Source of the DNA: an uncultured Gemmatimonadota bacterium
Lineage (GTDB): Bacteria > JAAXHH01
Length of the DNA: 64,000 nucleotides
Direction: 5' to 3'
Assembly: GCA_951812955.1 (NCBI GenBank)
Contig: OX638340.1
Coordinates: 2,368,001-2,432,000 of the forward strand
The translations under genes and the position numbers were made by a program. This document shows positions 1 to 64,000 of the stretch, piece after piece (positions within the stretch are counted from its first letter, which is position 1; the number at the start of each line of letters is the position of its first letter). The notes beneath the pieces were generated by a model. That model was not told the DNA's origin. It was given only the letters and a program-made list of their open reading frames with translations, and did no database searches.

Positions 1-126
1 GTACCTTCCGACTAACGACGGATATGCCCTGCTGCTCAGCATCGAAGAACCAGACGCATTTCTCAGGGAATTAGGTCGCATGTAAACCGCGTTTAAGATC
101 GCAACAGCCCATCAAGGAGACCCGAA

Positions 127-1479
127 ATGGAAGCCTGGATTTTTGTCCACAACCCCTTCGACAGATACCTCACCGATTTTAAGCGGATCTTCGACGCGTG
201 GCAGGAAGGCGGCGTCACCGGCATCGTGGTGGGCTATCTCCACTTCGAGCTGGAGGACGGAACTCGGATTCCGGTCTTCGGCAGCGACCCCGCAGTGTAC
301 CGGTCATTCGGCGTAGATCCGCCCGCAGAGACGCCCCGCGACCGGGAGAAGGAACGCCTTTTCGCCGCCATGCTCGACGACGCGGCGAACCGCGGATGGC
401 ACATCATCACCTTCGGCGCCGGCCTGGGCGGGGGACGCCTGCCCGCGGTGGAAGATCCATACGGCGCCATCAGCCACGCCGCGGCGGTCCAGGACGCCAT
501 GAACGCCCTGCCCCAGGCCCACGGATTCCTCATCGACGGGCCAGGGGAGCAGCACTACGAACTCGCCTTCCACCACGGAGGCGAACTCTTCGAGATCCGG
601 CCCGGGGAGGACGAGCGATTTGGTGCGCTAGGGTATGACCTCGACCGGCTCCAAAGGGGTATCGAACACCTGAGGACGCGGTTTCACCAGTTGACACCGG
701 CCGAAGTGCGCTATCGCGCGCCCGGCGGCATGCTGGCGGGCATGCAGCTTTTCGACATTAACGAGGATGCCCTGTACTGGCTGCGCGCACGCCGGGAAAC
801 GGCGCTTGGATTCATGGCGGCCACGCATGAGCAGGTTGGGAAACTCAATCGGAAGGTGGAACTCGGCGGCATTCCGCGCACGGCGGCGTTCTCCTCGCTG
901 ACCTGCCAGGACTATCACGCAATGGCCTCGTGGTTCGACTTTATCTTTCCCAAGCACTACTACTGGCACCGGGGATTCGACGGCATGTACGGGACCGTCT
1001 CCCGCTGGGTGCAGCGGCTGCGGAAATGGAACCCGTCGCTCACCGAGGAAGACGCATTCGACGTGGTCAAACTGCTCTTCGGCATCGATCTGCCGGGCGT
1101 GCGCACCCTGATGGACATGGAGATGGGGTTCTCCGACGAGTTCTTCTCCACCATCGTGTACGGGGAAACCCGCCGGGCACTGGAGGCCATCGGCGATACG
1201 GACAAGTGCATCTGCTGGGTCTCGACCGGCCGTGCGCCCCACGCGGGCGACGCCATGCCGGCCCGTGACCTGCACGGCATCTTAAGCGCCTCCAGGGAAG
1301 CCGGTCTGAAGCGCTTCCTCTTCCATCCCGATCCGGATATCGGCGCGCCCGAGTGGCATATCCTCACCAACTTCTGCGGTAATCCATGGCAGGAGTCGAA
1401 CGACGCAGTCTACTGGCCGCCCGACACGCCGAGGCTCGACTCCTTCAGTCACGGACGCAAGCCCACGCGGACCGATTAG
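127..1479 (+). CDS. hypothetical protein (450 aa), function unknown
   Basis: Long ORF with an AGGAG Shine-Dalgarno 8 nt upstream of the ATG. Codon usage matches the neighbourhood. No family recognised. Confidence 0.5.
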   Translation: MEAWIFVHNPFDRYLTDFKRIFDAWQEGGVTGIVVGYLHFELEDGTRIPVFGSDPAVYRSFGVDPPAETPRDREKERLFAAMLDDAANRGWHIITFGAGLGGGRLPAVEDPYGAISHAAAVQDAMNALPQAHGFLIDGPGEQHYELAFHHGGELFEIRPGEDERFGALGYDLDRLQRGIEHLRTRFHQLTPAEVRYRAPGGMLAGMQLFDINEDALYWLRARRETALGFMAATHEQVGKLNRKVELGGIPRTAAFSSLTCQDYHAMASWFDFIFPKHYYWHRGFDGMYGTVSRWVQRLRKWNPSLTEEDAFDVVKLLFGIDLPGVRTLMDMEMGFSDEFFSTIVYGETRRALEAIGDTDKCICWVSTGRAPHAGDAMPARDLHGILSASREAGLKRFLFHPDPDIGAPEWHILTNFCGNPWQESNDAVYWPPDTPRLDSFSHGRKPTRTD

Positions 1480-1532
1480 GGAGCCCGTGGTACGGGCGCA
1501 GCTCAGACGCAGATCGGCCAGGGAACGAAACG

Positions 1533-2225
1533 ATGGCGCTATCGGATTTCACGGGACCGGATTACATCGACGCGTGGGCGGCGGACCTGGACCGGCGGTG
1601 GCCCGAGCGGGCGGCGATGGTGGATTGCGTCGTGCGGACGCTGGTCGAGTGGCAGGATGAACGGCGCGTACGAAATCTGCGCCAAGCGGGATCGCGCGAG
1701 AAGAAGTGTCATGCAGTGATCCGCCTCCTGGAACTGGGGATCGGCGCGGGTGGACTCGCCGAAGCCGTATTGGACGCGTTGGTCGATGCATCCGGTGAGG
1801 GGTCGCCCGATGCCGTCGAATACACGGGGATCGACATCGAGCCGGCACTGGTAAGCCATGGGAAGGAGCGGCTCATGGTGGCCGGGCACCATGACGCCCA
1901 CCTGATCCAGGCGGACCTGAAGGATGGCAACTGGATCTGCGGGAACGGCCCTTTCGACGCGGTCTACTCCCTCCAGACATTCCATGATCTCGGCGGCGTC
2001 GAAGCCCTCGAAACCGTCTACCGGCAGACCCACGGACTCCTCGCTCCGGGCGGCGTCCTGGTCAATGCGGATTTCGTCGTACCCTTCGAGAAAGACGATC
2101 CGGAACGTCCCCGGCGGTTGCCCGTCGAGACGCACCAGGACCTGCTGTCCAGCCTGGGTTACGTTGATTTCAAGTGTAAACTGCGGTTAGGAAAAATAGC
2201 GTGCATGGCGGCCAGGCGGCCGTAG
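1533..2225 (+). CDS. class I SAM-dependent methyltransferase
   Basis: Motif I LELGIGAGG and an acidic motif II (ADLKDG), followed by LAPGGVLV. The ATG at 1533 is in frame with the longer ORF that starts at 1386. Confidence 0.6.
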   Translation: MALSDFTGPDYIDAWAADLDRRWPERAAMVDCVVRTLVEWQDERRVRNLRQAGSREKKCHAVIRLLELGIGAGGLAEAVLDALVDASGEGSPDAVEYTGIDIEPALVSHGKERLMVAGHHDAHLIQADLKDGNWICGNGPFDAVYSLQTFHDLGGVEALETVYRQTHGLLAPGGVLVNADFVVPFEKDDPERPRRLPVETHQDLLSSLGYVDFKCKLRLGKIACMAARRP

Positions 2226-2262
2226 ACTTTCCAGGAATGACTTCTTTTATCCAGCCCTGCCC

Positions 2263-3015
2263 TCAAATCCCCAACTTCTTGCGAGCTACCGGCTCCCAGC
2301 CAAGGAGCATGCGGGCCTTGGCCATATTCATTTCCTCACGCTGCTCGTCCCCTGAGATGAAGAACACCTCGCAGCGGCCCTTGCCGGGCTGGTCGAGGAA
2401 CCTCAAGCCTGCCAGGTAGGCCTCGGCCATGTCTTCCTCGTCGGTGTAGTACAGCTTCGGATCTCCGGGTGGGTGCTTGATCCGGTCGATGTACATGGTC
2501 CGGTTGCAGGGTCCCGTGATCCGGTAGACGAGGAGGTTCATGTCATACTCGCGGGCGAAGTACCGGCAGATCCGCTCCGTTAGACCCTTGGTCAGACCGT
2601 ACACGTTCGGACCGTCCAGGGGAACCTCTTCCTCGGAAGGATACCAGGTCCGGTGCCGGTTGTGCACGCTCATGGTTCCGGTGTAGATCCCCCGCGTGAC
2701 ACCCATTTCGAAGGCGGTCAGCAACAGCACGTGATGGCCCAGGCAGTTGACGGTGTAGTTGTCGATCACCTGGTCCATGGTATGATGGCGATCGTGTCCG
2801 CCCTGGCCGCCCTTCATCGCCATGGTAATGAACCCGTCCATGCCGTCCAGGGCCTCGCGCACCGCGTCGGGATCGGTGATGGACCCCTGAATGTATTCGA
2901 TATCGTCGTTCCGGGGAGGATTGAGGTCCAGCACGCGCAGGCTATGGTGTTGCTGGAGATAGGGCGTGACGGCCGTCCCGACGAGACCGGAACCGCCGAC
3001 GAGGAGCAGGTTCAT
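2263..3015 (-). CDS. NAD(P)-binding Rossmann-fold epimerase/dehydratase-family protein
   Basis: N-terminal LLVGGSGLVG is a GxxGxxG dinucleotide-binding motif. Architecture is that of a short SDR/epimerase. Confidence 0.55.
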   Translation of the reverse strand: MNLLLVGGSGLVGTAVTPYLQQHHSLRVLDLNPPRNDDIEYIQGSITDPDAVREALDGMDGFITMAMKGGQGGHDRHHTMDQVIDNYTVNCLGHHVLLLTAFEMGVTRGIYTGTMSVHNRHRTWYPSEEEVPLDGPNVYGLTKGLTERICRYFAREYDMNLLVYRITGPCNRTMYIDRIKHPPGDPKLYYTDEEDMAEAYLAGLRFLDQPGKGRCEVFFISGDEQREEMNMAKARMLLGWEPVARKKLGI

Positions 3016-3026
3016 GAAGAGGACCC

Positions 3027-4430
3027 TTAGGAGGTCGCCTCGGCCTCAGCTTCGGCCCTGGGCGTGATCTCCGGTCCCCGGGGCGTGTCCTTGATATCGA
3101 AACCGGCGGCGATGATCTGATCGCGCAGCGAATCGGCATCGGCGTACCGTTTTTCCGCGCGGGCCATCCGCCGTTCCTCCGCCAGCGCCGTGATGTGGTC
3201 GGGGACGGCCGCCTCTTCCGGTTGCCACTCGGCCAGGCGCAGTCCCAGAATATCGTCGAACCGCGTGATCGTGGCTTTCTTGAGGTCGTCCGGCAGATCG
3301 CTTCGGACCAAGTCCCAGGTGACGGACATGGCGCGGGGCATGTTCAGATCGCTATTCACAACCTCGGTAAAGCGCTGCATGTAGACCTCGTCCGCTTCCG
3401 CGGCGGGATCGCCCCAGCCGTGGACCGCCAGCCGAAGCCGGTTCAGTTGACGGGCGGCGCCTTCGATGCTTTCCCATCTGAAGTTGAGCTTGGACCGGTA
3501 ACTCGCGCTCAGACAGAACAACCGGTAGACGAGGGGATCGTAACCCCGTTCGATCAGGGTCTGCACCCGCAGGAAGCCGCCGGCGGATTTCGCCATCTTG
3601 GCGTCTCCCAGTTGCAGGAAATACCCGTGCATCCAGAAGTTGGCGAGGCGCGTGCCGTGGCAGGCCTCGGTCTGGGCGATCTCGTTCGCGTGGTGCACCG
3701 AGATGTGGTCTTCGCCGCCCAGGTGGATGTCGAACCAGGGACCGAGGTACTTCGCAGACATGGCCGAGCACTCGATGTGCCATCCGGGGAACCCGACGCC
3801 CCAGGGACTGTCCCATTCCATCTGCCGTTTCTCGTCCGGCGGGCTGAATTTCCACAGGGCGAAATCGGTCACGTTGCGCTTTTCCGCCATGGCAACCCGC
3901 GCGCCGGCCTCCAGCCCCTCCACGTCCAGCCGCGCAAGGTAACCGTAACCGGGCTGCTTCGACGTGTCGAAGTAGATCCCGTCGGAAGTCCGGTAGGTGA
4001 GCCCCTTCTCTTCGATGCACTGGATCTCCCGGATCTGCTCGGCGATATGGTCGGTCGCCCGGCACCACGTATCCGGCGCCAGGATGTTCAGCCGCTGCAT
4101 GTCTTCCTTGAAGACCCCGGTATAGAACTCGGCGATCTCCCAAGCCGTCTTCCCCGCTCGCCGCGAACCTTCCTCCATTTTGTCCTCGCCGGTATCCGCG
4201 TCGGAGGTCAGGTGTCCCACATCGGTGATGTTCATCACTTGACGGACCTTGTAGCCATTGAATTCCAGCACGCGCCGCAGCAAGTCGCCGAAAATGTACG
4301 TGCGCATGTTGCCGATGTGCGGGAAATCGTAGACCGTGGGGCCGCAGGCGTAGAGACCCACCTCGTCCCGGGACAGCGGCTCGAACTCGCGGAGACTTCG
4401 CGTGTAGGTGTCATACAGGGTGAGGGGCAT
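3027..4430 (-). CDS. cysS: cysteine--tRNA ligase
   Basis: Class I aminoacyl-tRNA synthetase HIGN (HIGH) and KMAKS (KMSKS) motifs. The GPTVYD N-terminus is typical of CysRS. 467 aa. Confidence 0.9.
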   Translation of the reverse strand: MPLTLYDTYTRSLREFEPLSRDEVGLYACGPTVYDFPHIGNMRTYIFGDLLRRVLEFNGYKVRQVMNITDVGHLTSDADTGEDKMEEGSRRAGKTAWEIAEFYTGVFKEDMQRLNILAPDTWCRATDHIAEQIREIQCIEEKGLTYRTSDGIYFDTSKQPGYGYLARLDVEGLEAGARVAMAEKRNVTDFALWKFSPPDEKRQMEWDSPWGVGFPGWHIECSAMSAKYLGPWFDIHLGGEDHISVHHANEIAQTEACHGTRLANFWMHGYFLQLGDAKMAKSAGGFLRVQTLIERGYDPLVYRLFCLSASYRSKLNFRWESIEGAARQLNRLRLAVHGWGDPAAEADEVYMQRFTEVVNSDLNMPRAMSVTWDLVRSDLPDDLKKATITRFDDILGLRLAEWQPEEAAVPDHITALAEERRMARAEKRYADADSLRDQIIAAGFDIKDTPRGPEITPRAEAEAEATS

Positions 4431-4657
4431 GAAACGTGACTCCGCTGGATCTTCTCCGGCTGCCTGAATCCGTTTAGAGGTTCGTCCGGTTTTTCGTCAA
4501 TTTTGCCATGTACCAGATACGCAGGGGGACGGTCAAAGTCAAGCGGTAAAACGGTGAAATACCCATCGTCTTTGGGGTTCGATTTTAAGATTACAGTTAC
4601 TGATCCTGCTAGGATTCTGGCAAAAAGCAGACTGAAGCTACCAATAAAGAAATGACA

Positions 4658-4686
4658 TTGCACATTTATGGTGGATTCGCTATAAT
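4658..4686 (+). promoter_or_regulatory. sigma70-like promoter TTGCAC-17nt-TATAAT upstream of the toxin gene
   Basis: -35 TTGCAC at 4658-4663, a 17-nt spacer, and -10 TATAAT at 4681-4686, all in an AT-rich islet. The ATG at 4691 is only about 5 nt downstream, so the transcript may be leaderless. Confidence 0.45.
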
Positions 4687-4690
4687 TTAA

Positions 4691-5068
4691 ATGACTTTAA
4701 CGATACTCAAACCGATTGAATGGGTAGGCTCCAGTAAGTCCGATCTCAAAACGTTTCCAAAATTCGTTTGTGGCAGGATTGGCTTTGCGCTTTATCAGGC
4801 GCAATCAGGACTCAGGCACCGGGACGTCAAACCGCTCAAAGGGCTGGGTAGCAACGTTCTGGAGGTAATTTGCCGTTACGACGGCGATACTTTTCGGGCG
4901 ATCTACACGGCCCAATTCAGAAGAGCAATATACGTGCTGCTTGCTGTACAGAAGAAATCCAAACGCGGAAGAGCAACACCTAAACCAGAGATCGACCTGG
5001 TCAGGAGTAGGTTAAAATCCGCGGGGCAACATTACCGGACATTCTATGCAGGAGAATACGATCGATGA
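4691..5068 (+). CDS. type II toxin, RelE/ParE superfamily (Gp49/HigB-like, phage-related protein family)
   Basis: LKPIEWVGSS..DL..FP, KPLKG.G..VLEV..RYDGDTFRAIYT and AVQKKSKRG..TPK match the Gp49-type addiction-module killer family. The gene overlaps the downstream antitoxin gene by 4 bp. Confidence 0.8.
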   Translation: MTLTILKPIEWVGSSKSDLKTFPKFVCGRIGFALYQAQSGLRHRDVKPLKGLGSNVLEVICRYDGDTFRAIYTAQFRRAIYVLLAVQKKSKRGRATPKPEIDLVRSRLKSAGQHYRTFYAGEYDR

Positions 5069-5391
5069 AACCTCAAGATGTAAAAATCGAACGCAGCAGC
5101 GGAAATGTCTTTGCCGATCTTGGCTTGCCGGATGCCGAAACGCACTTGCTTAAAGCTGAGCTAGTGACGCGAATCGACAGGATCATTCGCCAGCGTGGTC
5201 TGAAGCAGGTCGAGGCGGAGAAATTGCTCAGGCTGTCTCAACCTGACGTGTCCCGACTGATGCGAGGGGACTTCCGGGAGTATTCAGTGGAAAGGCTCCT
5301 GCGCCTTCTGACGGCATTGGGACGCGATGTCGATATAGTCGTCCACGAGAACCACGCCGGGCGACCTGGACGTCTCAGCGTAAGAACTTGA
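5065..5391 (+). CDS. XRE-family HTH antitoxin (HigA-like addiction-module antidote)
   Basis: ATGA overlap with the toxin gene. The protein shows the NVFADLGLPDAE..L.K.L and Q.E.A.LLGLSQP.VSRL.RG pattern of an HTH_37 antidote protein. Confidence 0.8.
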   Translation: MKPQDVKIERSSGNVFADLGLPDAETHLLKAELVTRIDRIIRQRGLKQVEAEKLLRLSQPDVSRLMRGDFREYSVERLLRLLTALGRDVDIVVHENHAGRPGRLSVRT

Positions 5392-5482
5392 AATGCCTAA
5401 AACGACAGGAAATGCATGACCACGGAAACGCTCAATTCCCACCTGTTTCAATCCGCGTAGACATTCGCAGCCCTTATCAGCC

Positions 5483-6310
5483 TTACTGGTCCGTCGCGAT
5501 ATCGTCCTCCCAGTCCAGCGTCTTGAACCAGTAATCCCGCCGTTCTTTCAGCCACCCGTCCTCCGTACGCAGCATGATCCAGTTGTCGAAGAAATTCAGG
5601 GCGTCCGCTTCTCCCTGACGGATCGCGATGGCCTCGGCGCCACGGTCCAGGGGTTCATCAAAAGGGATAAAGAGCCGATCGCTGTTGCGCAGGACCTCAT
5701 GTTCCGGTTTGGGCGAGGAAGCGATCACCGCTTCGGCGTTGCCGTTCAGTGCCTCCTGGAAGGCGAGGATGTCGTCGTCGAACTGCTGGATTACAGCGCT
5801 GGGGAAGTTCTTTCGTGCGGCCTGGACCGAAGTCGATCCGCGGCGCACGGCAATGGTGATCTCGGCGCTGTCGTAGTCCTCTTTGCTTACCAGGTTTCCC
5901 GCCAACTCCCTGCCGGCGGCCAGGAGCAGTTCCGAATGGGAATAGGGCCGGGTGAAGTTTACGCTCAGGTTACGCGTCGGGGTGATGGACATGCCGGCGA
6001 TGATCACGTCGAACTTGCCGGCCAGGAGTCCGGGGATGATCCCGTCCCATGCCGTGGGAATGAACTCGATCTCCAGGCCCGCGTCGGAGGCCAGGCGGTT
6101 GGCTACATCGATCTCGAATCCCACCAGTTCCCCCTGCTTGTTGCGCATGGCCCAGGGGACGAAGGTCGACACGCCGACCCGTATGGTTCCCCGCTGTTTG
6201 ATCTGGTCGAGCAGACTCGGGCGGGAAGTCTCCGTGGCGGATCCACAGCCCGTAACGATCAGTGCGGCCGCGCAGATGGCAGCCAGGATAAATTTGCTCT
6301 TGTAAACCAT
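5483..6310 (-). CDS. amino-acid ABC transporter substrate-binding lipoprotein (family 3 SBP)
   Basis: Signal peptide plus lipobox (LIVTGCGS) after an internal Met. A type-II periplasmic binding fold (GFEIDVAN, AGMSIT). The start is taken at residue M22 of the long ORF. Confidence 0.8.
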   Translation of the reverse strand: MVYKSKFILAAICAAALIVTGCGSATETSRPSLLDQIKQRGTIRVGVSTFVPWAMRNKQGELVGFEIDVANRLASDAGLEIEFIPTAWDGIIPGLLAGKFDVIIAGMSITPTRNLSVNFTRPYSHSELLLAAGRELAGNLVSKEDYDSAEITIAVRRGSTSVQAARKNFPSAVIQQFDDDILAFQEALNGNAEAVIASSPKPEHEVLRNSDRLFIPFDEPLDRGAEAIAIRQGEADALNFFDNWIMLRTEDGWLKERRDYWFKTLDWEDDIATDQ

Positions 6311-6415
6311 GTGGAGGGATCCTCTCACGCTCCGTGGTGTATGATTATGCGTTGAATTTATGCCCGAATTCATGATGACTGACTGTGCGGAATTTCGTGC
6401 TTCGATGACAGATTA

Positions 6416-6571
6416 CCGCGCGGGACCCATCGCCCCTCGCCGATTCGCTGCCTCCAGGGCTGAACGGCACCTCGTAGATTCGCCGTAAGCCGGGACCCAT
6501 CGCCCCTTCGCCGATTCGTTGCCTCCGGCGCATCTTCTCTACTGTGCGGCAGCCATCGCCCCCTCGCCGAA
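6416..6571. repeat. three direct copies of a roughly 35-bp element (GGGACCCATCGCCCCTCGCCGATTCGYTGCCTCC) in the SBP upstream/leader region
   Basis: Copies lie at about 6419-6453 and 6490-6526, with a partial copy at about 6548-6571. A CTGTGCGG motif is also repeated, at 6384 and 6543. Confidence 0.5.
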
Positions 6572-7330
6572 GATAACGGGAAAAGTACTCCCCGCCCGGG
6601 ACCGGGTCGCCGCATCCATGAAGCACATGCTGAAGGCGCGCCTGGCCGAACCGGTGCTGTTCGTTCCGGAACTGTGCAGCATCCAGTTGTGCATCAGGAC
6701 GGTCTCGCCGCACGCGACTTCCATGTTGATGGGTTCATGCTCTGCGACGACCGCCGCCGCCTGTTCTTCCGTCAGGAATCCGGACCCGTGGCTCGGATTA
6801 ACGAGGCTGCGGTGGGAACCCGGAATGATCTTTACGCAGCCGTTCTCCTCGACGGCGTCGTCCAGTGCCGTCCAGAGCGTTACGAGCGGGTCGCGGTCCA
6901 GGTCGGTCCAACGGTCCTGGTGCCACACGAGGGGCGTTCCTTCCCCGCTAGGCTTGTTCATGAACATCGCCCGGAAGCAGGCCACCGGCGTATCCGCTCC
7001 GTAGACCCTCTCGCAGATCTCCTCGAAGACTGGCTTCCGCATGAAGGAGTGGTACACAGGATCCAGTTCCAGGTCCTGGATCTTCCGGTAGCACAGCGTG
7101 GCCCCCTTGTGGCCCCTGGACTGGGGACCGGGCTTGTCGCCACCGCGCTCCGGGTCGCGGTCGAGCTGCATCATGACCCGGCTGTAGTCGATATCGGCCC
7201 TGCCCAGCATGATGTCGTCGATGCGCTCCTGCAGCCGCTCGAGTTCTCCCGGCTCCATCAAGGTGCCGAGACGCAGGTAGCCCTGCCGTTCGAATACCGC
7301 CCACTGGTCCTCGGTAATCCGGGCATTCAT
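6539..7330 (-). CDS. phytanoyl-CoA dioxygenase (PhyH) family Fe(II)/2OG oxygenase
   Basis: WHQD, IIPGSH and a C-terminal H/R facial triad. Looks like a PhyH-family oxygenase. Confidence 0.8.
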   Translation of the reverse strand: MNARITEDQWAVFERQGYLRLGTLMEPGELERLQERIDDIMLGRADIDYSRVMMQLDRDPERGGDKPGPQSRGHKGATLCYRKIQDLELDPVYHSFMRKPVFEEICERVYGADTPVACFRAMFMNKPSGEGTPLVWHQDRWTDLDRDPLVTLWTALDDAVEENGCVKIIPGSHRSLVNPSHGSGFLTEEQAAAVVAEHEPINMEVACGETVLMHNWMLHSSGTNSTGSARRAFSMCFMDAATRSRAGSTFPVIFGEGAMAAAQ

Positions 7331-7402
7331 GGATTTCGCTCCTGTCTGTCAGCGCAAAGGCCGTGGTTTGTCCTGTGTACCGAGTCACGCTGTATTGGCC
7401 CG

Positions 7403-8521
7403 CTAGAGCAATCGTGCGAAACGAAACGCTTCATTGTCTATAGTCGTCGGCTGTCCCAGCGCCGTCTCGGCCATCCATTCGCCAAAGGCGCAGGAGAACT
7501 TGAACCCGCCTCCGCTGAATCCGCAGCCCACGGTAACCCGGTCATAGGCCGGGTGGCGGTCGAGCACGGGCAGGTAATCCTTCGTACTGGTGTACATGCA
7601 GATCCGCATTGCGGTGAGCGGTCCGTCGGCATCGGGTATGTAACGGCGCAGGCACGCCCGGACCTCCTCCTCGTCGTCGGGTCGGACGCCGCGGTCCAGT
7701 TGATCGGGATCCGAAGTCTCCCCGTAATTGTGCAGGGCCAGCTTGAACCCCGGATGGTCGGGCATCATGGGGAAACCGTAGTACTCGCCGTCCGGCTCCG
7801 GCGCGGGGATCTGCCAGATGGGCAGCGATCCCACGTCGAAGCAGGCCGCGTTCCGCGCGGGCCATACCCAGGCCAGGGGCTGGCGGCTGACCGTCAGGGA
7901 AATGCCCAGGTCCGCGATCAGCGGGGCGGTCCACGAACCGCTGCAGAAAACGACCTGGTCCGCGCAGTAACGGCCACGGTCCGTCTCGACTTCCACGCAG
8001 TCGCCCGTTTCCTTCCAACCGGTCACGGTCTCGCGGCCGTGTATCTCGGCGCCGCGGCGCATCGCCTGTATGAGGTGGCTCGCGATGCCCAGTTCCGGAC
8101 GCAACAGGCCGCCGTTCGGATCGTAAAGGCCGTGGTAATCGGACGTCAACGTGAACTGCGGGTACCGATAGGCCAGTTCGTCGGCGGTAAGGACCTCGTG
8201 CCTGACTTTGCCCTGCAAATGGTCCCATGTGCCGGTGTTCGCCATGCGCAGGTAGCCGGTCGTCACCAGGATCTGCTGGCCGGTCTCGCCCTCGAGCAGC
8301 CGCCACAGTTCGAAGGACCGGCCGATGAAGGGTTCGAAGGGCGTATCCACGTAGACCGCCGTCTTGGTGTGGCGGGAATACCCGTGGGAACTCCCCTGGG
8401 CGTGAGGCAGATCGAAGCGTTCCAGTCCGAGGACCTTCGCGCCCCGTCCTCCAAGGTGGTAGCATGTGGCCGAACCCATGGCGCCAAGACCCACTACGAT
8501 GACGTCAAAGTGTTTACCCAT
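7403..8521 (-). CDS. FAD-dependent sarcosine/N-methyl-L-tryptophan oxidase family protein
   Basis: N-terminal FDVIVVGLGAMGSA FAD fold. YYGFP and CGFSGGGFKF motifs as in MSOX/SolA. The start is taken at the internal M (MGKHFD). Confidence 0.8.
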   Translation of the reverse strand: MGKHFDVIVVGLGAMGSATCYHLGGRGAKVLGLERFDLPHAQGSSHGYSRHTKTAVYVDTPFEPFIGRSFELWRLLEGETGQQILVTTGYLRMANTGTWDHLQGKVRHEVLTADELAYRYPQFTLTSDYHGLYDPNGGLLRPELGIASHLIQAMRRGAEIHGRETVTGWKETGDCVEVETDRGRYCADQVVFCSGSWTAPLIADLGISLTVSRQPLAWVWPARNAACFDVGSLPIWQIPAPEPDGEYYGFPMMPDHPGFKLALHNYGETSDPDQLDRGVRPDDEEEVRACLRRYIPDADGPLTAMRICMYTSTKDYLPVLDRHPAYDRVTVGCGFSGGGFKFSCAFGEWMAETALGQPTTIDNEAFRFARLL

Positions 8522-9101
8522 CCTTCCCCCTCTGCTCCATGTGTCGCACCAGGTCCGGGAAAAACCGCAGGAAGTGCCCTTCCATTTCTCCGTAGTTGGC
8601 CTCGAGTTCCTCCACCGATCCCGCCAGCGTGTTGGGCCGTCGGAGGCGCATGGACAGGCCATTCAGCGCCCGGCCGACCCCGGAAGTTTCATGGTAGCCC
8701 TGCAGCCAGTCGTGTTCCACCATGTGCCGGATCACCCTGGTCATGACCGGCGGCATTTCGCCTCGATAGTCGCGGAGGGACCCGTAAGTCCTGTCGATGA
8801 ACTCGGTCAGCGGAACGTCCGAGAAGTTCGACCAGTTCCTCGCGAGAAAATGGTCGTAGCACACGTCCACGATGATTCCGGCGAATCTCCTGCGGCCGCT
8901 GCTGATGAGCGCCTTGCTCTCGCGCACCACGTCGTGGCTGTCGGTGAAACGGTCCACGGCCACGTGGCTTCGCATGCCCTGCATGACTGCGCCGTTGTAC
9001 GGCTGCCGGTCCACCGGTCCCCGCACGAAATCGGCCATGAGGTTCCCCACGCGGGATTCGGGCGTATCTTCTGCGAAATACAGGTGGGCCAGGAAGTTCA
9101 T
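8514..9101 (-). CDS. acpH: acyl carrier protein phosphodiesterase
   Basis: MNFLAHLYFAE...GNLMADFVRG...DHFLARNWS matches the N-terminus and core of AcpH. 195 aa. Confidence 0.8.
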   Translation of the reverse strand: MNFLAHLYFAEDTPESRVGNLMADFVRGPVDRQPYNGAVMQGMRSHVAVDRFTDSHDVVRESKALISSGRRRFAGIIVDVCYDHFLARNWSNFSDVPLTEFIDRTYGSLRDYRGEMPPVMTRVIRHMVEHDWLQGYHETSGVGRALNGLSMRLRRPNTLAGSVEELEANYGEMEGHFLRFFPDLVRHMEQRGKDG

Positions 9102-10321
9102 AGACTGGACAGCCGGGTCTCCACCAGGATCTCGGAATGCAGGGTCCGGTGCACGGGGCAGCGGTCGGCGATCTCGAGCAGCCGCGACCGCTGTTCTCCG
9201 GTCAGGTCGCCGATCAACTCGATCTCCCGTTCGATGCGGTCCACCTTGCCCTCGGCGGTCTCGCAGGTCTCGCAGTGGCTGGCGTGGATTTTCGCGTGGG
9301 TGAGCCGGACGACGATCTCCTCCAGCGGCCAGGACTTGCGGTCGGCGTACATCCTGAGCGTAATGGACGTGCAGGAGCCCAGGGCCCCGAGCAGGAGGTC
9401 ATAGGGAGTCCCGCCGCGGTCCGTGCCCCCGACCGACTCCGGTTCGTCCACGGTAATGTGATGGCCCGAGGCCGCGACTTCCGTATAGTAGCGTTCCCGC
9501 CCCGTCCGCACCACCACCTGGCTCCCCGCTGGTTCGGGTCCGGCGTCCCTCGCGGCGGGCACGTCCAGGTACCGCGTCGCCCATGCCGCGGCGGCCCGGC
9601 CGACGTAGAATGCATCGGCCTCGTTCGAAAGCAGGTGATCCGCCTTGTCGAGGGAGAGGAAACTCTTCGGGTGGAGCGCGGCCTGGAATATCCGGGCGGC
9701 GTTATCTATACCGACCGTCTGGTCGATCGGCGAGTGGCACACCAGCAGCGCGCGGCGGAGACCCCGGATGTTCTCCTCCATCCGTGTCTCCTCGAGATCG
9801 TCGAGAAACTGTTTTTTGATCAGGAAAGAGCGGCCAGCCAGCGAGACGGTGGCCTGGCCGGTCCGCTCGATGGTCTCCCGCGCGTCCGCAATCAGGTGCG
9901 TCACGTGCTCCGGATCGGCCGGTGCGCCGATGGTCACCACCGCCTTGCAGGAAGGGATCGAGCCGGCGGCCTTCAGTACGGCCGCTCCGCCGAGGGAGTG
10001 GCCGATCAGGACCTGCGGCGCCTCGTAATGGGTCTCCAGGTAACTCGCCGCGGAGACCAGGTCGTCCACGTTGGAAGAGAAACTGGTTTCGGAGAAGTCC
10101 CCTTCGCTGTCGCCCAGGCCGGTGAAATCGAACTGCAGTACGGCCAGACCGTGGTCGGACATCTCCTGGCTGATGCGCCGGACGGCGTTCAGGTTCCGGT
10201 TGCAGGTGAAACAGTGGGCGAACAACGCGTAGGCGACCGGCCTGCCGTCGGGCGGCAGGCTGAGCCGCGCGGCAAGCTGGTCGCCGTGGTCATTCGGAAA
10301 GCTGATCGTCTGAACGGGCAT
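9098..10321 (-). CDS. bifunctional alpha/beta-hydrolase / OsmC-family protein
   Basis: N-terminal GHSLGG nucleophile elbow. The C-terminal roughly 140 aa resemble OsmC/Ohr (GALGSCTSITLRMYA). Confidence 0.7.
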   Translation of the reverse strand: MPVQTISFPNDHGDQLAARLSLPPDGRPVAYALFAHCFTCNRNLNAVRRISQEMSDHGLAVLQFDFTGLGDSEGDFSETSFSSNVDDLVSAASYLETHYEAPQVLIGHSLGGAAVLKAAGSIPSCKAVVTIGAPADPEHVTHLIADARETIERTGQATVSLAGRSFLIKKQFLDDLEETRMEENIRGLRRALLVCHSPIDQTVGIDNAARIFQAALHPKSFLSLDKADHLLSNEADAFYVGRAAAAWATRYLDVPAARDAGPEPAGSQVVVRTGRERYYTEVAASGHHITVDEPESVGGTDRGGTPYDLLLGALGSCTSITLRMYADRKSWPLEEIVVRLTHAKIHASHCETCETAEGKVDRIEREIELIGDLTGEQRSRLLEIADRCPVHRTLHSEILVETRLSSL

Positions 10322-10351
10322 GACAATCCCCGGTCCGCGTTCGACCCGTTC

Positions 10352-13204
10352 CTACTCCAGCTGGCCGGTTTCGTCGGACAGGCGTTGCAGGACGTTCTCC
10401 AACTGCTGCAGCGAAGTCCCGTAACCGGACCAGTCGCCGGTCTGCAGGTAGTTCTGCGCGTCGTCGAAATGGGCTACCGCCCGTTTAGCCAGTTCATCCA
10501 GCGTGGCACGACGGGTATGGATCACCTCCTGGCCGTCGACGATCGTCTTGGTCTGCCGGGCCAGCGTGCCTTCGTCGAATGAGAAGATGGACGACAGCGC
10601 CTGGTCCAGCGTCTCCCGCATGGCGATCCGGTTGCCGTAGGCGACGATCACGCGCTTGAGTTCGGGCAGCCCGCCCCGGCTGGACCGTTGCCGGAGGTAC
10701 AGCGGTTCGATGTAGAGGAGCGACTCCTGGATCGGCACGACGATGATGTCGCCCCGGATCACCTGCGAGCCTTCCTGGTTCCAGAGGGTAAGCTCCTTGG
10801 CGATATCGGCGTCCTGGGTGATCCTGGCCTCGATCTGCATGGGACCGTAGACCAGCTCCTGTTTCGGGAAGTTGTAGACCTGTATGCGGCCATAGAGCGG
10901 TTGGTCGCAGTGGGCCGCCATCCAGCCGATCATGTTCTCCTTGTTGGCTGGCGTGAAGGGCAGCAGCAGGAGCAGTTCCTCCTTGTCCATCTGGGCCGTC
11001 TTCATCACGGCGTAGTACGGGTACACCTGCTGTTCCTGTTCGGCGTAGACCTGCTGGGGAACCGCCCACATGTCTTCCTTGTTGTAGAACACCTGGGGAT
11101 TGCGCATGTGGTAGATACGGTACATGGCGGCCTGGATGGCGAACATGTCTCTCGGATACCGGATGTGGTCCTTCAGCGTCTGCGGCATCTCGCTCAGCGG
11201 CCTGAAAAGCGTCGGGAAAATATTCCGGTAGGTCCGCACCAGCGGATCCTCTTCGTCCACCAGGTAGAAGTCGGTCTCGCCCGAGTAGGCGTCGATGACC
11301 ACTTTCACCGAATTGCGTATGTAATTGATGTTCTGCAGCGTAGGCTGGTTCTGGACGAACCGTCGTTGCGGCGCCTGGTTGAGGCCCGGTATATCCGACT
11401 GCGGTCCGGTGCCCAGGTCGCCCGTGTCCGGCATCTGCAGAAGCCCGCTGAAGCGTTGCGAGTAGGGATAGGAACCGGTCGTCGTATAGGCGTCGATCAT
11501 CCAGTAGAGCTTTCCGCCGGCGATGATCAGGTAGGGATCGTGATCATAGTCCAGGAACGGTGCGACGTTCTCCACCCGGCTTTGCAGGCGGCGGTAGAAC
11601 ATGACCTGGCTTTCTTCGGTGATGAGCGGGCTGATGACGAAGTTGGCCTCGCTGAAATACCGGGCGAAGGCCAGGCGGCGGAAATAGGAACTGAGCTCCA
11701 CGCCGCCGTCGTCCTCGTACCTGCTGAACTTGTTCTGGTCGCCTTCCGGATAGTCGAATTCCTCCTGCGTGGTCTTCACGACCGCGTAGGCTTCCATGTT
11801 CTCGCCGAAGTACAGCTCAGGACGCCGTACGGCAAGGTCGTCGCTGATGGCAACGGGCGGGATGTCCTTCACGAAGAGATCCGGCAGTCCCTCGGGCGTG
11901 GATGTATTCACCGGACTGAGGCAAAGACCGTAACCGTGCGTGTAGAAGAGGTGCCTGTTCTGCCACGTGGGCGACGGGATCTGGTTGTAGTTCAGCTCGC
12001 GCGCGGCCAGCATGACCTGTCGGTACTGGCCGTCGATCAGGTACCGGTCCTCGTCCACGTTGGAGAAATCGTAATAGGTCCGGATCTCCTGAAGTTGCTG
12101 GTAAGTCCGGCGCAATGGACGCTTGTCCTGGATCTTCAGGTTGTTGATGGTCGTGATGTTGGACTGGATATCTTCCGACGTGAGGTTCTCCTGAATCTGG
12201 AAGGGCACCTCGTCGACGCTGTCCAGCCCGTAGCCTTGCAGCGTGTAGTTGATGGTATGCTGAATGTAAGGCGCCTCGCGGTCGTACTCGTTGGGAGCCA
12301 CCAGGAAGTACTGAACGAGTCCAGGATATACCGAACCGACGATCAGGGAAGAGGCGATCATGCCGCCGATGGCGATGAAGGGAAGGTTGCGGCGCTGAGA
12401 GCGGAGCGACATCACGAACAGGCCTGCGCACGTGATGGCCACGAAGAGCAGGATCCACAAGGCGTTAATCCGGGCGTGCAGATCGGTATAGCCCGCGCCG
12501 AAGGCGAATCCCGATTCGGAGTAGAGCAGACGGTACATGTCGAGCCGGTAGCCCCAGGCCATGAGCAGGAAGACGATGGCGCCCAGGACGCAGACGTGGT
12601 TCCTTGCGTAGGAGCGGATCTGTATGCCGCGTTCCTCGATGGTGACTGCGCCGCGGTAAAGGTAATACAGGGTAACGGCGATCGCCGAGGCCACGACCAG
12701 GAGCAACAGCCAGAACCGGACGAAATGCATGATCGGCAGCGAGAAAACGAAGAATCCGATATCGAGATTGAATATGGGGTCCGTGGCGCCGAAGGCTTCC
12801 TGATTGAAATACCGTAGCATGCCGTCCCAGTTTGCCAGGCCGATCAGACCCATGATTGCGGAAATGACCAGGATGCCGACGATCGTCACGACCTCGATCA
12901 GTTTCGACGAGGAAAAAAGCTGTTCGAGTTCGGACATTTCCTCGTTGAAAAGGTGCAGTTCGGTGAGGCGCGTCGAGAAATACCGCGCCAGGTAGACATT
13001 CGTCCCGAGGCCGACCACCGCGACCAGCCCAAATACCAGTCCCGTGAAGAACTTTGCGCTGATCGTCGTCCAGAACACGTCGTTGAATCCCAGTTGATCG
13101 AACCAGAGCGCTTCTACCCAGATGTTGGCCCCGAATCCGCTGAGGATCCATAGTCCGATAACGACGATGGCTGCAATGAAGATTAAAGATCTGAATCTAC
13201 CCAA
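10352..13204 (-). CDS. UPF0182 family membrane protein
   Basis: 950 aa with N-terminal multi-TM segments followed by a large soluble region. Size and N-terminus (IAAIVVIGLWILSG) are typical of the UPF0182/YerB family. Confidence 0.8.
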   Translation of the reverse strand: MGRFRSLIFIAAIVVIGLWILSGFGANIWVEALWFDQLGFNDVFWTTISAKFFTGLVFGLVAVVGLGTNVYLARYFSTRLTELHLFNEEMSELEQLFSSSKLIEVVTIVGILVISAIMGLIGLANWDGMLRYFNQEAFGATDPIFNLDIGFFVFSLPIMHFVRFWLLLLVVASAIAVTLYYLYRGAVTIEERGIQIRSYARNHVCVLGAIVFLLMAWGYRLDMYRLLYSESGFAFGAGYTDLHARINALWILLFVAITCAGLFVMSLRSQRRNLPFIAIGGMIASSLIVGSVYPGLVQYFLVAPNEYDREAPYIQHTINYTLQGYGLDSVDEVPFQIQENLTSEDIQSNITTINNLKIQDKRPLRRTYQQLQEIRTYYDFSNVDEDRYLIDGQYRQVMLAARELNYNQIPSPTWQNRHLFYTHGYGLCLSPVNTSTPEGLPDLFVKDIPPVAISDDLAVRRPELYFGENMEAYAVVKTTQEEFDYPEGDQNKFSRYEDDGGVELSSYFRRLAFARYFSEANFVISPLITEESQVMFYRRLQSRVENVAPFLDYDHDPYLIIAGGKLYWMIDAYTTTGSYPYSQRFSGLLQMPDTGDLGTGPQSDIPGLNQAPQRRFVQNQPTLQNINYIRNSVKVVIDAYSGETDFYLVDEEDPLVRTYRNIFPTLFRPLSEMPQTLKDHIRYPRDMFAIQAAMYRIYHMRNPQVFYNKEDMWAVPQQVYAEQEQQVYPYYAVMKTAQMDKEELLLLLPFTPANKENMIGWMAAHCDQPLYGRIQVYNFPKQELVYGPMQIEARITQDADIAKELTLWNQEGSQVIRGDIIVVPIQESLLYIEPLYLRQRSSRGGLPELKRVIVAYGNRIAMRETLDQALSSIFSFDEGTLARQTKTIVDGQEVIHTRRATLDELAKRAVAHFDDAQNYLQTGDWSGYGTSLQQLENVLQRLSDETGQLE

Positions 13205-13328
13205 AATATCGCTCCTTGCCCGTTGTGTTGGGGACGATATGTGGAGTCACAGAACCCCCGCCCCCGGATTGGTTCTGCCTTGTTCTTAAAACTCTATTCT
13301 CTTAAAATCGGTTATATCTGTCTCTAAC

Positions 13329-14306
13329 TTATACGTGCCTCAATCCCGCCACAGCTATTCCTTTATCCAGCATCATGGGACGGGCGGCCTGGCGTATGCG
13401 GGCCTTGACCCCGTCATCGGTGATGTACTTGACCTGGTTGATCCCATCGATGCGAAACATCATTTCGAGGCCGGCCTGGCGCAGAGCAGTCGTTTCGGTA
13501 CCTTCCGCCAGATAATCGCCCATGCCGTCCGCGTACGTGCCCCACAGCCCTTCAACAGCGTCGAATACCCTATCTGCGTTCCGAGGACTGTTGTATGCGT
13601 GCAACAGGTAGTGGGCCATGATGAAGCCCGCGTCCTGGGCCGGGTGCCCGTAGTTTACGAATTCCAGGTCGAAGGTATGGACCCGCTCCTCCGCGACGAT
13701 GACGCTGGCCGTCCAGAAATCACCGTGGAGCAGCGCCTGTTTCGTTTCCGTGAACGTCTCCGCCAACTGGCGGGCGACGCGGTTCAGATCCGGATCTTCG
13801 ACGAAATAGAAACAGTACTTGTACCTCAGGCCCTGCATGTCTTCATTGTCGAATCGCGCACGCAAATCCGGGTCGTCCCAGGTCTGGCAGTGCAGGGACG
13901 AAAGGAACCCGCCGAGTTTGCCTGCTACGCTCGCGTCGACGCGTCCCCGCTCCAGCTCGGTTTCGAGGGACGGCCGCTTTCCCAGGTCGGACATGACCAG
14001 GATACGCCGCTCGTCGTCGAAATGCAGAACGGCCGGAACGGTTCCCTCGGGGAAAAGCCCGTCCAATTCCCGGAGGGCCTGCATCTCGTATACGATCCTG
14101 TCGGTGGTGACCCTGAGGTCCGGGAACAGCCGCAACGCGTCCAGGGCCTGCTTGACCACGACCGACCGGTCGCCTGCCGAGACCCGCAGCACGGTGTTCA
14201 GAAACCCGCCGCCCAGTTCTTCCACCGTGCAGGATCCCTCCGGCGGCGCGTCTAAAAGATGTCTTGTATACAGGTAATCCGCTACATTATCTTTATCTAT
14301 GTTCAT
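13329..14306 (-). CDS. phosphotransferase-family kinase (APH/MtnK-like fold)
   Basis: The Brenner-like HGDFW motif and D..F.N.G motifs of the aminoglycoside phosphotransferase / methylthioribose kinase family. The start is taken at MNIDKD (AT-rich context). Confidence 0.55.
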   Translation of the reverse strand: MNIDKDNVADYLYTRHLLDAPPEGSCTVEELGGGFLNTVLRVSAGDRSVVVKQALDALRLFPDLRVTTDRIVYEMQALRELDGLFPEGTVPAVLHFDDERRILVMSDLGKRPSLETELERGRVDASVAGKLGGFLSSLHCQTWDDPDLRARFDNEDMQGLRYKYCFYFVEDPDLNRVARQLAETFTETKQALLHGDFWTASVIVAEERVHTFDLEFVNYGHPAQDAGFIMAHYLLHAYNSPRNADRVFDAVEGLWGTYADGMGDYLAEGTETTALRQAGLEMMFRIDGINQVKYITDDGVKARIRQAARPMMLDKGIAVAGLRHV

Positions 14307-14365
14307 GACCAAAGTGGCGTCATCATAACGCGACTCCCATCGCGCCAAGCCATGCATTCCGGCCA

Positions 14366-15115
14366 ATGATCCCTTACCCGCGTACCGCACTCGTCCTGCT
14401 CGCCAAGTACCCCGAACCCCGACGCGTCAAGACCCGGCTGGTCAATGGCACTGCGGAGAACGGTTACGCAGGCCTCAAGGATATCCGGGACAGGTCGGGC
14501 GCGATTCTTGGTCCGAAAGAAGCCAATCGCCTGGCGGCCGCTATGTACCGCGCTTTCCTGGTGGACCGGTTCGCGGCGCACCGGGGACGGGATTACGACG
14601 TCCTGCTGGCCGCGTCCCAGCCCGAATGCGCGGATGCCTTTCGCCCGATTACCGGGCCGGACGTCCCGTACCACGCCGCATCCGGCGCGAACATGGGCGA
14701 GATGATGCTCGGGATCTTCGAGGAACTGCTCGTAAGATACCCGTACGTGCTGATCTCCGGGAGCGACATGCCGCGCCTGGACGAAACCGTTATCGATCAA
14801 GCCCGTGCGTCCCTCTCATCCCACGATATTGTGCTTGTTCCTGCCCAGGACGGCGCGTACAATCTTATCGGCATGCGCAAGCCGCATCGGATATTCGATA
14901 TTTCGCGCTGGAGTTCGGGTTCTGAACTCGAGGAGACCGTAGCCTTGCTTCGGGACCGCCGAATCACCCACGAGGTGCTCGACGACTACCGCCTGCTGGA
15001 TATCGATACGATCGAAGACCTGGTGCAGTTGATGCGCAGTCCGAAAACCGTCGAAACGCCGCAAACCAACGCTTTTCTGGCTGCGCTCGACGAACGTTTC
15101 GACATCGCGGATTGA
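14366..15115 (+). CDS. DUF2064 / TIGR04282-family glycosyltransferase-like protein
   Basis: LVLLAKYPEPRRVKTRL, ISGSDMPRL and DIVLVPAQDGAYNLIG match the nucleotide-sugar-transferase-like DUF2064 pattern. Confidence 0.65.
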   Translation: MIPYPRTALVLLAKYPEPRRVKTRLVNGTAENGYAGLKDIRDRSGAILGPKEANRLAAAMYRAFLVDRFAAHRGRDYDVLLAASQPECADAFRPITGPDVPYHAASGANMGEMMLGIFEELLVRYPYVLISGSDMPRLDETVIDQARASLSSHDIVLVPAQDGAYNLIGMRKPHRIFDISRWSSGSELEETVALLRDRRITHEVLDDYRLLDIDTIEDLVQLMRSPKTVETPQTNAFLAALDERFDIAD

Positions 15116-15157
15116 ACGCGTGAATCAACGCCGTATATTAAACCGGACAGGCTTCGG

Positions 15158-16825
15158 GTGTCAAGGGATTTCACCGGTAAAAGGGTTACCGTACTGGGCC
15201 TCGGCGTGCTATCGGGCGGCGTCGCTTCCGCGCGGTATTTCGCCGAGCGGGGCGCGGACGTCACCGTTACGGATCTGCAGCCGGCAGAAGCGCTTCGGAA
15301 GTCCATCGACGCGCTCGCGCCATGGCCGGTCCGCTACGTGCTCGGTGAGCACCTCGATGAGGACATTACCGGAGCGGACCTCGTGGTGGTCGGCCCCGCC
15401 GTCCGGGACGACAGTCCCTTCCTCCGGCTGGCGCGGGACCGGGGCATTCCGCTGACCACCGAAACGAACCTGGTCTTCGAGAACTGCAGACGGCCCATCA
15501 TCGGCATTACGGGCAGCAACGGGAAGACCACGACCACCCGCCTTATCGGGGCGATGTTCCATGCGGTCGACCCGGCTACGCTCGTGGGCGGAAACATCGG
15601 CCGGTCCGTGCTCAACGAGCTTGCGGATCTGGACGTTGCAGATGGCCAGGACGAGGCGTCAGGTCCCGGCGCAACGCCCGGAACTTGCCCTGGTGCGACG
15701 CCCGGCGCCGGAAGCACTCGGGTCAGGCCGACAGATGAAAGCCCCGTGATTCTCGAGCTGTCCAGCTTCCAGCTTCACCGCCTGGCCTGGATCCGGCAAA
15801 GCCCCGGTGTGGCCGTGGTGACGAACCTGTCTCCGAATCACCTGGACTGGCACGGTACCTTCGACGCCTACGAAGAGGCCAAGCAACACATCGTGCATTA
15901 CCAGTCGCCGGAAGACGTGGTCGTCCTGAACGCCGATGATGAGCGGCTGCGCGGGTGGGCGGCGTGCTGTCCGGGACGGATAGCCTGGTTCAGCATGGAG
16001 GGACCGGTCGAGACCGGATGCTACGTGCGGGAAGGACAGGTAGTCTACCGCGGCCCAGCGGAGGGAAGTGGCGTATCGGAAAGTAGTGACGCATCGGAAG
16101 AACACGGCCCGGTGGACGGGCACGATTCAGCGGACGGAGGCGGTCCGGCCGAACGCGGCCTGCCAGGCGAGCGCGTCGTGTGTCCCGTGGACGCCCTCCG
16201 GCTCCCGGGTCCGCACAACCGGGCCAACCTGCTGGCCGCCGTGACGGCTGCGAGCCTGTGGGGGATCCCGGCATCGGTCATCCGGTCGACGGTCGAGGCG
16301 TTCCGCGGCGTGGAACATCGCCTGGAAGAAGTGGCCGTAATCGATGGCGTGGGGTACTATAACGATTCGGCCTGCACCACGCCGGCTTCGACGATCACGG
16401 CCCTCCGGGCTTTCGACGCACCAGTGGTCCTGATCGCAGGCGGGTACGACAAGGGTATGTCGTTCGACGGCATGGCATCGGTACTCGTCCGCCGCGCCCG
16501 GGCGGCCGTCCTGATCGGCGCGACCGCGGATGCGATCGAGGCAGCGATCGGGAAAGCCGGGGTGGCTCATGCGGCTGGCGGGAAAGCCAACGCGGCTCAT
16601 GCGACCGGCGGGAAAACCGGTACAACGGACGCACTGACCATCGCCCGTTCCGATTCGCTCGATGACGCCGTGCGGCAGAGCGCCGGCCTGGCGCGGCCTG
16701 GAGACGTGGTGGTGTTGTCACCCGGCTGTGCGAGTTACGACATGTTCACCAACTACGAGGAACGCGGACGGCGGTTCAAGGAAGCCGTGGCCGCGCTGGC
16801 GCGAAACGCGGACGGTAACGCGTAG
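15158..16825 (+). CDS. murD: UDP-N-acetylmuramoylalanine--D-glutamate ligase
   Basis: VLGLG...GITGSNGKTTTT Mur-ligase P-loop, NHLDWHG, and the C-terminal DAVVLSPGCASYDMF. The protein is 555 aa because of three low-complexity Gly/Ala/Ser/Pro/Asp-rich inserts. Confidence 0.85.
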   Translation: MSRDFTGKRVTVLGLGVLSGGVASARYFAERGADVTVTDLQPAEALRKSIDALAPWPVRYVLGEHLDEDITGADLVVVGPAVRDDSPFLRLARDRGIPLTTETNLVFENCRRPIIGITGSNGKTTTTRLIGAMFHAVDPATLVGGNIGRSVLNELADLDVADGQDEASGPGATPGTCPGATPGAGSTRVRPTDESPVILELSSFQLHRLAWIRQSPGVAVVTNLSPNHLDWHGTFDAYEEAKQHIVHYQSPEDVVVLNADDERLRGWAACCPGRIAWFSMEGPVETGCYVREGQVVYRGPAEGSGVSESSDASEEHGPVDGHDSADGGGPAERGLPGERVVCPVDALRLPGPHNRANLLAAVTAASLWGIPASVIRSTVEAFRGVEHRLEEVAVIDGVGYYNDSACTTPASTITALRAFDAPVVLIAGGYDKGMSFDGMASVLVRRARAAVLIGATADAIEAAIGKAGVAHAAGGKANAAHATGGKTGTTDALTIARSDSLDDAVRQSAGLARPGDVVVLSPGCASYDMFTNYEERGRRFKEAVAALARNADGNA

Positions 16826-16865
16826 CATCGAATAATCCGGAAATACAGCACCTGGAGGATCCGGC

Positions 16866-17717
16866 ATGGCCATAGAAACCGTGGGCGTCATCGGATGTGG
16901 GCTGATGGGGGCGGGCATCACGCAGGTTTGCGCCGAGGCGGGGTACCGGACGATCGTCCGCGAGGCGTCAGGCGAATTGGTAAGCGGAGGCATCAGCCGA
17001 ATCGACGGCGTCCTGTCGCGCAACGTATCTAAGGGGAAGATGTCGGCAGACGAAAAGGCGGCCGTACTCGGACGCATCACGGGCACCACCGAATTCGACG
17101 ATCTGGCCGATTGCGACCTGGTGATCGAAGCGGTCACCGAGAACCTGGAAACCAAGCAGGAGGTCTTCCGGATCCTGGACGGCATCGCCTCGCCGGAGGC
17201 CATCCTGGCCAGCAACACCTCATCCATCTCCATCACCGAACTGGCTTCGGCGACGGACCGGCCGGAGCAGGTCCTGGGACTGCATTTCTTCAATCCCGTG
17301 CCCGTGATGCTGCTTATCGAGATGGTCATCGGACTGCAGACCAGCGAGAAGACCGTGGCAACGGCCCGGCAGTTCGGAGAATCACTGGGCAAGCAGGTGA
17401 TCGAAGTCAGGGACACGCCCGGTTTCATCGTAAACTACCTCCTCATCCCGTACCTGCTCGACGCCGTGCGGCTGGTCGAATCGGGCGTGGCTACGAAGGA
17501 GGATATCGACGCGGGAATGGTCCTGGGGTGCATTCACCCGCTCGGTCCGCTCAAGCTCCTCGACTTCATCGGACTGGACACCACGCTGTACATCGCGGAA
17601 GTGCTCTACGACGCCTTCCGCACCGACCGGTACGCCGCACCGCCTCTGCTCCGTCAGATGGTCTCCGCCGGCATGAACGGGCGCAAGAGCGGGCGGGGGT
17701 TCTACGGGTATGGTTGA
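16866..17717 (+). CDS. hbd: 3-hydroxybutyryl-CoA / 3-hydroxyacyl-CoA dehydrogenase
   Basis: VGVIGCGLMGAGI NAD-binding motif, the NTSSISIT signature and the C-terminal dimerisation domain. 283 aa. Confidence 0.85.
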   Translation: MAIETVGVIGCGLMGAGITQVCAEAGYRTIVREASGELVSGGISRIDGVLSRNVSKGKMSADEKAAVLGRITGTTEFDDLADCDLVIEAVTENLETKQEVFRILDGIASPEAILASNTSSISITELASATDRPEQVLGLHFFNPVPVMLLIEMVIGLQTSEKTVATARQFGESLGKQVIEVRDTPGFIVNYLLIPYLLDAVRLVESGVATKEDIDAGMVLGCIHPLGPLKLLDFIGLDTTLYIAEVLYDAFRTDRYAAPPLLRQMVSAGMNGRKSGRGFYGYG

Positions 17718-17750
17718 ACTGCGCAAAGGGTATGATTGAACTGCGCAAAG
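17707..17750. repeat. 22-bp tandem duplication (GGTATGRTTGAACTGCGCAAAG x2) spanning the hbd stop codon
   Basis: Two adjacent copies that differ at one position. Confidence 0.6.
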
Positions 17751-17843
17751 CCGATCAATCCGGACGTAGAACGTGTGGAAGGCAATGTCGATCGAGCGGT
17801 GTGTGTCGTCGATTGGATCTGAGTCGATTGGATCTGTTTCACC

Positions 17844-17857
17844 TGTACAATTGTACA
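17844..17857. promoter_or_regulatory. perfect 14-bp palindrome TGTACAATTGTACA upstream of the M24 peptidase gene
   Basis: Exact inverted repeat (GTAC-N4-GTAC core). A 15-bp tandem GTCGATTGGATCTG x2 lies at 17806-17835 and a CTGCAGGT x2 just after. Confidence 0.4.
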
Positions 17858-17939
17858 ATACATGCTGCTGCAGGTATGGTGCCTGCAGGTGTTTTATTAC
17901 GAATTTAGCAGGACAGAACCCAAAGCGAGAGGCATTTGG

Positions 17940-19079
17940 ATGAACGCTACACCCGATAACGAGGCCGTTCTGCTCATCGCGGACAGCGAAAGCAGTGCCG
18001 ACATGCTGTACGCTACGGGGCTGTTCGTGCCGGACCCTTTTACCTACCTGCGGGTGGGCGGCCGGTCGACCATCATGATGAGCGACCTGGAGATCGACCG
18101 TGCACGAGCCCAGTCGAAGGTCGATGAAGTAGTATCGCTCACGGACTACACGGACCGTGCGAAGACAAACGGAAAGGCGGACCCACGAATTGTGGACGCC
18201 GTCATCGAGTTGCTCCGGGACCGGGAAGTGAAGGGCGTCAGGGTGCCGTACGGCTTCCCCCTGGGGTACGCGGATAAACTACGGGATCGAGGATTCGAGG
18301 TGGCGGCGAAGGAGGATCCCTTCTGGGACGAGCGGCCGGTGAAATCCGACGACGAGGTGGCGGCCATCTCGGAGGTCTCCCGGTACACGGAAGACGCCCT
18401 GCGCATGGCCTTTGGATTGCTCGCCGAGGCCGATGTGAAGGACGGCGTTCTCCACGGTCCGGAAGGTCCGTTGACTTCCGAGTATATCCGTACGCGCATC
18501 CACGTATTTCTGCTGGAACGGGATTGCATCGCCCAACACACCATCGTCGCGGGGGGCGTCCAGGGATGCGACCCCCACAACGGAGGTTCCGGTCCGCTGC
18601 GCGCCGGCGAGCCCATCATCTTCGACCTCTTTCCCAAGTCCACGAAGACGGGCTATTTCGCCGACATCACCCGCACAGTGGCGAAGGGTCCGGTATCCGA
18701 TGCGTTCCGACGGCTATACGATACGGTGCTGGAAGGTCAGGAAACCGCGCTCTCCAGAGTACGGGCCGGGGTGGACGGCCAGGAGATCCACGGGGAAGTG
18801 GAACGGCTGTTCGAAAGCAGCGGCTACGAGACAGGCGCGAAGGACGGACGCATGCAGGGCTTCTTCCACGGCACGGGCCACGGCTTCGGCCTGGAGATCC
18901 ATGAACCGCCCCGCATCTCAAAGGTATCTCAGACCCTCGTTGCCGGACACGTCGTGACCGTGGAACCGGGTCTGTACTACCCCGGCTTCGGCGGCGGCGT
19001 TCGGATCGAGGACAATGTGGTCGTTACCGAGGATGGATGCGTCAACCTGACGCGGCTGGAGAAGGTATTCGAGATGTAA
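17940..19079 (+). CDS. M24-family Xaa-Pro aminopeptidase / creatinase-like metallopeptidase
   Basis: Creatinase-N-like N-terminus and the C-terminal pita-bread fold, with HGTGHGFGLEIHEPP and the metal-ligand pattern of M24B peptidases. Confidence 0.8.
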   Translation: MNATPDNEAVLLIADSESSADMLYATGLFVPDPFTYLRVGGRSTIMMSDLEIDRARAQSKVDEVVSLTDYTDRAKTNGKADPRIVDAVIELLRDREVKGVRVPYGFPLGYADKLRDRGFEVAAKEDPFWDERPVKSDDEVAAISEVSRYTEDALRMAFGLLAEADVKDGVLHGPEGPLTSEYIRTRIHVFLLERDCIAQHTIVAGGVQGCDPHNGGSGPLRAGEPIIFDLFPKSTKTGYFADITRTVAKGPVSDAFRRLYDTVLEGQETALSRVRAGVDGQEIHGEVERLFESSGYETGAKDGRMQGFFHGTGHGFGLEIHEPPRISKVSQTLVAGHVVTVEPGLYYPGFGGGVRIEDNVVVTEDGCVNLTRLEKVFEM

Positions 19080-19098
19080 AGCAGACAAGCCCGATACG

Positions 19099-19770
19099 CT
19101 AAGCAATAGACGTAAGAAAACTGCGCACATCACCCAGAACGGGATGATCCAGATCCCAGTAACCGTTCTTCGCCGCCACACCTACGGATACGTGAGGGTC
19201 CGGCTTTGTAGCCAAGTATGCGTGGGCACGGGCTTTATATGGTCTGTCTACGGACAGGCCAGGTATCGCTTTGACACAATTTAAAAAGTCGTCGATACAC
19301 TGATCCTCTGGTTTGTCTTTGAAACTTTCGCATAGAAGTGTCTCCAGCATACCCGGACGATTGTCGCCAGGCAAAATCAACACCGTCACTTTCGGACTGG
19401 TATCGGTAGGAAAACCAGGTTGCGCAGGTAAAGGTAAATCTGCATTTTCCAAGGACGATCTAACACTTTGGAACGCACTCACGGCGCATGTCTCCGCATC
19501 GCGAACGATGCCGATACTTCGCACGTTTGATTCGAAACCCGACGATGCCACGATGGCACTAAGGAACCCGCGGAGTCCAGTCACGCCACCAAAATCGTGA
19601 ATCTGGATATCCACTTGTTCTAGAGACAAGTGCTCAATGAACGCTTCGAAAAAGTTAAACTCGTCCCTGCCCTCCACAAGAAGCTGGGTTTCCGATTCGA
19701 TTTGTATTCGCGCCATATTAACGAACATCCAGGCCGTGTTGAACGGCAGCGTCGATGGACTCGTGCTCAT
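19099..19770 (-). CDS. small TOPRIM-like protein (RloB/DUF4276-like) partner of the upstream ATPase
   Basis: An N-terminal LLVEGRDEFNFFEAF (EGxxE) motif, followed by IGIVRDAE and VLILPGDN acidic motifs, as in the TOPRIM-like partners of OLD/AbiL-type ATPases. The start is ambiguous: M1 gives a 53-bp overlap with the ATPase gene, and M19 lies 1 nt after the ATPase stop. Confidence 0.55.
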   Translation of the reverse strand: MSTSPSTLPFNTAWMFVNMARIQIESETQLLVEGRDEFNFFEAFIEHLSLEQVDIQIHDFGGVTGLRGFLSAIVASSGFESNVRSIGIVRDAETCAVSAFQSVRSSLENADLPLPAQPGFPTDTSPKVTVLILPGDNRPGMLETLLCESFKDKPEDQCIDDFLNCVKAIPGLSVDRPYKARAHAYLATKPDPHVSVGVAAKNGYWDLDHPVLGDVRSFLTSIA

Positions 19771-20755
19771 AGGTAACGCAACGAATCATTTCCTCTACGT
19801 ATTCGAGCCTGTGCAGACTGAACCTATCGGCACTCAATGCTTCATGGGCCGCCTCCACGCATTCTTGGCTGTGAGTGGTCGCAAATACCTGTACGTGGAA
19901 AAGTTTGGCCGCTTCATCTACCGCTCGCCAGACGTCAGCAAGAACGGAGTGATGAAGGCCGTTTTCGATCTCGTCCACGAGTACGAGACCATTCGGCGTG
20001 GTGCCTATGGCAAGGACGAAGCGAGCGATTTGTGTCATGCCTTCACCCATAGATGGCAGAGGTATTAGTTCGCTCAACCCGATGTCGCCCCATATCATGG
20101 GCGAACCGTTTGAGTAAATGACTTCGATGCTTTCCAGTCTAGGTTCAACGGCTTTCATCGCACTTAAAAGTATATCTCCCCGCTTGTGCCTTCTCAGGTT
20201 TGCAAGTCTGGACGCATCATCGTGCAGGCTCCTTTTTAATCGCGGAAGGAGAATGATCGCCGGAAATTGAAAGCCATGAGTTGGTTGCTCTATTTCAAAC
20301 TTATCCCCTCTAATGTGAATGTGACTGTCGGTACCAACACCTGAATTATCGAAATACGTGAAGGTCAACGTACAATCATCAGAATAATCCATTCCCGGGC
20401 GATCTAAGGGAACTTCGGTTTGGGGCTGCCACGACGACGAAATCTGTAATTCCATTTCACCATACGTTGAATGTGTTCCTGCTATCTCGATGGTACTCCC
20501 CGTATCCAACCTGTTAAAAAGCTGATCCCAGACATTCCATCCCGATTCACCGAGGGTTCCTTGTTCCAGACCACGGACGACATGAGGATCTGATGCCATT
20601 CGCGCATTTCCAGCGCTTCCCAGCAGGAATACAGCCTCGAGCAAACTGGTCTTCCCCGAGTTGTTCTTGCCAGCAATGAGATTGATATCGCTCAGGCGGT
20701 TAACTTCGAGTCTGTTGAAGCAGCGGAAACCATGTATCCGCAAGCTTTCTATCAT
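19718..20755 (-). CDS. AAA_21/ABC-type ATPase, OLD-family-like (candidate defence ATPase)
   Basis: Walker A GKNNSGKTS, a signature-like SMGEGM, Walker B LVLVDEIENGLH and an H-loop TTHS. 345 aa. The gene sits in a roughly 42% GC islet. Confidence 0.75.
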   Translation of the reverse strand: MIESLRIHGFRCFNRLEVNRLSDINLIAGKNNSGKTSLLEAVFLLGSAGNARMASDPHVVRGLEQGTLGESGWNVWDQLFNRLDTGSTIEIAGTHSTYGEMELQISSSWQPQTEVPLDRPGMDYSDDCTLTFTYFDNSGVGTDSHIHIRGDKFEIEQPTHGFQFPAIILLPRLKRSLHDDASRLANLRRHKRGDILLSAMKAVEPRLESIEVIYSNGSPMIWGDIGLSELIPLPSMGEGMTQIARFVLAIGTTPNGLVLVDEIENGLHHSVLADVWRAVDEAAKLFHVQVFATTHSQECVEAAHEALSADRFSLHRLEYVEEMIRCVTYEHESIDAAVQHGLDVR

Positions 20756-20980
20756 TATGATTACTCCATCTGCATCAGATGTTCCGATCCGTTCGGGGAA
20801 AACAGGGACTCCTTTAAAAGATCTCTTGTAACATACATAGTACCGGATTCGCTAGAAAAACCAAATCTTTCCTGGACTATTCTACTCTGTACTGAATACC
20901 CGACTTCGCAGCGCACTTTCAGCGTCTGGAAGTGGGATCAGGCAAGGTAAGTCACGATCTTCCAGACGCCATTTCCGGCT

Positions 20981-22306
20981 TCAATCCACCAGCGCCTGGT
21001 AGATAAGCGCCCGAATGCGTTGGTGGTCGTCGAGACCCTGGGCCGGGATGACCTGCGTCATGTACGAAACCACCAGTTCTTCCGCCGGATCGACCCAATA
21101 CGTGGAGTGATACGCCCCGCCCCAGGTGTACGTCCCCGGTGAACCCGGCAACCCGCTCCAGCCGATCTCCTCCGTGATGCCGAACCCCAGGCCGAAACCG
21201 CCGCCGTCTCCCTGCCACGCGTCGTGGACGTGATCGACAGTCATGAGTTCCACGGTCTTGGGCGACAGGATTCGCACTCCGTCCAGCGTGCCCCCGCGGC
21301 GCAACGCCTCGAGGAATCGGGCATAATCTCCCGGTGTGGAGACGAGTCCCGCGCCGCCCGAGAAGCTCTTGCGCGGTCCTTCCAGATACATGCCCTGCCC
21401 GACCATGTGGCCCGGGTCGGGCGCACGCGCCATCCCATTTTCCTCCGTCACCGAGTAAACGACGGTGAGGCGGTCCGCTTTCTCAGGTGGCACGTAGAAG
21501 TGCGTATCCACCATGCCCAGCGGCTCGATAATCTCGACCCGCAGAAATTCGTCCAGCGACATCCCGGAAGCCCGCTCGATCACCACGCCCAGGATATCCG
21601 TGGCGTAGCCGTATACAAACTTCTCGCCCGGATGAGCATCCATGGGCAGATTCCCCATGCGCTCCACGGTATCGGCAATTGGTTCGTCGCGATCGGCGAA
21701 ATACCAGCCCTCTATGCCGGCCTCCTCCCAGCGCTCGGTGCCGGGGCCCCAGCCATACCCGATTCCGGCGGTGTGCGTAAGCAGGTCGCGCACCGTGATC
21801 TTGCGATCGGCGGGAACTGTCTCGAATCCCCCATCCTCATTGCTCACGGCGACGGTCGTACTGTCGAACTCGGGGATAAAGTCACCCAGGTCCTGGTCGA
21901 TCAGCAGGCGTCCTTTCTCCTGCAGTATCATCACACCCACCGAAATAACCGCCTTGGTCTGCGAAGCGATGCGGAAAAGGTCCGTAACCTCGAGCGGTTC
22001 CCCCGCCTCGCGGTCTCGATAGCCGAAGGCCCTGGCGTAAACCACATGCCCGCGCCGTCCGATCACGAGCGCGGCGCCCGGCAGCCGTTCTTCCTTGACG
22101 TACGCTTCAAGCGCCGCGTCGATGCGGGCAAGCCGTTCGGAAGAAACGCCCGCCTCCTCGGGGCTGGCCGGGGCGAAAGTCTGAGCAAAAGCCCGCGCCG
22201 CGTCGTGCGCGCAGAAGAGCAACGCCGCGAGCAGGGGAAGCAGCGGAAGCCGGTTGCGAAAGCGTCGTATTGACGACGAGGGTTTAACAGAACTCCACGT
22301 TAACAT
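20981..22306 (-). CDS. secreted serine hydrolase (beta-lactamase/PBP4-like, class C family)
   Basis: Signal peptide. ASQTK (SxxK) active-site motif and YGY/HTAG motifs downstream. Confidence 0.8.
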   Translation of the reverse strand: MLTWSSVKPSSSIRRFRNRLPLLPLLAALLFCAHDAARAFAQTFAPASPEEAGVSSERLARIDAALEAYVKEERLPGAALVIGRRGHVVYARAFGYRDREAGEPLEVTDLFRIASQTKAVISVGVMILQEKGRLLIDQDLGDFIPEFDSTTVAVSNEDGGFETVPADRKITVRDLLTHTAGIGYGWGPGTERWEEAGIEGWYFADRDEPIADTVERMGNLPMDAHPGEKFVYGYATDILGVVIERASGMSLDEFLRVEIIEPLGMVDTHFYVPPEKADRLTVVYSVTEENGMARAPDPGHMVGQGMYLEGPRKSFSGGAGLVSTPGDYARFLEALRRGGTLDGVRILSPKTVELMTVDHVHDAWQGDGGGFGLGFGITEEIGWSGLPGSPGTYTWGGAYHSTYWVDPAEELVVSYMTQVIPAQGLDDHQRIRALIYQALVD

Positions 22307-22421
22307 GACAATTAAATCCCTTCTCCACCTTGGTCATCGAAAGCGTCGCGTTCTCGAATGTCATCGTATACCACCATGATAAATACGTTCGCCGACAGTA
22401 AATAGTTGTTTCTTGTCCCTT

Positions 22422-22500
22422 TCCTGGCCTGCCGCCTGCTATACCTGGCCTGCAGCCTCGACTGCTATTCCTGCCCTGCCACCTGCTATTCCTGGCCGGA
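22422..22500. repeat. about four tandem copies of a roughly 19-bp unit (CCTGSCCTGCMRCCTGCTATW)
   Basis: Intergenic, between the hydrolase start and the Fic gene end. Confidence 0.4.
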
Positions 22501-23433
22501 ACTGCCCAATCTTTGATCCGTAGGTGTGCTTCGAGGCCGATCCTGTCCCCGGTTATCGAATGCCCTCCCGATCTTCCAGACCCCTTTCTCACGAAATGCG
22601 GGAATGGACTGCCGGCGGGCGGCGTTGGTTACGGCGGGCGCCGACAGGCCGTTCTGCCTGATGTAGTCCGAAAGCCGGATAATTTCTGCGCCTTTCAAGT
22701 AGCTCAACCACTTGTGCAGTGATTCCATTAGTCCAAGGAATACGATATTTTCCATAGCCTTAGTCGATGCGTTATCGCCATATTCCCTGAACGCCTGGTA
22801 GTACCTTTCCTTTTCGGAATTTCGAATGATGATACGCGGCAGACCGAGTTGCAGAAGCTGGAAATTCATGATGACCCGTCCCAGTCTGCCGTTTCCGTCA
22901 CAGAAGGGATGTATATATTCGAAAGCCAGATGAAAAAGTGCGATCTTATCCAGAAAGTAGGAATCCAGGTCGCTGACATAGTCGATCAGGAGATTGTCCA
23001 TCATGCGTTCCACGTGCTCGGGCTCGGGCGCAATATGCGTGCCCACTCGCACGTATTCGCCTTTCTGTCGGAATCGTCCGGCGATGGAATCATCGATGCC
23101 GCCAATCAGCATCTGATGGAATCCCAGGATAAGGGTCTCACTCAACTCGCTGTCTTTCGCCCTGCTACGTTTGTATTCCATGACCCGGGCAAGGTTCTTC
23201 GCCTCGTAGACTTCACGGATGGATACGTTGCGGGAGAGCATCTGTTCCAACAGGATCCGCTCTGTTTCTTCGAGCGACAGCGTGGAATTCTCGATGGCGT
23301 TCGAGTTGTATACGCCCTCGGGTATCTCAACCTCGTCGATCATGGACAAGAGCGAGTCCTTGCCCATTCGCAAGATGTCGAATTCACGCTTCAGCGATCG
23401 TATGCGGTTTTTCATTGGTCGTGTAGAGGGCAT
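22486..23433 (-). CDS. Fic-family protein (AMPylase/Doc fold)
   Basis: Canonical HPFCDGNGRLGR Fic motif with NSNAIENSTL upstream. The start is taken at MPSTRP, immediately downstream of an AT-rich promoter region. Confidence 0.8.
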   Translation of the reverse strand: MPSTRPMKNRIRSLKREFDILRMGKDSLLSMIDEVEIPEGVYNSNAIENSTLSLEETERILLEQMLSRNVSIREVYEAKNLARVMEYKRSRAKDSELSETLILGFHQMLIGGIDDSIAGRFRQKGEYVRVGTHIAPEPEHVERMMDNLLIDYVSDLDSYFLDKIALFHLAFEYIHPFCDGNGRLGRVIMNFQLLQLGLPRIIIRNSEKERYYQAFREYGDNASTKAMENIVFLGLMESLHKWLSYLKGAEIIRLSDYIRQNGLSAPAVTNAARRQSIPAFREKGVWKIGRAFDNRGQDRPRSTPTDQRLGSSGQE

Positions 23434-23596
23434 ATAAGTTAAATTAGTATATTCACTTATTATTGTCAAAATAATGTGAATAATCTCGTACATATCGTTA
23501 TCATTAACTAATTTATTAGCAATATAGGTTAACATACTCCCAATCCTCCCGACCCGAGGCCCCGGGGGGATTTCCACCGGAGCGGAGGGCCATCCC

Positions 23597-23654
23597 CGGG
23601 GCATCCTCGAGGCCCTCCAAAGCGCCATCACTGGGGCATCCTCGAGGCCCTCCC
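23597..23654. repeat. 22-bp direct repeat GGGGCATCCTCGAGGCCCTCC x2 in the divergent Fic/GNAT intergenic region
   Basis: Two identical copies 14 bp apart. A CRTGTTAAWCAR repeat also occurs at about 23700-23730. Confidence 0.4.
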
Positions 23655-23769
23655 AGGCCGGGCTCCTCTCAATCCGATCCCGGTTCCATGCATCCAGCCG
23701 CGTGTTAAATCAGCCGCATGTTAATCAAGTAACCCGACAAAAAAGGCCATCCACCCAGGACCCGTTTCC

Positions 23770-24774
23770 ATGAAGATCATCACCCTCGAAATCGACCAGG
23801 CGGCTGCTCTGGCGGACTTCTACAACGAGCAATTCGCGGCCATGCCGTATTGCTATCCCGTCACGGAAGATGAATTCGAAACCGGTGTCTGGTGGCATGA
23901 GGAGCGGGACGGCGAGCCGTACGAAGACCTGTCGGACGAGTCGTTTCTAGTGGTGGAAGACGACGGCAATGTCGCGGGTTTTGCCCACGTGGCCGTCTGC
24001 CGCAAGGGCGAGGAGGACCACCGCATCGGCCTCCATCCGATCGAGGAGCTGTTGAAGGACCGGATCGGCCTTATCCGCTTTTTTCACTACCGGGCCGGTG
24101 CGCGGCCGGCAGGCCAGGCGCTCCTGGAAGCGGCGGAGGCCCACTTGCGAAGCTTCGGCATCGACCAGATTCGCGCCTTCAGTTACTTCGGATACCGGTT
24201 CTACCGCTTCTGTCACGCGTTCCAGTCCGACCGGATGGGCCACGTGGGCGCGCTGCTCAGTATGAACGACTACCGCATAACCCGGGGTATCATCCTCCTC
24301 GAGCTCCCGGACTTTGACGTACCGGATCCCGTATTGCCGGACGCCGGTGTGACCACGTGCTTCGAAATTCAGGCCGGGCGCGGCAGGCTGCCCAACATGG
24401 CATTCCAGCTTTTCCGCGGAGATCAGTGCATTGGCCAGGGATTCGCCCAGTCGCTAGGGGATTTCTGCCGGTCGTCCCAGGCGCAGGAAACCTTCTACAT
24501 ACCCTGGTTCTCCATCGAAGGAAGTCCGGTGGGAGGGCGCGTCAGCGAGGGGGAGCAGGGCAAGGGATTCGGACGGTACATGATGGAGGTCCTGCTGCGG
24601 GAGATGCGCCAGCTCGGTTACCGCCACGCCACCACCCAGGCGAACACGGGCAGTCCCCGGCCCATTCTTCTGTACACGAATATGGGATACGAGGTAGTGG
24701 ACACCAACTACCAGTATTTCAAGGACCTGGAGAAGGAAATCCCGCTGGAGGTTTTTAAAGAGGTCGGGTTTTAG
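23770..24774 (+). CDS. GNAT-family N-acetyltransferase-like protein (two-lobed)
   Basis: C-terminal [13 protein letters not shown]...GY acetyl-CoA-binding-like motif. 334 aa. Confidence 0.5.
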
Positions 24775-26780
24775 GAGGCCGCGACCAACGCCTTCGCCTT
24801 TTCGACGATATTCCCGGCAGTGAAGCCTAGGTTCTCGAACACGACCTCGTAAGGGGCCGAGGCGCCGAAACGTTCCAGGCCGATGACGTCGCCCCGCTGC
24901 CCCACGTACCGCTCCCAGCCCAGTGTTACGCCGGGTTCGATAGCCAGGCGCGCGGTGACCGACGCCGGAAGTACGGACTCCCGGTATTCCCCGGTCTGCG
25001 CTTCGAACAGCTCCCAACTCGGCATGCTGACGACGCGCGCGGAGATGCCTTCACCGGCCAGCGCGTCCCGGGCCTCGAGGGCCAGGCAGACTTCCGAACC
25101 CGAGGCGATGAGGATCAGATCCGGATGCCCGTCGGCATCGGCGAGGACATAGGCGCCCATGTGGAGGCCGTCGGCGGGCGCGAGCTCCGCACGGTCCAGC
25201 ACGGGGAGTTTCTGGCGGGTCAGCGCCAGGGCGACGGGGCCGTCCTTGCGCCGAAGCGCCGCGACCCACGCTTCCGATGTCTCTGCCGCGTCGGCGGGCC
25301 GGATGAGGGTCAGGTTGGGAATCGCCCGTAGCGACATGTAGTGCTCGATGGGCTGGTGGGTCGGACCATCCTCGCCAAGTCCCACGCTGTCGTGGGTGAA
25401 TGCGTAGACCGGCGCGATGCCCATCAGCGCAGCCAGGCGGATGGACGGCCGCATGTAGTCCGAGAACACGAGAAATGTGCCGGCATAAGGTCGCAGACCC
25501 CCGTGGAGCGTCATTCCGTTCAGCGCGGCGGCCATGGCGTGTTCGCGTACGCCGAAGTGAAGGTTCCGCCCACCGTAGTTGCCGGCGGCGTAATTTGTTT
25601 CGGCTTCCACCATGGTGTTGTTGGACCCTGCCAGGTCCGCCGAACCGCCCAGCAATCCGGGAATACGTTGGGACAGGGCGTTGATGGTCACGCCGGACGC
25701 CTGCCGCGTGGCCATGGGTCCCTGGTCGGACGAAAAGGACGGCAGATTCTCGTCCCATCCGGCCGGCAGTTCGCCGTCCATGGCCTGCTTCCAGCTCTCC
25801 GCCAGGTCCGGAAAAGCGGCCGCGTAGGCATCGAAGGCCTGGTGCCAGGCCAGTTCCCACCCCTTGCCGTACAATGGCATCTGCTGGAAGTATGCCCGCA
25901 CTTCGTCGGGTACGAGGAACTTCGGTTCCAGGGGCCAGCCCAGGTTCTGCTTGGTCAGTTCCACCTCGTCCTCGCCGAGGGGCTCGCCGTGGGCCTTGGA
26001 TGTCCCGGCCTTGTTGGGACTGCCGTAACCGATGACCGTGCGGCAAATAATGACCGAGGGACGGTCCGTCTCCTGCCGCGCCAGTTCCACCGCGGCTTCG
26101 ACCCGGGCGAGGTCATTGCCGTCCAGGACCCGCTGCACGTGCCATCCGTAGGCGTCGAACCGCAGGCCCGTGTTTTCTGAGAAGGCCAGGTCCGTACCGC
26201 CGTCGATCGTGATGCTGTTGTCCAGGTAGATGACGATCAGCCGGCCGAGTCCGAGGTGCCCGGCGAGGGAACAGGCCTCGGAGGCGACGCCCTCCATCAT
26301 GTCCCCGTCGCTCGCGATAACGTAGGTGAAGTGGTTGACGATTTCGTGGCCTGCGCGGTTGTACCGTGCTGCCAGATGGGCCTCGGCCATGGCCATGCCC
26401 ACGGCGTTCGAAATGCCCTGGCCGAGCGGACCCGTGGTGGTCTCCACGCCGGGCGTATCGCCGTATTCGGGATGGCCGGGCGTCTGGCTCTCCCATTGCC
26501 GGAAGTTCCTGATCTCATCGAGGGACAGGTCGTAGCCGGTGAGGTGCAGCATGGCGTAGAGCAGCATCGACCCGTGCCCACCGGAAAGCACGAAGCGGTC
26601 CCGGTTCGGCCAGTCGGGATTCTTCGGATTGTAGCGCATGAGACGCGTCCACAGCACGTAGGCGATGGGCGCGGCTTCCATGGGAAGGCCGGGATGGCCG
26701 CTGTTGGCCTGCTGAACGCCGTCCACGGCCAACATGCGGATGGTGTTGATGCATCGTTGCTCGAGATCGTTCGCTGACAC
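24771..26780 (-). CDS. tkt: transketolase
   Basis: N-terminal thiamine-diphosphate motif ANSGHPG..MEAAP, a GDG...N ThDP-binding region, and the pyrimidine and C-terminal domains. GTG start. 669 aa. Confidence 0.9.
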
Positions 26781-26941
26781 GGTCTTTAGTCCTTTTCAGT
26801 TTGTCGTTCCGCCAGAAGTTGAAGTGGCGGATCACCTGTTGATGCTCGCGTTTGGCGGCCGGTCATTCAGCCCGGGTTCGCCATGGGGATTTGGCTTCGA
26901 TCAGGCTCGTTCCAACGCCCGCTAAGATACAACCCGGCCCT

Positions 26942-28480
26942 TCAACTGTCCATCATCATATCATACAGATCCTGCTGCCGTTTCATCGCTTCCCGGTAGC
27001 GGTCCCGGTTCGCCGGATCCGGTTCAAAGGTCTTTCCCATGGGGGCCGGCGCGGCGGACAGGTCTTCCAGCGCTCCGGAGGCCTCCAGCGCCAGCAGCGC
27101 GGCGCCGCGGCTCGAGGCCTCGGTCACGGCCGAGGCGGTGATGGGCCGCTCCAGTACGTCGGCCAGCATCTGCATCCAGACGGGCGACTGCAGCAGGCCG
27201 GCGCCCGACGCGACGATCTCGCCGGAGTCTCCCCAGATTGACCGCAACCGGCCATGGATGTTCGCGAAACAGTAGGCCGTGGCCTCCAGGCTGGCCCGCA
27301 TGACGTCAAGGGGCGTGGTGTGCAGCGTCATGCCGGTAATGGCCGCCCTCGCGGCGTCGTGCCAGCCCGGGCTGCGCTCACCCGCCCAGAATGGCAATAC
27401 CGTGAGGCCGTGGCTGTCCGGCGCCATCTCGCCCAGATCCTGCTCGACCCTTTGCTCGTCGGAGAGGCGCAACGTGTCGCGCATCCAGCCGTAGACGTTC
27501 CCGCCGTTGCTCAGGGCGCCGCCCATCAGGATCCTCCGGCGGTCCGACCGGTAACACCACAGGCCTTCGGGGATCGCGAACTCCGCGGCCCGCCTCATGA
27601 CCCGCATGGCGCCTGAAGTGCCCACCATCAGGGCGATACGATCCTCGTCCACGCATCCGCTGCCGATGTTGTTGCAGGCGCCGTCGCCAATGGCGGGATA
27701 CCAGGAAGCTCCGGCCAGGACCGGCCAGCGGGACGCGAATTCGTCCTTCAGCCCCCGGACCGGCTCGTCCACGTCGCACAAGGGCGTCAGTTGGGCCCGT
27801 TCCACCGGCAGCGCGGCCAGCGTCTCGTCGTCCCAGTCGCAGGTGTGCGCGTTGAACAACCCCGTGCCAGAAGCCATGGAAACGCTGCAGGCCGGCGCGC
27901 CGAACCATCTGAGGAAGAGGTATTCTCCGATGGACATCCAGCGTTCCACCCGGGCGAAACGACCGGGATCATTCCGGGCGATCCAGCATATCTTTGCAGG
28001 GAGGTAGGAGGCGTGAAGCACGCAGCCGGTACGCCTGTGCGTCGCGCCGATGTCGAAGCGCTCGGCCAGATCGGGGATAACGGACCGCGGCCGCGTATCG
28101 GCCCAGCTGATCAGCGGGGTCACGGCACGGCTTCCCTCCACGCCAACCACGTTGTGCCAGAAAGTGGTCATGGCCACGCCGTCGATCGCGGTATTGCCGC
28201 CCGCGGCGCAGAAGTCATCGAGCACCGAGCCCACCTCCGCCACCAGGCGGTCGGCGTCGATAAAGACCCCGCCGCCCGGCGTGGTCTCCATGCCGTAGGG
28301 TTTCTGAAAGACGGGCGACGCGATCCCCGCGGTCCGGTCGAACAGGATCGCCCGCACGGACGACGTGCCGATGTCGATGGCCAGTACGCGGGGCGGCTGA
28401 ATCGTGTCGCGGGGCATGGACGATGCCTGACTATCGGGTCGATGAGAAACAGCGTCCTGATGCTGCGCGGACTTATCCAT
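26942..28480 (-). CDS. FGGY-family carbohydrate kinase (xylulo-/gluconokinase-like)
   Basis: LAIDIGTSSVRA N-terminal FGGY motif and the C-terminal FGGY domain. The start is ambiguous between M at 28480 and M at 28417; the longer upstream ORF is unlikely to be coding. Confidence 0.75.
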   Translation of the reverse strand: MDKSAQHQDAVSHRPDSQASSMPRDTIQPPRVLAIDIGTSSVRAILFDRTAGIASPVFQKPYGMETTPGGGVFIDADRLVAEVGSVLDDFCAAGGNTAIDGVAMTTFWHNVVGVEGSRAVTPLISWADTRPRSVIPDLAERFDIGATHRRTGCVLHASYLPAKICWIARNDPGRFARVERWMSIGEYLFLRWFGAPACSVSMASGTGLFNAHTCDWDDETLAALPVERAQLTPLCDVDEPVRGLKDEFASRWPVLAGASWYPAIGDGACNNIGSGCVDEDRIALMVGTSGAMRVMRRAAEFAIPEGLWCYRSDRRRILMGGALSNGGNVYGWMRDTLRLSDEQRVEQDLGEMAPDSHGLTVLPFWAGERSPGWHDAARAAITGMTLHTTPLDVMRASLEATAYCFANIHGRLRSIWGDSGEIVASGAGLLQSPVWMQMLADVLERPITASAVTEASSRGAALLALEASGALEDLSAAPAPMGKTFEPDPANRDRYREAMKRQQDLYDMMMDS

Positions 28481-28676
28481 GGACAATGGACGCAGCGGAC
28501 GCGGATACGAGAGCGGGAAACGGCTGCAGGCGGTATTATATCGTAGGGCGGTTCGCGTTTCAAGCCAAAAGCTACAGACCAAGAAAGGATTGACAGCCGG
28601 ACCTCTGCCGCTTTTTTTAAAGCGGTCTACGTGCCATGTACAACCCAGGTATACTCGCGAGGAGAAGCAGCATAAG

Positions 28677-29702
28677 ATGTCTTCCAACCTGAAAGAAGTC
28701 GCCCGGGCCATGGTCGCTCCCGACAAGGGGATACTGGCGGCGGATGAAAGCAGCGAAACGATCAAGAACCGGTTCGACAGTATCGGACTGCCGTCGACAA
28801 CGGAGAACCGCCGCGCCTATCGCCACATGCTGTTCAGCACCGAAGGCATGGAGGAATTCATCAGCGGCGTCATCCTCTACGAAGAGACGCTGCGGCAGAA
28901 GGCTCTCGACGAGGCCGAAACTCCGTTTCCGAAGCTGTTGTCCGACAAGGGCGTGATTCCCGGGATCAAGGTAGATGCCGGGATCCATGACCTGGCCGGT
29001 TTTCCGGGAGAGAAAGTCACCGAGGGGCTCGACGGCCTGCGGGCGCGCCTGAAGCGATACGGCCGGCTAGGCGCCGCCTTTGCGAAGTGGCGAGCGGTCA
29101 TTACCGTGGGCAAGGGTATTCCTTCGGATGTCTGCATCGACGCGAACGCCCACGCGCTGGCGCGGTACGCCGCCCTGTGCCAGGAAAACGGCATCGTACC
29201 GATCGTCGAACCCGAGGTGCTGATGGAAGGCGACCACACCATTTATCGGTGCGACGAGGTGACCGGTGTCACGCTGCGGCACGTGTTCGAGGCCCTGGCC
29301 GTGCATGGTGTCAAGCTGGACGGGATCGTCCTGAAGCCCAGTATGGTCATCTCGGGCTCGGAATGTCCTGAACAGGCTTCCGTGGAGGAAGTCGCGCGCC
29401 GCACGGTGAATAACTTCCTGCGTAACGTTCCGCGGGATGTGCCCGGCATCGCCTTTCTTTCGGGCGGGCAGTCCTCGGAGACCGCCACGGCGCACCTGAA
29501 CGCCATGAACGCCATGTTCGGCGAACTGCCGTGGGAACTCAGCTTCTCCTACGGCCGCGCCCTGCAGGCGGCTCCGCTGCGAGCATGGGGTGGAGATTCC
29601 GCCAATTTCGAGGCGGGGCAGAAGGCTTTTTACCACCGTGCCATGTGCAACAGCTACGCGCGGACCGGCCAGTACAGCGCCGACATGGAAGACGCGGCCT
29701 AG
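28677..29702 (+). CDS. class I (Schiff-base, eukaryotic-type) fructose-bisphosphate aldolase
   Basis: ILAADES..T, LFST.G, GIKVD, LKPSMV (active-site Lys) and LSGGQS motifs. GAGGAG Shine-Dalgarno 10 nt upstream. 341 aa. Confidence 0.85.
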   Translation: MSSNLKEVARAMVAPDKGILAADESSETIKNRFDSIGLPSTTENRRAYRHMLFSTEGMEEFISGVILYEETLRQKALDEAETPFPKLLSDKGVIPGIKVDAGIHDLAGFPGEKVTEGLDGLRARLKRYGRLGAAFAKWRAVITVGKGIPSDVCIDANAHALARYAALCQENGIVPIVEPEVLMEGDHTIYRCDEVTGVTLRHVFEALAVHGVKLDGIVLKPSMVISGSECPEQASVEEVARRTVNNFLRNVPRDVPGIAFLSGGQSSETATAHLNAMNAMFGELPWELSFSYGRALQAAPLRAWGGDSANFEAGQKAFYHRAMCNSYARTGQYSADMEDAA

Positions 29703-29744
29703 CGTTTCGGCCAGTACAGCGCCGACATGGAAGACGCGGCCTAG
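29666..29744. repeat. 37-bp direct repeat (CGGCCAGTACAGCGCCGACATGGAAGACGCGGCCTAG x2, 5-bp spacer) duplicating the aldolase 3' end and stop codon
   Basis: Exact copies at 29666-29702 and 29708-29744. Confidence 0.6.
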
Positions 29745-29773
29745 CGGCCCAGCACGTAGCGACGACAGATCTG

Positions 29774-30880
29774 ATGTCCAGACCCCCATATTCCGACATC
29801 GTGGCAGGCCTGCCCTCCGTGACTCCCTTCGTGGGGCCCGAAACCATCGAACGACAGCAGGGAAACACGTTCCGGGTACGCATCGGCGCCAACGAAAGCG
29901 CCTTTGGCGTATCGCCTCGTGCCGCGGCGGCCATGAGCGATGCCGCGGCGGGCGTCGCCTGGTACTGCGACCCGGAAGGTTACGAACTGCGGTCCGAACT
30001 GGCCGCGATTCATGGCGTGAGCATCGAGAACGTGACGCTCGGCGCGGGGATCGACGACCTGCTGGGACTGATCGTCCGCATGTACATGAACCCGGGCGAC
30101 GCGGTCGCCGCTTCCCTGGGCTCCTACCCGACCTTCGCGTACCACGTCGATGGCTTCGGCGGCAGGCTTGAAACTGTACCCTACCGCAACGATCGCAACG
30201 ACCTCATGGCGCTTACGGACCTGGCCGCGCGCACGAAGGCCTGTATCCTCTATCTGGCCAATCCTGACAACCCCACGGGTTCCTATTACGGCAGCAACGC
30301 CATCGGCGATCTCCTGGACCGTCTGGACCGCGTGCCCTCCGACTGTCTCTTCATTCTCGACGAGGCTTACCTGGACTTCGTACCGCCCGACACCATGCTC
30401 CCCATCGACGTGGACGACCCCAGATTGATCCGCGTGCGCACCTTCTCCAAGGCCCACGGCATGGCCGGCGCCCGGGTGGGGTACGCCATCGCCCACCGGG
30501 ACATCATCCGGACCTTCGACAAGGTCCGCCTGCACTTCGGCGTGAGCCTGGTAGCACAGGCCGGCGCACAGGCCTCGCTGCGCGACCCGGACTTCGTGGC
30601 AGGCGTTGTAAAGGCGGTGGAGGAGGGCCGGCGGGAATACCGGGAACTGGCCGAGGACGCCGGGATATCGGCCCTGCCTTCCCTGACCAATTTCGTTGCC
30701 TTCGACTTCGGTACGGGCGAACGGGCCGGCGCGGTGATGAACACCCTCATCGAACGGGGCGTGTTCCTGAGAAAACCCGTCGCGCCGGACCTGGACCGCC
30801 TGGTCCGGGTCACGGTGGGCACGCCTGATGACCGGGCCGTCTTCTCGGAACTGTTCAAAGATGTGATGAATGGAAAGTAG
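29774..30880 (+). CDS. hisC: histidinol-phosphate / aromatic aminotransferase-family PLP enzyme
   Basis: ANPDNPTG, a PLP-lysine region RTFSKAHGMAG, and fold-type I aminotransferase architecture. 368 aa. The hisC call is based on family resemblance only. Confidence 0.65.
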   Translation: MSRPPYSDIVAGLPSVTPFVGPETIERQQGNTFRVRIGANESAFGVSPRAAAAMSDAAAGVAWYCDPEGYELRSELAAIHGVSIENVTLGAGIDDLLGLIVRMYMNPGDAVAASLGSYPTFAYHVDGFGGRLETVPYRNDRNDLMALTDLAARTKACILYLANPDNPTGSYYGSNAIGDLLDRLDRVPSDCLFILDEAYLDFVPPDTMLPIDVDDPRLIRVRTFSKAHGMAGARVGYAIAHRDIIRTFDKVRLHFGVSLVAQAGAQASLRDPDFVAGVVKAVEEGRREYRELAEDAGISALPSLTNFVAFDFGTGERAGAVMNTLIERGVFLRKPVAPDLDRLVRVTVGTPDDRAVFSELFKDVMNGK

Positions 30881-30952
30881 GAAAGTAAACCCAGGCGCAG
30901 GCCGGGGGAGGCATGGGAACCGGATGCCGGAGTATGCAACACGGCGCCGGCT

Positions 30953-31726
30953 TTGACGGGTATCCGGCCGGGGGAGGACGCTCCAACTGTGGTCGATCTC
31001 GAGTTTTTCAAACACAACGGCTACGTAAATCTCGGACAGCCGTTTACCGAAGAAGAACTAAGCCGATACACCGAACTGTACGACCGCGACCGGTCGGAGA
31101 CGGGGTATTTCTGGCGGCCAATCTCCTTCGACGGTCACCAGAGCGTGAACTGCGAACCGCTGATCTCCTCACCTGAGTTCGACGGGCTGATCCGCCACCC
31201 TTCGCTCATCGGCGCGATCGAGACCATTTTCCAGGGACCAAGCTGCCTCGCCGAGGCCTGTCTGCGTCACATGGCGCCCCACGAAGGCGAACCGGTGGAG
31301 GTCTGGCACCGCGACCGGGGACACATGACCGACCGGCCCTACCGGTGCGGCTACCTCCACATGATGCTCTACCTGACGGATGTAAGCGAGGATACCCACT
31401 GCTTTTCCATATCGCCGGAGCCCTGCGACGCGTCTATCCTGGATACCGAGGAACAGGTAGAGCAGCGCGGCGCTGTCCCGCTCCACGGTCCGGCCGGAAC
31501 GGTCATCCTTTTCAACCTGTCCGTCGTCCACGCGGCAACAGTCCGGAGAACCCCCCACGAACGAAAGTCCGTCCAGGTCTACTACGGCCACCGCGACGGA
31601 CCCGTCCTCAGCCAGTTCACCACCATCCCAACGAGCCTTTGGCGCGACCATTCCGATCCTGAAATGCGTGGATTCTACAGCCTGCTGAACACGCGGTCAG
31701 AGAAGTTCGCGGAGGCGTTCGGCTGA
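30953..31726 (+). CDS. phytanoyl-CoA dioxygenase (PhyH) family protein
   Basis: A WHRD...H facial triad and the C-terminal H/R of the PhyH fold. The start is uncertain: the ORF begins at a TTG, and a GTG 36 nt downstream follows a GGAGG. Confidence 0.7.
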   Translation: MTGIRPGEDAPTVVDLEFFKHNGYVNLGQPFTEEELSRYTELYDRDRSETGYFWRPISFDGHQSVNCEPLISSPEFDGLIRHPSLIGAIETIFQGPSCLAEACLRHMAPHEGEPVEVWHRDRGHMTDRPYRCGYLHMMLYLTDVSEDTHCFSISPEPCDASILDTEEQVEQRGAVPLHGPAGTVILFNLSVVHAATVRRTPHERKSVQVYYGHRDGPVLSQFTTIPTSLWRDHSDPEMRGFYSLLNTRSEKFAEAFG

Positions 31727-31862
31727 AGACGATGGCCTTCACGGATCATTACACCCCGCTTCGTTGAAGGCACACTTCCCGTCAGCACATGAACGGATGG
31801 AAACACCCGTAACGTCAGCGACTTACTGATCGGACGGTTCCTCTCGCATGCGCGGCTTCATC

Positions 31863-32183
31863 TCATACTCGCATTGCGGCCGCGCGCCGTTTGGCAGCTC
31901 GGTTCCTGCGCTCCTGCGTAAGCTCGTAGCTCGCCTGCATCCGCATCCAGTGATCGGCGGTGCCCCAGCCTATGTCTTCCAGCGCCAGCGCCATGTTCGC
32001 GGATACCCCCGCCTTGCCATTCAGAAGGCGCGACAGTGTTCCTCGCTCGCATCCAAGCCGGGCCGCCGGCCTTCGTCCGCGAGCGATTGGTCGAAGTGAT
32101 CCAGCTTGTAGTTCTAATCTCATGCGGTCTACTGGACGCGTCGAGCGTTCACTACACAGCCTGCCTCCGTACACGCTGGCCAC
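31863..32183 (-). CDS. HigA-family HTH antitoxin-like protein, orphan (no adjacent toxin)
   Basis: The C-terminal LSRLLNGKAGVSANMALALEDIGWGTADHWMRMQASYEL matches the HigA HTH core. The N-terminal half is degenerate and Arg-rich. GTG start. Confidence 0.5.
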   Translation of the reverse strand: MASVYGGRLCSERSTRPVDRMRLELQAGSLRPIARGRRPAARLGCERGTLSRLLNGKAGVSANMALALEDIGWGTADHWMRMQASYELTQERRNRAAKRRAAAMRV

Positions 32184-32391
32184 CCAAGCACGGTCCTGAA
32201 CTAACTGTCACTTCCTTGCATGATTTCGCGTAAATAACATTTAATAGAGGGTAATTAACACACAATACACATACTTGATATGGTATATTAGTATACAGGC
32301 ATCATTATGACTTTGGTTTTCGATGACCGAAGAATATACCGGGGTTTCCTCAGGCAATTGTCCGATGAAAACCAAGCCATAGACACAGGAA

Positions 32392-32736
32392 GTGGGCAAT
32401 ATGTACAGCACAACTGTATTTGCGGTGGTGCTGTTGTCCTTGGCCCTGGGCTGTAGCGGTGATAAGAACCCCATAAATCCCGAACCGCCGTCACTCCCAC
32501 CACCACTCCCACCACCACCCATAACACAGGCGGACCCTGACGCATGCAAGGTCGGCCAGACACTTTCACCAGGCGAGCGTTGCAAGGTCGGCAGTGCGTG
32601 GTTCTCCGTTACCGATGATGGGGGTGGTCATTACACTGACACAGGGATACATATCATCGTGGGAGAAAGCATCACACTCGGTTCTTTCATAGTCCGCCAC
32701 TTAGGGGACGGTCGCTGGATTATCGAAGGAGTGTAG
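32392..32736 (+). CDS. small secreted lipoprotein, hypothetical
   Basis: Signal peptide plus lipobox (LALGCSG) and a Pro-rich linker. First gene of the AT-rich island. Confidence 0.5.
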   Translation: MGNMYSTTVFAVVLLSLALGCSGDKNPINPEPPSLPPPLPPPPITQADPDACKVGQTLSPGERCKVGSAWFSVTDDGGGHYTDTGIHIIVGESITLGSFIVRHLGDGRWIIEGV

Positions 32737-32798
32737 CAATAAAAAACTATGATAACCGGCGGGAGTTGCTTAGACGATTTCCGAGGGAGGGAAATACG

Positions 32799-33365
32799 AT
32801 GTATCGACTCATATTGTCCGCGTCAGTAGCAGTTTCAATCTTGGTTACTACGCAAGCGTTGGGCCAGCAGCCCGGGGCGTTCCTGCTGGTGGATCGTCCG
32901 GCGACAAACTTGATGGCTTTAACGGACTCCGTGGCACCGGCCATCCCACAGTCGACCGAAGTGAATGAGAAAAACCCCTGGGCGGCCTTCTTTTATTCGT
33001 GGCTTATACCGGGTGGAGGCCAGTTCTATAACGATCAAGGAAAGAAGGGGCTGCTTATGCTAACAGGCGCCGCTACCGGGATCGGATTTGTGATTTATGG
33101 CATCAATGACAAGCAGGAGGAATCCTCTGAAAGTATAACGCGTACAGCAACGTCGGTTACTTTCTCGAGCCGCTACGAAGAGAGTAGCAATGATTCGGCC
33201 ATAACCATCGGGGCGGCGATCTATCTGGGAAGCGCTCTATGGTCAATGATCGACGCGCCTGTTTCTGCTAACAAAATCAACCGGGAACTACGGCAGACTT
33301 CGTTGCAGATCAACCCGGTCATTGCAGAAGATCTCGCGGGCGTGAGCCTGACACTCAAATTCTGA
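32799..33365 (+). CDS. hypothetical exported/membrane protein
   Basis: Signal peptide, a central TM helix (GLLMLTGAATGIGFVIYGI) and a WLIPGGGQFYN motif. The start is taken at the internal MYRLIL. Confidence 0.5.
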   Translation: MYRLILSASVAVSILVTTQALGQQPGAFLLVDRPATNLMALTDSVAPAIPQSTEVNEKNPWAAFFYSWLIPGGGQFYNDQGKKGLLMLTGAATGIGFVIYGINDKQEESSESITRTATSVTFSSRYEESSNDSAITIGAAIYLGSALWSMIDAPVSANKINRELRQTSLQINPVIAEDLAGVSLTLKF

Positions 33366-33540
33366 TTTCCCCATTCGCATGGATCATAATGAACCGTTTA
33401 CGTTCGCCGTTCACTGTGAGTTGAGATCAAAAGCATAGGGAATTATACACAATAGATCCAATATTGAACCCGACCGACTCGGGCGTACTGCCTTTAAGTC
33501 CTTGTGGGTTGTGTAGAGTGCTGTGTAAGGATTTTAGCAC

Positions 33541-36500
33541 ATGTCACAGCGTTATTTACCTACCTCGAAGTGCAGTTACCGTTTTGCCGTTTACATCATA
33601 ACCTGCGTAACCCTTCTTGGGCTGGCCACCTGCGGCAAGGATAGCCCCACCAAGACCGTTACACCGCCACAACCACCGGCGCCACAGCCTCCGACGCCAC
33701 AGCCTCCGACGACAACTCAACCCGCGCGTATAACAATCACGCCGAGATCGGCGAGTCTGTCCGCCATTGGTCAGAGGATACAACTGTCGGCCACGATTTA
33801 TGACAATCGCAATGTTCAGATCCCAGAAGCCGCAGTGTCATGGTCGAGCAACGATCCTGCCGTTGCCACAGTAGGAGCCCAAGGCCTTGTCACAGCGGTC
33901 GGCAACGGCACGGCCACAATCACCGCGCGGTCAGGAAACGCCTCAGAAACGGCATCCGTGACGGTCTTGCAGACCATCGCCAGTATCGTTGTCTTTCCCA
34001 TGCATAGCACGCTCTATGCCATAGGCGAGACCGTGCAACTAAACGCACTTGCGAGTGATAGGAGCTTGCAGAGTGTAGCCGATGCTGCCTTTACATGGAT
34101 TAGCGACAAACCTGCCGTTGCCACAGTAAGCGACCAGGGCCTAGTCACCGCGGTCAGCAAAGGCACGGCCACCATCACCGCGCGGTCAGGAAACGCCTCA
34201 GAAACTGCAACCGTGACGGTAGTCAGTAGGGACGATACAAGACTCAACCGAGAAGCCCTTGTCGCACTGTATCATAGTACGAATGGACCTGGCTGGACAA
34301 ACAGCACAAACTGGCTGAGCGATGCGCCCCTCGGAAATTGGCATGGCTTGGCTTCGTTTTTCCATGGAGAGGTGGAAGAGGTACGGCATCTTAACCTAAG
34401 GGAGAACAATCTCCAAGGCAAGATCCCACCCGAAATCGGGCAACTGCAGAGCCTAGTAAGTCTGGGGCTCTCCAACAACCAGTTGACCGGAAATATCCCA
34501 CCCGAAATCGGGCAACTCAATGAACTGACAAGCATGGAACTCTCCAACAACCAGTTGAGCGGATATATCCCATCCGAAATCGGGCAATTGCAGAAATTGA
34601 CAAGCATGGGCCTCTACAACAACCAGTTGACCGGAAACATACCATCCGAAATCGGGCAATTGCGAAAATTGACAAGCATGGGCCTCTACAACAACCAGTT
34701 GACCGGAAACATACCATCCGAAATCGGGCAATTGCAGGAATTGACCTTCCTGGGCCTCTACAACAACCAATTGACCGGAAACATACCAACCGAAATCGGG
34801 CAATTGCAGGAACTAACGCGCCTGGACCTCTCCAACAACCAGTTGACCGGAAACATACCAACCGAAATCGGGCAACTGCAGGAGCTTACAGAACTATTCC
34901 TTGGGTATAATTCTGGCCTTACCGGTCCACTGTCTGTAGAGCTCATCATGCTGTCCAATCTAGAGTTTTTTTATATACATAATACGCAGATATGCATTCC
35001 GCAAACATCTCAGTATCTGGCATGGTTTGAAGGTATACGAAACAGGTCAGGAGGTTTATACTGCCCCGCTCCTCATAGAGACTCCCTGATCGCACTGTAT
35101 GACCGGACGGATGGTCCCAACTGGACAAACAGCACGAATTGGAAAAGCCTTGATCCGCTGGACCAGTGGTACGGTATTACTGTTGACGGAGAAGGTCAGG
35201 TTACGGGACTTTCCCTGGAGAACAACAACCTGAACGGAGCGGTACCCCATCATCTGAGTGATCTTTCAAATCTCAAGATCCTCAACTTGTCGTTCAATCC
35301 AGGTCTAACGGGAATCCTGCCTGCTTCAGTGTCGCGCCTGGAACTGGAAGAACTGGAACTGGATGGTACACAGGTCTGCGCGCCTGCGGACACCGAATTT
35401 CAACAGTGGCTGGCTGATATCCCGCAACGTACTGTTACCAACTGTACCGATCTGCGACCGGACTATTATGCATTGGCCGGGCTGTATTTCAACACCACTG
35501 GACAGAACTGGACAAACAACACGAACTGGTTGAGCGACAGGCCGCTTAACACATGGTTCGGCGTGCAGACTAATTCAAGCGAAGAAGTCACGGGGCTGGA
35601 CTTAAAGGAGAACAATCTCGCGGGAGCTATCCCATCTGAAATTGGACAACTACAAAAACTTGAAAATCTGTACCTTTATAGGAACCAGTTGTCGGGCAGC
35701 ATACCCCAGGAAATCGGGCAATTGCAGGAACTGAGATTCCTGGATCTTTCTGATAATCGATTGGCAGGAGATTTACCACCCGAAATCTGGCGACTACAGA
35801 AACTCGAAAATCTGTTCCTTTATGGCAACCAGTTGTCGGGCAGCATACCACCCGAAATTGGACAACTACAGAAACTCGAAAATCTGTTCCTTTATGGCAA
35901 CCAGTTGTCGGGCAGCATACCCCAGGAAATCGGGCAATTGCAGGAACTGAGATTTTTGTATCTTTCTGATAATCGATTGGCAGGAGATTTACCACCCGAA
36001 ATCTGGCGACTACAGAATCTTAGGGCACTGGCTATTCGTGGCGATGCCTATAACCGGGATTCAGGCATCCAGTTGACGGGTATCATACCAGCTGAAGTAG
36101 CTCAGCTGGAAAACCTCGAAACTCTGAATCTCGAGTTTAACAGGTTAACGGGAAATATACCTCCCGAGATCGGAGACTTACAGAAACTCCGATATCTTAG
36201 ACTTGGTGGCAATCGGTTAACCGGGACAATCCCTTCTGAAATCGGAAAACTCCATAATCTGGTAGACCTGATACTTTCTAACAATCGCTTGACGGGGAAC
36301 ATTCCATCCAATATCGGGCAACTTCCGACCCTCGTGACACTTGATCTTTCCAGGAACGAACTGGAGGGTTCCATACCGGCTGAAATAGGAGGTCTACAAT
36401 CCCTTACACAATTGACGCTTAGCAACAACCAGTTGACCGGAACCATTCCAACAGAATTCGCGGGACTTGGCATGCTGGAAGTGCTACGCGTATCATTTAA

Positions 36501-38214
36501 TCGACTGTCGGGCAGTATCCCTGACTCCTTCGGCGATCTGGCCAACTTGAGATATCTGGGACTTACGGACAATGCCAACTTGTCTGGCACGCTGCCCCTA
36601 TCTCTTATCGGTCTGAATCTCGATGATCTGCTGCTCGGTGGCACGATGCTGTGCGCGCCTGAGATTACAGAGATCCAGGACTGGCTGCGGGAGATACCCA
36701 ATAGCCGCGTTTCCCGTTGCGACACCATTAACCTCCGATCTGTAGCTTACCTTACGCAGGCAGTGCAGACGCTGGAGTATCCGGTTCCCCTGGTAGCTGG
36801 TGAGGATGCACTCCTTCGCGTCTTCGTCACGTCCGAAACGGATATGGACGCCTATATGCCCCTGGTGCGAGCAACTTTTTACGAAGGTAGCGCCGAGGTG
36901 CATACCGTGGACATGCCGAGCCAGGAAACGCCCATACCCACGGAGGTCGATGAGGGCGACCTTTCGTCCTCAGCCAACGCACGCATTCCCGGGTCGGTGC
37001 TGACGCCCGGACTGGAGATGGTCATCGAGATCGATCCTGAAGGCGAGTTGGACCCCGCTCTTGGCATAAACGGACGATTGCCAGCGGAAGGACGGATAGC
37101 CATCGATGTACGAGAAATGCCTCCTTTCGATCTGACGATGGTACCTTTTCTGTGGACGGAGAACCCGGACAGGTCCATCCTGGCGCGGGTGGAAGGCCTG
37201 ACTGCCGATTCCGAACTCTTTCGACTTACACGCGATATCCTGCCGGTAGGTGAGTTTTATCTCACCATTCGCGAGCCTGTATGGACTTCGGTGGAGCCAA
37301 CCCCCCACAATTTTGGATCTACCTTTCGTGAGACAGTCACTATACATGCTATGGACGGCGCCGGCGGACACTATATGGGGGTTCTCACAGGGAGCGGTAC
37401 CGGGCTGGCCAATGCTCCGGGAGTAGTGAGTGTCTCAACGCTTGATAACATGGTTATCGCCCATGAACTTGGCCACAACATGAGCCTGGGGCATGCTCCG
37501 TGTGAAATCGGCAGCAACGATCATTTTATAGACCCCGATTATCCCTATCCAGTTTCGGCAGTTGGAGTTTGGGGATACGATCTGCTCAATGAGATGCCTG
37601 TGCAACCTGATACAAAAGAAGTTATGGGCTGTGGTAGCTGGATCAGCGATTACTTCTTCACCAAGGCTATAGGCTATCGATACTATCAAGAAAACGAAAC
37701 TTTGTTCTCCGCGGCATATGAACCACCAGTTCGAGGCCTGCTGCTCTGGGGTGGCGTGAACAGCGACGGTGAAGTTTTACTGGAACCGGCCTTTGTGGTT
37801 GACGCATCACCGTCTTTGCCCGACCTGTATGGGCCGTATCTACTGTCCGGCGAGGATGATGTCGGCGGCACGCTGTTCAGCCTCTCCTTCGGCATGGCCG
37901 AGATCGCAGACGGTGATGGCGAGAGAGCCTTCGCCTTCATCATTCCGGCGAGTACTGAGTGGTCAAACCGGCTTACGCACCTCACGCTGTCAGGGCCTGA
38001 GGGTGTCGCGACACTGGGCGGTGATGGGGGGTTGGAAGAGGAGCCTGCCGCCGCACTCCTGCTGGATCCCACCACGGGCAAAGTGAGAGGCCTCCTGCGC
38101 GACTGGCCGGTGCCGGGGATTACGGCTGTTTCAGCAAGGCGTGTGTTGCCTGAGCCGGGACTGGAGGTTTTTATCAGTTCGGGGGTGCCTGCTCCCGCCG
38201 ACTGGAGGCGGTAA
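33541..38214 (+). CDS. giant surface lipoprotein: 2x Big_2 + 3x plant-type LRR arrays + C-terminal metzincin-like zinc-metalloprotease domain
   Basis: 1557 aa. Lipoprotein signal (LLGLATC) and a PPQPP linker. Two Ig-like Big_2 domains. Three arrays of 24-aa LRRs (LxxLxLxxNQLTGxIPxEIGQL), each preceded by a cap motif ALY..T.GPxWTNSTNW...P...W.GV. HELGHNMSLGH (HExxH....GH) at about 37462-37494. Confidence 0.8.
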   Translation: MSQRYLPTSKCSYRFAVYIITCVTLLGLATCGKDSPTKTVTPPQPPAPQPPTPQPPTTTQPARITITPRSASLSAIGQRIQLSATIYDNRNVQIPEAAVSWSSNDPAVATVGAQGLVTAVGNGTATITARSGNASETASVTVLQTIASIVVFPMHSTLYAIGETVQLNALASDRSLQSVADAAFTWISDKPAVATVSDQGLVTAVSKGTATITARSGNASETATVTVVSRDDTRLNREALVALYHSTNGPGWTNSTNWLSDAPLGNWHGLASFFHGEVEEVRHLNLRENNLQGKIPPEIGQLQSLVSLGLSNNQLTGNIPPEIGQLNELTSMELSNNQLSGYIPSEIGQLQKLTSMGLYNNQLTGNIPSEIGQLRKLTSMGLYNNQLTGNIPSEIGQLQELTFLGLYNNQLTGNIPTEIGQLQELTRLDLSNNQLTGNIPTEIGQLQELTELFLGYNSGLTGPLSVELIMLSNLEFFYIHNTQICIPQTSQYLAWFEGIRNRSGGLYCPAPHRDSLIALYDRTDGPNWTNSTNWKSLDPLDQWYGITVDGEGQVTGLSLENNNLNGAVPHHLSDLSNLKILNLSFNPGLTGILPASVSRLELEELELDGTQVCAPADTEFQQWLADIPQRTVTNCTDLRPDYYALAGLYFNTTGQNWTNNTNWLSDRPLNTWFGVQTNSSEEVTGLDLKENNLAGAIPSEIGQLQKLENLYLYRNQLSGSIPQEIGQLQELRFLDLSDNRLAGDLPPEIWRLQKLENLFLYGNQLSGSIPPEIGQLQKLENLFLYGNQLSGSIPQEIGQLQELRFLYLSDNRLAGDLPPEIWRLQNLRALAIRGDAYNRDSGIQLTGIIPAEVAQLENLETLNLEFNRLTGNIPPEIGDLQKLRYLRLGGNRLTGTIPSEIGKLHNLVDLILSNNRLTGNIPSNIGQLPTLVTLDLSRNELEGSIPAEIGGLQSLTQLTLSNNQLTGTIPTEFAGLGMLEVLRVSFNRLSGSIPDSFGDLANLRYLGLTDNANLSGTLPLSLIGLNLDDLLLGGTMLCAPEITEIQDWLREIPNSRVSRCDTINLRSVAYLTQAVQTLEYPVPLVAGEDALLRVFVTSETDMDAYMPLVRATFYEGSAEVHTVDMPSQETPIPTEVDEGDLSSSANARIPGSVLTPGLEMVIEIDPEGELDPALGINGRLPAEGRIAIDVREMPPFDLTMVPFLWTENPDRSILARVEGLTADSELFRLTRDILPVGEFYLTIREPVWTSVEPTPHNFGSTFRETVTIHAMDGAGGHYMGVLTGSGTGLANAPGVVSVSTLDNMVIAHELGHNMSLGHAPCEIGSNDHFIDPDYPYPVSAVGVWGYDLLNEMPVQPDTKEVMGCGSWISDYFFTKAIGYRYYQENETLFSAAYEPPVRGLLLWGGVNSDGEVLLEPAFVVDASPSLPDLYGPYLLSGEDDVGGTLFSLSFGMAEIADGDGERAFAFIIPASTEWSNRLTHLTLSGPEGVATLGGDGGLEEEPAAALLLDPTTGKVRGLLRDWPVPGITAVSARRVLPEPGLEVFISSGVPAPADWRR
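34380..34900. repeat. about seven near-identical 72-bp tandem DNA repeats (one LRR each) inside the giant gene
   Basis: Units such as CAACCAGTTGACCGGAAACATACCATCCGAAATCGGGCAATTGC... recur with more than 90% identity. Confidence 0.7.
35640..36020. repeat. second block of near-identical 72/144-bp tandem LRR-coding repeats
   Basis: CTACAGAAACTCGAAAATCTGTTCCTTTATGGCAACCAGTTGTCGGGCAGCATACC... is repeated almost exactly three times. Confidence 0.65.
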
Positions 38215-38264
38215 CAGTTGGTTGTCCCCTTGTCGCATTCGCCGAACGTCGAGGATGTTTTCAG

Positions 38265-39332
38265 TCATTCGGTACCAATCCCCTTATCCCATGGAACATC
38301 CGACAGCCAGGGCCCGATCTGGTCCCCGTAAGCGAAGATAGCCGGCAGTCCACCCGTATGGATGAACAGCACCCGGCTACCCGCAGGGATAACGCCTGAA
38401 CGCACGTGTTCGATCAGTCCCGCCATCGTCTTGCCGGTGTAGACCGGGTCGAGGAGCAGCCCCTCCTGACGTGCCGCAAGGGCGATCGCTTCGCGCGCGA
38501 CTTCGTTGAGCCGGCCATAACCGGGCGCTAGCACGCCGTCAAACGCCATCACGTCACCCGCGTCGAACGCCTCCGGCTGTTCGATCATCGCGGCCAGTTG
38601 CTCCGCCACTTTACTCACCCGCGCCACCTGGCTGCCGGCATCGCGTCGCACGCAGATGCCGTACACGGGCACGTTGACGCCCAAGGCCCGCAGCCCTACC
38701 AGGATACCCGCGTGGGTCAGGGCGCTGCCCGTGGGACAGACCACGGCGTCGAATTCCAGCTCGAGGGACCGGGCCTGTGACAGGGTCTCCTCGGCCGCGA
38801 TGACGTATCCGAGCGCACCGATCGGAGGATGGGCGGGGGCGAGATGGATGACGTAGGGCCTGCGGCCCTCCTCTTCGAGCGATTGGGCAAGCAGGTCCAG
38901 CGCCGCGTCCGCCGCGGGCTCATCATCGCCGACCGGGAAGGAATGCAGCTTCGCGCCGAAGAGGCGGTCGAGCAATACGTTGCCAGAAGTACGGTAAAGG
39001 TTGTCCACGTCGGACACGCGCTCTTCCAGCTGGATGTGTGTCTCCATGCCAAGTCGGCGTCCGGCGGCCGCGGCCACGCGGACGTAGTTCGACTGCACCG
39101 CGCTGGTGATCAACAGGGTGTCGGCATCCCGGGACTGCGCCTCGCCCAGGGGGAATTCGATTTGGCGGACCTTGTTTCCGCCCATCACCAGTCCCGTGCA
39201 GTCGTCGCGCTTGATCCACAGCTCGATGCCGAGTTCCGCGCCGAGGCGTGGCGCGGCCTCGAGCGGCGTGGGCGCGTGACATAGCCGGACCCGGGGGAAC
39301 TTGTCGATGGCCTTGGAAAGTCGACTGGGCAT
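38265..39332 (-). CDS. D-cysteine desulfhydrase / ACC-deaminase-family PLP enzyme
   Basis: N-terminal TPLE...L.IKRDD...GGNKVR (PLP-Lys in NK) and fold-type II PLP architecture. 355 aa. Confidence 0.75.
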   Translation of the reverse strand: MPSRLSKAIDKFPRVRLCHAPTPLEAAPRLGAELGIELWIKRDDCTGLVMGGNKVRQIEFPLGEAQSRDADTLLITSAVQSNYVRVAAAAGRRLGMETHIQLEERVSDVDNLYRTSGNVLLDRLFGAKLHSFPVGDDEPAADAALDLLAQSLEEEGRRPYVIHLAPAHPPIGALGYVIAAEETLSQARSLELEFDAVVCPTGSALTHAGILVGLRALGVNVPVYGICVRRDAGSQVARVSKVAEQLAAMIEQPEAFDAGDVMAFDGVLAPGYGRLNEVAREAIALAARQEGLLLDPVYTGKTMAGLIEHVRSGVIPAGSRVLFIHTGGLPAIFAYGDQIGPWLSDVPWDKGIGTE

Positions 39333-39398
39333 GATGGTTTTGCTCGGTTTTCAGATTAACATCTCGACCCGGCCGGTCCGGTTTATTACTCAGGGTAA

Positions 39399-39452
39399 AC
39401 CGGGTTTCCGGAATCGACCGGGTTTCCGGAATCGACCGGGTTTCCGGGTTCG
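39399..39452. repeat. 18-bp tandem repeat ACCGGGTTTCCGGAATCG x3 (the third copy diverged), with degenerate copies continuing to about 39520
   Basis: Intergenic, between the desulfhydrase start and the GH32 end. Confidence 0.6.
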
Positions 39453-39483
39453 ACTTGTATCCGGGCTCGACCGGATTCTCGGA

Positions 39484-41025
39484 TCAGGCGGGTTGCCCGG
39501 ACGAACCGGTTTCCCACGCGGACTTGAGTTCGTGGACGGTCAGCGATACGATGCGCGCGCCGCCGCTGTCCGACCGCAACGCCAGAGCGTGATTGGCCGC
39601 TGCCGGCAGGAAGCAGAATGACATGGACAATTCCCCACCGTTACCGAAGATCTCCAGGGAGGTGCGGTCGACCAGGAGCTGGAGCCGCACGCGCCGCCCG
39701 ATGGTCCTCAGGTCCGCGCTCCTTCCCATGCACGAAAGGGTCTGCCTTGCCGCGTCGTATGCCACATCGTGGCCCTGCACTTCGATGGTGAATCCCTTTC
39801 CTTCGCCGATTGCGTTGTCGGCTTGGCGCCCTTCAGCACCGCACACCTCGATCTCCATGCACACGTCGAACAGGTCGCCCTCTTCCGCAAGCACCAGCCG
39901 GCTTTCCGAGTCGCGCAGGCTCGTTACCGCGTAACTGCCGATCTCACCCCTGCCGTATTGCCGTCGAAACTGTTCGGCCGCCATTGCAGCCAGGTCACCG
40001 CCCGGCCAGTTGCGAGTCCCTGTATGAAGCAGTTCGATCTCCCTCACCGGCTCGCGGCACAGCCGTATACCCACCGGCAACGTCCTGAGCGTCAGCTCCA
40101 CCGGGAAGGTCATCTGCTGGTTGAAGGGCATGGCCGGGTATTTGCCGTCCCGCATCCACGAGATCTGGATCCGCCGTCCGTCCTCCGACGGGAGGTCGCT
40201 CCAGGTCTGGGCGGCATATCCGTTGGCGCCCTCTTCCGCCTGGAGGACGTCCGTTTCCGGCGTGAAGGTCTTGCCGTCGAAGCGCCCGAGCAGGTAACCG
40301 CCGCTCGCGCCCCAGAATACCCAACGCGTGTCCGAGGGATCTCCGTCCACCGGCAGTTCGAAGAAATCTGGACATTCAGACACGCCGGGCAGGGTCAGGT
40401 CCTGCAGACGCGTCCACGACCTGAGGTCCGGGGACGAGAACAGGGCGTAGTCGTTGCCGTCCATGAACAGGGTCATGATCCATCGCGCGGTCGGTTCGTA
40501 CCAGACCACCTTCGGATCCCGGTTCTCCGAACGGATATGCCCGATAACGGGATTGCCCGCATATTTCATCCACGTCCGGCCGCGATCATTGCTGTGGGCT
40601 ATACATTGTATACACCGCTTACCGGGGAACATCCTTTCGCCCCCCGCCGTGTAGAAGGCGATCAGGGGCGGATCATCTCCGTCCTGGAACCCGCCGGTAT
40701 TTTGATGGTCCACCGCCGCGGAACCCGACCACATCCATCCCGTGTCGTCCACGTCCAGCGCGGCGATATGGAGCTGCTTCCAGTGGACGAGGTCGGTGCT
40801 GACCGCGTGGCCCCACGTCGTGCGCCCGTGCACCATACTGCCCGGCGTGTGCTGGAAGTAAAGATGGTACTCCCCGTCGAAATAAACCAGTCCGTTGGGA
40901 TCGTTGATCCAGTGCTGCTTCGCCGTGAAGTGAAACTGGGGGCGGAGAGTTTCCCGGTAGAGGGTGTCGTTGGGCATCGCAGCGCCATTAGGTTTCGCTG
41001 ATTGGCCGGTCAGGATTCGCTCCAC
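39484..41025 (-). CDS. glycoside hydrolase family 32 (beta-fructofuranosidase/levanase/inulinase-like)
   Basis: HWINDPNG (WMNDPNG block), FRDP (RDP) and SECPD (EC) catalytic motifs, and the five-bladed beta-propeller length. An alternative start is the M at 40977. Confidence 0.8.
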   Translation of the reverse strand: MERILTGQSAKPNGAAMPNDTLYRETLRPQFHFTAKQHWINDPNGLVYFDGEYHLYFQHTPGSMVHGRTTWGHAVSTDLVHWKQLHIAALDVDDTGWMWSGSAAVDHQNTGGFQDGDDPPLIAFYTAGGERMFPGKRCIQCIAHSNDRGRTWMKYAGNPVIGHIRSENRDPKVVWYEPTARWIMTLFMDGNDYALFSSPDLRSWTRLQDLTLPGVSECPDFFELPVDGDPSDTRWVFWGASGGYLLGRFDGKTFTPETDVLQAEEGANGYAAQTWSDLPSEDGRRIQISWMRDGKYPAMPFNQQMTFPVELTLRTLPVGIRLCREPVREIELLHTGTRNWPGGDLAAMAAEQFRRQYGRGEIGSYAVTSLRDSESRLVLAEEGDLFDVCMEIEVCGAEGRQADNAIGEGKGFTIEVQGHDVAYDAARQTLSCMGRSADLRTIGRRVRLQLLVDRTSLEIFGNGGELSMSFCFLPAAANHALALRSDSGGARIVSLTVHELKSAWETGSSGQPA

Positions 41026-41047
41026 CGTTCGCTTTTGACGCCGCGAA

Positions 41048-41596
41048 TCACACGTTCGTCTCGATCAGCGTAACGCTGTGGGGATCCAGCAGGGTATAGT
41101 CCACGACTTCGAATCGGTTGCCGTCGACGTCGGTGAGCAAAAGCCGCGTATCCGAGGCCCAGTGGGTGTTCTCGTGGCCGCGGATGACGAACTCCCGTCT
41201 GCCCCGGTCGGTCATGACGTTCCAGTAGGTGACGCCGTACTCCATCTGAATGGAGTCAATGCGCTGTATCGTGGCGCGCAGGTACCGGTGGTCCAGCTCT
41301 TCCTCGATGACCTTGCGGGAATCTTCGTCCAGGTCGTCCATGTCCCGGATGAAGGCCACTTCCTCGTTCTTTATGTCCAGGAGCGACACGTACCGGTCGG
41401 TGTGGGCCAGGGGCGAGGCCTGGACCGGCCGGACGCGTATATAGGACCGCTCGGCGCCGACCGTCATGCGCACCGTGTTCGTCGGCGCCCGGAAGACCCG
41501 TATCTCGTGAGCCTGATAGGGTTCGACGGGGGCGTTCTCGATGCCCGTCTCGAATTCAAAGCTGTCCGGCGCGTCTACGCCTGGTTCATCCGGCAT
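41048..41596 (-). CDS. hypothetical protein, co-operonic with the ABC exporter pair (possibly DUF1854-like)
   Basis: 182 aa, 14 bp downstream of the second ABC gene on the same strand. The DUF1854 assignment is from memory and unverified. Confidence 0.45.
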   Translation of the reverse strand: MPDEPGVDAPDSFEFETGIENAPVEPYQAHEIRVFRAPTNTVRMTVGAERSYIRVRPVQASPLAHTDRYVSLLDIKNEEVAFIRDMDDLDEDSRKVIEEELDHRYLRATIQRIDSIQMEYGVTYWNVMTDRGRREFVIRGHENTHWASDTRLLLTDVDGNRFEVVDYTLLDPHSVTLIETNV

Positions 41597-41610
41597 TTCT
41601 ATCTCCCCGC

Positions 41611-43899
41611 TCAGGATGTATGTCCGTTGGCGCCGCTGTGCGGGTCGTTCCGGCCCCCGCCCACGGCCATGACGGCGGTGCTGGCACGCTGGGTTTCAAC
41701 CATTCGGTAGAAATGACCCTTCATGCCCAGCAGCTCCGCATGAGTGCCCGTCTCCACGATCCGTCCCGCGTCCAGCACCACCAGACGGTCCGCTCGGCGA
41801 AGGGTCGACAGCCGGTGGGCGATGGCAAAAGTCGTCCGGCCCTTCACGAGATTGGCGATGGCCTCCTGGATGAGCTTCTCCGTGTGGGTGTCCACCGAGG
41901 AGGTGGCCTCGTCCAGGATCAGGATGCGGGGATCGTGGATGATAGCCCGCGCGATGGCGATCCGCTGCTTTTCGCCGCCCGACAGTTCCTTGCCGTTCTC
42001 GCCGATCTGCGTATCGTATCCGTCGGGCTTCGCGCAGATGAAGTCGTGGGCGTTCGCCGTCCGCGCCGCCCGCATGATCTGCTCGAAGGAGGCGTCCGGA
42101 CTGCTGTACCGGATGTTCTCCGCGACGGATCCGCTGAAGAAGTAGGAGTCCTGCAACACCACGCCGATCTGCCTTCGAAGGTCCTTCAGGCTGATGTCCC
42201 GGATCGGCACGCCGTCGATCTTCAGGCCGCCGTCATCGATATCGTAAAACCGGCACAGCAGGTTGGTCATCGTCGTCTTGCCGGAACCGGACTTGCCTAC
42301 CAGACCGATCATCTCGCCCGGCTGCACGTGGAGGTTGATGTCGTGGAGTACGGGCTTGCCGGCCTCGTAAGCAAAGACCACGTCGCTGAATTTCACCTCG
42401 CCCTTTACGTCATTCATCTCTACCGGGACGTCCCGATCCTCGGTTTCCGCCGGCGTGTCTACGATCTCGAAGACCTTTTCCGCGCCGCTCATGGCACGGC
42501 TCGACCAGGTGTTCAGTTCGCCGAACCACCGAAGGGGCTCGTAGAGCATCCAGAGATAGGCGATGAACATCATGAGTGCGCCGAGGGTGAACGAGTCGTC
42601 GATTATGGCAGAACCCCCGTAGTACCAGACCAGGATCAGGCCAGACGAGGTAAGCATGCTGACCGTGCTGAAGAACACGGCCGCCTCCTTCTCGCTTTCG
42701 TAATCTCCCCGGAAGACGCCTTCGTTGCTGCTGCGGAACCGGCGCATCTCACGTTTTTCCTGGACGAAGGTCTTGACGACGCGCACGGAGGAGAGCATCT
42801 CGCCCGCGAGCCCTACGAGTTTGCCCCACCGGTAGTACTTCGTCCGGAAAGCCCGGATCAGCCGGATCCAGAAGAACCATCCTCCCGTTACGAGCAGAGG
42901 TATGGGAATGAGCACGAGAAGCGTGAGTTGCCAGCTGGTTATAAAAAGCAGGACCAGGATGCCCACCATGAGCAGGAGGTTGGTAATGATGTAGGGCACT
43001 CCGTCGACCAGGAACCACATCATGCTTTCCGTGTCGTTGGACACCCGCGAAATCAGGGATCCGACCTGGCGCTTGTTGTAGAATTTCATGCTCAGGCGGG
43101 AAAGGTTCTCGTACAGGTCTTCGCGGACGGACACGATCACGCGGCCGCCGAGCCATACGGAAAGCCGGTCCCTGAAGATCTCGAGGACGTAGGATCCCAG
43201 GCGGACGAACGCGAACGCGCCGATGAGGTAGTAGAGGAACGTCAAGGCGTCCTCGCGCGCGTCTACGTCCGCGACCAGGACGTCGTCGATGATGTAACGC
43301 ATAATGTAGGGCGGGCCGAGTTCCGCCAGGGTGAAGAGGAGCGACAGGAATACCATCATCGCGATGCGGCCCTTGAAGGGCAGGGCATACTTGGCGATCC
43401 GTCCCATCATCGCGAGCCGGTTGGTGCACGCCGAACAGATCCCGTTCGGCTCAGGCAGGAGGCGGTCGCATTTGCCGCACCTTGTCCGGTCTACTTCTCC
43501 CTGCATGTCGACCGGTTCGTCCTTGATGAGCTGGTCGATGCCCCGGGCGATCCGAGCGAACTTGGCGCGCTGGGTCGCGGTGTAGCGGAGGACCTCGATC
43601 TCTTCGTTTCCGATTACCACGTTGATTCGGCCCGAGCCTACCAGTTCCTCCACTGCGGCGCTTTTGGCGTCGGAAAACTCGATGGAAGCGTCCCCGTTTC
43701 CCATGCTTGCGCCGTTGGAATCGAACCGCATCAACCGCTGGTCCGTCACCACGAGCCAGCGTTCCTCGAACCGCAGTTCTTCCGTCAGGTCGGTCGCCGC
43801 CGCGATGCGGATGGTTTCCCCTTCCCGCAGCGCCTCCCGGCAACGGTCGGCCAGCGCGTCGGGCATCCGCTCTTCGTAGCTGGTTGTGCTATCCGTCAT
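41611..43899 (-). CDS. ABC exporter, fused permease-ATPase, with a roughly 180-aa N-terminal PH-like + Cx2C..Cx2C zinc-ribbon extension
   Basis: Type I exporter TMD (6 TM helices). NBD with Walker A GKSGSGKTT, signature LSGGEKQR and Walker B ILILDEAT. N-terminal WLVVTDQRLM and RCGKCDRLLPEPNGICSAC. Confidence 0.85.
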   Translation of the reverse strand: MTDSTTSYEERMPDALADRCREALREGETIRIAAATDLTEELRFEERWLVVTDQRLMRFDSNGASMGNGDASIEFSDAKSAAVEELVGSGRINVVIGNEEIEVLRYTATQRAKFARIARGIDQLIKDEPVDMQGEVDRTRCGKCDRLLPEPNGICSACTNRLAMMGRIAKYALPFKGRIAMMVFLSLLFTLAELGPPYIMRYIIDDVLVADVDAREDALTFLYYLIGAFAFVRLGSYVLEIFRDRLSVWLGGRVIVSVREDLYENLSRLSMKFYNKRQVGSLISRVSNDTESMMWFLVDGVPYIITNLLLMVGILVLLFITSWQLTLLVLIPIPLLVTGGWFFWIRLIRAFRTKYYRWGKLVGLAGEMLSSVRVVKTFVQEKREMRRFRSSNEGVFRGDYESEKEAAVFFSTVSMLTSSGLILVWYYGGSAIIDDSFTLGALMMFIAYLWMLYEPLRWFGELNTWSSRAMSGAEKVFEIVDTPAETEDRDVPVEMNDVKGEVKFSDVVFAYEAGKPVLHDINLHVQPGEMIGLVGKSGSGKTTMTNLLCRFYDIDDGGLKIDGVPIRDISLKDLRRQIGVVLQDSYFFSGSVAENIRYSSPDASFEQIMRAARTANAHDFICAKPDGYDTQIGENGKELSGGEKQRIAIARAIIHDPRILILDEATSSVDTHTEKLIQEAIANLVKGRTTFAIAHRLSTLRRADRLVVLDAGRIVETGTHAELLGMKGHFYRMVETQRASTAVMAVGGGRNDPHSGANGHTS

Positions 43900-43974
43900 G
43901 CCTCAGTGTCCTTGCCTATTCCGACGGCCGGCTTCGTTAAAGTCCTCACGGACCGGCCGGTTTTGATCAAACTT

Positions 43975-44048
43975 CGGTCAGGCCCCGGTCAAGCCTCACG
44001 GATCTTCCCGGCCGGCACGTGAGCGGTCAGGCCCCGGTCAAGCCTCGT
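43975..44048. repeat. about 24-bp direct repeat CGGTCAGGCCCCGGTCAAGCCTC x2 between the two ABC genes
   Basis: Copies at about 43975-43999 and 44024-44048. Confidence 0.45.
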
Positions 44049-44059
44049 TCAGGCCCTGG

Positions 44060-46324
44060 TCAGGCAACCTCCATGATCTCGGAGGTGGCTTTCTGCAGCC
44101 GCACCAGATGATGGAAATGACCGCGGTTTGCGATCAGTTCCTCGTGGGTGCCTTCCTCGACGACCTTTCCCTGCTCCAGCACCACGAGCCTGTCGGCGTC
44201 CCGCAGCGTGGAAAGGCGGTGGGCGATGGCGATCGTGGTGCGTCCCTTGATCAACCGGGCAATGGCTTCCTGGAGCTGTTTCTCCGTCTCGGCGTCCACC
44301 GAGGAGGTCGCCTCGTCCAGGATCAGGATGCGGGGGTCGTGGAGGATCGCCCGGGCGATCGAGACGCGCTGCTTCTCACCGCCCGACAGTCCGTTGCCCT
44401 TGTCCCCGAGTATCGTGTCGTATCCATCGGGCTTTGCGAGGATGAAGTTGTGGGCATTTGCCGCCCGGCCCGCCGCCATGATATCCTCAAAACTCGCGGC
44501 GGGTTTTCCATAGGCGATATTCTCCCGGATCGTCCCGTTGAAGAGGATCGGTTCCTGCAGGACGACGCCGATATGGCCACGCAGATCCTCGAGCCGGATG
44601 TCCCGCAGGTCCACGCCGTCCAGGGTGATCGAACCGTAATTGACATCGTAGAACCGGCAGATGAGATTGATGGTCGTACTCTTCCCGGCGCCCGACTTGC
44701 CAACCAGCCCGATCATCTCGCCGGGCCGGATCCGGAGATTGACGTCCCGGAGCACCGGAAGGGCTGCGTCATAGCCGAAGGTCACGTTATTGAATACGAT
44801 CTCGCCCTGCGTGCGCGGCATCGGCTTCGCGGTCCGGTCCTCATAATTCTCCGGTTCCATGTCGATGAGCTCGAATACCCGTTCGGCGGCGCTCATCGCC
44901 CGGGTCATCCAGCTGTTGACCCGGCCGAGCCACCGTAGCGGTCCGTAAAACATCTGCAGGTAGAAGTAGAACAACATCAGTTCGCCCGGGGTAAGTTCCT
45001 GGCCGAGCACCTGCCTGCCCCCCACCAGCCAGACCACGATGAAGCCCAGGAAGTTCAGCAGGCCCATGGTGGAGAAGTAGTAGATCCACTGCTTCTCGGT
45101 CCAGTATTCCAGGGCGAACATGTCCCGCGCGTTGCGCCTGAACCGGTCGACTTCCCTGTTTTCCTGTGCGAAGGCCTTGACGATGCGAATCCCCGAAAGG
45201 GACTCCTGGATGTGGGTGAAGAACCCTTCCCATTGGCGCCACATGCGTGTGTAATAGGACCGCAGTCTTCGGTACAGGACCCGGCCCCATATGACGATGA
45301 ACGGCACGGGAATGAGAATGTAAAGCGTGAGCACCCAGTTGGTATACAACAGCATACCGATGATCCCGAGCGTCGTCAGCCAGCGGAGGACGAGGAATGG
45401 CAGGCCGTCCACCAGGAAGCTGCGCACGTTCCGGGTGTCCCGCGTAACCCGCGAAAGCAGGCCGCCCGTCTTTTGCTTGTCGTGGAATCCCAGCGACAGG
45501 TATTCGACGTGGTGGTACACCTGGGCCCGGATATCCGCCACAACCCGGGCGCCTACCCAGGCCGTCAGCCAGCCGTTCGCCATCTCGCCCAGCCAGCGGA
45601 TGACAAGCAGTCCGGCCATGGCCGCGACGAACCAGAACAGAAGCTCCTTGTCCCCGTCCGGGAAGGCGTCGTCGATGATGAGCTGCGTGATCTTGGGCGG
45701 GAGGAGTTCCGCCACACTGAGTACCGCGAAGAGCCCCACCATGGTTATGGCCTTGGCCCGATGGGCGCCAAGGTAGGAGCAGATCCGCTTGAGCATGCCC
45801 CACTTGCTGACACAGGCCGGACACAGCCCGTCCTTCGTGGGCAGGCGACGGCCGCAAGTCTCGCAGACTACCCGCGGGAACTCGGTCTTGACCTGGAACG
45901 GCTTTTCCTCGATGTGCTGCTCGATACCGCGCTGCGCCTCGTTGAAGACGTCGACCCGGCTCTGGGAATACCGGATGAGCGGGATGGTGTCTTTGGCCGT
46001 GGAAACTTCCAGGCAGGAACCGCCGACCAGGGGTTCCACCGCCACCCTGGTCAGGTCCGCCAGCGGGACGGCGATGTCGTCGCCGGCGCCGTTGAGTTCC
46101 AGGGTCATGACGCGGCGGTCGGTTACGATGAGCCAGGAAGGCTCGAATCGGCCTTTCGCATCCATGTCCGATTCCAGGGTGATGCGGATTTCTTCGTTGG
46201 GTTCCAGAACGGGGTAGAGTTTTTTCTGAATCTGATCCGGCAGGGGATCGGCCAGGCGCATAGAACTTCCTTTGGGCCTATGCTGCGGGGAGTGGCTGCG
46301 TGCGGACTGAACGGAACCGTTCAT
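44060..46324 (-). CDS. ABC exporter, fused permease-ATPase, paralog with the same N-terminal PH-like + zinc-ribbon extension
   Basis: Walker A GKSGAGKST, signature LSGGEKQR and Walker B ILILDEAT. N-terminal WLIVTDRRVM and CETCGRRLPTKDGLCPAC. Confidence 0.85.
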   Translation of the reverse strand: MNGSVQSARSHSPQHRPKGSSMRLADPLPDQIQKKLYPVLEPNEEIRITLESDMDAKGRFEPSWLIVTDRRVMTLELNGAGDDIAVPLADLTRVAVEPLVGGSCLEVSTAKDTIPLIRYSQSRVDVFNEAQRGIEQHIEEKPFQVKTEFPRVVCETCGRRLPTKDGLCPACVSKWGMLKRICSYLGAHRAKAITMVGLFAVLSVAELLPPKITQLIIDDAFPDGDKELLFWFVAAMAGLLVIRWLGEMANGWLTAWVGARVVADIRAQVYHHVEYLSLGFHDKQKTGGLLSRVTRDTRNVRSFLVDGLPFLVLRWLTTLGIIGMLLYTNWVLTLYILIPVPFIVIWGRVLYRRLRSYYTRMWRQWEGFFTHIQESLSGIRIVKAFAQENREVDRFRRNARDMFALEYWTEKQWIYYFSTMGLLNFLGFIVVWLVGGRQVLGQELTPGELMLFYFYLQMFYGPLRWLGRVNSWMTRAMSAAERVFELIDMEPENYEDRTAKPMPRTQGEIVFNNVTFGYDAALPVLRDVNLRIRPGEMIGLVGKSGAGKSTTINLICRFYDVNYGSITLDGVDLRDIRLEDLRGHIGVVLQEPILFNGTIRENIAYGKPAASFEDIMAAGRAANAHNFILAKPDGYDTILGDKGNGLSGGEKQRVSIARAILHDPRILILDEATSSVDAETEKQLQEAIARLIKGRTTIAIAHRLSTLRDADRLVVLEQGKVVEEGTHEELIANRGHFHHLVRLQKATSEIMEVA

Positions 46325-46528
46325 ATATCAATAAAGTGGATGCACCCTTAAGCCATCATTGCCGCGAATGCCGTTGAAGCATTCATCGGGAGTGCGTTAA
46401 ACCCCCGTCCGAACCAGTTTGTGAAAGTACATTTTCGAGCACCAAAGTCAAGGAGAAGCTTCGGCATGAACGCGTTTATTTCCTGTATATTCCTTGATTT
46501 ACGTACGCCTCCGCTTACATTGCGTGAG

Positions 46529-46592
46529 GTCGTTCCGAACCTGAATTTTTACCGCATGTGATCGTCCCGAACCCGTATCCTTACCGTGTGTG
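46529..46592. repeat. about 32-bp tandem direct repeat (GTYSYCCGAACCYGWATYYTTACCGYRTGTG x2) in the divergent promoter region
   Basis: Lies between the ABC operon start and the PfkB kinase gene. Confidence 0.4.
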
Positions 46593-46701
46593 GCCATTCG
46601 GTACCCGTATACCCACAACCTGAAATCACCCTGAACGCCAGATCTCATCCGAGTTCTCACGGGGCCGATCATTCCCCGGCCCTGTCACGACAGCCTGACT
46701 C

Positions 46702-47763
46702 ATGATGACCCCGCACCGATTGGAAAATCTGTTGTCCCGCTTCGCCGGACTGTCCGTCCTGGTCGTCGGCGACTTCTTCCTCGACAAGTACCTGGTCATC
46801 GATCCGGATCTCGATGAGCCGTCCCTGGAGACCGGGCTGCACGCGCACCAGATAGTGGACCGCCGGTGCATGCCAGGCGCAGCGGGTACGGTCACGTCCA
46901 ACCTGCACGCCCTGGGCGTCGGGAACATCCATGCCCTCGGCGTCACGGGCGACGACGGGGAAGGATACGAACTCAGGCAGGGGCTGGCGGCGATGGATGT
47001 GCGGCTGGAGGGACTGATCGTATCCCCGGAACGATTCACGCCCACCTACATCAAGCCCATGTACCGCGAGCAGGGCGTAGAGCGGGAATCGAACCGGATC
47101 GACCTGCAGAACCGGACGTCCACGCCGGGTGCGCTGGAAGACCGGATCATCGAAAACCTGCGAGACATGGCGCCCGTGATGGATGGGCTGGTCGTACTGG
47201 ACCAGGTGGGACAGCGCAACACCGGGGTCGTCACGGACCGGGTCCGGGAAGCGATCTGCGACCTGGGCAGGACCCAACCGGAAAAGGTCATCCTGGCGGA
47301 TTCCCGCGAACGCATCGGCGAGTTCCGTCATGTGATTCGCAAGGGGAACCGAAGCGAAATCCACCGTGCCGCGCCGGACAGGTCGGACAGGTCGGAAAGA
47401 ACGGGCAGAACGGACAGATCGCATGCGGCCGGATGGGGCCAGGCGCTTTTCGAACGCGGCCTGGACGCGGGCGAAGGAACTTACAGGCCGGTTTTCGTCA
47501 CCCTGGGCGAGGACGGCTTGCTAGTGATCGATGACGACGGCTGCCGTCATTTGCCGGGCATCACGGTTCCCGGGTCCGTGGACACGGTCGGTGCGGGAGA
47601 CAGCGTCACCGCCGGGATCGTTTCCGCGCTCGCCGCCGGCGCGACCCTTGACGAGGCTGGCTTGGTGGGAAACCTGGCGGCTTCCGTCACCGTCCGGCAA
47701 CTTGGGGTCACCGGAACGGCGTCGCCGGGGCAGCTGTTGGAAGCTTTGAAAGCGCTAGGTTGA
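46702..47763 (+). CDS. PfkB-family sugar kinase (RfaE/HldE kinase-domain-like)
   Basis: N-terminal VLVVGDFFLDKY, a GAAG.V..N. region and the C-terminal DTVGAGD anion-hole motif. Contains an Arg/Ser/Asp-rich low-complexity insert (RSDRSERTGRTDRS). Confidence 0.65.
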   Translation: MMTPHRLENLLSRFAGLSVLVVGDFFLDKYLVIDPDLDEPSLETGLHAHQIVDRRCMPGAAGTVTSNLHALGVGNIHALGVTGDDGEGYELRQGLAAMDVRLEGLIVSPERFTPTYIKPMYREQGVERESNRIDLQNRTSTPGALEDRIIENLRDMAPVMDGLVVLDQVGQRNTGVVTDRVREAICDLGRTQPEKVILADSRERIGEFRHVIRKGNRSEIHRAAPDRSDRSERTGRTDRSHAAGWGQALFERGLDAGEGTYRPVFVTLGEDGLLVIDDDGCRHLPGITVPGSVDTVGAGDSVTAGIVSALAAGATLDEAGLVGNLAASVTVRQLGVTGTASPGQLLEALKALG

Positions 47764-47797
47764 AGGGGCGCCTGACAGGTTCCGAAGCGCAACATGA

Positions 47798-50700
47798 TTA
47801 CTTCGCTCCGGCCTTCTCACGCGTACGCCTGCCACTCAGATAGGCCTTCAGCTTCGGCGGAAAATCCCGCTTGACCAGTTCCTGCCGCAACGCCCACTTT
47901 TCTTCGTCCGACACCGGAGACGCCTCCCTGATATCACCGCCCTCCATGATCAGGATCGGTTCGCCGTCCCGGTAGAGGATCCGGTTGTTGGTGATGCCGG
48001 GAATGCGCCGCCCGGGCGTAATGATCCCGACCAGATTGAGCGGGTCGGCCGCGCTGATGGCGACGAGCGTGCCCTGCTTCTCCTTCCGCCGGATACTTCT
48101 CAAAAGGGTGACGGCCTCGCCCAGGGCGTACTGCTCGCCCCAGACGCCGTTCACGAACCGGCCGCCGCGGATCTCTCCCCTTGCTTCCATCCGCCTCAGT
48201 ACCCGTACCAGGTCCCTCCACGGCGGCGAGGTGTTTTCCCGTTCCGTGAGCCGCCTGAACACCACGCCGTACCTGGCCAGGGCGACGCGGGCATAGGCCT
48301 CGAGATCCTCCTCCGGGTTGCCGTCCTCCGGTGTCCTGGCAGTCAGCCCCCACCGTCCCGCCGTCGACAGGTCGAAGGGATTCCTGCGTTCCCGTCCCCG
48401 CCTGGACTCCCTGTGGCGCGTCGGCGCCAGCAGGGCCCTGAGCCCCGCGAAACTGTCGGAGGTCGCCATCCCCGCCGAGACCAGTTCCGCCACGGCTTCC
48501 TCGGCGTGGGTACGCAGGATCCCGGCCTGCGCGACGATGTCGTCGAAGAACACAGCGCCTTGCCGGGTCATGACGTCCAGTGCCGTCTTCGCGTAGGTGG
48601 ACAGCGAAAGATCCTCGTCGCCGGTCACGCCGCTCAGGGACATCCACAGCGACCGGTTCATGCGGTCCACGATGGCGATGGGCGTCGTTCGGATCGGGCC
48701 GGCCGTCTTCCCGTTCTCGCCGTTCGATTTATGGGGACGAAGCCGTCCCCACGCGTACTTGCCGGAAAGACACAGGTTGTCGAGCCAGACATAATCGTAG
48801 TCGGTAACGCGGGAAGGCAGGATCTCGCTCTCCCAGGCCGCGGCCGGCGCCTCCACGCCTTCGAGCATGCGCAGCACGGCGGTCACGGCGTCGGCCCCCT
48901 TCAACCGGGTGTCTGGCGCCAGGTGATGCCAGGTGAAAAGGAACTGCATGAAGTCGGCAGGTGAAACAGGCTGGATTTCGCGGCGCAGCTTCGTGATCGT
49001 GAAGCGATGGATCCGGGCGAGAAGCCGGCGCTCGCACCATTCCAGCCCGTCCGCGGCCGGCGAAAACTGTCCTCTGAAGACAAATCCCTCGTTCTCGAGC
49101 ACGGAAAGTGCCTTTTCGATCTTCCCGACCGGCAGATCAATGGAATCGGCCAAAGCAGCAGCCGTAACCGGGCCGAGTGTCTCCAGTCTTCCGCGCACCA
49201 GTTCCACCAGGGCGGATTCTTCCGTCGCGGATGCTCCACCCGCGGATGCTCCACCCGCGGGTTGAAAACTCTTTTCCAGGTTGCCCCTCACTTCGGCCGG
49301 GATTTCCTCCTCCGGCTCGAACCTTCCCTGCGGGTGCACCTGCTCGAAGTGAATGCGTCGCTCAAGGGGCGCCCACAATCGCCGGCCTCCACGGGTGATG
49401 AGCGTGGCGGCCCGGCGGTCGCCTTCCAGCTCGGCGTAGTAGTCCGTCCAACTCCCGTACTGATCCCCCTTCTTTCCCTCTTCCTCCGTCACGTACCCCG
49501 CGAGCACCAGAGCGTCGTGGAGTTCGTCGGGACTCCGCACCTCGGGCCAGGCGTCGCCGCGGACGGTGTCGATGGCCTCCGGGTCCAGGCGTCCCAGGTC
49601 CCCCGCTACGGCCGGGTCGAGCCAGCGGCGGTTCCGAACGGCGTTGGTCCGCCGCTCCTCGAGCGGCGCGTCGTCCAGGAAGGCGTACGGACGGGCGTTG
49701 AGAATCTCCTCCGCCATGGGCGAGGGCTCGCGGAGGTCCCGCGCGTGCACGTTCATTTCCCCTGCCTTCATCGTCTTCAGCACGGACTCCAGCGTCTCGA
49801 TGTCCATGGCCTCGTGCAGGCAGTCTTCGATGGTCTGGCTGACCAGGGGATGGTCCGGCACTTCCCGGTCTCCCGCGATATTCTCGAGGCACGCGATCTG
49901 GTCGGGGAAGATCTGGGCGATCAGGTCTTCGGACACGGACCGCTGTATCTGCGGCGGCACCCGGTCCCCGCCCCTGCGCCGCAACACGGCCAGGGCGATC
50001 GACGCGTTCCACCGCCAGCGCACCTCGAACATGGGCGCGTCGAGCAGGGCCTGGACCAGGACTTCGCGTACCGAAGCGGCGTTGAGGTATTTGAAAACGT
50101 CGTCGAGGGGAAAGCTGTGGGTGGCGCCCAGGGACAAAATGATGGCATCCTCGTTCGCCGCGGCCTGCAGCTCGAAGTTGAACGTGCGGCAGAACCGCTT
50201 GCGCAGGGCAAGGCCCCATGCCCGGTTTACCCGGCTGCCGAAGGGACTGTGGAGCACGAGGTGCATGTCGCCGGCCTCGTCGAAAAACCGCTCGGCCACC
50301 AGGTCCTTCTGGGAGGGTATCACGCCGAGTGCAGCCTTGGCAGTGCCCAGGTACTCCGCGATCTGCGTCGCCGCCACGTGGGAGATGCCCGCGGACTCCA
50401 TCAGCCATTCCTCGGCCTCCCGCTTCCATTCCGCGTCGAGCTTTCTTCCGCTATCCCGTCCGTTTACGGCATCCGATCCGTCGTTGTTCAACGGTCCGTT
50501 TTCGGCGCCCGATCCGTCGTCAGTGTTCAGCGGTCCGTTTTCGGCGCCCGATCCGTCGTCAGTGTTCAGCGGTCCGTTCCCGATGTCCATCCGGCTCGCA
50601 ACTTCCTCTCTCAACCGCGACAGGGAAGCGGATAGTTCGGCCGTCCTCCCCGGCGCTTCGCCGAACCAGAAGGGCATCGTGGGCGGCATGCCCTGGGCGT

Positions 50701-52351
50701 CCTCCACCCGGATCTTGCCCTTCTCCACGCGCAGGATGCGCCACGAGTTGTTGCCCAGTTGCACGATGTCCCCGGCCGTGCTCTCGATGGCGAAGTCCTC
50801 GTTCAGCGTACCGATGAAAGTCTCCGTCGGCTCCATGATCACGTCGTAGTCGAACTGGTCCGGGATCGTTCCGCCCGACATCAGGGCGTTGATCCGGGCC
50901 CCTCCGCGGCCCTTGACCGCTCCGTTCATCAGGTCACGCTGGATGTAGGCGTGCTTGCGCCCACGACGCGGGGTATAGCCCTCGGACAACATGGCCACGA
51001 CGCCGTCGAATTCCTCCCGGGACAGGGCGCGGTAGGGATAGGCCTTCCGCACCAGGTGGTACAGGTCGTCCTCCTGGAAGTCGCAGTTGGCCACCTCCGC
51101 GATGATCTGCTGGGCCAGCACGTCCAGCGGCTTTTCGGGGATGATGATGCGGTCGAGTTCTCCCCGCCGCACCGAATCCATGATCGCGGCCGCCTCCACC
51201 AGTTCGTCGCGCGTCAGGGGGAACAGGCGCCCTCGCGGCGTGCCCGTGATCGTGTGGCCGGAGCGGCCCACGCGCTGGATGAGCGTCGCGATGGCCTTGG
51301 GCGAACCGATCTGGCACACCAGGTCGACCGACCCGATGTCGATCCCGAGTTCCAGGGAGGCCGTGGCCACGAGGGCCTTCAGCGTGCCGGCCTTGAGCCG
51401 CTGTTCGGCGTCGTGGCGATGCTCCTTCGACATGCTGCCGTGGTGGGAGGTGACGTTCTCCACGCCCAACCGGTCGCTCAGGTGGCGGGCCAGCCGTTCC
51501 GACATGCTCCGCGTCGTGACGAAGACCAGCGTGGTCTCGTGCCGGAGAATGAGCTCCTCTAGGCGTTCATACACCTCCTCCCACACTTCGTTGGACATGA
51601 CCGCGCCGAGCGGGGAGCGTGGCACCTCGATCTTGAGCTCGAGTTTCCGCCGATGGCCGGTGTTGAGGATCTTGCATCCCTCTCCCTTCGCGTAGCCCGC
51701 GCCGGTGAGGAAGTGGGCGATCCGGTCGATGGGTTTCTGTGTTGCCGATATGCCGATGCGCGTAAGTGGACCGGAGGTAAGCCGTTCCAGGCGCTCCACA
51801 GAAAGGGCCAGGTGCGATCCCCGTTTGTTGCCCACCAGCGCGTGGATTTCGTCGATGATGAGGGTGTGCACATTCGGCAGGATGCGCCGGCCCCCCGCGC
51901 TCGTGAGCAGCAGGTACAGGCTTTCCGGCGTCGTTACCAAAATGTGGGGCGGGTGCTTCGTCATGGCGGCGCGCTCGCTCGTGGGCGTATCGCCCGTGCG
52001 GACCGCCACGCGGATGGGCACGTCCGGCCTCTCGCGCTCCTTCAGGATCGCCCGGATGCCCTTCAGGGGGACCTGCAAGTTGGCGTGGATGTCGTTGCTG
52101 AGGGCCTTCAGGGGCGATACGTAGACGATCTGGGTGCCCTCGGGCAGCGAACCGTACTGGCCCTGTCGGACCAGGTCGTCGATGGAAGACAGGAAGGCGG
52201 CAAGCGTCTTGCCGGAACCTGTGGGTGCGGCGATCAGCGCGTGCTTCTGCTGCTTGATGACCGGCCAGGCACGCTTCTGGATGTCGGACGGTTCCGCGAA
52301 CCGTTCCTCGAACCAGGCAGCCACGGCGGGATGGAAGAGGTCGTTGGTCAT
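47798..52351 (-). CDS. lhr: Lhr-family large ATP-dependent helicase (superfamily 2)
   Basis: Q-motif/Walker [10 protein letters not shown] and DEIH (DExH) motifs, helicase C, and a long Lhr-specific C-terminal extension. 1517 aa. Contains a 13-aa x3 repeat insert. Confidence 0.85.
50462..50578. repeat. 39-bp tandem repeat x3 inside lhr (encodes [13 protein letters not shown] x3)
   Basis: Two exact copies at 50501-50578 preceded by a diverged copy. Confidence 0.6.
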
Positions 52352-52459
52352 GGGTCCAATTTAGATGATAATCAATTATTGTACGTTGATACTCGCTCTC
52401 AGTTCAATGGGTGATGGAAGACCATCAATTGTAGTGGTAGTTACCACGATATATTAAAG

Positions 52460-52624
52460 CTAAATCGAAATCCCGTAAACCAACATTACGGTACCGGCGA
52501 TAAGCGCGATTAGTCCCCTGTTCCGGGTGGTGAGTCCGATCCGTTCATACGTTCTGCCGCTGGCCCATACAAGCACGCCCGAGACGAACAGGTATATGCC
52601 GGCGGCGATCAATGCTACGCTCAT
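52460..52624 (-). CDS. possible small two-TM membrane protein (54 aa)
   Basis: Reading MSVALIAAGIYLFVSGVLVW...LIALIAGTVMLVYGISI, with an ATG 13 nt after the PhyH stop. Only the 3' tail of the 127-aa ORF lies outside the PhyH gene. Confidence 0.3.
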   Translation of the reverse strand: MSVALIAAGIYLFVSGVLVWASGRTYERIGLTTRNRGLIALIAGTVMLVYGISI

Positions 52625-52637
52625 AAATCCGCTCGAT

Positions 52638-53477
52638 TCATTCCTCGTACAACACTGGACAATACGCGGGATCGTCCAGGTGCTGCACGTAGTAGTCTTC
52701 GCGGCCCTCCACCGGACGTGCCTTTTCGGTCCGCATGTGGAAGGCGAAGCTTCGGCGCGGCGCGTCCGATACATTGGGCCCGCTGGCGTGGTAGGTGTGA
52801 CGGTCGTGGAAACTGACCGCGCCGGGCGGCAGAACCACCTCAACTTCCTCCCAATCTTCCCCCTCGGGCACGGGGATCTCCTGCTGTTGGGCTTCGTGAT
52901 CGTGTCCGAAGAAGTCGCCGCTGTCCAGCAGGCCCCACCGGTGCGAGCCCCGCAGGAACCGCATCGGTCCGGATTCAGCGGTCACGTTGCTCACGGCAAC
53001 CCAGGCCGTGAACAACTCGCCGTCCAGGTACCTCCAGTACTGCTTGTCCTGGTGCCATCCGACATTGCCTGCCACCTCGCCGCCGGCTGGCTTGAAGAGC
53101 ATCTGGGACGCCCAGAGCTGGACACGTTTCGCGCCAAGCAACTCCGCCGCCCAGCGCCCGATTTCCGGATGGGAGGCCAGTTCGTAGATGGCCCGGTTCG
53201 ACAGGTGCGCCTGGTCGATCTTCCGGATGCGCTTCGGGTCGTCGCCGGGATTCCACGATCGGCGGGGTGGTTCACCGGTTTCGTACGTGCCATCCATGAC
53301 CGCGTCCATGGCGGTCGTCACCCGTTCGATCAGGTCGGCCGGGATGATGGGCGTCGACAGGAAGAAGCCGTCTCGGCGGTAGTGTTCCCGGGCGGACGGG
53401 GGGATGGACACTTTCGGAATAGAAATCGTCATCTGGTCCTCGTCAATCCGGCTGTCGCTCATTCGGTCCTCGCTCAT
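52638..53477 (-). CDS. phytanoyl-CoA dioxygenase (PhyH) family protein
   Basis: WHQD..., GSH and RSFAFH motifs. Third PhyH paralog in the window. Confidence 0.8.
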   Translation of the reverse strand: MSEDRMSDSRIDEDQMTISIPKVSIPPSAREHYRRDGFFLSTPIIPADLIERVTTAMDAVMDGTYETGEPPRRSWNPGDDPKRIRKIDQAHLSNRAIYELASHPEIGRWAAELLGAKRVQLWASQMLFKPAGGEVAGNVGWHQDKQYWRYLDGELFTAWVAVSNVTAESGPMRFLRGSHRWGLLDSGDFFGHDHEAQQQEIPVPEGEDWEEVEVVLPPGAVSFHDRHTYHASGPNVSDAPRRSFAFHMRTEKARPVEGREDYYVQHLDDPAYCPVLYEE

Positions 53478-53484
53478 CCTAACC

Positions 53485-54891
53485 TCACGCGTCCGGCAAC
53501 GCGCTCTTGTACGTCGCGCCGCCGCGCGCCTCGTAGAATTCCTCGTTGGCCCGGGCGAGCAGGTCCGGGTTCCGCAGCAGGTCCAGCCCCGTCAGCGCCA
53601 TGGCCTTGGCGGCGAAGAGCATGCCCCTGTTGCCGATACTCGATCCGGAGGAGGCCACCATCTGCCAGCTGTGGGCGGGCGTGCCCAGGGGCCAGCAGCA
53701 GGTCGTGATCTGCCCGGTGGGCGTGATCCAGCTCACGTCGCCCACGTCCGTCGACCCCTCCACGCCCGGCGGGGTGTCGTTATGGGGAAGCACCTGCGTC
53801 CACAGCGGGTTCTCGATGCTCTCTTCGATGGAGTTTCTCTCCGTTGACTTCTCCATCCGTTCGTAGGCCATCTGGACGGCGTTCTCCGGGAACGTGGCCT
53901 GCAGCTGGCGGGCGAAGCGCCGCTCGTCAGCAGTGAAGGCTAGGTCGTTCACCACCTGCATCTTCGCCAGCATCAGGTCGGAGAGCGTATCGTTCGGTAG
54001 GACGTCGTAACAGCCCGCGATGAACTCGATCTCGTGGGTGGTGCCGCTCATCAGGGCCGCGCCCCGGGCGATGTCGAGCACGCGCTCGTACATCTCGTCC
54101 ACCTCGGAGCGTTTCGGCGACCGGATGTAGTACCAGACCTGGGCGAATGCAGGCACCACGTTCGGCGCCTCACCGCCGCTCGTCACCACGCTGTGGATGC
54201 GAGCCTCCGAAATCACGTGCTCCCTGAGGTAGTTCATGCCCACGTCCATGAGCATGACGCCGTCCAGCGCGCTGCGCCCGAGGTATGGCGCCGCGGCCGC
54301 GTGGGAGGCCACGCCGTGGAAGTTGACCTTGAAGGAGTTCAGGGCCAGAGAGGACCCGTTCCAGACCAGGTTCGTGCTGCCGGGATGCCAGGTGATGGCG
54401 GTGTCGAGGTCGTCAAAGACTCCGGCGCGGGCCATCAGTACCTTGCCCACCACCTGCTCCTCCGCCGGGCAACCATAGTACCGGATGGTGCCGGCGATAC
54501 CGTCCCGCTCCATCGCCCGCTTAAGCGCCATTACCGAACCCATGCAGGCTGTGCCGTACAGATTATGCCCGCAACCATGGCCGGGTCCACCCGGCTCGAT
54601 CACCTCCTTCTCCGCGGACACTGTCTGCGACAGGCCCGGCAGGGCGTCGTATTCGCCGAGGTAGCCGATGATCGGGCCGCCCGAGCCCCACGTGGCGATA
54701 AAGGCCGTGTCCATCCCGCCAGCGCCCCACTCGATGGAGAAGCCATCCGCCTCCAGTTCCTTTGCCTGCAGCTCCGACGCGTAGGTCTCCTGCAGGGCGA
54801 TCTGCGGATGGTCCCAGATGTCCTTCGCGATCCGGGACAGGCTGTCGTCCTGGTCGTTGACGTAATCGATGATTAACTTTTCCGAACTCAT
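53485..54891 (-). CDS. M20-family amidohydrolase (AbgB/aminobenzoyl-glutamate hydrolase-like)
   Basis: GPGHGCGHNL metal-binding motif and an M20D dimerisation domain. The start is taken at MSSEKL. Confidence 0.75.
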   Translation of the reverse strand: MSSEKLIIDYVNDQDDSLSRIAKDIWDHPQIALQETYASELQAKELEADGFSIEWGAGGMDTAFIATWGSGGPIIGYLGEYDALPGLSQTVSAEKEVIEPGGPGHGCGHNLYGTACMGSVMALKRAMERDGIAGTIRYYGCPAEEQVVGKVLMARAGVFDDLDTAITWHPGSTNLVWNGSSLALNSFKVNFHGVASHAAAAPYLGRSALDGVMLMDVGMNYLREHVISEARIHSVVTSGGEAPNVVPAFAQVWYYIRSPKRSEVDEMYERVLDIARGAALMSGTTHEIEFIAGCYDVLPNDTLSDLMLAKMQVVNDLAFTADERRFARQLQATFPENAVQMAYERMEKSTERNSIEESIENPLWTQVLPHNDTPPGVEGSTDVGDVSWITPTGQITTCCWPLGTPAHSWQMVASSGSSIGNRGMLFAAKAMALTGLDLLRNPDLLARANEEFYEARGGATYKSALPDA

Positions 54892-55157
54892 GTGCGTGCT
54901 TCTCCGGTTGATTTGCGCGGTATTCAAAGGGTATTCGGTATTTGGGATGTCGATGCGGAATACAGTGGTATATTATAACGGTCACCCGAAGCACATGCAA
55001 CGTAGATGCAACGTAGATGCTGAAGTGTAGACATATTGAAGATACGGACACTGTAGCATAGAAACACTGTAAATACGGCTGCGGAGTTTCTGACGGGCAC
55101 CGGGGTACCACCCTACCATCAGCGCATCAGGAACCATCCAGGGAGCGTACCGCCACC

Positions 55158-56000
55158 ATGCGCCAGTTCGACCGGAAATTCGGCGAAAGGCTCATCGAGA
55201 ATTCTCCCATGACACCTGCGGTATACCTGTTCAAGGACGGGCAGGGCTCGGTGATCTACGTCGGCAAGGCCGGGAACATCCGCCGGCGCCTCCAGCAGTA
55301 CCGCAACGCCTCTCGGCGCAAGGTGCACCGCAAGATGCGGACGCTGGTCCGAGAGGCGAGCGCTCTCGAGATCATCCCTCAGGAATCCGAACGCGAAGCC
55401 CTGTTGCTCGAGAACGAACTGATCCGCAAGCTGCGGCCGCCGTACAACGAGGACGGCACGTGGGATTTTCTATATCCGGCACTCGGAATCGGCGGCACCG
55501 AAAAACAGGTACTGATTTGCTTCACAACCCACGTGGACGCGTGGAAAAGCCTGGACCTGAGGTGGTACGGCGTGTTCAAATCGCGGCGGCGGGCGCTGGC
55601 CGCATTCGATGCGCTGGTCTACCTCCTGCGGCTGATCGGACATATCGAACCGGTGCGGTATCTTCCGCCCCACGAACGGATCCGGGGTTCCCGCCTCACC
55701 GGTTTCCGCCAATTGGCGCCCGAAGTCGTTTCCGCGCTGGACCGCTTCCTGTCCGGAGTCGGCCCCGAAGCGCTCCTACCCCTGACCCACGGTCTGCTGG
55801 AAAAACCCGCCGCCCGCCACGACGCATCGGAAGTCCAGCGGAACATCCGCATGCTCGCGCACTTCCACGAAAGGGACCTCGCGCCCCTGCGCGCGGCCAT
55901 GCGTTCTGCGGGGCGGCCGGGCTCCTTCGTGTCCCAGGCCGAGCGCGACGCGCTGTTCCTGGCCACGGACGAGCGGATCGGCAATGAGGCGGATCCCTGA
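55158..56000 (+). CDS. GIY-YIG nuclease family protein (UvrC N-terminal-like / Cho-like)
   Basis: PAVYLFKDGQGSVIYVGKAGNIRRRLQQY fits the GIY-YIG pattern of UvrC/Cho, and ENELIRKLRPPYN is conserved. 280 aa. Confidence 0.6.
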   Translation: MRQFDRKFGERLIENSPMTPAVYLFKDGQGSVIYVGKAGNIRRRLQQYRNASRRKVHRKMRTLVREASALEIIPQESEREALLLENELIRKLRPPYNEDGTWDFLYPALGIGGTEKQVLICFTTHVDAWKSLDLRWYGVFKSRRRALAAFDALVYLLRLIGHIEPVRYLPPHERIRGSRLTGFRQLAPEVVSALDRFLSGVGPEALLPLTHGLLEKPAARHDASEVQRNIRMLAHFHERDLAPLRAAMRSAGRPGSFVSQAERDALFLATDERIGNEADP

Positions 56001-56063
56001 CCTCGCCGCCGGCAAAGATTCCGCAAATTCGAAGTAAGTAAATAACCATCAGTAAGGAGTTTT

Positions 56064-56086
56064 AGAAATAGTAATTTCTATTGACA
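56064..56086 (+). promoter_or_regulatory. vapBC promoter/operator: 16-bp palindrome AGAAATAGTAATTTCT abutting a TTGACA -35
   Basis: Perfect 6-bp inverted arms at 56064-56079, TTGACA at 56081-56086 and an AT-rich -10 region just downstream. Confidence 0.4.
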
Positions 56087-56111
56087 ATAGTAAGGGTTTT
56101 CTTGTAGAGTA

Positions 56112-56381
56112 ATGATATTGTCCGATGACCATGGGAGACATACGACCGTGATTGAATCCGGCATCACGAGCAAAGGGCAGACCACGGTGCCCAAGTTGGT
56201 ACGGGAAGCGCTTGGTCTGGAGTCCGGCGACAGGGTGCGATACGTGATTGATGACCAGGAAGTGCGCATGCTGCCCGTACGTCCGATCGGCAGGCTGTTT
56301 GGCGTACTCAGACATTGTGGCCCACCCGTCACCATCGACGAGATGGAACAGGCCGTTGCCCGCGGAGCCGTCGACCAATGA
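56112..56381 (+). CDS. vapB: AbrB/MazE/SpoVT-fold antitoxin (VapB-like)
   Basis: SKGQTTVPKLVREALGLESGDRV swapped-hairpin motif. Possible GTG start at 56148 with GGGAGA upstream. 4-bp ATGA overlap with the PIN gene. Confidence 0.7.
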   Translation: MILSDDHGRHTTVIESGITSKGQTTVPKLVREALGLESGDRVRYVIDDQEVRMLPVRPIGRLFGVLRHCGPPVTIDEMEQAVARGAVDQ

Positions 56382-56770
56382 TCGCGCTGGATACCAATGT
56401 CCTGGTCCGGTTTCTCGTGCGCGATGACGAGTCGCAGGCTGCGTCCGCCCGGACTATGCTGGCATCGTGCTCGGCAGAAAAACCCGGATTTGTCTGCCGC
56501 GAAGTCATCCTCGAACTCGTATGGGTCCTTGAACGGGCATACAGCTTCCCTCGCGAACAGATTGCCGACGTACTGGAGCAACTGGTCTCGACCGAGGAAC
56601 TGGTGGTGGAGGCCGCCGCCGATGTTGCGCGCGCTGCATTCAAATACGGAACGGGTGAAGCGGGATTCTCCGACCTGATGATTCTGGCAGCTGCCGAAAG
56701 ATCGCACGCACTGCCCGTGTACACCTTTGACCAAAAGGCCGCGCGGGCCGAAGGTGTGCGTTTGCTGTAG
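56378..56770 (+). CDS. vapC: PIN-domain ribonuclease toxin (VapC)
   Basis: N-terminal IALDTNVLV (first catalytic Asp), an acidic residue cluster and a C-terminal D..Q. The start is taken at the internal MIALD that overlaps the vapB stop. Confidence 0.8.
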   Translation: MIALDTNVLVRFLVRDDESQAASARTMLASCSAEKPGFVCREVILELVWVLERAYSFPREQIADVLEQLVSTEELVVEAAADVARAAFKYGTGEAGFSDLMILAAAERSHALPVYTFDQKAARAEGVRLL

Positions 56771-56906
56771 GGAACGAATACTCACCCGTCCGATGTTTTA
56801 CCGAGTGACCAAATAGCTGAAACGAACCAGGGAAGATTGCCTGCTTACCATGAAGAAGCGCTGCTACTTAATCGAGGCATACGCTTCTTCTTAATCGAGA
56901 CATACC

Positions 56907-57764
56907 ATGTTTAAAAAAGTACTGCAGGATGTTTGGGCCTTCGACGCGGAATGGGTTCCCGATCCCGATGCGGGGCGTTTGCTCTACGACCTGCCGCCCG
57001 ACATGCCCGACCGCGAAGTCGTCCAGGAAATGTGGCGCATGAACGGAGCCACGGTAGAAATGCCGCGACCTTTTCTCAAGTATGCCATGAGCCGCCTGGT
57101 GTCCATCGCCATGGTGACCAGAACCCAGGGCCCGGATGGAAACGTATCGCTCGACCTGCGGGTGCAGCCCAGGAATCCGGAAAACCCCGATGACTGTGAC
57201 GAAGCCACGATTCTGTCCCGTTTCCTGGAAAGCGTGGGCCGGCGCCAGCCCCAGCTCGTAGGCTTTAATTCCTCTGGATCGGACCTGCCGATCATGATTC
57301 AGCGGGGGATCATCAAGGGCGTCACCGCGGCCGGGTTCTGCAAGCGGCCGGACAAACCCTGGGAGGGTTACGACTACTTCTCCCGCGCCAGCGATTGGAA
57401 CGTGGACCTGATGACGGCAATCGGGGATTGGGGCAAGGCGCGGCCGTCATTGAAGGAGATGGCCGTACTGTCAGGCATACCTGGGAAGATGGGCGGTTTC
57501 GACGGCGACAGCGTTGCCGAGGCCTGGCTTGACGGAGACATCCGGAGGATCGCCCAGTACAACCAGCACGACGCTGTGACGACCTACCTTGTCTGGCTGC
57601 GCATCGCCCACTTCGCGGGCTTCTTCGACGACGTTCAGTACCGAGACGAACACGCTCTGGTGCGATCGATGCTCAAAGAGAAGGCGCAGTCACCAGAGAA
57701 CCAGCACCTGGCCGAATATGTGCAGGAATGGGACCGGCTCACGGGGATGATCGGGGAAGGGTAG
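56907..57764 (+). CDS. predicted 3'-5' exonuclease, RNase H-like (PolB exonuclease-domain-like)
   Basis: WAFDAEWVP (Exo I-like D.E), YNQHDAVTTYLVWL (Exo III-like Y...D), and size typical of stand-alone PolB-like exonucleases. Confidence 0.5.
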   Translation: MFKKVLQDVWAFDAEWVPDPDAGRLLYDLPPDMPDREVVQEMWRMNGATVEMPRPFLKYAMSRLVSIAMVTRTQGPDGNVSLDLRVQPRNPENPDDCDEATILSRFLESVGRRQPQLVGFNSSGSDLPIMIQRGIIKGVTAAGFCKRPDKPWEGYDYFSRASDWNVDLMTAIGDWGKARPSLKEMAVLSGIPGKMGGFDGDSVAEAWLDGDIRRIAQYNQHDAVTTYLVWLRIAHFAGFFDDVQYRDEHALVRSMLKEKAQSPENQHLAEYVQEWDRLTGMIGEG

Positions 57765-57837
57765 GGGATGAGAGCCCCGATCAGATGAAGGATTGCTCAA
57801 CCTGTTGGGTATGGTTTTCGATCCCGTGTTTACCAAC

Positions 57838-58284
57838 TCATATATACATTTCCATGCACCACGTCTCGAACCCATGGCTCCGGTAGAACTTGAGCACACC
57901 GTCCAGGTCTTTTGTCGCGGAATGCACGCGGAACCGCCGAATGCCATTCCGACCGGCAATCTCCTTCATGCGTTCAACCAGCTTGCCCCCGACTCCGGCG
58001 CTTCGGTAGGGTTTTCTGACATACAGATCGTATATTTCCATATGCCGCTCACCTTCTTCGAATACACACAGGTCGCGGCTGACGTGGACCTCGCCGCGGC
58101 TGTACCCGATGATTTCGTCATCGACGACAGCCACGAGCAAATAGGGTCCCAGGGCTTCCCTGATTTCGTCCGGCGAACTGGGTCCGAAGCCGTATGTTAC
58201 CCCTTCGGATTCCCAGTCCAGGTCCAGTTGATGAACGGCTTCCACGTCACCGGGTTCGCATTCGCGTATGATCAGGTTGTTCAT
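57838..58284 (-). CDS. GNAT-family N-acetyltransferase
   Basis: RSAGVGGKLVERMKEIAGRNG acetyl-CoA-binding motif (R/Q-x-x-G-x-G/A). 148 aa. Confidence 0.7.
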   Translation of the reverse strand: MNNLIIRECEPGDVEAVHQLDLDWESEGVTYGFGPSSPDEIREALGPYLLVAVVDDEIIGYSRGEVHVSRDLCVFEEGERHMEIYDLYVRKPYRSAGVGGKLVERMKEIAGRNGIRRFRVHSATKDLDGVLKFYRSHGFETWCMEMYI

Positions 58285-58496
58285 TTGAGCGCCTTTGGTT
58301 TACGTATTGTGGATTAAAATCCCTCGAAACCTTAGTTGCCGCAGTACCTTTGGAGTCCGGCTTTACCACGGAATCCGCAACGCCTGCAACTTGCGGATCC
58401 TTGCTCTCGCTTCGTTCCGCGTATAATAATGTACTATGAGCTATATGAAATCCAGTTGTTAAACATCGTGAAATTGAAGGTAAAAGGTAGCGCCAG

Positions 58497-58823
58497 ATGC
58501 GAGATGATGGACTTGCAGGTAGGATACGTCCTTTGCTTTCACAGCTTCCGGGTTACTCAGAGAAATACATGTTCGGCGGCGTCTGCTTCATGATCAACGG
58601 CAACATGTGCGCGGGAACATGGAAGGACTCGCTGATCGTACGGCTCGAACGGGATAAGCACGACGAGACGCTGGCCGAACCGCACACGAAACCCGCCGAC
58701 ATCGCGGGTCGGGCCATGAGAGGATGGGCACTTGTGGAACCGGAAGGGATCGCGAGTGAGGATGACCTGGAAACGTGGGTAGCCCGCGCCGCCGATTACG
58801 CCGGTTCTCTGCCGGCGAAGTAG
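58497..58823 (+). CDS. TfoX/Sxy N-terminal-domain protein
   Basis: EKYMFGGVCFMINGNMCAG matches the TfoX_N core. 108 aa. Confidence 0.65.
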   Translation: MRDDGLAGRIRPLLSQLPGYSEKYMFGGVCFMINGNMCAGTWKDSLIVRLERDKHDETLAEPHTKPADIAGRAMRGWALVEPEGIASEDDLETWVARAADYAGSLPAK

Positions 58824-58881
58824 GCGAATCGGTACCGGCCATTTTCAGGTTCGAATGGATGAAGATTGCTGGTCCGCGTGG

Positions 58882-58943
58882 CGGCTGTTAGCAAGTCCAG
58901 GTTGCGGCTGATTGCAAGTTTTTAACCGTCCAAGTGCAAGTTT
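58882..58943. repeat. three copies of a CGTCCAAKTGCAAGTT / GGCTGATTGCAAGTTT-type repeat at the 3' end of the ATPase gene
   Basis: The last copy encodes the ATPase C-terminus (NLHLDG*). The sequence is homologous to the array upstream of the same gene. Confidence 0.5.
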
Positions 58944-60244
58944 GAGGCGGTTTCTACCGGATTCTCCCAAAGCAAACTGACCGGCGCAACCGTCAGTCCT
59001 TCTCCAAAACTCCAACACTTTTCTCCGTCATAAAGCACCACGCCGCCGGCGAACCGGTCACCAGCTGCATCCTTCAGCTTGCGCAATCCGTGGAAATCCG
59101 AAGCGCGTACAGTACTTGACGCTTTCACTTCCACACCCGCAACGGCCATTGTCCCCTTCTCGATCACCAGGTCTACCTCAACCTTGTCCTTGTCCCGATA
59201 GTGATAAAATGTCAGCGTATCATCAGACCAACTGGCCTGTCGTTTTAACTCTTGAAACACGAATGATTCCAGATACTGTCCGAATAGATCCCGATCTTTC
59301 TTCAGCGCCTCGCTGCTCGCACCGATCACGGCGCATCCGATTCCCGTGTCGCAGACATGCAGCTTCGGTGCCTTGACCATTCTCTTCAATCGATTGTTCT
59401 GCCATGCGGGTATCCGTTCCAGCAGGAAGATTCTTTCAAGGATCTCTACATACTTACCTATGGTCGGTCGGCTGAGGCTAAAGGTGGAGGACATGTCCTG
59501 AAGATTGTACAACCTTGCTGTTTGAGTCGCTGCAACAGAGAGGAGTCGAATCATGGCTCCATGATCACTTATCTTGGCTATGTCACGTACATCCCTTTGA
59601 AGTTGTGTTTCAACATAGTTCAGGTACCAATTGCGTCTTCTACCCTCGGTTGAGCGAGCCAACGCGGCCGGGAATCCTCCAGCTACGATTCTATCGGCCA
59701 GTCGGTCCGACGCTCCGGCCAACTCTGGCGCTTTAAGATCACCAGAAAACAATCGATCAAGAAAGGTGGGATGCTGACCCGACAGTTCACACTGGGCCAG
59801 TGGGTGGAGTCTGATGATCTCCAGCCGCCCCGCAAGAGAATCCGATACTCGTGGCACGAGCAGTACCTGCGATGATCCCGTTAGCAGAAACCGGCCGGGA
59901 ATCCGATCACGGTCGATCGCCATTTTCAAAGCGGTGAATATGGAAGGCGCCCGCTGAACCTCATCCAGAATTACTCTGCCAGGCAAATCGTTAACGAAGC
60001 CTATTGGATCTCTTTCCGCGGCTTCGCGTGCTGTTTCATCGTCAAAGGTAATGTAGTTGGCACCGCCCCATTCAATGACCGTTTCGCCGCCCCATACTAT
60101 GGTTTGCGACGGATTCATCATTCTCGCCAAGGTGGTCTTGCCACACTGTCTCGGACCGTGGATCAGGACGGCCGGCGAATCGGCAAGCGCCTCTTTCAGT
60201 GGGTGTTCCGCGTAACGCGGATAGAGTTTGGTCTCGGATGTCAT
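58922..60244 (-). CDS. AAA+ ATPase (COG1373-type; AAA_14 + DUF4143-like)
   Basis: Walker A GPRQCGKTT, Walker B VILDEVQ and a C-terminal restriction-endonuclease-like region. The start is ambiguous between M at 60244 and M at 60319. Confidence 0.75.
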   Translation of the reverse strand: MTSETKLYPRYAEHPLKEALADSPAVLIHGPRQCGKTTLARMMNPSQTIVWGGETVIEWGGANYITFDDETAREAAERDPIGFVNDLPGRVILDEVQRAPSIFTALKMAIDRDRIPGRFLLTGSSQVLLVPRVSDSLAGRLEIIRLHPLAQCELSGQHPTFLDRLFSGDLKAPELAGASDRLADRIVAGGFPAALARSTEGRRRNWYLNYVETQLQRDVRDIAKISDHGAMIRLLSVAATQTARLYNLQDMSSTFSLSRPTIGKYVEILERIFLLERIPAWQNNRLKRMVKAPKLHVCDTGIGCAVIGASSEALKKDRDLFGQYLESFVFQELKRQASWSDDTLTFYHYRDKDKVEVDLVIEKGTMAVAGVEVKASSTVRASDFHGLRKLKDAAGDRFAGGVVLYDGEKCWSFGEGLTVAPVSLLWENPVETASNLHLDG

Positions 60245-60351
60245 TTTCGTAACGGGCTTTCGAGTAAGTTCCGTTCCTGATCGCATTGTACTGAGTGGTA
60301 CGTTCAATTCTTCTACCATGGCTTCCTGTTGTAAAATCTAATCCTTTCATC

Positions 60352-60440
60352 GGCTGATTGCAAGTTTATAATCGTCCAAGTGCAAGTTATCACCCGTCCA
60401 ATTGCAAGTTTAATTGCCGTCCAAGTGCAAGTTATCGATC
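60352..60440. repeat. array of four roughly 22-bp direct repeats (core CGTCCAAKTGCAAGTTW) upstream of the ATPase gene and downstream of dnaE2
   Basis: GGCTGATTGCAAGTTTATAAT, CGTCCAAGTGCAAGTTATCAC, CCGTCCAATTGCAAGTTTAATTG and CCGTCCAAGTGCAAGTTATCGAT. Confidence 0.55.
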
Positions 60441-60483
60441 AGTAACATGTTGAAATCATATCATTTAACCATTTATAATCTCC

Positions 60484-63400
60484 TCAACGAAAATCCCGAC
60501 TCCGAAGCCGCAGCGTCCGGTCCTCCAGCCTCGGGTCCCAGACCGCCTCGGCCACGAGGTGGACCACCCCTTCGCCCACCTGCAGGTTTCCGGTCACGCC
60601 TAAGCAGGGAAGCGTCCTGACCAGCGAGGAATAGTACTCGAATACTTTCTCCCAGATGACCAGATTCACGAACCCCGTTTCGTCCTCCAGTGTCATGAAG
60701 GTGACGCCCTGGGCAGTCCCCGGACGCTGACGGCAGATGACCATGCCCACGTAATGGACCAGGCTGCCGTCCGGCATCCCGTTGAGTTCCCGTGCCGCGG
60801 GCAGTCCCTGGGCGGCCAGACCGGGGCGCAGCGGTTCCAAGAGGTGGCCCAGAACGCTGTGGTCGCTGACCTGATGATCCCAGACGATAGTTTCCAGGCT
60901 GCCCAGGGAGGGAAACCGGGGAGGGGAGGTGCGGCTGTCGAGCGGCAGCGCGGGCGGCTGCCGGGTTTTGGTACCCAGGACCTGCCATAAGGCGCCGCGG
61001 CGGTCTAGGCCGAAACACGCGAAGGCACCCGCCTCGGCCAGGGACTCCAACTTGTCCTCGTGGAGTCCGCTCCGCCGGGCGACGTCCGGAAGGTCCCGGA
61101 AGGGGGTCCGCTCCATAGCCCGGATCAGTTTCTCCCAGTCTCCTTTGCTCAGTCTCTGGACATAGCGCAGTCCCATGCGCACCGCGAACCGGGCGCAACC
61201 CTCACCGCCATCCCCGGCACCGCCCCTGCTATCGTTCCCTGTACTGCCTCCGCTATCGCCCGCGTCTTCCGCTTCAATCTCCTCCAGGGTGCAGTCCCAG
61301 CGGCTGTGAAGAATGCTCACCGGCCGCACTTCCACCCCGTGTATCCGGGCGTCGTTGACGATGGTGGCGGGCGAGTAGAATCCCATGGGCTGGGCGTTCA
61401 GCAGGGCGCAGGTGAACTCCGCCGGGTAGTGGCAGCGCAGGTAGGCGGTGGCGTAGGCGATGTGGGCGAAGCTGGCGGCGTGGCTTTCCGGGAACCCGTA
61501 CTCGCCGAACCCCCGGATCTGCTGGAAGACGCGTTCGCCGAATTCCTGCTTGATGCCCTTCCTCATCATGCGCGTGACCAGCCGTTCCCGGTGCCGTTCG
61601 ATCCGTCCCGAGCGCCGCCAGGCGGCCATGTCCCGCCGGAGCTGGTCGGCCTCGCCGGGGGTGTAGTCCGCCGCCACCATGGCCAGTTGCATCACCTGCT
61701 CCTGGAAGAGGGGCACGCCCAGGGTCTTCTCCAGGACGGGCACGAGGCACTCGTGGGGATAGGTGACTTCCTCCACTCCGTTGCGCCGACGCAGGTAGGG
61801 ATGGACCATGCCGCCCGTGATGGGCCCGGGACGGACGATGCTGATCTCGATCACAAGGTCATAGTAGGTGCGCGGCTTCAGGCGCCCCAGCATGGCCATC
61901 TGGGCCCGGCTCTCGATCTGGAACACCCCCACCGTGTCGCTGCGGCAGATCAGGTCGAAGGTGGCGGCATCCCCCCGGGGGAGCTTGGCCAGAGAGAGGT
62001 CTATCCGGCGGTGCCGCCGCAGGAGGTCGAAGCCGAGGTGCAACAGGTTGAGGGCGCCCAGGCCCAGGAGGTCCACCTTGAACAGTCCCGCGTCTTCCAC
62101 ATCCTCCTTGTCCCACTGGATCACGGTCCGCCCCTCCATGGTGGCGTTCTCGATGGGCACCAGGTCATGGACGGGATAATGGCCCAGCATGAAGCCCCCG
62201 GGATGGATGGAGAGATGGCGGGGAAAATCCTGGATCTCCCGCACCAGGACGTTCAGGTGGAGCAGGGCCGGGTTTTCGGGATCGAGGCCTGCCTGCCGGA
62301 TGAAGGCCCCGTCCCAGCGTTCGTGAGCTATCAGCTTGGCCAGACGGTCCAGGCTGGTTGCTGGTATCTCCAGTACCTTGCCCACCTCCCGGATGGCGGA
62401 CCGGTGGCGGTAACGGACGACGTTGGCCACCATGGCGGCGTGGGTGCGCCCGTACTTCTGGTACACGTGCCGGATCACCTCTTCCCGGCGGTTGTGTTCG
62501 ATGTCCAGGTCGATGTCCGGCGGCTCCGCCCTTTCCCTCGACAGAAAACGCTCGAAGAGGAGGTCCACCTGGGTGGGGTCCACGCTGGTGATGCCCAGGG
62601 AGAAGCAGACAGCGGAGTTGGCCGCCGATCCGCGGCCCTGGCAGAGGATCTTCTCGCGGCGGCAGTATTCCACGATCTCGTGCATGGTCAGGAAATACCC
62701 CTCGTACTCCAATTCCCGGATCAGGGCGAGTTCTTTCTTCAACTGGGGAGTCAGTTGCTTACTTTTGCCGGGCAGGCGGCGTTCCGCGCCCGCGAAGGTG
62801 CGTTCCTCCAGGTACTGGATGGACGTCTTGCCTTTTGGCAGGCGCTCCAGCGGGTAGCGGTAGCGCAGTTCCCCGAGGGAGAAGGTGCAGCGGTCGGCTA
62901 TCTCAAGGGTGCGTTCGAGGGACGCCGGGTCATCGCCGAAGAGCCGCGCCATGTCTTCCGATCCCTTCAGGGCGTACTGGTCGTTCGGCCGGAGGAGGCG
63001 CCCGGCCGCGGGCAGCGTCACGCCCTCCCGGATGCAGGTCAGCACGTCCTGCAGGGGACGCCGTTCGGGCGCGTGGTAGAGCACCTCCACGGCAGCCACG
63101 GTGGGCAGTCCGAAGCGGTCCGCCAGCTCCCGGAGACGAAACTCCTTCAGGATCTCCTCCGCCCTGCGATGCCGGGCCAGGACCACGTACAGGCGGTCTT
63201 TGAAGGCCGCGCGGAGTGGTTCGAGGATAGGGGCGAGGCTGGGGTCTGCAAGGGGCGGCGCGGACTCGGAAAGACCCGATTCGGGGGACGCGCCCTCAAG
63301 GGGCGGCGGGGACGCGTCGGCGGCTCCGGGCGCCGTCGATTCAGGCACGCCGCGCGATTTCAAGTCTCCAGCGCCAGGCGCGGACCCGACGGTGACCGTT

Positions 63401-63882
63401 CCAGAGCCGGACGATCCAGATCCCCCGATCCACAGGGCGATCAACCCCGGGCTGTGGCGGCACACTTCCTCCCAACTCACCCGGCAGTTCCCCTTGGCGC
63501 CGCGCAGGTGCCCGGCGGTCAGCAGCCGGCAGAGCTGGGCGTAGCCGTCCCGGTTCTGGACCAGCAGCAGGATCTCCGAGCCGTCCCGGAGGCTGACCTG
63601 CGATCCCACGACCAGGTGGACGTCCAGTTCCCGGGCGCGGACGTGGGCCCGCACGATGCCGTACACCCCGTTGCGGTCGGTGAGGACCAGGGACGGAAGG
63701 TCCAGGCGGCGGCAGGCCTCCACCAGTTCCTCGGGATGGCTGGCCCCTTCCAGGAAGGAGTAGTTGCTCTTGCACCAGAGGGGCGCGTAGGAGGGAGCTG
63801 GAGACACAAATCCATTCGTGGCCGCCGGACGCGACCCGGTTTTTGTTTTCTCGGTATTCATGATGATCTCAGCGGCCGACAA
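60484..63882 (-). CDS. dnaE2: error-prone DNA polymerase III alpha-family (DnaE2/ImuC)
   Basis: PHP domain at the N-terminus ([29 protein letters not shown]), the DnaE2-type polymerase core, and a C-terminal OB fold. 1132 aa, with a Gly/Ser/Pro-rich insert. Confidence 0.85.
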
Positions 63883-64000
63883 GGCTGGACAGGACCGAAA
63901 GGATCAAAGAGATTCCGGCCATCATTCCACCCGGCCCTGGACGTACCAGCGGCCCCGCCGGTGGTCGTAATAGACCCAGAGGGTTTCGCCCCGGGCGGTA

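Follow-up and report, generated by a model that had tools for sequence, protein, structure and literature searches.

A DUF3226 protein and ABC ATPase gene pair in a Gemmatimonadota genome as a probable split OLD-like defense module of the PDC-M38 type

We assign a pair of adjacent genes from an uncultured Gemmatimonadota bacterium to PDC-M38, a candidate defense system in the PADLOC catalogue, on sequence grounds: both proteins match its models, and the genes lie 1 nt apart on one strand. The pair resides in a stretch of 64,000 nucleotides (contig OX638340.1, positions 2,368,001 to 2,432,000), hereafter the window, whose numbering is used throughout. [quoted passage not shown] This reading is based on the domain identities, the fold, residue conservation, strict pairing, purifying selection, defense-island and mobile contexts, and foreign composition. 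The original prediction had considered that the pair may be an undescribed split-OLD variant; it is, however, already catalogued as PDC-M38.

The gene pair and its two proteins

The features of the locus are as follows.

17862-19079, plus strand: M24 peptidase gene, flanking gene B
19099-19716, minus strand: gene B, DUF3226 protein of 205 aa, predicted metal-dependent nuclease effector
19714-19720, minus strand: junction TAAtATG (ATPase stop codon at 19720-19718, 1 nt, DUF3226 ATG at 19716-19714)
19718-20755, minus strand: gene A, ABC ATPase of 345 aa, predicted sensor and regulator
20756-20980, minus strand: upstream non-coding region, 225 bp, 46% GC
20981-22306, minus strand: beta-lactamase-family hydrolase gene with a signal-peptide-like N-terminus, flanking gene A
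22486-23631: Fic gene, 1.73 kb from the pair

The predicted arrangement of two open reading frames on one strand, between a peptidase gene and a secreted hydrolase gene and with a Fic-family gene 1.7 kb away, agrees with this list. The overlap of 53 bp was an artifact of starting the small reading frame at its first ATG (19099-19770, 223 aa). Homologues of the small protein begin at the MARIQ position, and the NCBI product of an 87%-identical homologue has 206 aa; hence, the true junction is TAA-t-ATG with a 1-nt spacer. In other genomes, 2 nt separate the called genes; on plasmids, the two are directly contiguous or share 1 nt. The TAAtATG spacer is typical of translational coupling, which would imply a fixed expression ratio of A to B.

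The GC content of 19099-20980 is 0.495, compared with 0.61 to 0.615 for the backbone and 0.615 to 0.635 for the flanking genes. The contrast is clearer at third codon positions, where the pair has a GC3 of 0.52 to 0.53 and its surroundings 0.76 to 0.83. The proposed low-GC islet is thus real, although the figures given for it (about 42% within about 65%) have to be replaced by 49.5% within about 61%. A ribosome-binding site, GGAG (20767-20764), precedes the ATG of gene A by 8 nt. The AT-rich promoter that had been described for the gap upstream was not confirmed: the 225 bp have a GC content of 46%, and in a sigma-70 promoter scan no site there reached the threshold of 9 of 12 matches. Aligning the upstream regions of the window and two related genomes (L001 and L002) revealed a conserved block at about 20872-20822. 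Within it, TTGGTT (20864-20859) and TACTAT (20842-20837), 16 nt apart, form a weak sigma-70-like pair and a putative promoter or operator. A terminator scan found none.

Gene A encodes an SMC/Rad50-type ABC ATPase with Pfam matches to AAA_21/AAA_15. As predicted, all four motifs of the ABC/OLD arrangement are present, namely, Walker A (GKNNSGKTS, G29-S37), a signature-like MGEGMTQ (residues 236 to 242), Walker B (LVLVDE, D261-E262), and the H-loop (ATTHS, H295), and they are invariant in 20 homologues. The insert at approximately residues 75 to 170 is mainly beta strand, and no coiled coil was detected in the protein. The best PADLOC match of the ATPase is to the AbiLi model PDLC02336 (3e-53, residues 1 to 345 against 1 to 340 of 340), while a second AbiLi model, PDLC02335, gave only 1.6e-10. 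The PDC-M38A model PDLC04611 matched with 5e-49 and four more M38A models with 1e-24 to 1e-38. AriA models matched in two partial stretches (5.6e-24 and 3e-18), and GajA models matched the ATPase motifs only (2e-14).

Gene B encodes a member of Pfam family DUF3226 (PF11536; 98 bits against a gathering score of 27, with most of the model covered) and matches the PDC-M38B models PDLC04624 (5e-12) and PDLC04623 (6.5e-10). The partner had been expected to be RloB/DUF4276-like; it belongs instead to DUF3226 and not to RloB/AbiLii, DUF4276, or DUF4435, and neither the Pfam RloB model (PF13707) nor the PADLOC AbiLii models matched it at an E-value of ≤0.1. The anticipated TOPRIM-like fold, in contrast, was recovered, as the protein has the OLD-type architecture of a TOPRIM domain followed by a C-terminal helical domain. 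Searches of PDB chains with the single sequence and with profile A1 returned chance matches only (haloalkane dehalogenase and SMA2266), and the more diverse profile A2 produced a marginal match to PH0156 of Pyrococcus horikoshii (E-value of 0.006). PH0156 (PDB accession number 2P62) is the structural representative of DUF3226, a structural-genomics entry without assigned function that shares 15% sequence identity with gene B.

The motifs seen in the small protein are LLVEGRDEF, VRDAE, and GMLET. The EGxxE and acidic motifs of the original prediction are therefore present, but the second acidic residue of EGxxE, E19, is acidic in just 47% of the family; D18 is better conserved, at 75%. Among 130 diverse sequences, E15 (98%), D73 (99%), E/D75 (93%), E125 (98%), and K161 (98%) are conserved; about half of the DUF3226 family has Glu in place of the second Asp of DxD. 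The two-metal set of Bp OLD consists of the TOPRIM residue E400, D455xD457, E508 on the first helix of the helical domain, and the catalytic lysine K562, which are needed for cleavage (PMC6755086). We regard E15, D73-x-E/D75, E125, and K161 as a candidate two-metal set that matches the Bp OLD residues in order, spacing, and secondary-structure position. Gene B also has two near-invariant cysteines, C140 and C147 (Cys-x6-Cys). The Pfam OLD-like_TOPRIM model scored 17.9 bits with gene B, below its cut-off of 23.2 bits; this score counts against the defense reading, as do the Glu in the DxD motif and the fact that the correspondence to Bp OLD is one of order, spacing, and structural position.

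Distribution, genomic contexts, and selection

The ATPase gene is located directly upstream of the DUF3226 gene and on the same strand in 33 of 33 testable related loci (24 to 92% identity), and the two genes are separate in every one of them. The pair is thus strictly co-conserved across several phyla and on plasmids, whereas a lack of co-conservation would have spoken against the original prediction. A single-sequence search of genome contigs recovered just two close relatives, and the taxonomic breadth comes from metagenome loci and protein searches. DUF3226 itself is large, with at least 3,932 clusters from multiple phyla when grouped at 50% identity, and the spread of the pair is patchy and cross-phylum, at 61 to 67% identity.

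Restriction-modification (R-M), TIR, Fic, and toxin-antitoxin genes are frequent neighbors. The pair lies inside or beside type I R-M loci in L003, L009, and L036, and directly upstream of a module of N6_N4 methylase, TIR, and ResIII genes in L005 to L008, L037, and L038, a linkage that occurs in two distinct chromosomal settings (L005 to L008 and L037 versus L038). The toxin-antitoxin neighbors are HicAB in L036, HepT/MNT in L037, and PIN/Phd in L039, where the pair is found among toxin-antitoxin genes and transposases. It is duplicated in one island, and it is the main and essentially sole cargo of ColE1-type plasmids of 3.8 to 4.7 kb from Salmonella, E. coli, and Klebsiella. The pair has no R-M neighbor in the window, L001, L002, the ColE1 plasmids, or L039. 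The Fic gene of the window is 78% identical to the Fic gene in the type I R-M locus of L009, and it is placed and oriented in the same way with respect to the pair.

A tblastn search of 50,697 phage records and a search of IMG/VR viral contigs yielded no homologues. The idea that phages or satellites carry the system, as with PARIS, was dropped for this reason, and the same result counts against the defense reading.

Horizontal acquisition had been suggested from base composition. The AT content of the pair indeed exceeds that of its flanks in the window and, among 12 related loci measured, in 11, but the acquisition must be old. In the two related genomes, the cassette occupies the identical chromosomal site, and its divergence and dN/dS resemble those of the flanking housekeeping genes. 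The shared site and a dS near that of the flanks rule out a recent insertion. The dN/dS of the pair is 0.10 to 0.22, comparable to that of the flanking genes, and by this measure the pair is under purifying selection. The window copy has been passed on vertically and stably, with housekeeping genes on either side. No convincing direct or inverted repeats that could mark the boundaries of a mobile element flank the cassette, the sole tRNA gene is located at 49625, distant from the cassette, and no Rfam elements occur within 17000-25000. The window copy is vertically stable and without adjacent R-M genes, which is less typical of fast-turnover defense islands and counts against the defense reading.

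Proposed mode of action and alternative explanations

The most likely mode of action, by analogy to PARIS, AbiL, and OLD, is abortive infection by an ATPase-gated nuclease. In PARIS, the ATPase sequesters the nuclease until a trigger releases it, whereupon it dimerizes and cleaves tRNA (PMC11464382); in HEC-04, defense depends on the Walker A motif and the TOPRIM acidic triad. Drawing on these two systems and on OLD and Gabija, we hypothesize that in an uninfected cell the ATPase would hold the nuclease bound and inactive. A cue of phage or plasmid origin, maybe an anti-restriction protein or an intermediate of replication or recombination, would alter the nucleotide or oligomeric state of the ATPase, and the nuclease would be freed or activated, probably as a dimer. 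Two-metal catalysis by E15, D73/E75, and E125, assisted by K161, would then cut a nucleic acid, which is DNA for OLD and GajA and tRNA for AriB. Replication of the invader would be halted, possibly at the cost of the cell. The physical complex of the two proteins, the trigger, the substrate, and the anti-phage phenotype itself are inferred.

Could the cassette instead be an accessory to R-M systems, a non-autonomous guard that senses anti-restriction proteins or the failure of a methylase or restriction enzyme, like PrrC, RloC, and PARIS? The copy in the window would then be an orphan of reduced or altered function. Repeated adjacency to type I R-M genes, the fixed position upstream of the methylase, TIR, and ResIII genes in two chromosomal settings, the nomination of PDC-M38 from its embedding in BREX, DISARM, or type I R-M loci, and the Fic gene shared with an R-M locus are all consistent with such a role. 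However, the pair occurs without any R-M neighbor in the contexts named above, including the window; the purifying selection on the window copy, as strong as that on housekeeping genes, is unexpected for a functionless orphan; and PARIS is autonomous although it is triggered by an anti-restriction protein (PMC11464382). We therefore consider a purely accessory role unlikely. A toxin-antitoxin-like addiction module, in which the DUF3226 nuclease would be the toxin and the ATPase the antidote, would stabilize the host plasmid or island without a dedicated anti-phage role. The small ColE1-type plasmids with little other cargo and the loci amid classical toxin-antitoxin genes (L036, L037, and L039) would fit, tight translational coupling would fix the stoichiometry, and, according to a review (PMC13064643), PARIS behaves like a toxin-antitoxin pair of type II. 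Yet the ATPase comes first and the nuclease second, and the supposed antitoxin is large and keeps all ATP-hydrolysis motifs, which argues for a regulated sensor and not a simple labile antidote. Moreover, the cassette in the window lies in the chromosome, is old, evolves under purifying selection, and has no mobile element that it could stabilize, and the recurrent R-M embedding is the very signal used for nominating defense genes. Addiction is also compatible with defense, as many toxin-antitoxin-like pairs are defense systems, and as an explanation without a role in defense we find it quite unlikely.

A housekeeping pair for DNA repair or recombination, comparable to RecF with the TOPRIM protein RecR or to Rad50/SbcC with a nuclease, is highly improbable. 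The NCBIfam equivalog model for RecF matched only residues 2 to 62 of the ATPase (49.6 bits; cut-off, 172), and the matches to SbcC (14.6 bits; cut-off, 478.5) and Rad50 (at most 29.7 bits; cut-off, at least 700) were confined to the P-loop region. With scores this far below the cut-offs, the ATPase does not fall into the RecF or SbcC families, an assignment that would have spoken against the original prediction. By structure, defense ATPases score nearly as high (PtuA, 16.8; GajA, 16.6; AriA, 15.3), and by sequence, the defense models are far better, with AbiLi and PDC-M38A matching over the full length at 1e-49 to 1e-53. The patchy spread across phyla, the foreign composition, the carriage on small plasmids, the duplication in one island, and the lack of a coiled coil likewise do not fit a housekeeping function.

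Significance and comparison with known systems

[quoted passage not shown] If the proposed defense function is true, DUF3226 becomes a named nuclease effector, and the OLD-like set grows. Our analysis adds a confident fold, a candidate active site, a pairing statistic, and recurrent partner modules to the PDC-M38 catalogue entry, and it identifies a version that occurs naturally in E. coli, on a plasmid of 4.7 kb (4,693 bp; NZ_CP082125.1). The pair in the window is an ordinary, well-preserved instance of a known candidate, and its recognition is a sound prediction and not a new kind of system; it illustrates that a cassette of this kind can become fixed among housekeeping genes and be maintained there under purifying selection. 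More tentatively, DUF3226 pairs might form a large and distinct branch of split OLD-like systems, a "fifth class" with its own mechanism, in which a minimal ATPase without coiled coil would gate a dimeric TOPRIM nuclease with the Cys-x6-Cys pair; we regard this as a possibility that is more doubtful than probable. The cysteines could then act as a metal or redox switch that OLD, GajA, and AriB lack. Some DUF3226 pairs may be functionally wired to the type I R-M or methylase/TIR/ResIII modules next to them and would in that case be guards triggered by the inhibition of restriction.

PDC-M38 is one of 145 candidates that Payne et al. (2024, bioRxiv 10.1101/2024.01.29.577857) describe as untested, and it was nominated from its embedding in BREX, DISARM, or type I R-M loci. 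It is a catalogue entry only, with cassettes CAS_00138 and CAS_00155. Our literature search on DUF3226, PF11536, and PDC-M38 found no paper, and for PDC-M38 no description of domains, mechanism, or phenotype in print; the name PDC-M38 appeared in a supplementary table only. HEC-01, a related candidate of ATPase and TOPRIM protein, showed no defense in a first assay, and a later study reported protection.

The OLD proteins of class 1 (P2 Old and Ts OLD) and class 2 (Bp and Xcc OLD and the Gabija protein GajA) are fused, whereas ATPase and nuclease are separate polypeptides here. A fused OLD of classes 1 to 3 was accordingly rejected, given two reading frames and the stop codon at 19720-19718. 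The pair further differs from OLD in its D-x-E/D motif in place of DxD, its smaller ATPase (345 aa), and the two near-invariant cysteines of gene B, which have no known OLD counterpart. Gabija (GajA/GajB) was rejected as well, since the pair has no UvrD-type helicase neighbor but is flanked by the M24 peptidase and beta-lactamase-family genes, and the GajA match is limited to the ATPase motifs. [quoted passage not shown] AriB, however, is a DUF4435 protein (PF14491), which gene B is not, and AriA (about 55 kDa) builds a hexameric scaffold through its helical insertions, unlike the 345-aa ATPase of the window with its beta-rich insert and no coiled coil. Lacking both a DUF4435 effector and an AriA-type ATPase, the pair is not PARIS.

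AbiL of Lactococcus (AbiLi/AbiLii) and RloA/RloB of Campylobacter also consist of two genes, for an ABC ATPase and a stand-alone TOPRIM/OLD-like nuclease, and the ATPase of the window matches the AbiLi model over its full length. The partner differs, being DUF3226 and not RloB/AbiLii, and with no such partner at an E-value of ≤0.1, AbiL in the strict sense was rejected. RloAB is linked to type I R-M loci too, and homologues of the window pair lie within or beside type I R-M loci, the signal from which PDC-M38 was nominated.

Structure and conservation of the gene pair

By its sequence matches, the cassette is a member of the catalogued phage defense candidate PDC-M38: the ATPase matches PADLOC model PDC-M38A (5e-49), and its small partner, a DUF3226 (PF11536) protein, matches PDC-M38B (5e-12). 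Hence, the pair is not the undescribed split-OLD variant that had been envisaged in the event of no match. PDC-M38 comes from a set of 145 candidates that were nominated for lying within BREX, DISARM, or type I R-M loci and that their authors describe as untested (Payne et al. 2024, bioRxiv 10.1101/2024.01.29.577857). Our literature search found no paper whose main text names DUF3226, PF11536, or PDC-M38.

Features of the cassette
19718-20755, minus strand: ATPase ORF, 345 aa
ending at 19099, minus strand: DUF3226 ORF, 223 aa from the first ATG at 19770
19099-19716, minus strand: likeliest extent of the DUF3226 gene, 205 aa, from homologue starts

The 53-bp overlap originally claimed for the two genes arises from taking the first ATG of the downstream ORF. 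At 19720-19714 the junction reads TAA-t-ATG (the ATPase stop, 1 base, and the second ATG), and the methionine of exactly this ATG is the first residue in 24 homologues of the small protein; in a homologue with 87% identity, the product annotated by NCBI has 206 aa. Given these starts, the DUF3226 gene most likely spans 19099-19716 and is translationally coupled to the ATPase gene. Junctions in related loci are 1-2 nt or overlapping.

The two genes form a unit. A homologous ATPase is encoded immediately upstream, on the same strand, in each of the 33 loci whose upstream sequence could be assessed; the loci came from nine contig look-ups, genome and metagenome scans, and plasmid records, their small proteins are 24% to 92% identical to that of the window, and two loci with only ~60 bp of contig upstream were left out of the count. 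The original prediction of an antiphage module withstood all three objections named with it (a small protein without TOPRIM-like fold or hits, a pair not conserved together, and a housekeeping ATPase), this strict pairing being one example. The original description of the cassette also holds in essence, except for its GC values, its overlap, and its promoter. DUF3226 comprises 3,932 representatives of 50%-identity clusters (E <= 1e-3), almost all of them stand-alone proteins of ~200 aa.

Candidate active site of the DUF3226 protein

Bp OLD uses two-metal catalysis: metal A is bound by E400 and D455/D457 and metal B by E508, in the first helix after the TOPRIM core, E404 and T506 stabilize the metal B waters, and K562 is contributed by the helical domain (PMC6755086). 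Among 130 diverse DUF3226 proteins, conservation is 98% at E15, 99% at D73, 93% at E/D75, 98% at E125, and 98% at K161. These residues follow one another as in the catalytic set of Bp OLD and fall on equivalent secondary-structure elements, and we infer that the candidate active site corresponds to that of Bp OLD. C140 and C147, seven residues apart in a predicted helix (136-150), are conserved at 98-99% across the 130 proteins and could form a metal site, act as a redox switch, or be structural. To our knowledge, these cysteines have no counterpart in OLD, GajA, or AriB.

In the 443-aa homologue P0241, two complete DUF3226 domains are fused in tandem, each with 49-50% identity to the protein of the window, which hints that the predicted nuclease acts as a dimer. 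The second copy reads RDAG instead of RDAE/D, so P0241 may be a pseudo-dimer in which one active site has degenerated.

Origin, surroundings, and spread

The neighbors are those originally listed, namely, an M24 peptidase gene, a beta-lactamase-family hydrolase gene, and a Fic gene at 1.73 kb. A compositional islet is present but weaker than claimed: GC is 0.495 in 19099-20980 versus 0.61 in the window and 0.615-0.635 in the flanking genes, and GC3 is 0.52-0.53 versus 0.76-0.83 in the comparison. GC content is lower in the cassette than in its flanks both in the window and at 11 of the 12 related loci measured. A promoter/terminator scan of the upstream gap gave no sigma-70-type promoter where an AT-rich one had originally been claimed, and no intrinsic terminator. 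Searches for a tRNA, an Rfam element, or flanking repeats likewise revealed no insertion boundary at the cassette.

Two related genomes, L001 and the Gemmatimonadota MAG L002, carry the cassette at this site too; protein identities to the window are 87-92% versus 84-96% for the immediate flanks, and dN/dS is 0.10-0.22 versus 0.11-0.16. From this shared site and these flank-like values we conclude that the cassette, foreign in origin, is nonetheless old and has been passed on vertically and retained under selection; the predicted horizontal acquisition agrees with the composition but is old rather than recent. The least conserved flanking protein relative to L001 is the more distant MurD-like protein (72.5%), whose 555-aa ORF (15158-16825, plus strand) contains Gly/Pro/Ala/Ser/Asp-rich low-complexity insertions, e.g., ...GQDEASGPGATPGTCPGATPGAGS... 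and ...SESSDASEEHGPVDGHDSADGGGPAERG.... The mechanically called start of the M24 peptidase ORF (17862-19079, plus strand) looks overlong; homologues have 379 aa, which points to 17937 (MNATPDNE) as the start.

The nearest subfamily (small proteins 61-67% identical) is common to MAGs labelled Candidatus Poribacteria, Gemmatimonadota, and Desulfurellaceae (P0019, P0036, P0096; L002), whose locus tags and accessions have the appearance of a single metagenome project. This points to a recent passage of the cassette between bacteria that would share a habitat. No copy was found in the phage records and viral contigs searched.

Fic gene near the cassette
22486-23631, minus strand: Fic gene, 381-aa ORF (Pfam Fic 2e-20)

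The Fic protein also matches the PADLOC PDC-S04 and SoFic-like models (~1e-30 to 1e-36), and its gene is also atypical in composition (GC 0.514, GC3 0.63). With the Fic gene at 1154-2044 of L009, which lies inside the type I R-M locus next to the pair there, it shares 78% identity, exceeding the 55-65% identity of the pair to L009. The order in L009 and L036 (Fic at 1593-2501) is HsdR, Fic, HsdM/S, at least one gene, and the pair; in the window, Fic, the native-GC beta-lactamase-family gene, and the pair follow one another in matching order and orientation. Fic and the pair may be the remnant of one ancestral defense island. The Fic ORF start looks overlong, similarity to L001 and L009 beginning only at residue ~67-69 of 381.

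Elsewhere, the pair adjoins or sits within type I R-M loci (L003 and, with a Fic gene, L009 and L036) or lies directly upstream of a methylase/TIR/ResIII string (L005-L008, L037, and L038). The five recurring genes encode the ATPase, DUF3226, an N6_N4 methylase (~870 aa), a CAP12-PCTIR TIR protein, and a ResIII helicase (~940 aa), with HepT/MNT sometimes inserted in L037 and L038. Because the string occurs in two chromosomal settings (L005-L008 and L037 versus L038), it may move as a single unit. Locus L039 holds two separate pairs <7 kb apart (752-2722, minus strand; 6955-8630, plus strand) in an island rich in transposase genes (IS630/DDE) and toxin-antitoxin genes (PIN/Phd) that also has an M78 peptidase with DUF4411 and a SocA_Panacea gene. 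In Salmonella, E. coli, and Klebsiella, five ColE1-type plasmids of 3.8-4.7 kb carry the pair as nearly their sole cargo.

Examples of the five-gene string and of small ColE1/Rop-type plasmids
L005, 5949-13909: five-gene string
L010, NZ_AP026957.1: plasmid, 3.8 kb
L011, NZ_CP082125.1: plasmid, 4.7 kb

The plasmid pairs, 25-28% identical to the window pair, match the same PADLOC models, and their GC is 31-33% versus 48-49% for the remainder of the plasmid (L010 and L011). The E. coli version occurs in 8 of 5,426 complete genomes; its DUF3226 protein weakly matches the Mad4 (DUF4276) model (4e-4), a sequence-level link between the DUF3226 and DUF4276 TOPRIM families.

Proposed mechanism and relation to known systems

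In the best-supported model, which we consider probable, the ABC ATPase would hold or regulate the predicted TOPRIM nuclease until an infection cue switches the ATPase; the nuclease would then cut DNA, like OLD and GajA, or tRNA, like AriB, and the infection would be aborted. The model draws on three precedents: the two-metal catalysis of Bp OLD, the sequestered nuclease of PARIS that is released by a trigger (PMC11464382), and HEC-04, whose defense requires the Walker A motif and the TOPRIM acidic triad alike. An R-M-dependent guard, a reading that partly overlaps this model, appears unlikely, and a pure addiction module somewhat more so; a housekeeping repair pair is highly improbable. The value of the cassette lies in the assignment of the DUF3226 fold and candidate active site, in the strict pairing and the near-invariant cysteines, and in the partner modules that recur beside the pair, and the E. 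coli plasmid homologue adds a tractable version.

The best single match of the ATPase is an AbiLi model (3e-53). RloB/AbiLii, DUF4276, and DUF4435 were considered as identities of the partner and rejected, Pfam identifying it as DUF3226 and PADLOC as PDC-M38B, and the RloB/DUF4276-like assignment in the original prediction was replaced accordingly. A published tree of AAA15/21 defense ATPases has TOPRIM-Old, DUF4435, RloB, and DUF4276 as partner domains and does not annotate DUF3226 (PMC11464382). By analogy, the cassette resembles AbiL, PARIS, and OLD in its working, but it belongs to none of the three. It is not a new kind of system but a well-preserved PDC-M38 member within the ATPase-plus-TOPRIM theme.

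Follow-up and report, generated by a model that had tools for sequence, protein, structure and literature searches.

The question raised by this locus is how a bacterial protein that appears to join Ig-like domains, leucine-rich repeats (LRRs) resembling those of plant receptors and a metalloprotease in a single chain should be understood, whether as a singular chimera or as a representative of something more general, and what such a protein would do. The gene occupies positions 33541..38214 (+) of a stretch of 64,000 nucleotides from an uncultured Gemmatimonadota bacterium, to which we refer as the window, and it encodes 1557 residues, in exact agreement with the preliminary description of this DNA. 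As reflected in its open reading frame, its Pfam matches and a positional orthologue of 1,596 residues with the same layout in the related genome L001, the gene encodes a putative lipoprotein composed of Big_2 domains, plant-specific (PS) LRRs and an M66-like metalloprotease. No second copy was found within the 64-kb window, a scan for promoters and terminators gave a signal no better than shuffled sequence, and a PADLOC scan of the protein and of the neighbouring HigA returned no match.

The N-terminus carries the putative membrane anchor. In the predicted signal peptide (residues 1-31; 33541..33633, +), an n-region with positive charges at R4, K10 and R14 is followed by a hydrophobic h-region and the lipobox-like sequence GLAT-C31. 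Compared to a lipobox defined as [LVI][ASTVI][GAS]-C behind a positive n-region and a hydrophobic h-region, the Thr at position -1 does not conform to the strict PROSITE-type rule. In 100 family members, the Cys after the hydrophobic region is nevertheless kept, preceded by Thr in 33, Ala in 28, Ser in 24 and Gly in 10 cases, and the sequence following it in the family is G-K/R-D-S-P-T. The lipobox proposed in the preliminary description is thus a candidate that agrees with the conserved Cys31 but not with the strict rule. Since all cysteines outside the signal peptide are paired, either in the three LRR C-caps or in the catalytic domain, the protein displays the pattern expected of an extracytoplasmic protein. 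We infer that it is lipidated and exposed at the surface, with display on the outer surface as the most likely arrangement. The anchor is followed by a Pro/Thr-rich linker (residues 32-62; 33634..33726, +), which contains a 15-nt tandem repeat (TRF, 33665-33711), and by two Big_2 Ig-like domains (residues 63-232; 33727..34236, +). The latter, already recognized in the preliminary description, match Pfam Big_2 (PF02368) in two stretches with an E-value of 2e-20 and a score of 72.9 bits, well above the gathering threshold of 22.8 (with a further Big-like match at 4.6e-20), and they coincide with a direct repeat of 140 nt at 84% identity and a spacing of 255 nt.

The central part of the protein contains three LRR modules, each with its own N- and C-terminal cap. 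Module 1 (residues 233-510; 34237..35070, +) consists of a helical N-cap, about nine PS-type repeats of 24 residues and a C-cap with the pair Cys485/Cys508, as seen in its sequence, in an AF2 model with a pLDDT of 89.5 and by Foldseek, and its DNA forms a 72-nt tandem array with 86% matches (TRF). Module 2 (residues 511-640; 35071..35460, +), assigned from sequence, the AF2 model and the L001 orthologue, where this short middle module is also found at 60.8% identity, comprises an N-cap, about three repeats and a C-cap with Cys613/Cys635. Module 3 (residues 641-1066; 35461..36738, +), defined by sequence and repeat analysis, extends over an N-cap, about 14 repeats, which include a 144-nt super-repeat and one irregular unit, and a C-cap with Cys1038/Cys1060. 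The Pfam models LRR_1, LRR_8 and LRR_14 match the protein with E-values between 1e-52 and 1e-66. Its repeat consensus, LxxLxLxxNxLxGxIPxEIGQLxx, can be compared to that of the plant-specific class, whose repeats of 23-25 residues follow the pattern LxxLxLxxNxLSGxIPxxLxxLxx with the variable segment SGxIPxxLxxLxx (PMC4030839), and 20 of the 27 repeats agree with it at 9 or more of the 11 positions that define this class. The best PDB matches of the LRR region are, by sequence and by structure, all ectodomains of plant LRR receptors, which also account without exception for the top 50 hits of a Foldseek search with the model of module 1. Judged by sequence and predicted structure, the LRRs hence belong to the plant-specific class, as the preliminary description had claimed for the three arrays.

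The same description had regarded the N-caps as LRRNT-like, which holds in part. The motif WTNxTNW...WxG[LIV] recurs at residues 252, 528 and 657, and a helical cap is predicted with a pLDDT of 88-96, but none of the three caps contains a cysteine and their search against Pfam at E<=10 matched no model, LRRNT_2 included; lacking both this match and a Cys pair, an identity as LRRNT_2 was abandoned. Variation between repeats is highest at positions 2, 3, 5, 7 and 8 on the concave face, with 2.5-2.7 bits compared to 1.7-1.8 bits at other non-consensus positions, and the arrays contain recent duplications, with units that are 95.8% and a super-repeat that is 94.4% identical.

The C-terminal third domain group constitutes the putative protease. 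It consists of a β-sandwich (residues 1067-1207; 36739..37161, +), a metzincin catalytic domain of M66-like character (residues 1208-1390; 37162..37710, +) and a second β-sandwich (residues 1391-1557; 37711..38211, +) with a conserved end, ...PEPGLEV..S.G.P....W.R, seen in alignment and model; neither sandwich corresponds to a Pfam family. The extended metzincin motif HExxHxxGxxH provides three His ligands and the catalytic Glu (PMC7542363), and its counterpart HELGHNMSLGH (H1308, E1309, H1312, H1318; residues 1308-1318; 37462..37494, +) places His at +0, +4 and +10 and Glu at +1, with Ser replacing Gly at +7. In two family alignments, A1 with LRR overhangs and A2 composed of members that lack LRRs, the three His show no variation and the catalytic Glu almost none, and HExGH is retained in 130 of 137 diverse family representatives. 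A candidate for the Met-turn that lies beneath the zinc site of metzincins, M1362 (37624..37626, +), resides in a column that is invariant in both alignments. Its family context is DLMSYC, in the model it falls after the third His and ahead of the C-terminal helix, and a conserved Cys1321/Cys1364 pair flanks the zinc loop and this Met. With its β-sheet, active-site helix and C-terminal helix, the predicted structure displays a metzincin fold, so that the metzincin-like protease of the preliminary description is upheld and the objection that the C-terminus might lack a metalloprotease fold, which that description had itself raised, does not apply.

Within the metzincins, the assignment points to M66. 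On the full protein, the Pfam model M66 (PF10462) scores 19.6 bits, below its cutoff of 20.6, whereas the isolated module exceeds the cutoff with 21.6 bits. All 13 family members tested match the same model (best E-value 4.4e-9), in each case confined to profile positions 166-236 and thus to 71 of 306 positions, which cover the active-site core alone. The nearest solved structure to the module is StcE, at a sequence identity of 14%. A PDB sequence profile search of the module did not detect StcE; the search with A1 was swamped by the LRR overhangs and that with A2 gave weak active-site matches to reprolysins only. In reprolysins and adamalysins (M12B), the third His is followed by Asp, giving the signature HExxHxxGxxHD. 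The closeness to this group suggested in the preliminary description was not borne out, as H1318 is followed by Ala, the models Reprolysin_3 (18.7 bits, cutoff 22.4), Reprolysin_5 (17.5 bits, cutoff 27) and Reprolysin_4 all remain below their cutoffs and StcE scores higher over a longer stretch; the assignment was dropped. Instead, we propose, from sequence and predicted fold, that the three-domain module functions as a zinc endopeptidase with a distant relationship to StcE (MEROPS M66). Since glycoprotease activity is not assignable by homology (PMC7542363), an O-glycoprotease activity like that of StcE cannot be inferred here. As defined by their sequences, the M66-like modules form a deep and so far uncharacterised metzincin branch of no fewer than 1,800 clusters at 50% identity, whose members may merit attention as proteases with specificity for glycoproteins or matrix.

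The view of the preliminary description that this domain combination is unusual for a bacterium has to be revised in light of the size of the family, which at 50% identity contains 1,825, 4,899 or 7,523 clusters at E-values of <=1e-30, <=1e-10 and <=1e-3, respectively. Among species-representative genomes, those of Latescibacterota, Gemmatimonadota and Acidobacteriota contain at least 302 loci, often several per genome. The median length of complete family members is about 1,537 residues, with 15-17 LRRs, and they share the combination of predicted lipoprotein anchor, capped LRR arrays of the plant class and M66-like protease. When LRR scaffolds with other catalytic domains were sought, every long tail proved to be an M66-like module, either active or degenerate. 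In the paralogues L076 and L078, HExxH is lost and the LRRs and remaining parts are kept, which indicates that a part of the family, at the least, can do without catalysis. Carriers include metagenome-assembled genomes from marine sponges such as Ca. Palauibacter ramosifaciens, with the species epithets irciniicola and rhopaloidicola given in PMC10469786, and the nearest named relatives of the source bacterium are labelled Gemmatimonadetes or Latescibacterota. The 1557-residue protein is thus typical of a family that is very large, diverges fast and often occurs in several copies, and its gene is an ordinary representative rather than a singular chimera. A literature search for LRR-M66 fusions or for M66 proteases in sponge symbionts found no description of either.

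The GC3 of the gene, 0.57 (0.53-0.60 in each sub-region), is clearly distinct from values of 0.76-0.84 in the flanking genes, and the lower GC content noted in the preliminary description is confirmed and not an effect of amino-acid composition. The low-GC3 stretch spans 31.8-38.2 kb and includes two small upstream genes, which, as that description had noted, encode secreted proteins and are accompanied by an orphan antitoxin. One of them, orf114 (32392..32736, +), encodes a small lipoprotein with a canonical LALG-C lipobox, a Pro-rich linker and a Cys-containing domain of about 65 residues; the other (32766..33365, +; GC3 0.595) a secreted or membrane DUF5683 protein (Pfam, 33 bits, cutoff 26.7). 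Searched by its C-terminal domain alone, orf114 has two true homologues in jackhmmer, which immediately precede family genes in L018 and L011; matches of the full-length protein to big lipoproteins were rejected as drift onto signal-peptide and Pro-linker regions. A HigA-family antitoxin (31863..32183, −; TIGR02607, 48.3 bits, cutoff 47.7) marks the left edge of the block, and no HigB-like toxin was found beside it. GH32 and transport genes are also among the neighbours. These features might suggest a recently acquired foreign island, the preliminary description having proposed a horizontally acquired one, or an assembly artefact of collapsed or chimeric repeats, and besides the atypical GC3 and the antitoxin at the block edge, such readings could draw on the near-identical units inside the gene, on the block of higA, orf114 and DUF5683 (31728-33540), which is an indel relative to L001, where higA and DUF5683 are absent, and on the reported lateral transfer of sponge-enriched genes (PMC8163846). 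However, L001, an independently assembled 3.76-Mb chromosome, contains the three-module orthologue in the same slot between the same flanking genes, with an identity of 49% compared to 75-93% for the latter. This argues against both an artefact and a recent genome-specific acquisition and places any acquisition before the split of the two genomes. Moreover, the source contig extends over 3.81 Mb, the longest exact internal repeat measures just 70 nt with arrays that are 73-86% identical, the best homologues of the gene and the best DnaE2 matches of the backbone belong to one lineage, and the block shows neither a tRNA nor an integrase nor flanking repeats, the sole tRNA call being located inside the Lhr ORF. 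We thus regard a recent island or artefact as very improbable, and of the island only the atypical GC3 and the indel at 31728-33540 remain.

Taken as a whole, the data are probably best explained by a surface lipoprotein that conducts LRR-guided, M66-like proteolysis of an extracellular target. In such a mechanism, the exported protein would be lipidated at Cys31, with the Pro/Thr linker and the two Big_2 domains serving as stalk, from which three disulfide-capped arrays of the PS class would offer concave protein-binding faces. These might capture an extracellular protein or glycoprotein, plausibly of the matrix or cell surface of a sponge host, and the tethered protease would then cleave the captured protein or its neighbours. 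We directly observed the domain content, the fold as predicted, the preservation of the catalytic residues, the size and architecture of the family, the synteny and the composition, and it is from these that we infer the capture of substrates by the LRRs and the nature of the target. The protein could instead feed the cell by degrading extracellular protein, either of a collagen- or spongin-like matrix or in dissolved or particulate form, with LRRs and Big_2 domains mediating general adhesion and holding of substrate in place of the recognition of a specific host factor. The intact protease motif, a surface-anchored design like that of nutrient-acquiring lipoprotein enzymes in related phyla, the GH32 and transport genes nearby and the reported enrichment of polymer-degrading enzymes in sponge symbionts of these lineages (PMC8163846) would all be compatible with this role. 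It appears unlikely in light of what bulk degradation leaves unexplained, namely the numerous paralogues within a genome, whose LRR arrays vary, the focus of variability on the concave face, the very fast divergence relative to neighbouring genes and the pseudoprotease paralogues that retain their LRRs, and no recognisable peptide-uptake operon surrounds the gene. These same paralogues, which have lost the catalytic motif and kept all else, would be accounted for if the family acted by binding, as adhesins or decoys that mask the cell or block phagocytosis by the host, with a protease module that is structural or vestigial, and expression of eukaryote-like repeat proteins of sponge symbionts in E. 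coli can reportedly lower phagocytosis (PMC8163846). Yet the preservation of HExGH in the gene described here and in nearly all diverse representatives, along with the invariant third His and Met and the nearly invariant Glu, renders this possibility rather improbable.

If LRR-guided proteolysis applies to the family at large, its members may, as we tentatively suggest, constitute a major and so far undescribed system of host interaction in those Gemmatimonadota, Latescibacterota and Acidobacteriota that live with sponges and corals. In this system, diversifying LRR arrays would act as interchangeable recognition modules that bring a surface-tethered StcE-like protease to matrix or immune glycoproteins of the host. 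LRR proteins are reported to be enriched in sponge symbionts, with a delivery route described as unclear (PMC8163846; PMC9531527), and few of the studied lineages encode classical secretion systems (PMC8163846). If correct, the proposal would assign a role to a sizeable fraction of the 'eukaryotic-like LRR proteins' in sponge- and coral-associated symbionts and offer a route to the host that requires no dedicated secretion system. With a single conserved design for such a large group, what had been a vague category becomes open to testing, the hypothesis being surface display and LRR-guided proteolysis of an extracellular target.

The comparison with known systems emphasizes the distinct combination of features in this protein. 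The eukaryotic-like proteins and repeats of sponge symbionts are likewise rich in LRRs and come from lineages with reported LRR enrichment (PMC8163846, PMC9531527, PMC12993501), but the respective studies count repeat domains and we found none that describes a conserved protease fusion or lipoprotein anchor. StcE/TagA, the secreted M66 mucinases of E. coli O157:H7 and Vibrio cholerae, provide the closest relation of the catalytic module, though at the low identity and with the core-restricted Pfam match described above; StcE lacks LRR and Big_2 arrays and is released by type II secretion, in contrast to the predicted lipoprotein anchor found here. ADAM and ADAMTS proteases share with reprolysins the Asp that is replaced by Ala in this protein, and the corresponding models stay below cutoff. 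CpaA (M72) and the surface lipoprotein BT4244 (M60) also target glycoproteins and contain accessory Ig-like or carbohydrate-binding domains, but they belong to other families, BT4244 being a gluzincin, and neither contains LRR arrays. The same LRR class is found in Xanthomonas XopL, XopAE and XopAC and in the Leptospira LIC_11051 family, whose partial NCBIfam matches of 120-262 bits are restricted to the LRR region and are far under cutoffs of 450-1000 bits; the Xanthomonas proteins are injected type III effectors with other catalytic domains and not surface lipoprotein proteases. Finally, the plant LRR ectodomains of FLS2, MIK2, GSO1, BRI1 and PGIP share both the 24-residue repeat class and the capped arrays. 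From these, the bacterial protein is distinguished by the absence of a transmembrane segment and kinase, by N-caps devoid of the Cys cluster and of an LRRNT_2 match, by a spacing of 21-22 residues between the cysteines of its C-caps instead of the Cx6C of plants, and by the presence of three such arrays, each separate and with its own caps, within a single chain.

The LRR-protease gene is located exactly at positions 33541-38214 (+) of the window and encodes a protein of 1557 residues, in which Pfam detects two Big_2 domains (72.9 bits, cutoff 22.8) as well as LRR_1, LRR_8 and LRR_14 with very strong scores (E 1e-52 to 1e-66). The leucine-rich region comprises three modules with about 9, 3 and 14 repeats of 24 residues, in that order, each opened by an N-cap (at residues 252, 528 and 657) with the consensus ALxALYxxTxGxxWTNxTNWLSDxPLxxWxGV and closed by a C-cap with a pair of cysteines (485/508, 613/635 and 1038/1060). 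By consensus and predicted structure, these repeats are assigned to the plant-specific class (PS-LRR), which is defined by 23-25 residues and the consensus LxxLxLxxNxLSGxIPxxLxxLxx (PMC4030839). The consensus of the window protein is LxxLxLxxNxLxGxIPxEIGQLxx, and 20 of its 27 repeats agree with the class definition at 9 or more of its 11 positions. The top PDB sequences found with a profile including the last LRRs are the plant receptor kinases GSO1, MIK2 and FLS2 (E 1e-53 to 1e-42), and the 50 best Foldseek matches in the PDB to an AlphaFold model of modules 1 and 2 (pLDDT 89.5) are exclusively plant LRR receptor ectodomains (E 7e-20 to 1e-15). Partial and far sub-threshold NCBIfam matches, confined to the LRR region, to the Xanthomonas effectors XopAE, XopAC and XopL illustrate that the PS-type repeat class was already known in bacteria. 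The N-caps are confidently predicted to be helical in the model of modules 1 and 2. Since none of the three gives any Pfam match at E<=10 and all lack cysteines, their description as LRRNT-like holds at the level of the motif but does not extend to Pfam LRRNT_2. Variation between repeats peaks at positions 2, 3, 5, 7 and 8 of the concave face (2.5-2.7 bits, compared to 1.7-1.8 bits at other non-consensus positions) in both the window protein and its orthologue, a pattern that would be expected of a ligand-binding face.

The sequence HELGHNMSLGH, at residues 1308-1318, is part of a C-terminal module that we assign, based on conserved motifs and a predicted fold, to the metzincins, and whose family is best described as distant M66-like, with M66 as its closest relative. 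A homology search with residues 1034-1557 retrieved at least 942 proteins, among which HELGHN(L/M)xLxHA is nearly invariant. In family alignments the three histidines are invariant and the glutamate nearly so, an invariant methionine follows 44 residues past the third histidine (M1362, in the family context DLMSYC), and the cysteine pair 1321/1364 is conserved. The match to Peptidase_M66, at residues 1273-1348, stays below the gathering score of 20.6 bits in the full protein (19.6) and exceeds it in the isolated module (21.6); M66 is matched by all 13 family members tested (best 4.4e-9), albeit at profile positions 166-236 of 306 only. The Reprolysin_3, 4 and 5 models score below their cutoffs in the isolated module, and the reprolysin/M12B affinity proposed in the preliminary description is not supported. 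A sequence-profile search of the PDB missed StcE, the M66 mucinase of E. coli, and yielded nothing beyond weak matches at the active site to snake-venom reprolysins and ADAMs (E 0.02). The confident AlphaFold model of the module (pLDDT 90.4, pTM 0.91) contains a beta-sandwich, the catalytic domain and a second beta-sandwich, in that order, the catalytic domain displaying an active-site helix with HExxH, the methionine and a long C-terminal helix. The concern that the motif might be fortuitous and the domain lack a metalloprotease fold is thus not borne out by the model, and Pfam, the repeat consensus and the motif with its modelled fold uphold the initial recognition of Big_2 domains, LRR arrays and a metalloprotease. 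Selectivity of the StcE type for O-glycosylated mucin domains is not inferable by homology (PMC7542363).

At its N-terminus, the protein contains basic residues and a hydrophobic stretch followed by GLAT-C31-GKDSPTK and a Pro/Thr-rich linker. It fails the strict lipobox rule because the residue at position -1 is a threonine. Across 100 family members whose N-terminus is intact, the cysteine is conserved in the same context, preceded by Thr (33), Ala (28), Ser (24) or Gly (10) and most often followed by GKDS. From these features we infer a lipoprotein. Every cysteine outside the signal peptide is placed in a within-domain pair, as would be expected of an extracytoplasmic protein, and exposure at the cell surface is further suggested by the length of the linker, the stalk of Big_2 domains and the analogy to surface lipoprotein enzymes of related phyla.

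In an exhaustive profile search covering 1.84 billion cluster representatives (50% identity), 7,523 proteins matched at E<=1e-3, of which 4,899 also passed E<=1e-10 and 1,825 passed E<=1e-30. In all of the 150 best matches, the longest of which has 2,731 residues, the M66 module is C-terminal. Representatives of at least 1,200 residues have a median length of 1,537 residues, a median of 15 LRRs and a constant distance of about 244 residues from HExGH to the C-terminus, and they contain at least one N-cap in 81 of 84 and at least three in 44 of 84 cases. The window protein thus has the typical form of the family, and with a family of this size the view that this domain combination is unusual for a bacterium is not supported. 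At least 302 family loci were confirmed in species-representative genomes, the best 79 of which belong to MAGs labelled Candidatus Latescibacterota, Gemmatimonadota (Longimicrobiales and Candidatus Palauibacter), Acidobacteriota and a few Gammaproteobacteria bins. Chromosomes often carry several copies, as illustrated by four in OZ253560.1, and tandem arrays also occur. HExxH is lost in three tandem paralogues of one locus (L076, 2-9467) and in one of another (L078, 10102-12501), which carry variants such as FAQGVGGLSGLHFAAC and PHLLGHNFFLGDAPC but have kept their LRR arrays and the remainder of the module; judged by sequence, they appear to be pseudoproteases of a family that has undergone expansion. 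Several carriers are sponge-derived, including Candidatus Palauibacter ramosifaciens, whose sister species bear the epithets irciniicola and rhopaloidicola (PMC10469786). Enrichment of LRR proteins has been reported for MAGs from sponges, Latescibacterota and Acidobacteriota among them (PMC8163846; PMC9531527; PMC12993501); lateral transfer has been reported for sponge-enriched genes, and the delivery route of such LRR proteins has been called unclear because few lineages encode secretion systems (PMC8163846).

Upstream of the gene are located, as initially described, an orphan antitoxin, a small lipoprotein and a DUF5683 protein. The HigA-family antitoxin (31863-32183, -) scores just above the TIGR02607 cutoff (48.3 and 47.7 bits), has no adjoining HigB toxin ORF and forms the left edge of a block of low GC3. 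The small lipoprotein gene orf114 (32392-32736, +) encodes a canonical LALG-C lipobox, a Pro-rich linker and a domain of about 65 residues with conserved cysteines and a W-R-I motif. Homologues immediately precede family genes in two other genomes (L018, 3829-4200; L011, 3695-4000) and are missing at most loci, and its product could be a partner, such as an inhibitor or chaperone. The DUF5683 gene spans 32766-33365. Elsewhere in the window, low-GC patches harbour an ATPase matching PADLOC AbiLi/PDC-M38A (3.7e-52) and a DUF3226 protein matching PDC-M38B (19099-20755, -, GC 0.48-0.52), a candidate two-gene anti-phage system, and two further candidate defence genes, encoding a Fic-domain protein (22486-23631, -; PDC-S04/SoFic, 1e-36 to 1e-30) and an AAA_14+DUF4143 ATPase (58922-60319, -; PDC-S01, 2.5e-160). 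Near these patches are genes for a GIY-YIG protein and a PolB-like exonuclease (55158-57764). A 94-nt tRNA-Glu(ctc) called by ARAGORN (49625-49718, +) is contained wholly within the 1517-residue Lhr ORF on the opposite strand and is probably a false positive.

The lower GC of the gene and the small genes that precede it had led to the proposal of a horizontally acquired island. The compositional difference is real, with a GC3 of 0.57 (0.53-0.60 across four sub-regions), 0.57-0.60 in the two small upstream genes and 0.63 in higA, compared to 0.76-0.84 in flanking housekeeping genes, and it is not a by-product of amino-acid content. The gene is nevertheless no recent arrival. The window is an ordinary chromosomal region encoding a DnaE2-type polymerase, Lhr helicase, transketolase, CysRS, UPF0182 and ABC exporters. 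Its DnaE2 is 100% identical to a protein encoded on a contig of 3.81 Mb; at 80-86% identity it matches proteins of MAGs carrying the label Gemmatimonadetes or Latescibacterota, and the best M66 matches come from these very genomes. One chromosome (L001; OZ253560.1, 3.76 Mb) is syntenic, with protein identities of 87% for hisC, 75% for PhyH, 76% for an ACC-deaminase-like protein, 79% for GH32, 93% for DUF1854 and 88% for the first of two ABC exporters, the DUF1854 and exporter genes (41048-46324, -) being the best-conserved segment of the neighbourhood. An orthologue of 1,596 residues is encoded in L001 between the PhyH and deaminase genes; it has the same lipobox context (LALATCGKDSPTKP), three Big_2 domains, the M66 module and three capped LRR modules, of which the middle one is again short. 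Since the two proteins are 49% identical overall (signal and linker 49%, LRR modules 52-61%, M66 module 63%), the gene is diverging much faster than its neighbours. DNA similarity ends at 31727 and restarts at 33613; therefore only the higA/orf114/DUF5683 block, absent from L001, is an indel. The GC3 of the orthologue is also depressed (0.64 compared to 0.74-0.76). In loci of the nearest relatives (L002, L005, L014, L020 and L023), family genes consistently have a lower GC (0.51-0.54) than their flanks (0.57-0.65) (L002 0.51 and 0.59, L005 0.54 and 0.61, L020 0.51 and 0.65, L023 0.52 and 0.64), and in Longimicrobiales loci (such as L027, L035 and L046) they match their flanks (0.66-0.69), which is compatible with a low-GC gene lineage exchanged among co-resident bacteria. 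An assembly artefact, the other suspicion raised at the outset, would find its basis in the similarity of the repeats: the most similar adjacent units (residues 353 and 377; 34594-34737) are 95.8% identical in DNA and share the longest exact internal repeat (70 nt), and a two-unit super-repeat of 144 nt (residues 707-754 and 779-826; 35659-36018) is 94.4% identical. These units indicate recent tandem duplication. Collapsed or chimeric repeats are unlikely, as the arrays are 86% and 73% self-similar in DNA, the contig is of megabase scale and the layout recurs in the independent assembly of L001.

The best-supported model is a lipid-anchored, LRR-guided surface protease, in which the protein would be tethered at the cell surface, its LRR faces would capture an extracellular (glyco)protein and the zinc protease would then cleave it. 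A general nutritional exoprotease would instead serve bulk degradation, but the multi-copy, fast-diverging LRRs with their variable concave face favour specific recognition, as do the paralogues in L076 and L078 that keep everything except HExxH. A role of the protein solely as adhesin or decoy is at odds with the strict conservation of its catalytic residues and with the fact that 130 of 137 representatives keep HExGH.

Collectively, the LRR-protease typifies a very large family and is ordinary within it. The family is labelled automatically in databases, some members having been named 'M66 family metalloprotease' by the NCBI pipeline, and is uncharacterised experimentally and, as far as we found, in the literature, our searches of which returned no published description of an LRR-M66 fusion. 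For the 'eukaryotic-like' LRR proteins of symbionts, a prominent class, it offers a function that is concrete and can be tested. The family is best described as a variation on known kinds, namely StcE-like metzincins and LRR surface proteins.

Follow-up and report, generated by a model that had tools for sequence, protein, structure and literature searches.

We analysed a window of 64,000 nt from an uncultured Gemmatimonadota bacterium, and within it one large LRR gene. The window gene is referred to as W, its ortholog loci as L001 to L004, and homologous proteins by P numbers. The gene and its surroundings contain the following features.

32200-37900, no strand: compositional island with a small lipoprotein ORF (32392-32736), a DUF5683 gene (32766-33365) and the LRR gene
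33541-38214, + strand: whole LRR gene, an intact ORF of 1557 aa with two Big_2 domains, three capped LRR cassettes and a C-terminal zinc metalloprotease region
33541-33633, + strand: signal peptide with a lipobox-like L-A-T-C end (Cys31), read from the sequence
33664-33723, + strand: Pro-rich linker with a 15-nt repeat of 3.1 copies inside (33665-33711; Tandem Repeats Finder)
33730-34239, + strand: two Big_2 domains of 85 codons each (33730-33984 and 33985-34239; Pfam Big_2, 2 stretches, E 2e-20)
33826-33965, + strand: putative Big_2 conversion tract, domain 1 copy, 84% identical over 140 nt to 34081-34220
34081-34220, + strand: putative Big_2 conversion tract, domain 2 copy, the pair of 33826-33965
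34249-35064, + strand: LRR cassette 1, the variable cassette, 276 aa in the window
34249-34350, + strand: cassette 1 N-cap
34372-34443, + strand: cassette 1 cap unit
34444-34875, + strand: cassette 1 canonical array, six near-identical 72-nt LRR units, variable in copy number
34876-34947, + strand: cassette 1 terminal unit
34990-35064, + strand: cassette 1 C-cap with a Cys pair
35077-35445, + strand: LRR cassette 2, short and length-stable with irregular LRRs, 96% identical to L001
35461-36720, + strand: LRR cassette 3, length-stable, 406 aa cap-to-protease in orthologs
35650-36009, + strand: homogenised block of cassette 3, five units A-B-A'-A''-B' with lag-216 and lag-72 copies
36106-36537, + strand: six older LRR units with protein-level periodicity only, used as an internal control
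36736-38211, + strand: StcE-like metzincin region, a beta-sandwich, a catalytic domain and further beta-sandwich(es)
37462-37494: zinc motif HELGHNMSLGH, residues 1308-1318

The compositional island has a GC content of 0.45-0.60 against 0.62-0.68 in its flanks, and a GC3 of 0.54-0.60 against 0.76-0.84 for neighbouring genes. A Pfam search of the 1557-aa protein returned LRR_1, LRR_8, LRR_14 and Big_2, together with a weak Peptidase_M66 match. The identical protein P0001 is encoded on a 3.81-Mb contig; its 90% protein cluster has one member, and the best C-terminal match among GTDB species representatives is 60%. The product is probably a surface lipoprotein. Its LATCGKDSPT segment is kept in orthologs, and where the lipobox pattern is [LVI][ASTVI][GAS]C the protein reads LLGLATC, with a Thr at -1 that is likewise kept. 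Judged from the sequence, the protein may be lipidated, although a Thr at -1 is atypical for a lipobox, and it is presumably exposed at the surface.

Enterohaemorrhagic E. coli secretes StcE (Peptidase M66), a zinc metalloprotease that acts as a mucinase. The C-terminal region of W matches Pfam PF10462 (M66) at 19.6 bits, below the cutoff of 20.6 and over profile positions 166-236 only, while precomputed PF10462 matches exist in many homologs. The region contains an HExxHxxxxxH motif, HELGHNMSLGH, which resembles the extended metzincin zinc motif and is present in 104 of the 120 best homologs; in alignment A1, H246, E247, H250 and H256 do not vary. We also found fold similarity to StcE, and a search of the PDB by sequence gave no match to the protease region. 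We infer that this region is an StcE-like zinc protease, which would have protease activity. However, identity to StcE is only 15%, motif position 8 is Ser or Asn rather than Gly, and the protease domain of W is fused to LRR cassettes.

Tandem Repeats Finder placed a 72-nt array at 34426-34890, with 6.5 copies, 86% matches and zero indels. In codon register the six canonical units (34444-34875) are 75-97% identical pairwise and differ from each other by 2-16 substitutions, and neighbouring units are 78, 82, 97, 88 and 89% identical in order. The initial annotation had described successive LRR units as more than 90% identical; this is correct in the array core (about 34549-34690) but not for all successive pairs (78-97%). 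When the gene was compared with itself at lag 72, sliding identity was 0.86-0.97 across 34525 to 34741, against a mean of 0.25 and a 99.9th percentile of 0.51 for random 72-nt pairs from the same gene. The longest exact run at this lag is 70 nt and starts at 34594.

We then compared codons at conserved degenerate residues. The fraction of identical codons was 0.82 in the cassette 1 array (block 1) and 0.85-0.91 for the unit types of block 3, where codon usage predicts 0.30-0.37 (about 35%). The older LRRs at 36106-36537 gave 0.25, with 0.30 expected, and a mean nucleotide identity of 0.50. The identity between units is thus at the level of DNA and not of protein, and it points to recent duplication or gene conversion, as had been proposed; the opposing outcome named with that proposal, periodicity of the protein only, is contradicted by the identical codons (0.82-0.91 against 0.25 in the internal control). 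The repeats had been placed at 34380-36020. We found two DNA-level blocks there, and the downstream LRRs at 36106-36537 repeat at the protein level only.

To place the array among relatives we used L001 to L004, positional orthologs in which the gene likewise sits in the PhyH ... PALP-GH32 slot. The flanks are 96% (L001) and 93% (L002) identical to the window at the DNA level. The cassette 1 array has 3 canonical units in L001, 6 in the window and at least 14 in L002, the last count coming from a gapped short-read scaffold and possibly being unreliable itself. Thus copy number differs at the same locus between close relatives, as the initial annotation had anticipated. Its warning that short reads may mis-resolve the region is borne out by the L002 scaffold, which has a 100-N gap within the cassette 1 array and a broken gene call. 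In the Pro-rich linker, W and L001 differ by an in-frame indel of 6 nt.

Among 16 close homologs cassette 1 is 157-369 aa long, in steps of about 24 aa. Family-wide, 127 of 181 N-terminal cassette lengths fall within four adjacent residue classes modulo 24; this 24-aa ladder spans about 100 proteins from many assemblies. Of 80 family loci in other species, 26 have windows with at least 85% identity at lag 72. No further alleles came up in exact-pattern scans of JGI metagenome contigs. In contrast to cassette 1, cassette 2 measures 129 aa from cap to cap in every close ortholog, and 92 of 104 family members have 129-132 aa. Cassette 3 has a length of 406 aa in nearly all of the 16 close homologs.

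The second block lies in cassette 3, where Tandem Repeats Finder reported an array at 35638-35948 (4.3 copies, 73%). The initial annotation had listed 144-bp tandems beside the 72-bp ones. The 72-nt unit stands; the second block is instead arranged A-B-A'-A''-B', with its copies at lag 216, and identity at lag 144 is confined to a short stretch at about 0.82. At lag 216 the two-unit segment A-B is found again, with 0.89-0.96 identity over 35629-35749 and an exact run of 58 nt; A and A'' are 93% identical, and B and B' 96%. A' and A'' form a lag-72 pair that is 93% identical, with the first 56 nt the same. At the same positions L001 and L002 have the order X-A-C-A-B, and in the outgroups P0003, P0005 and P0011 all five units are distinct. 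The unit number is five in W, L001, L002, P0003, P0005 and P0011 alike, which shows replacement of sequence without change of length. Since all these relatives have five units and the cassette is 406 aa nearly throughout, the block is a product of conversion and not of expansion. The term expansion, which had been applied to the whole region, therefore suits cassette 1, where unit number varies, but not the second block, where it is constant. A-type units read ENL in W (three copies), EIL in L001 (two) and DIL..Y in L002 (two), so that copies within one genome share lineage-specific substitutions, the pattern of concerted evolution.

A similar tract is shared by the two Big_2 domains, which beyond it are 26-44% identical to each other. 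Within the tract the two domains are 79-84% identical in W, L001 and L002 versus 54-58% in L003 and L004, the outgroup comparison being anchored on a conserved Trp owing to a one-residue indel in domain 2. A stretch of about 110 bp at about 90% identity had been reported here. We measured 88% over the 116 nt in question, but at an offset of 255 nt (85 codons); the offset of 260 that had been implied gives 28% identity, and the second copy, placed at 34110-34225, should be at 34105-34220.

How recent these copies are is a relative matter. The youngest unit pair has a pS of about 0.07, comparable to the divergence from the sister genome L001 (0.05-0.09). The remaining pairs have a pS of 0.12-0.30 and are older than the split from L001, although the values rest on very small counts of 1-6 synonymous differences per pair. 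Every unit in the window differs from every other. Because most unit pairs lie at 0.12-0.30 versus 0.05-0.09, turnover is not rapid on the scale of the L001 split. The pN/pS among units is about 0.5, both overall and in the variable 5' ten codons, which gives no signal of diversifying or positive selection among units.

These data are best explained by gain, loss and overwriting of LRR units through recombination between the repeats themselves, a reading that we consider very probable. That the periodicity might instead be one of the protein, with the units kept alike in DNA by codon bias and by purifying selection on the LRR scaffold, is suggested by the 3' 45 nt of the unit, which encode an invariant NNQLTGNIPxEIGQ scaffold, and by a pN/pS among units below 1. 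However, neither selection nor bias predicts the synonymous codons that the units have in common, and LRRs of the same consensus at 36106-36537 share neither codons nor nucleotides to this degree. Lineage-specific substitutions common to the copies within one genome, and the different copy numbers of orthologs, also argue against this explanation, which we regard as scarcely credible. We give equally little weight to an ON/OFF contingency locus in which slippage switches expression; phase variation, which had been invoked, is not supported in this sense. Repeat arrays in surface-protein genes are a classic setting of phase variation, and a variable 18-nt repeat is found in a nearby intergenic region, though it belongs to the neighbouring gene pair. 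Yet a unit of 72 nt spans 24 codons and can be gained or lost without a frameshift, and all orthologs with 3 to at least 14 units remain open apart from the N gap. A search of 33301-38300, within and upstream of the gene, found no homopolymer that reaches 8 nt and no SSR with a unit of 2, 4 or 5 nt, the longest run being T7.

An assembly artefact, with unit number and order produced by collapsed or mis-joined repeats, carries somewhat more weight but is still improbable. Assembly errors caused by tandem repeats are documented (PMC6868369), and the 100-N gap of L002 falls in exactly the cassette 1 array. Against this, the window gene is on a 3.81-Mb contig as an intact ORF, its units differ by enough substitutions to anchor accurate long reads, and L001, L003 and L004, on contigs of 2.5-3.2 Mb, have arrays of the same kind with differing unit numbers; a ladder of 24 aa across many assemblies also speaks against an artefact. 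To a similarly small degree we entertain programmed diversification, in which the arrays would be overwritten by donors outside the gene, whether silent cassettes, the 2410-aa LRR paralog P0051 elsewhere on the chromosome or alleles imported from other lineages. The gene is a mosaic: in block 1 W resembles L002 with L001 at 77-87%, and in block 3 L001 resembles L002 at 98% with W at 58-81%, on a background of 96-99%. The L002 protease segment is divergent as well (62-72%) and resembles a P0005-type allele. There are several paralogs per genome, and the gene sits in an island of low GC3. However, when both blocks were compared by blastn with all of the 64-kb window, zero unit copies turned up outside the gene, which points to intragenic donors. 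Each young unit is closest to a unit of the same array or of its ortholog, and the unit consensus of P0051 is clearly different (LSGSIPPELGNL) in a comparison made at the protein level only. Outside donors may account for the swapping of alleles but not for the lag-72 and lag-216 copies.

Each 72-nt unit encodes one 24-residue plant-type LRR of the probable surface lipoprotein. In cassette 1, unequal homologous recombination or replication slippage would alter the number of units in frame. Such change, between units that share exact runs of up to 70 nt, would leave close relatives with arrays of differing length. In the cassette 3 block and the Big_2 pair the same homology would feed non-reciprocal gene conversion, and length would stay fixed. 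Within the cassette 3 block a two-unit tract was apparently copied three units upstream (lag 216), and the unit between the two copies apparently had its head overwritten by its neighbour (lag 72). This two-step path is one parsimonious reading; a 72-nt deletion plus a 72-nt gain would yield the same product, and the order of conversion events suggested here is provisional. The molecular route would be RecA-dependent exchange or slippage. The outcome would be variation in size and sequence of the first LRR arc, in a protein that joins a binding module to an StcE-like zinc protease, with no switching of the gene between on and off. In-frame repeat turnover at this locus is real and of an ordinary kind, and since the unit is 24 codons and a simple-sequence tract is absent, it is size variation and not ON/OFF phase variation.

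In-frame variable repeats are well known in bacterial surface proteins such as the alpha C protein of group B Streptococcus and the repeat-bearing adhesins of staphylococci and other bacteria. In-frame turnover of surface-protein repeats is a familiar route of rapid change, and our finding leaves current concepts unaltered. Variable coding tandem repeats and the assembly problems that they cause have been documented (PMC3899988, PMC6868369). W resembles the variable-repeat surface proteins (PMC3899988) in its head-to-tail coding repeats, its identity at the nucleotide level beyond protein conservation, its unit length of a multiple of three and its long exact matches within the array, which can serve as substrates for recombination or slippage; copy number likewise differs among close relatives, and assembly from short reads is hard. 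It differs in that its unit is a solenoid LRR, whose gain or loss changes a curved binding arc and not a stalk. In addition, its units are 75-97% and not 100% identical, and its variation is known from comparisons between genomes.

The unit sequences fit the plant-type 24-residue pattern LxxLxxLxLxxNxLxGxIPxxLxx, those of the window reading LxxLxxLxLxxNxLxGxIPxxIGx. The best matches among solved structures are ectodomains of plant LRR receptors such as FLS2, GSO1, MIK2, PEPR1 and BRI1 (E down to 6.5e-143). As in these receptors, the cassettes are N- and C-capped, with a Cys pair in the C-cap. In plant LRR genes, change in repeat number, unequal crossing-over and gene conversion are well known. 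Unlike a plant receptor, W encodes a probable bacterial lipoprotein with neither kinase nor transmembrane helix, in which three separate capped cassettes form one chain with Big_2 domains and a protease. The three N-cap segments, which have no Cys pair, gave zero Pfam matches, LRRNT_2 included, even at E up to 10, which speaks against membership of that family. To other bacterial LRR proteins (Leptospira LIC LRR proteins, Xanthomonas XopAE, XopAC and XopL, and internalin-like proteins) the likeness is at the level of LRRs only, with NCBIfam matches to XopAE, XopAC, XopL and LIC_11051 and PDB matches to 4u08, 4u09 and 4u06. The NCBIfam scores are far under their cutoffs (261 versus 600, 197 versus 450, and so on), and unlike the LRR effectors W lacks type III signals and shares no domain with them other than the LRRs.

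Length variation is limited to one of the three LRR cassettes while the other two are fixed, and for this reason cassette 1 is the likeliest candidate within the protein for adjustment to a partner that changes. Any search of this uncharacterised LRR-protease family for alleles specific to a host or niche should thus begin there. Variation in length may itself be of selective value. For annotation, gene calls and protein lengths of the family will be unreliable in short-read MAGs. For comparative work, the units of cassette 1 and of the first half of cassette 3 cannot be used as positional orthologs because conversion has reshuffled them.

We raise one further idea, which we hold to be doubtful. 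Cassette 1 might be an evolvable module of specificity or reach for an StcE-like protease of host-associated (probably sponge or coral) Gemmatimonadota and allied symbionts; gain and loss of units would then retune which host or prey glycoprotein is targeted, and the 24-residue ladder would be a footprint of recurrent selection on arc length. If true, these would be mucinase-like proteases that are targeted by LRRs and carry their own binding arm of variable length, a family not described before. Sponge and coral symbionts encode eukaryotic-like repeat proteins (ELPs) of ankyrin, TPR, LRR and other types. Relatives of W are likewise found in MAGs from lineages associated with sponges, and LRR ELPs have been reported from sponge Latescibacterota MAGs (PMC12993501). 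The cited ELP literature, however, gives LRR domains generically, with neither the Big_2-LRR-protease architecture nor repeat turnover. Sponge-derived Palauibacterales MAGs form a single genus, in a paper that makes no mention of LRR or eukaryotic-like proteins (PMC10469786). The family is large and is found mostly in Gemmatimonadota and allied MAGs, including those of Ca. Palauibacter, Longimicrobiales, Latescibacterota, Acidobacteriota and others, and several isolate names are of a sponge or coral style. Its protease domain has about 2000 representatives at 50% identity.

All of the repeats under study are housed in one intact open reading frame (33541-38214, plus strand) encoding 1557 aa. 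Within it Tandem Repeats Finder reported two arrays with a 72-nt period, and the first of these was cut into units in codon register.

33665-33711: Pro-rich linker repeat, 15 nt x 3.1 copies, encoding PQPPT/APQPP, with a 6-nt in-frame indel relative to the positional ortholog L001
34426-34890: 72-nt-period array 1, 6.5 copies, 86% matches, zero indels
34372: cap unit of the first array
34444-34875: six canonical units of the first array
34876: divergent terminal unit of the first array
35638-35948: 72-nt-period array 2, 4.3 copies, 73% matches

We found that the six canonical units of the first array (block 1) are 75-97% identical to each other, with neighbouring units in order at 78, 82, 97, 88 and 89%. 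This is far above chance, since 72-nt pairs drawn randomly within the gene have a mean identity of 25% and a 99.9th percentile of 51%. The units of the second block (block 3) are ordered A-B-A'-A''-B'. Here the two-unit A-B segment returns three units downstream, at a lag of 216 nt and an identity of 0.89-0.96, while A' and A'' form a lag-72 pair that is identical over the first 56 nt. Identity at lag 144 is only modest, so the 144-bp tandem repeat described in the initial annotation is inaccurate for this block. Exact runs extend to 70 nt for lag 72 and to 58 nt for lag 216, ample length for homologous recombination or slipped-strand events. The two Big_2 domains do resemble each other as reported (84% identity across 140 nt, 88% across the 116 nt first noticed), but they are offset by 255 nt and not 260.

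The initial annotation attributed the repeat identity to duplication or conversion, as opposed to periodicity at the protein level only. We tested this by codon counts, asking how often the codon was identical where two units share a residue with degenerate codons. The identical-codon fraction was 0.82 in block 1 (225/275), and 0.85 and 0.91 for the A-type and B-type units of block 3. In contrast, six further LRRs of the same gene with the same scaffold consensus (36106-36537) gave 0.25, and codon usage in the gene predicts 0.30-0.37. Thus repeat identity within blocks 1 and 3 is at the DNA level and comes from shared descent, which bears out the core of the original interpretation, while the LRRs at 36106-36537 are periodic as protein only.

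At its N-terminus the protein carries a signal peptide whose last residues, LATC, form a probable, though atypical, lipobox that orthologs conserve. Next come the Pro-rich linker, which contains the small repeat listed above, the two Big_2 domains and three LRR cassettes; every cassette has an N-cap (ALYxxTxGxxWTNxxNW...W.G), an LRR run and a C-cap bearing a Cys pair. These LRRs belong to the 24-residue plant-specific class, and their best matches among solved structures are the ectodomains of GSO1, FLS2, MIK2, PEPR1 and BRI1 (E down to 6.5e-143); no Pfam LRRNT_2 match was found in the N-caps. A profile of the protease region retrieved 1970 representatives at E <= 1e-30 in a 50%-identity library and, among the matches listed, which are 510-2731 aa long, the region is located at the C-terminal end or close to it. 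We interpret the protein as an StcE-like zinc protease, anchored at the surface and guided by its LRRs, whose anchoring, activity and substrate we infer; the LRR-protease family is large and apparently undescribed. Relatives of the protease region come from MAGs labelled Longimicrobiales, Ca. Palauibacter, Latescibacterota, Acidobacteriota, Gammaproteobacteria and Rhodothermales, many of them with sponge- or coral-style isolate names. Sponge-derived Palauibacterales MAGs form a single genus (PMC10469786), and the eukaryotic-like proteins of sponge Latescibacterota MAGs include LRR proteins (PMC12993501). On the same chromosome but outside the window, a 2410-aa paralog (P0051) strings together nine or ten cap-LRR-cap cassettes built like these; it has one N-terminal Big_2-like domain and lacks the protease region. 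This makes the capped LRR cassette a reusable module in this genome.

A protein search found 6949 relatives at E <= 1e-10 among 8000 candidates scored, 1245-2663 aa long and several per genome. Four positional orthologs (L001-L004) share the slot, with a PhyH gene on one side and a convergent PALP-GH32 pair on the other. Flank identity to the window is 96% for L001, which lies on a 2.47-Mb contig, and 93% for L002, a scaffold from a short-read metagenome; L003 and L004 are more distant (82-90%). We found that copy number varies between these relatives, as had been suggested: between cap and terminal unit there are 6 canonical units in the window, 3 in L001 and at least 14 in L002, the last counted on a short-read scaffold with a gap inside the array. 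That gap (100 N, L002:7810-7909, in the cassette 1 array) shortens the gene call to 1300 aa, directly demonstrating the assembly difficulty that had been anticipated. Cassette 1, measured from cap to cap in 16 close homologs, is 157, 181, 201, 205, 225, 229, 249, 273, 276, 345 or 369 aa long, while cassette 2 always measures 129 aa and cassette 3 nearly always 406 aa. In a set of 104 family members the lengths of N-terminal cassettes follow a 24-residue ladder (127/181 within four adjacent classes modulo 24), and 92 of the 104 have a penultimate cassette of 129-132 aa. Of 80 family loci sampled from other species, 26 contain lag-72 windows at least 85% identical, indicating that DNA-level unit turnover is a recurrent family property.

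Since the unit is 24 codons, every length variant stays in frame. Neither a homopolymer of at least 8 nt nor a short SSR was found in the gene or its upstream region, and within the 64-kb window no unit-like sequence was found outside the gene. The proposed phase variation therefore gives way to in-frame size variation. The locus is a further example of a well-known kind; variable coding repeats and their assembly problems are described in general elsewhere (PMC3899988, PMC6868369).

Block 3 behaves differently from block 1. In L001 and L002 it reads X-A-C-A-B, 98% identical between the two, but the window matches them at only 58-81% against a background of 96-99%. Three more distant orthologs (P0003, P0005 and P0011) likewise carry five units there, all five different. 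Unit number in block 3 is conserved and its content has been homogenised. A-type copies share genome-specific residues, ENL in the window (3/3), EIL in L001 (2/2) and DIL..Y in L002 (2/2), and such sharing of lineage-specific substitutions is the signature of concerted evolution. The simplest route to the window's arrangement that we infer has two steps: positions 4-5 would have been copied onto positions 1-2 (lag 216), and position 4 would then have overwritten the head of position 3 (lag 72), leaving A' with a C-type tail (GAAATTGGACAA). The same product would also result from a deletion compensated by a gain. Either way five units remain, and for this block the original term expansion is better replaced by a probable lag-216 conversion at constant unit number. 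The tract shared between the Big_2 domains (79-84% identical in the window, L001 and L002; 54-58% in L003 and L004) behaves like block 3, on an older time scale. The gene is also mosaic at a larger scale, with a divergent block 1 in L001 (77-87%). The catalytic part of the L002 protease (equivalent to window 37127-38000) is only 62-72% identical to the window and L001 against the 96-99% background. It is similar to the P0005-type allele (HELGHNMNL.HAPCHGGGT) and has the look of an allele exchanged by recombination within the gene.

Stable parts of the gene have a pS of 0.05-0.09 between window and L001. The youngest unit pair (34588/34660) has 2 mismatches and a pS of ~0.07, and the remaining pairs 0.12-0.30. 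These values, from very small counts, indicate that units turn over on the time scale of sister-species divergence, and the duplications are recent only in that sense, not very recent. The window has no identical unit pairs; L002 has identical units but is a short-read scaffold. With a pN/pS of ~0.5 among units there is no evidence of diversifying selection.

In L003 the PhyH-PALP slot holds two tandem paralogs of 1365 and 1649 aa (3510-12950), and in L004 a single 1826-aa gene with one extra whole LRR cassette (8001-13481). Besides single units, duplication at this locus covers whole cassettes and whole genes. Synteny of L001 with the window stops just past the GH32 gene. Beyond the equivalent of window 40970, L001 has a PhyH-like gene, two unannotated genes and an MreB/HSP70-like gene; the window, L002, L003 and L004 have DUF1854 and two ABC transporter genes there.

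The LRR gene lies in a region of distinct composition.

31863-32183, minus strand: HigA-family antitoxin ORF (NCBIfam 48.3 vs cutoff 47.7 bits)
32200-37900: low-GC3 island (0.54-0.60 vs 0.76-0.84 in neighbouring genes)
32392-32736: 114-aa lipoprotein-like ORF with a PPLPPPP linker, a small island gene upstream of the LRR gene
32766-33365: DUF5683 protein gene, likewise small and upstream

The island is common to the window, L001 and L002 and is therefore not a recent arrival; its arrangement suggests an old horizontally acquired module. The HigA-family ORF sits exactly at the left edge of the island, has no evident HigB partner and is conserved in L001 and L002, where the gene encodes 77 aa. 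The intergenic stretch from the PALP start (39332, minus strand) to the GH32 end (39484) contains an 18-nt tandem repeat (39399-39452; ACCGGGTTTCCGGAATCG) made up of two perfect copies plus a degenerate one. It has 3 copies in the window and L002, 1 in L001 and 0 in L003 and L004. The locus thereby has another small variable repeat, possibly within a promoter or operator.

Elsewhere in the window ARAGORN called a tRNA.

49625-49718, plus strand: tRNA-Glu(CTC), 94 nt, within the Lhr helicase ORF (47798-52351, minus strand) but in antisense orientation

Its abnormal length and location suggest a false positive. An error-prone DnaE2-like polymerase (60484-63882, minus strand) is only 80% identical as protein to P0148, its copy on the L001 contig, while DNA identity to L001 is 93-96% over the 15 kb surrounding the LRR locus. 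Either divergence varies along the chromosome or the polymerase cassette itself is mobile. Its closest named relatives are in Gemmatimonadetes MAGs (76-85%), and the adjoining AAA_14/DUF4143 gene (58922-60319) also has a low GC3 of 0.55.

Follow-up and report, generated by a model that had tools for sequence, protein, structure and literature searches.

Two duplicated ABC half-transporters with PH-like and zinc-ribbon modules and a DUF1854 partner in an uncultured Gemmatimonadota bacterium

ABC transporters with a PH-like domain and a zinc ribbon, encoded together with a DUF1854 protein, have already been catalogued in NCBIfam, in which NF052233 is the "cyanophycin metabolism-associated ABC transporter" and NF052234 its DUF1854 partner, with equivalog cut-offs of 880 and 150 bits, respectively. 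To our knowledge, this ABC/DUF1854 family has no biochemically or structurally characterised member. The architecture was discussed by Price et al., who observed cofitness between DUF1854, the ABC transporter and cphA/cphA' in two betaproteobacteria, Acidovorax and Cupriavidus, proposed the export of an amino-acid polymer from the cofitness with cphA, and suggested that the exported product ends in the cell wall (bioRxiv 10.1101/072470). No export process is known for cyanophycin according to the literature on this polymer (PMC9974463). In a Ralstonia locus, a cphA-cphA pair is divergent from the ABC and DUF1854 genes. A further example of the canonical family, included in the study of Price et al., is Cupriavidus basilensis RR42_RS04420.

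The DNA analysed here, called the window throughout, is a stretch of 64,000 nt from an uncultured Gemmatimonadota bacterium (contig OX638340.1). It contains a set of three genes on the minus strand, encoding the half-transporters ABC1 (44060-46261, 733 aa) and ABC2 (41611-43899, 762 aa) and a DUF1854 accessory protein (41048-41596, 182 aa). The features of the operon and its leader described below are on the minus strand, except for a direct repeat to which no strand is assigned. The public gene calls on record are the 733-aa ABC1 and the 762-aa ABC2, the latter as an identical protein, and exact look-ups of the proteins P0001 and P0195 gave no record. ABC1 and ABC2 share 45% identity along the full length, the N-terminal region included, and in both of them the N-terminal module is followed by ABC_membrane and then by ABC_tran in Pfam (4e-50 and 8e-34 for ABC1), which agrees with the preliminary description of two paralogues in permease-ATPase order. 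The trailing 182-aa ORF does start 14 nt past the ABC2 stop, as described there. The locus is a real three-gene operon, ABC1-ABC2-DUF1854. More than 40 divergent loci strictly keep this order, and their genes are frequently coupled in translation. In the window, as in most of the 80 related loci, the DUF1854 gene directly follows the ABC gene. The homologous loci come from metagenome-assembled genomes of uncultured Latescibacterota, Gemmatimonadota and Poribacteria, and not from Actinobacteria or Chloroflexi, the groups first proposed for comparison.

With ABC_membrane and ABC_tran in one chain and intact motifs, both proteins are half-transporters of the ABCB type (type IV fold). The transmembrane domain of ABC1 with the type IV exporter fold is located at 44936-45733 (PF00664, residues 198-463; Pfam residue numbers of ABC1 follow the 754-aa numbering), and its nucleotide-binding domain, with all catalytic motifs canonical, at 44303-44752 (PF00005). 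The corresponding domains of ABC2 are at 42535-43362 (PF00664, residues 180-455), with the first hydrophobic segments starting at about residue 173, and at 41899-42348 (PF00005, motifs canonical). The closest solved relatives are ABCB1, TmrAB, Sav1866, TM287/288 and MsbA. TM287/288 and TmrAB (PDB 3qf4, 5mkk, 6raf) are the closest solved bacterial half-transporters, with E of about 1e-110 over the transmembrane and nucleotide-binding domains; like the window pair they are encoded by tandem paralogous genes, and they form one transporter, but they possess neither the PH/zinc-ribbon module nor the DUF1854 partner, both of which are present in the window.

The N-terminal modules carry the core motifs WLIVTDRRVM and WLVVTDQRLM and the ribbon sequences CETCGRRLPTKDGLCPAC and CGKCDRLLPEPNGICSAC, just as first reported, and within the WLxVT core W and T hardly vary. 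The PH-like domain of ABC2 (43525-43860) is modelled with a helix at residues 14-23, seven strands at 30-106 and a helix at 108-125, and this seven-stranded beta sandwich with a C-terminal helix cap is of the PH-like superfold. The domain of ABC1 (45911-46237) was placed by alignment onto the modelled ABC2 domain. Similarity to bPH_3 (PF14470) was found at 20.0 bits for ABC1 (E = 1e-3) and 15.5 bits for ABC2, both under the gathering threshold of 23, and some homologues have a precomputed PF14470 match. The PH-like domain is followed by a Cys4 zinc ribbon, located at 45812-45865 in ABC1 (CETC...CPAC, DZR_2 E = 0.003, below the cut-off) and at 43426-43479 in ABC2 (C141/C144/C155/C158, modelled with pLDDT of about 75). 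The four cysteines are invariant in 102/102 proteins, comprising 45/45 of the ABC1 clade, 44/44 of the ABC2 clade, 12/12 of the single-copy Poribacteria proteins and the Ralstonia protein, and the ribbon would presumably bind a metal, namely zinc. No solved relative of the module was found by sequence. In line with the claimed absence from canonical exporters, no ABC exporter of solved structure includes the module, since all PDB sequence matches start at residue 157 or later. Conservation at the protein level in more than 100 homologues, a confident fold and the full-length products in the public gene calls show that the extensions are genuine rather than mis-called upstream sequence. The two modules are only 32% identical to each other, compared with 45% for the whole proteins, and this stronger divergence suggests specialisation.

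NF052233 and NF052234 are the best NCBIfam models for the window proteins, and NF052233 matches end to end including the N-terminal module, with 617.5 bits for ABC1 (model positions 12-747 of 766) and 611.2 bits for ABC2 (positions 9-746). These scores are under the cut-off of 880, whereas the Ralstonia control reaches 1460; similarly, the window DUF1854 protein scores 97.6 and members of its subfamily 84-104 against the NF052234 cut-off of 150, with 234.2 for the Ralstonia control. The ABC proteins of the window are 35-38% identical over about 730 aa to that of Ralstonia wenshanensis p56D2 (ABC/DUF1854 pair KOL96_03340/03345). The NF052233 transporter shares with them the PH-like WLVVT core, the Cx2C...Cx2C ribbon, the six-helix transmembrane domain, the nucleotide-binding domain and a DUF1854 gene directly downstream. 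However, it is encoded by a single homodimer gene where the window has a duplicated, conserved ABC pair, and it is associated with cphA, whereas the window and the 80 related loci have no cphA/cphA' nearby. A tblastn search with two Ralstonia CphA proteins detected no cphA in the 64-kb window or in the 80 loci with 10-kb flanks; a weak match in the window at 15479-16015 is a MurD-like ligase. Judged from sequence comparison, the window system is a diverged, duplicated sister subfamily of the betaproteobacterial cyanophycin-associated ABC/DUF1854 pair. Because it is unlinked to cphA, the system does not have to transport a cyanophycin-like polymer.

In the neighbor-joining tree, the deepest split separates first-position from second-position ABC genes across divergent lineages, and the branching indicates that the duplication of the ABC gene is ancient. 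The two genes are arranged in tandem, often with a stop-to-start overlap; relatives in Poribacteria have a single ABC gene. Based on the ancient duplication and the conserved tandem order, an ABC1/ABC2 heterodimer is plausible. One degenerate ATP site is present in many obligate bacterial heterodimers, including TM287/288 and TmrAB. No such site was found here: neither clade has lost Walker A or B, the Q-loop, the signature or the H-loop, and the catalytic Glu, the H-loop His and LSGGE are conserved in 45/45 proteins of the ABC1 clade and 44/44 of the ABC2 clade, save for a change from Ser to Ala at the second signature position (LAGGE) in 16/44 of the latter. With both ATP sites consensus, two separate homodimers are possible.

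The 182-aa protein belongs to DUF1854, one of the families proposed at the outset, as it matches PF08909 with E = 1e-39 and 135.8 bits (gathering threshold 26.8), residues 52-179 covering model positions 1-128 of 130. It is modelled as two beta-sheet-plus-helix halves (AF2 pLDDT 81), has no hydrophobic segment and is acidic (pI 4.7; 4.6-5.8 in the family), as are the PH domains. Distinguishing features of its subfamily, which occurs in about 426 species representatives, are the DVDGNRFE motif and an acidic tail of roughly 30 aa at the N-terminus. No solved relative was found by sequence, nor by Foldseek against the PDB at E <= 1e-3. Homology of its two halves to each other, or of DUF1854 to the ABC PH domain, was considered and dismissed, since hhalign probabilities of at most 12% are not significant. 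One protein (P0274) is a natural fusion of PH, transmembrane, nucleotide-binding and DUF1854 domains. In two loci (L084, L085), a stand-alone 135-aa PH homologue (E = 4e-26) is encoded 12 nt upstream of DUF1854 with no ABC gene, so the PH domain and DUF1854 stay associated even where the transporter is missing. Orphan DUF1854 genes with neither a PH nor an ABC neighbour occur in L082 and L089.

The true start of ABC1 is most likely M22 (46261), the ATG of which sits behind the invariant Shine-Dalgarno site AAAGGAAG. An in-frame ATG at 46324 would yield 754 aa. It was rejected as the start because it falls within a conserved non-coding leader, is absent in three of the relatives (L016-L018) and disagrees with the public call of 733 aa. 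This leader, identified by alignment, covers about 85 nt directly upstream of the ABC1 start (46263-46347) and consists of the invariant GTGCATCC followed by TTGATATATGA, TCCCCGCAGCA and CCCAAAGGAAG, the last being the Shine-Dalgarno site. With nhmmer it was matched in the window and 17 loci (18 sequences, E = 1e-17 to 1e-26), and no copy occurs at any other position of the window or the loci. An ORF for a small precursor peptide was discarded for this region, the conservation being at nucleotide level with no codon pattern. An RNA structure is likewise unconvincing (RNAalifold -2.67 kcal/mol, one compensatory pair, weak covariation support), and Rfam, scanned over 40800-46900 at E <= 1, gave no regulatory RNA family, the leader included. 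Further upstream, a promoter-like TTGACT-16-nt-TACTTT block read by eye (46424-46451) proves conserved when the upstream regions of the window and L001-L018 are aligned. A consensus scan reported neither a sigma-70-type promoter nor a minus-strand terminator, and as the block is below the threshold of that scan it is treated here only as a putative promoter.

The spacer between ABC1 and ABC2 contains a direct repeat, previously described as 24 bp long; the repeat is there, but its exact length is 23 nt (43975-43997 and 44024-44046), as part of a partial tandem duplication with a 49-nt period (43975-44046). It occurs exactly twice in the window, where 0.01 matches are expected by chance. Only one copy of the unit is present in the closest relative (L001), and in most relatives the spacer is at most 40 nt or the genes overlap by ATGA stop/start. 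A role as a regulatory site was rejected on these grounds, that is, two copies in the window, one in L001, and overlapping or closely spaced genes in the relatives. The repeat looks like a recent, lineage-specific 49-nt tandem duplication and, having no conserved counterpart in relatives, is probably not functional.

Extra cytoplasmic domains fused before the transmembrane domain of ABCB-type half-transporters are also known from PCATs and HlyB, where a C39 peptidase or C39-like domain recruits the substrate. The window proteins resemble them in this respect, but their N-terminal fold is PH-like, with no Pfam match to Peptidase_C39 at E <= 0.1, and the operon has no gene for a leader-peptide substrate, a membrane-fusion partner or an outer-membrane partner. 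IrtAB, the mycobacterial siderophore importer, is a heterodimeric type IV transporter with a fused N-terminal cytoplasmic domain as well; that domain is an FAD-binding reductase on IrtA only, whereas the PH domain and the zinc ribbon are present on both window proteins. In the enterocin DD14 system, the PH-fold proteins DdE and DdF are encoded beside an ABC exporter and are required to export a cytoplasmically made peptide (PMC8657885). They serve as a precedent for PH modules as export accessories. They differ in being separate, membrane-anchored proteins of the YdbS/YdbT type (bPH_2), while the window PH domain is fused, followed by a zinc ribbon and weakly similar to bPH_3; moreover, the enterocin system exports a bacteriocin, and the window operon contains no bacteriocin gene.

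The best explanation overall, which we hold with moderate confidence, is a heterodimeric ABCB-type exporter with PH/ribbon modules and a docking DUF1854 protein, belonging to a sister subfamily unlinked to cphA. The exporter would be assembled from the two anciently duplicated half-transporters, each running from a cytoplasmic PH-like domain through the Cys4 zinc ribbon and an elbow helix into the first transmembrane helix. The acidic, soluble DUF1854 protein would act as a cytoplasmic accessory subunit that cooperates with the PH modules or the ATPase side and probably docks there. The PH modules and DUF1854 together might form a recruitment or gating platform, which presents a cytoplasmically made substrate or licenses ATP-driven export. 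The roles first suggested for the N-terminal module, regulated gating or substrate/partner recognition, are likewise hypothetical. In this model we infer heterodimer formation, the physical docking of DUF1854, and both the direction and the cargo of transport.

Other explanations were weighed against this exporter. ABC1 and ABC2 could be independent homodimeric multidrug or peptide efflux pumps with merely regulatory PH/zinc-ribbon and DUF1854 parts, which would suit the full set of consensus catalytic residues in both nucleotide-binding domains and the single-gene homodimeric versions in Ralstonia, Poribacteria and L086; we regard this as quite improbable, as it is at odds with the strictly kept gene order and coupling in the divergent loci and with the specialisation suggested by the N-terminal modules. 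Also unlikely, though less so, is a role in the export of a cyanophycin-like (Asp/Arg) amino-acid polymer, for which a cyanophycin synthetase would be encoded at another place in the genome. The best NCBIfam models and the cofitness with cphA/cphA' (Price et al., bioRxiv 10.1101/072470) point in this direction, and the acidic PH domains and DUF1854 would suit an Arg-rich ligand, but the scores are far under the equivalog cut-offs that the Ralstonia control exceeds, no cphA is found in the window or within 10 kb in the 80 loci, and the neighbours vary by lineage.

These neighbours include genes for a PAPS reductase, a PLP enzyme and an rfaE-like kinase as well as MurD-like, putative MurB-like, HlyD/MacB and GH32 genes, depending on the lineage, and some of them fit a flippase or exporter of envelope precursors in the manner of MsbA or PglK, moving a lipid-linked glycan or other building block of the envelope, with the PH domains as sensors of membrane or precursor and DUF1854 as regulator. 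In the window lineage, the conserved divergent neighbour (46702-47763) is an rfaE-domain-I-like heptose-7-phosphate kinase, though it scores 118 bits against a cut-off of 345. In the distant L086 and L087, a single ABC gene with DUF1854 adjoins gmhA and the gene of an rfaE-like kinase, and upstream of this ABC gene are Bac_transf, a chain-length-determinant-like gene, Poly_export and a PseB-like dehydratase; a DegT sugar aminotransferase lies downstream in L088, and MurD-like and putative MurB-like genes, the latter assigned by eye, flank the operon in another lineage. The cell-wall destination suggested by Price et al. (bioRxiv 10.1101/072470) would agree with such a role, as would the MsbA-type NCBIfam models that rank next after NF052233. 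However, no functional neighbour consistent across all lineages was found, the window operon has no flanking glycosyltransferase or polymerase genes, and a similarity to MsbA is generic for ABCB exporters. We consider this role as unlikely as that of a cyanophycin-like polymer exporter. An importer in exporter fold, of the IrtAB, YbtPQ or Rv1819c type, whose N-terminal domains and DUF1854 receive or process incoming cargo, appears very improbable. IrtAB, with a cytoplasmic N-terminal domain on one subunit of a heterodimeric type IV importer, lends it some support, and importers of this class need no solute-binding protein gene, but the locus has no receptor, siderophore or vitamin gene and no reductase domain. 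The sole genetic data on the family point to export (bioRxiv 10.1101/072470).

More speculatively, and with rather low confidence, the DVDGNRFE subfamily may represent a cphA-independent export machine, in which the two diverged PH/ribbon modules and the two-lobed DUF1854 form a dedicated platform for cargo recognition in the cytoplasm and PH-DUF1854 is the ancestral unit. If so, it would establish a new class of accessory-domain-gated ABC export, whose logic resembles that of PCATs with their C39 domains or Wzt with its carbohydrate-binding module; in uncultured Latescibacterota, Gemmatimonadota and Poribacteria it would carry a polymer or an envelope precursor, and the ancestral PH-DUF1854 pair could exist apart from the transporter. 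The present locus extends the PH/zinc-ribbon/DUF1854 machinery well past the cphA-containing betaproteobacteria and reveals an anciently duplicated, probably heterodimeric form of it. Caution is advised before the "cyanophycin" label is extended to the window subfamily. The PH-DUF1854 complex, as a cargo or licensing module, becomes a sharper target for tests, and knowing the substrate could uncover a pathway for an envelope or storage polymer in phyla that are poorly known and mostly uncultured.

Three consecutive ORFs on the minus strand make up the operon: ABC1 (44060-46324 from the first ATG, 754 aa), ABC2 (41611-43899, 762 aa) and a 182-aa DUF1854 protein (41048-41596). The operon reported in the preliminary description is thus confirmed, and the structural interpretation attached to it is supported. 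ABC_membrane precedes ABC_tran in both half-transporters (Pfam, E 1e-33 to 1e-50). Along their entire length, the first 170-180 residues included, ABC1 and ABC2 share 45% identity; the two N-terminal modules are 32% identical. GGGGAG precedes the DUF1854 start, which follows the ABC2 stop by 14 nt, the spacing originally given. All three ORFs hold as first delimited except for the start of ABC1, which is most likely M22 (46261) and not the ATG at 46324. The M22 codon is preceded by invariant AAAGGAAG, and a 733-aa ABC1 product is recorded by public gene callers, with no record of the 754-aa form for this genome. The ATG at 46324 is missing from three of the related loci compared (L016-L018), although the nucleotides around it are conserved there.

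A leader of about 85 nt upstream of ABC1 (46263-46347, minus strand) is conserved at the nucleotide level in 18 sequences, namely the window and 17 loci. Its nhmmer matches (E 1e-17 to 1e-26) occur at this position only in the window and loci searched, and no Rfam family matches it. The sole suggested pairing in the leader joins GCAUCC to the Shine-Dalgarno sequence GGAAGU, a possible anti-Shine-Dalgarno pairing; both positions are invariant, so covariation cannot test it. A promoter-like TTGACT-16-TACTTT block (46424-46451, minus strand) is located further upstream of the leader, and an AT-rich block (about 46473-46504, minus strand) is also present in the upstream region. Between the two ABC genes, the direct repeat described earlier is present, but its two exact copies (43975-43997 and 44024-44046) measure 23 nt and not 24 bp. 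It is a partial 49-nt tandem duplication found only in the window. Since L001, a close relative, carries one copy and the other relatives lack it, the repeat is regarded as recent and probably without function.

The motifs previously quoted for the N-terminal modules were found exactly in ABC1 and ABC2. In an alignment of 47 homologues, residues E28, D37, W48, T52, G88, F114, C141, C144, C155, C158 and R167 (ABC2 numbering) are invariant, and the four cysteines are invariant throughout a larger set of 45 ABC1-clade, 44 ABC2-clade and 12 single-copy Poribacteria proteins with the Ralstonia outgroup. In the AlphaFold2 model of ABC2 residues 1-178 (pLDDT 84.9, pTM 0.71) a short helix precedes seven beta strands (30-106), after which come a long C-terminal helix (108-125), the Cys4 knuckles (pLDDT about 75) and a helix (161-175) that enters the first transmembrane segment. 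This agrees with the PH-like fold put forward beforehand. Because of the conserved residues, the invariant cysteines and this confidently predicted fold, the extensions are neither mis-called upstream sequence nor devoid of a conserved fold, the two doubts raised at the outset. Pfam matches to bPH_3 and DZR_2 are below the gathering scores. The module was said to be absent from canonical exporters, and indeed no solved ABC exporter covers it: every PDB sequence match begins at query residue 157 or later, and the first 160 residues alone gave no meaningful match to PDB sequences. The module family is modest in size: a search of 1.84 billion proteins gave 379 representatives (50%-identity clusters) at E <= 1e-3, and among the ABC-type matches listed the module lies at or near the N-terminus.

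The 182-aa protein belongs to DUF1854 (PF08909, E = 1e-39, 135.8 bits), one of the families suggested for it beforehand. It is acidic (pI 4.7 in the window, 4.6-5.8 across the family) and no hydrophobic segment was found in it; it is therefore predicted to be cytoplasmic, in agreement with its first description as soluble. In its AlphaFold2 model (pLDDT 81) the acidic tail is disordered, with residues 1-19 below pLDDT 50, and two similar halves are predicted, both composed of a six-stranded sheet and a terminal helix (strands 32-83 and helix 91-104; strands 107-164 and helix 172-181). No solved relative was found by sequence. The Foldseek search proposed for this protein returned nothing from PDB at E <= 1e-3, the weak top matches being tandem polo boxes, and profile comparison detected no significant similarity between the halves or of either to the PH domain of the ABC proteins. 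Two sheet-plus-helix modules in tandem, possibly PH-like, describe the fold best, and it has no close known relative.

A scan of one genome per species yielded 426 loci with a relative bearing the DVDGNRFE motif of this DUF1854 subfamily, and the best 80 of the 426 were compared. Most of these 80 carry two ABC genes with the N-terminal module followed by DUF1854, and loci labelled Poribacteria carry a single such ABC gene. These relatives come from uncultured MAGs that bear the labels Latescibacterota, Gemmatimonadota and Poribacteria, not from the Actinobacteria and Chloroflexi to which the preliminary description had pointed. In a neighbor-joining tree rooted on Ralstonia, a crude distance tree, the deepest split separates first-position from second-position ABC genes in lineages that are themselves divergent, and the Poribacteria single copies group among the second-position genes. 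The split by gene position indicates that the duplication is ancient and the gene order fixed. Unlike many bacterial heterodimeric exporters, the pair keeps every catalytic motif in both NBDs. In several related assemblies (L002-L004, L009-L012), some of which are chromosome-level MAGs, one ABC gene of the two was not recovered as a single intact ORF or is on record as an N-terminal fragment of about 250 aa; an example is P0051, with 257 aa on a 3.83-Mb contig. Such cases point to frameshifts, assembly errors or pseudogenes.

Two curated NCBIfam models go together: NF052233 (766 positions), named 'cyanophycin metabolism-associated ABC transporter', and NF052234, named 'cyanophycin metabolism-associated DUF1854 family protein'. 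ABC1 and ABC2 each align end to end with NF052233, across the N-terminal module too, at 617.5 and 611.2 bits, which miss the cut-off of 880 bits; the next-best models, of MsbA type, score clearly lower (450-480 bits). The DUF1854 protein scores 97.6 bits on NF052234 (cut-off 150). As a positive control, Ralstonia wenshanensis plasmid p56D2 carries one ABC gene (768 aa) and one DUF1854 gene (156 aa), with two cphA genes divergent from them; the ABC and DUF1854 products score 1460 and 234 bits. Over about 730 residues the Ralstonia transporter shares 35-38% identity with ABC1 and ABC2, and it bears the same WLVVT...CPTC...CPQC signature. In the literature searched, the functional-genomics study of Price et al. 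(bioRxiv 10.1101/072470) is the single paper that mentions DUF1854; it reports cofitness of DUF1854 with the ABC transporter and cphA/cphA' in Acidovorax and Cupriavidus and proposes export of an amino-acid polymer.

The metagenomic protein P0274 (913 aa) is a natural fusion in which PH module, TMD and NBD are followed by DUF1854 at the C-terminus, which places DUF1854 on the cytoplasmic side beside the NBD and confirms the ABC-DUF1854 fusions mentioned by Pfam curators and Price et al. (bioRxiv 10.1101/072470). In locus L084, a stand-alone 135-aa PH homologue (9582-9989) lies 12 nt upstream of a DUF1854 gene (10001-10531), and L085 has the same arrangement. The 135-aa protein matches the ABC PH-domain profile (E = 4e-26) but has no zinc ribbon, TMD or NBD. 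The PH domain and DUF1854 thus occur as a pair with no transporter attached, which suggests a unit able to exist apart from the ABC. The fusion and the pair together link DUF1854 to the transporter and, more narrowly, to its PH module. Orphan DUF1854 genes in L082 and L089 indicate that the protein is not confined to transporter operons.

In the window lineage the gene order is Lhr, rfaE-like pfkB kinase, operon, GH32 and PLP enzyme, with synteny in L001-L017. The putative Lhr-like helicase gene (47798-52351, minus strand, by eye) contains an inserted tandem repeat of about 13 aa in three copies, the last degenerate (about 50470-50600, minus strand). The rfaE-domain-I-like (heptose-7-phosphate kinase-like) pfkB kinase (46702-47763, plus strand) lies beside the operon in L001-L017 and L021. 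GH32 (39484-41025, minus strand), without an obvious signal peptide, is 22-70 nt downstream of DUF1854 and is followed by the PLP-dependent enzyme (38265-39332, minus strand). Co-transcription of GH32 with the operon is possible in the window, though this linkage is not conserved and other genes intervene in close relatives (8 kb in L001). A 1557-aa protein (33541-38214, plus strand), read by eye from its translation, has Big_2-like repeats near the N-terminus, two long leucine-rich-repeat blocks and a zinc-metalloprotease-like HELGHNxxxGH motif in its C-terminal region; eukaryote-like repeat proteins of this kind are reported from host-associated bacteria. Neighbours in other lineages include PAPS reductase, a MurD-like ligase and a putative MurB-like gene, the last assigned from its sequence by eye. 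In several loci of L023-L080 (clusters c3, c25 and c2) the MurD-like Mur ligase and a divergent PAPS-reductase-family gene are just upstream of the operon and the MurB-like gene downstream. Further lineages have an uncharacterised protein with Yip1, HlyD and MacB-type genes.

In known ABC exporters cargo is recruited by N-terminal cytoplasmic domains, examples being PCATs and HlyB with their C39 or C39-like domains. Assistance of ABC export by PH folds also has an experimental precedent, as PH-fold DdE and DdF are needed to export the leaderless bacteriocin EntDD14 (PMC8657885). Based on these precedents, the P0274 fusion and the stand-alone PH-DUF1854 pair, we favour a model in which ABC1 and ABC2 would pair as a heterodimer, and its two diverged PH/zinc-ribbon modules with DUF1854 would recruit the cargo or license ATP-driven export of it. 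What we infer here is the heterodimer itself, the binding of zinc, docking, transport direction and cargo. Two independent homodimers are less likely than such pairing, and in most relatives the first ABC gene overlaps the second (ATGA) or the gap between them is under 40 nt, which fits co-translation of heterodimer partners. An importer with an exporter fold is likewise less likely.

As to the substrate, export of a cyanophycin-like polymer, with cphA at another place in the genome, is made less probable by equivalog scores under the cut-offs and by cphA linkage in 0 of the best 80 of 426 loci with 10-kb flanks (tblastn, both Ralstonia CphA proteins). The same queries found no cphA in the 64-kb window, their only match being a weak one to a MurD-like gene (15158-16825), in its Mur-ligase domain, about 25 kb from the operon. 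No cyanophycin export process is known according to Sharon et al. (PMC9974463). A role in envelope-precursor transport is suggested by the conserved divergent kinase (118 bits, below the 345 cut-off) and by distant loci L086 and L087, whose single ABC+DUF1854 has an rfaE-like kinase (284 bits) and gmhA as neighbours; upstream of it are Bac_transf, a chain-length-determinant-like gene, Poly_export and a PseB-like dehydratase. A DegT aminotransferase adjoins the pair in L088. In L086 (8468-9981) this neighbourhood is part of an exopolysaccharide-like cluster. These neighbours are a possible link to envelope glycan synthesis, but they differ from lineage to lineage and the association is weak.

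Curated databases and one functional-genomics study already recognise the family to which the system belongs. The window locus is a distinct variant of this family, outside the equivalogs, duplicated, without cphA linkage and from uncultured phyla, and our analysis adds evidence for the PH domain and DUF1854 acting as a unit.
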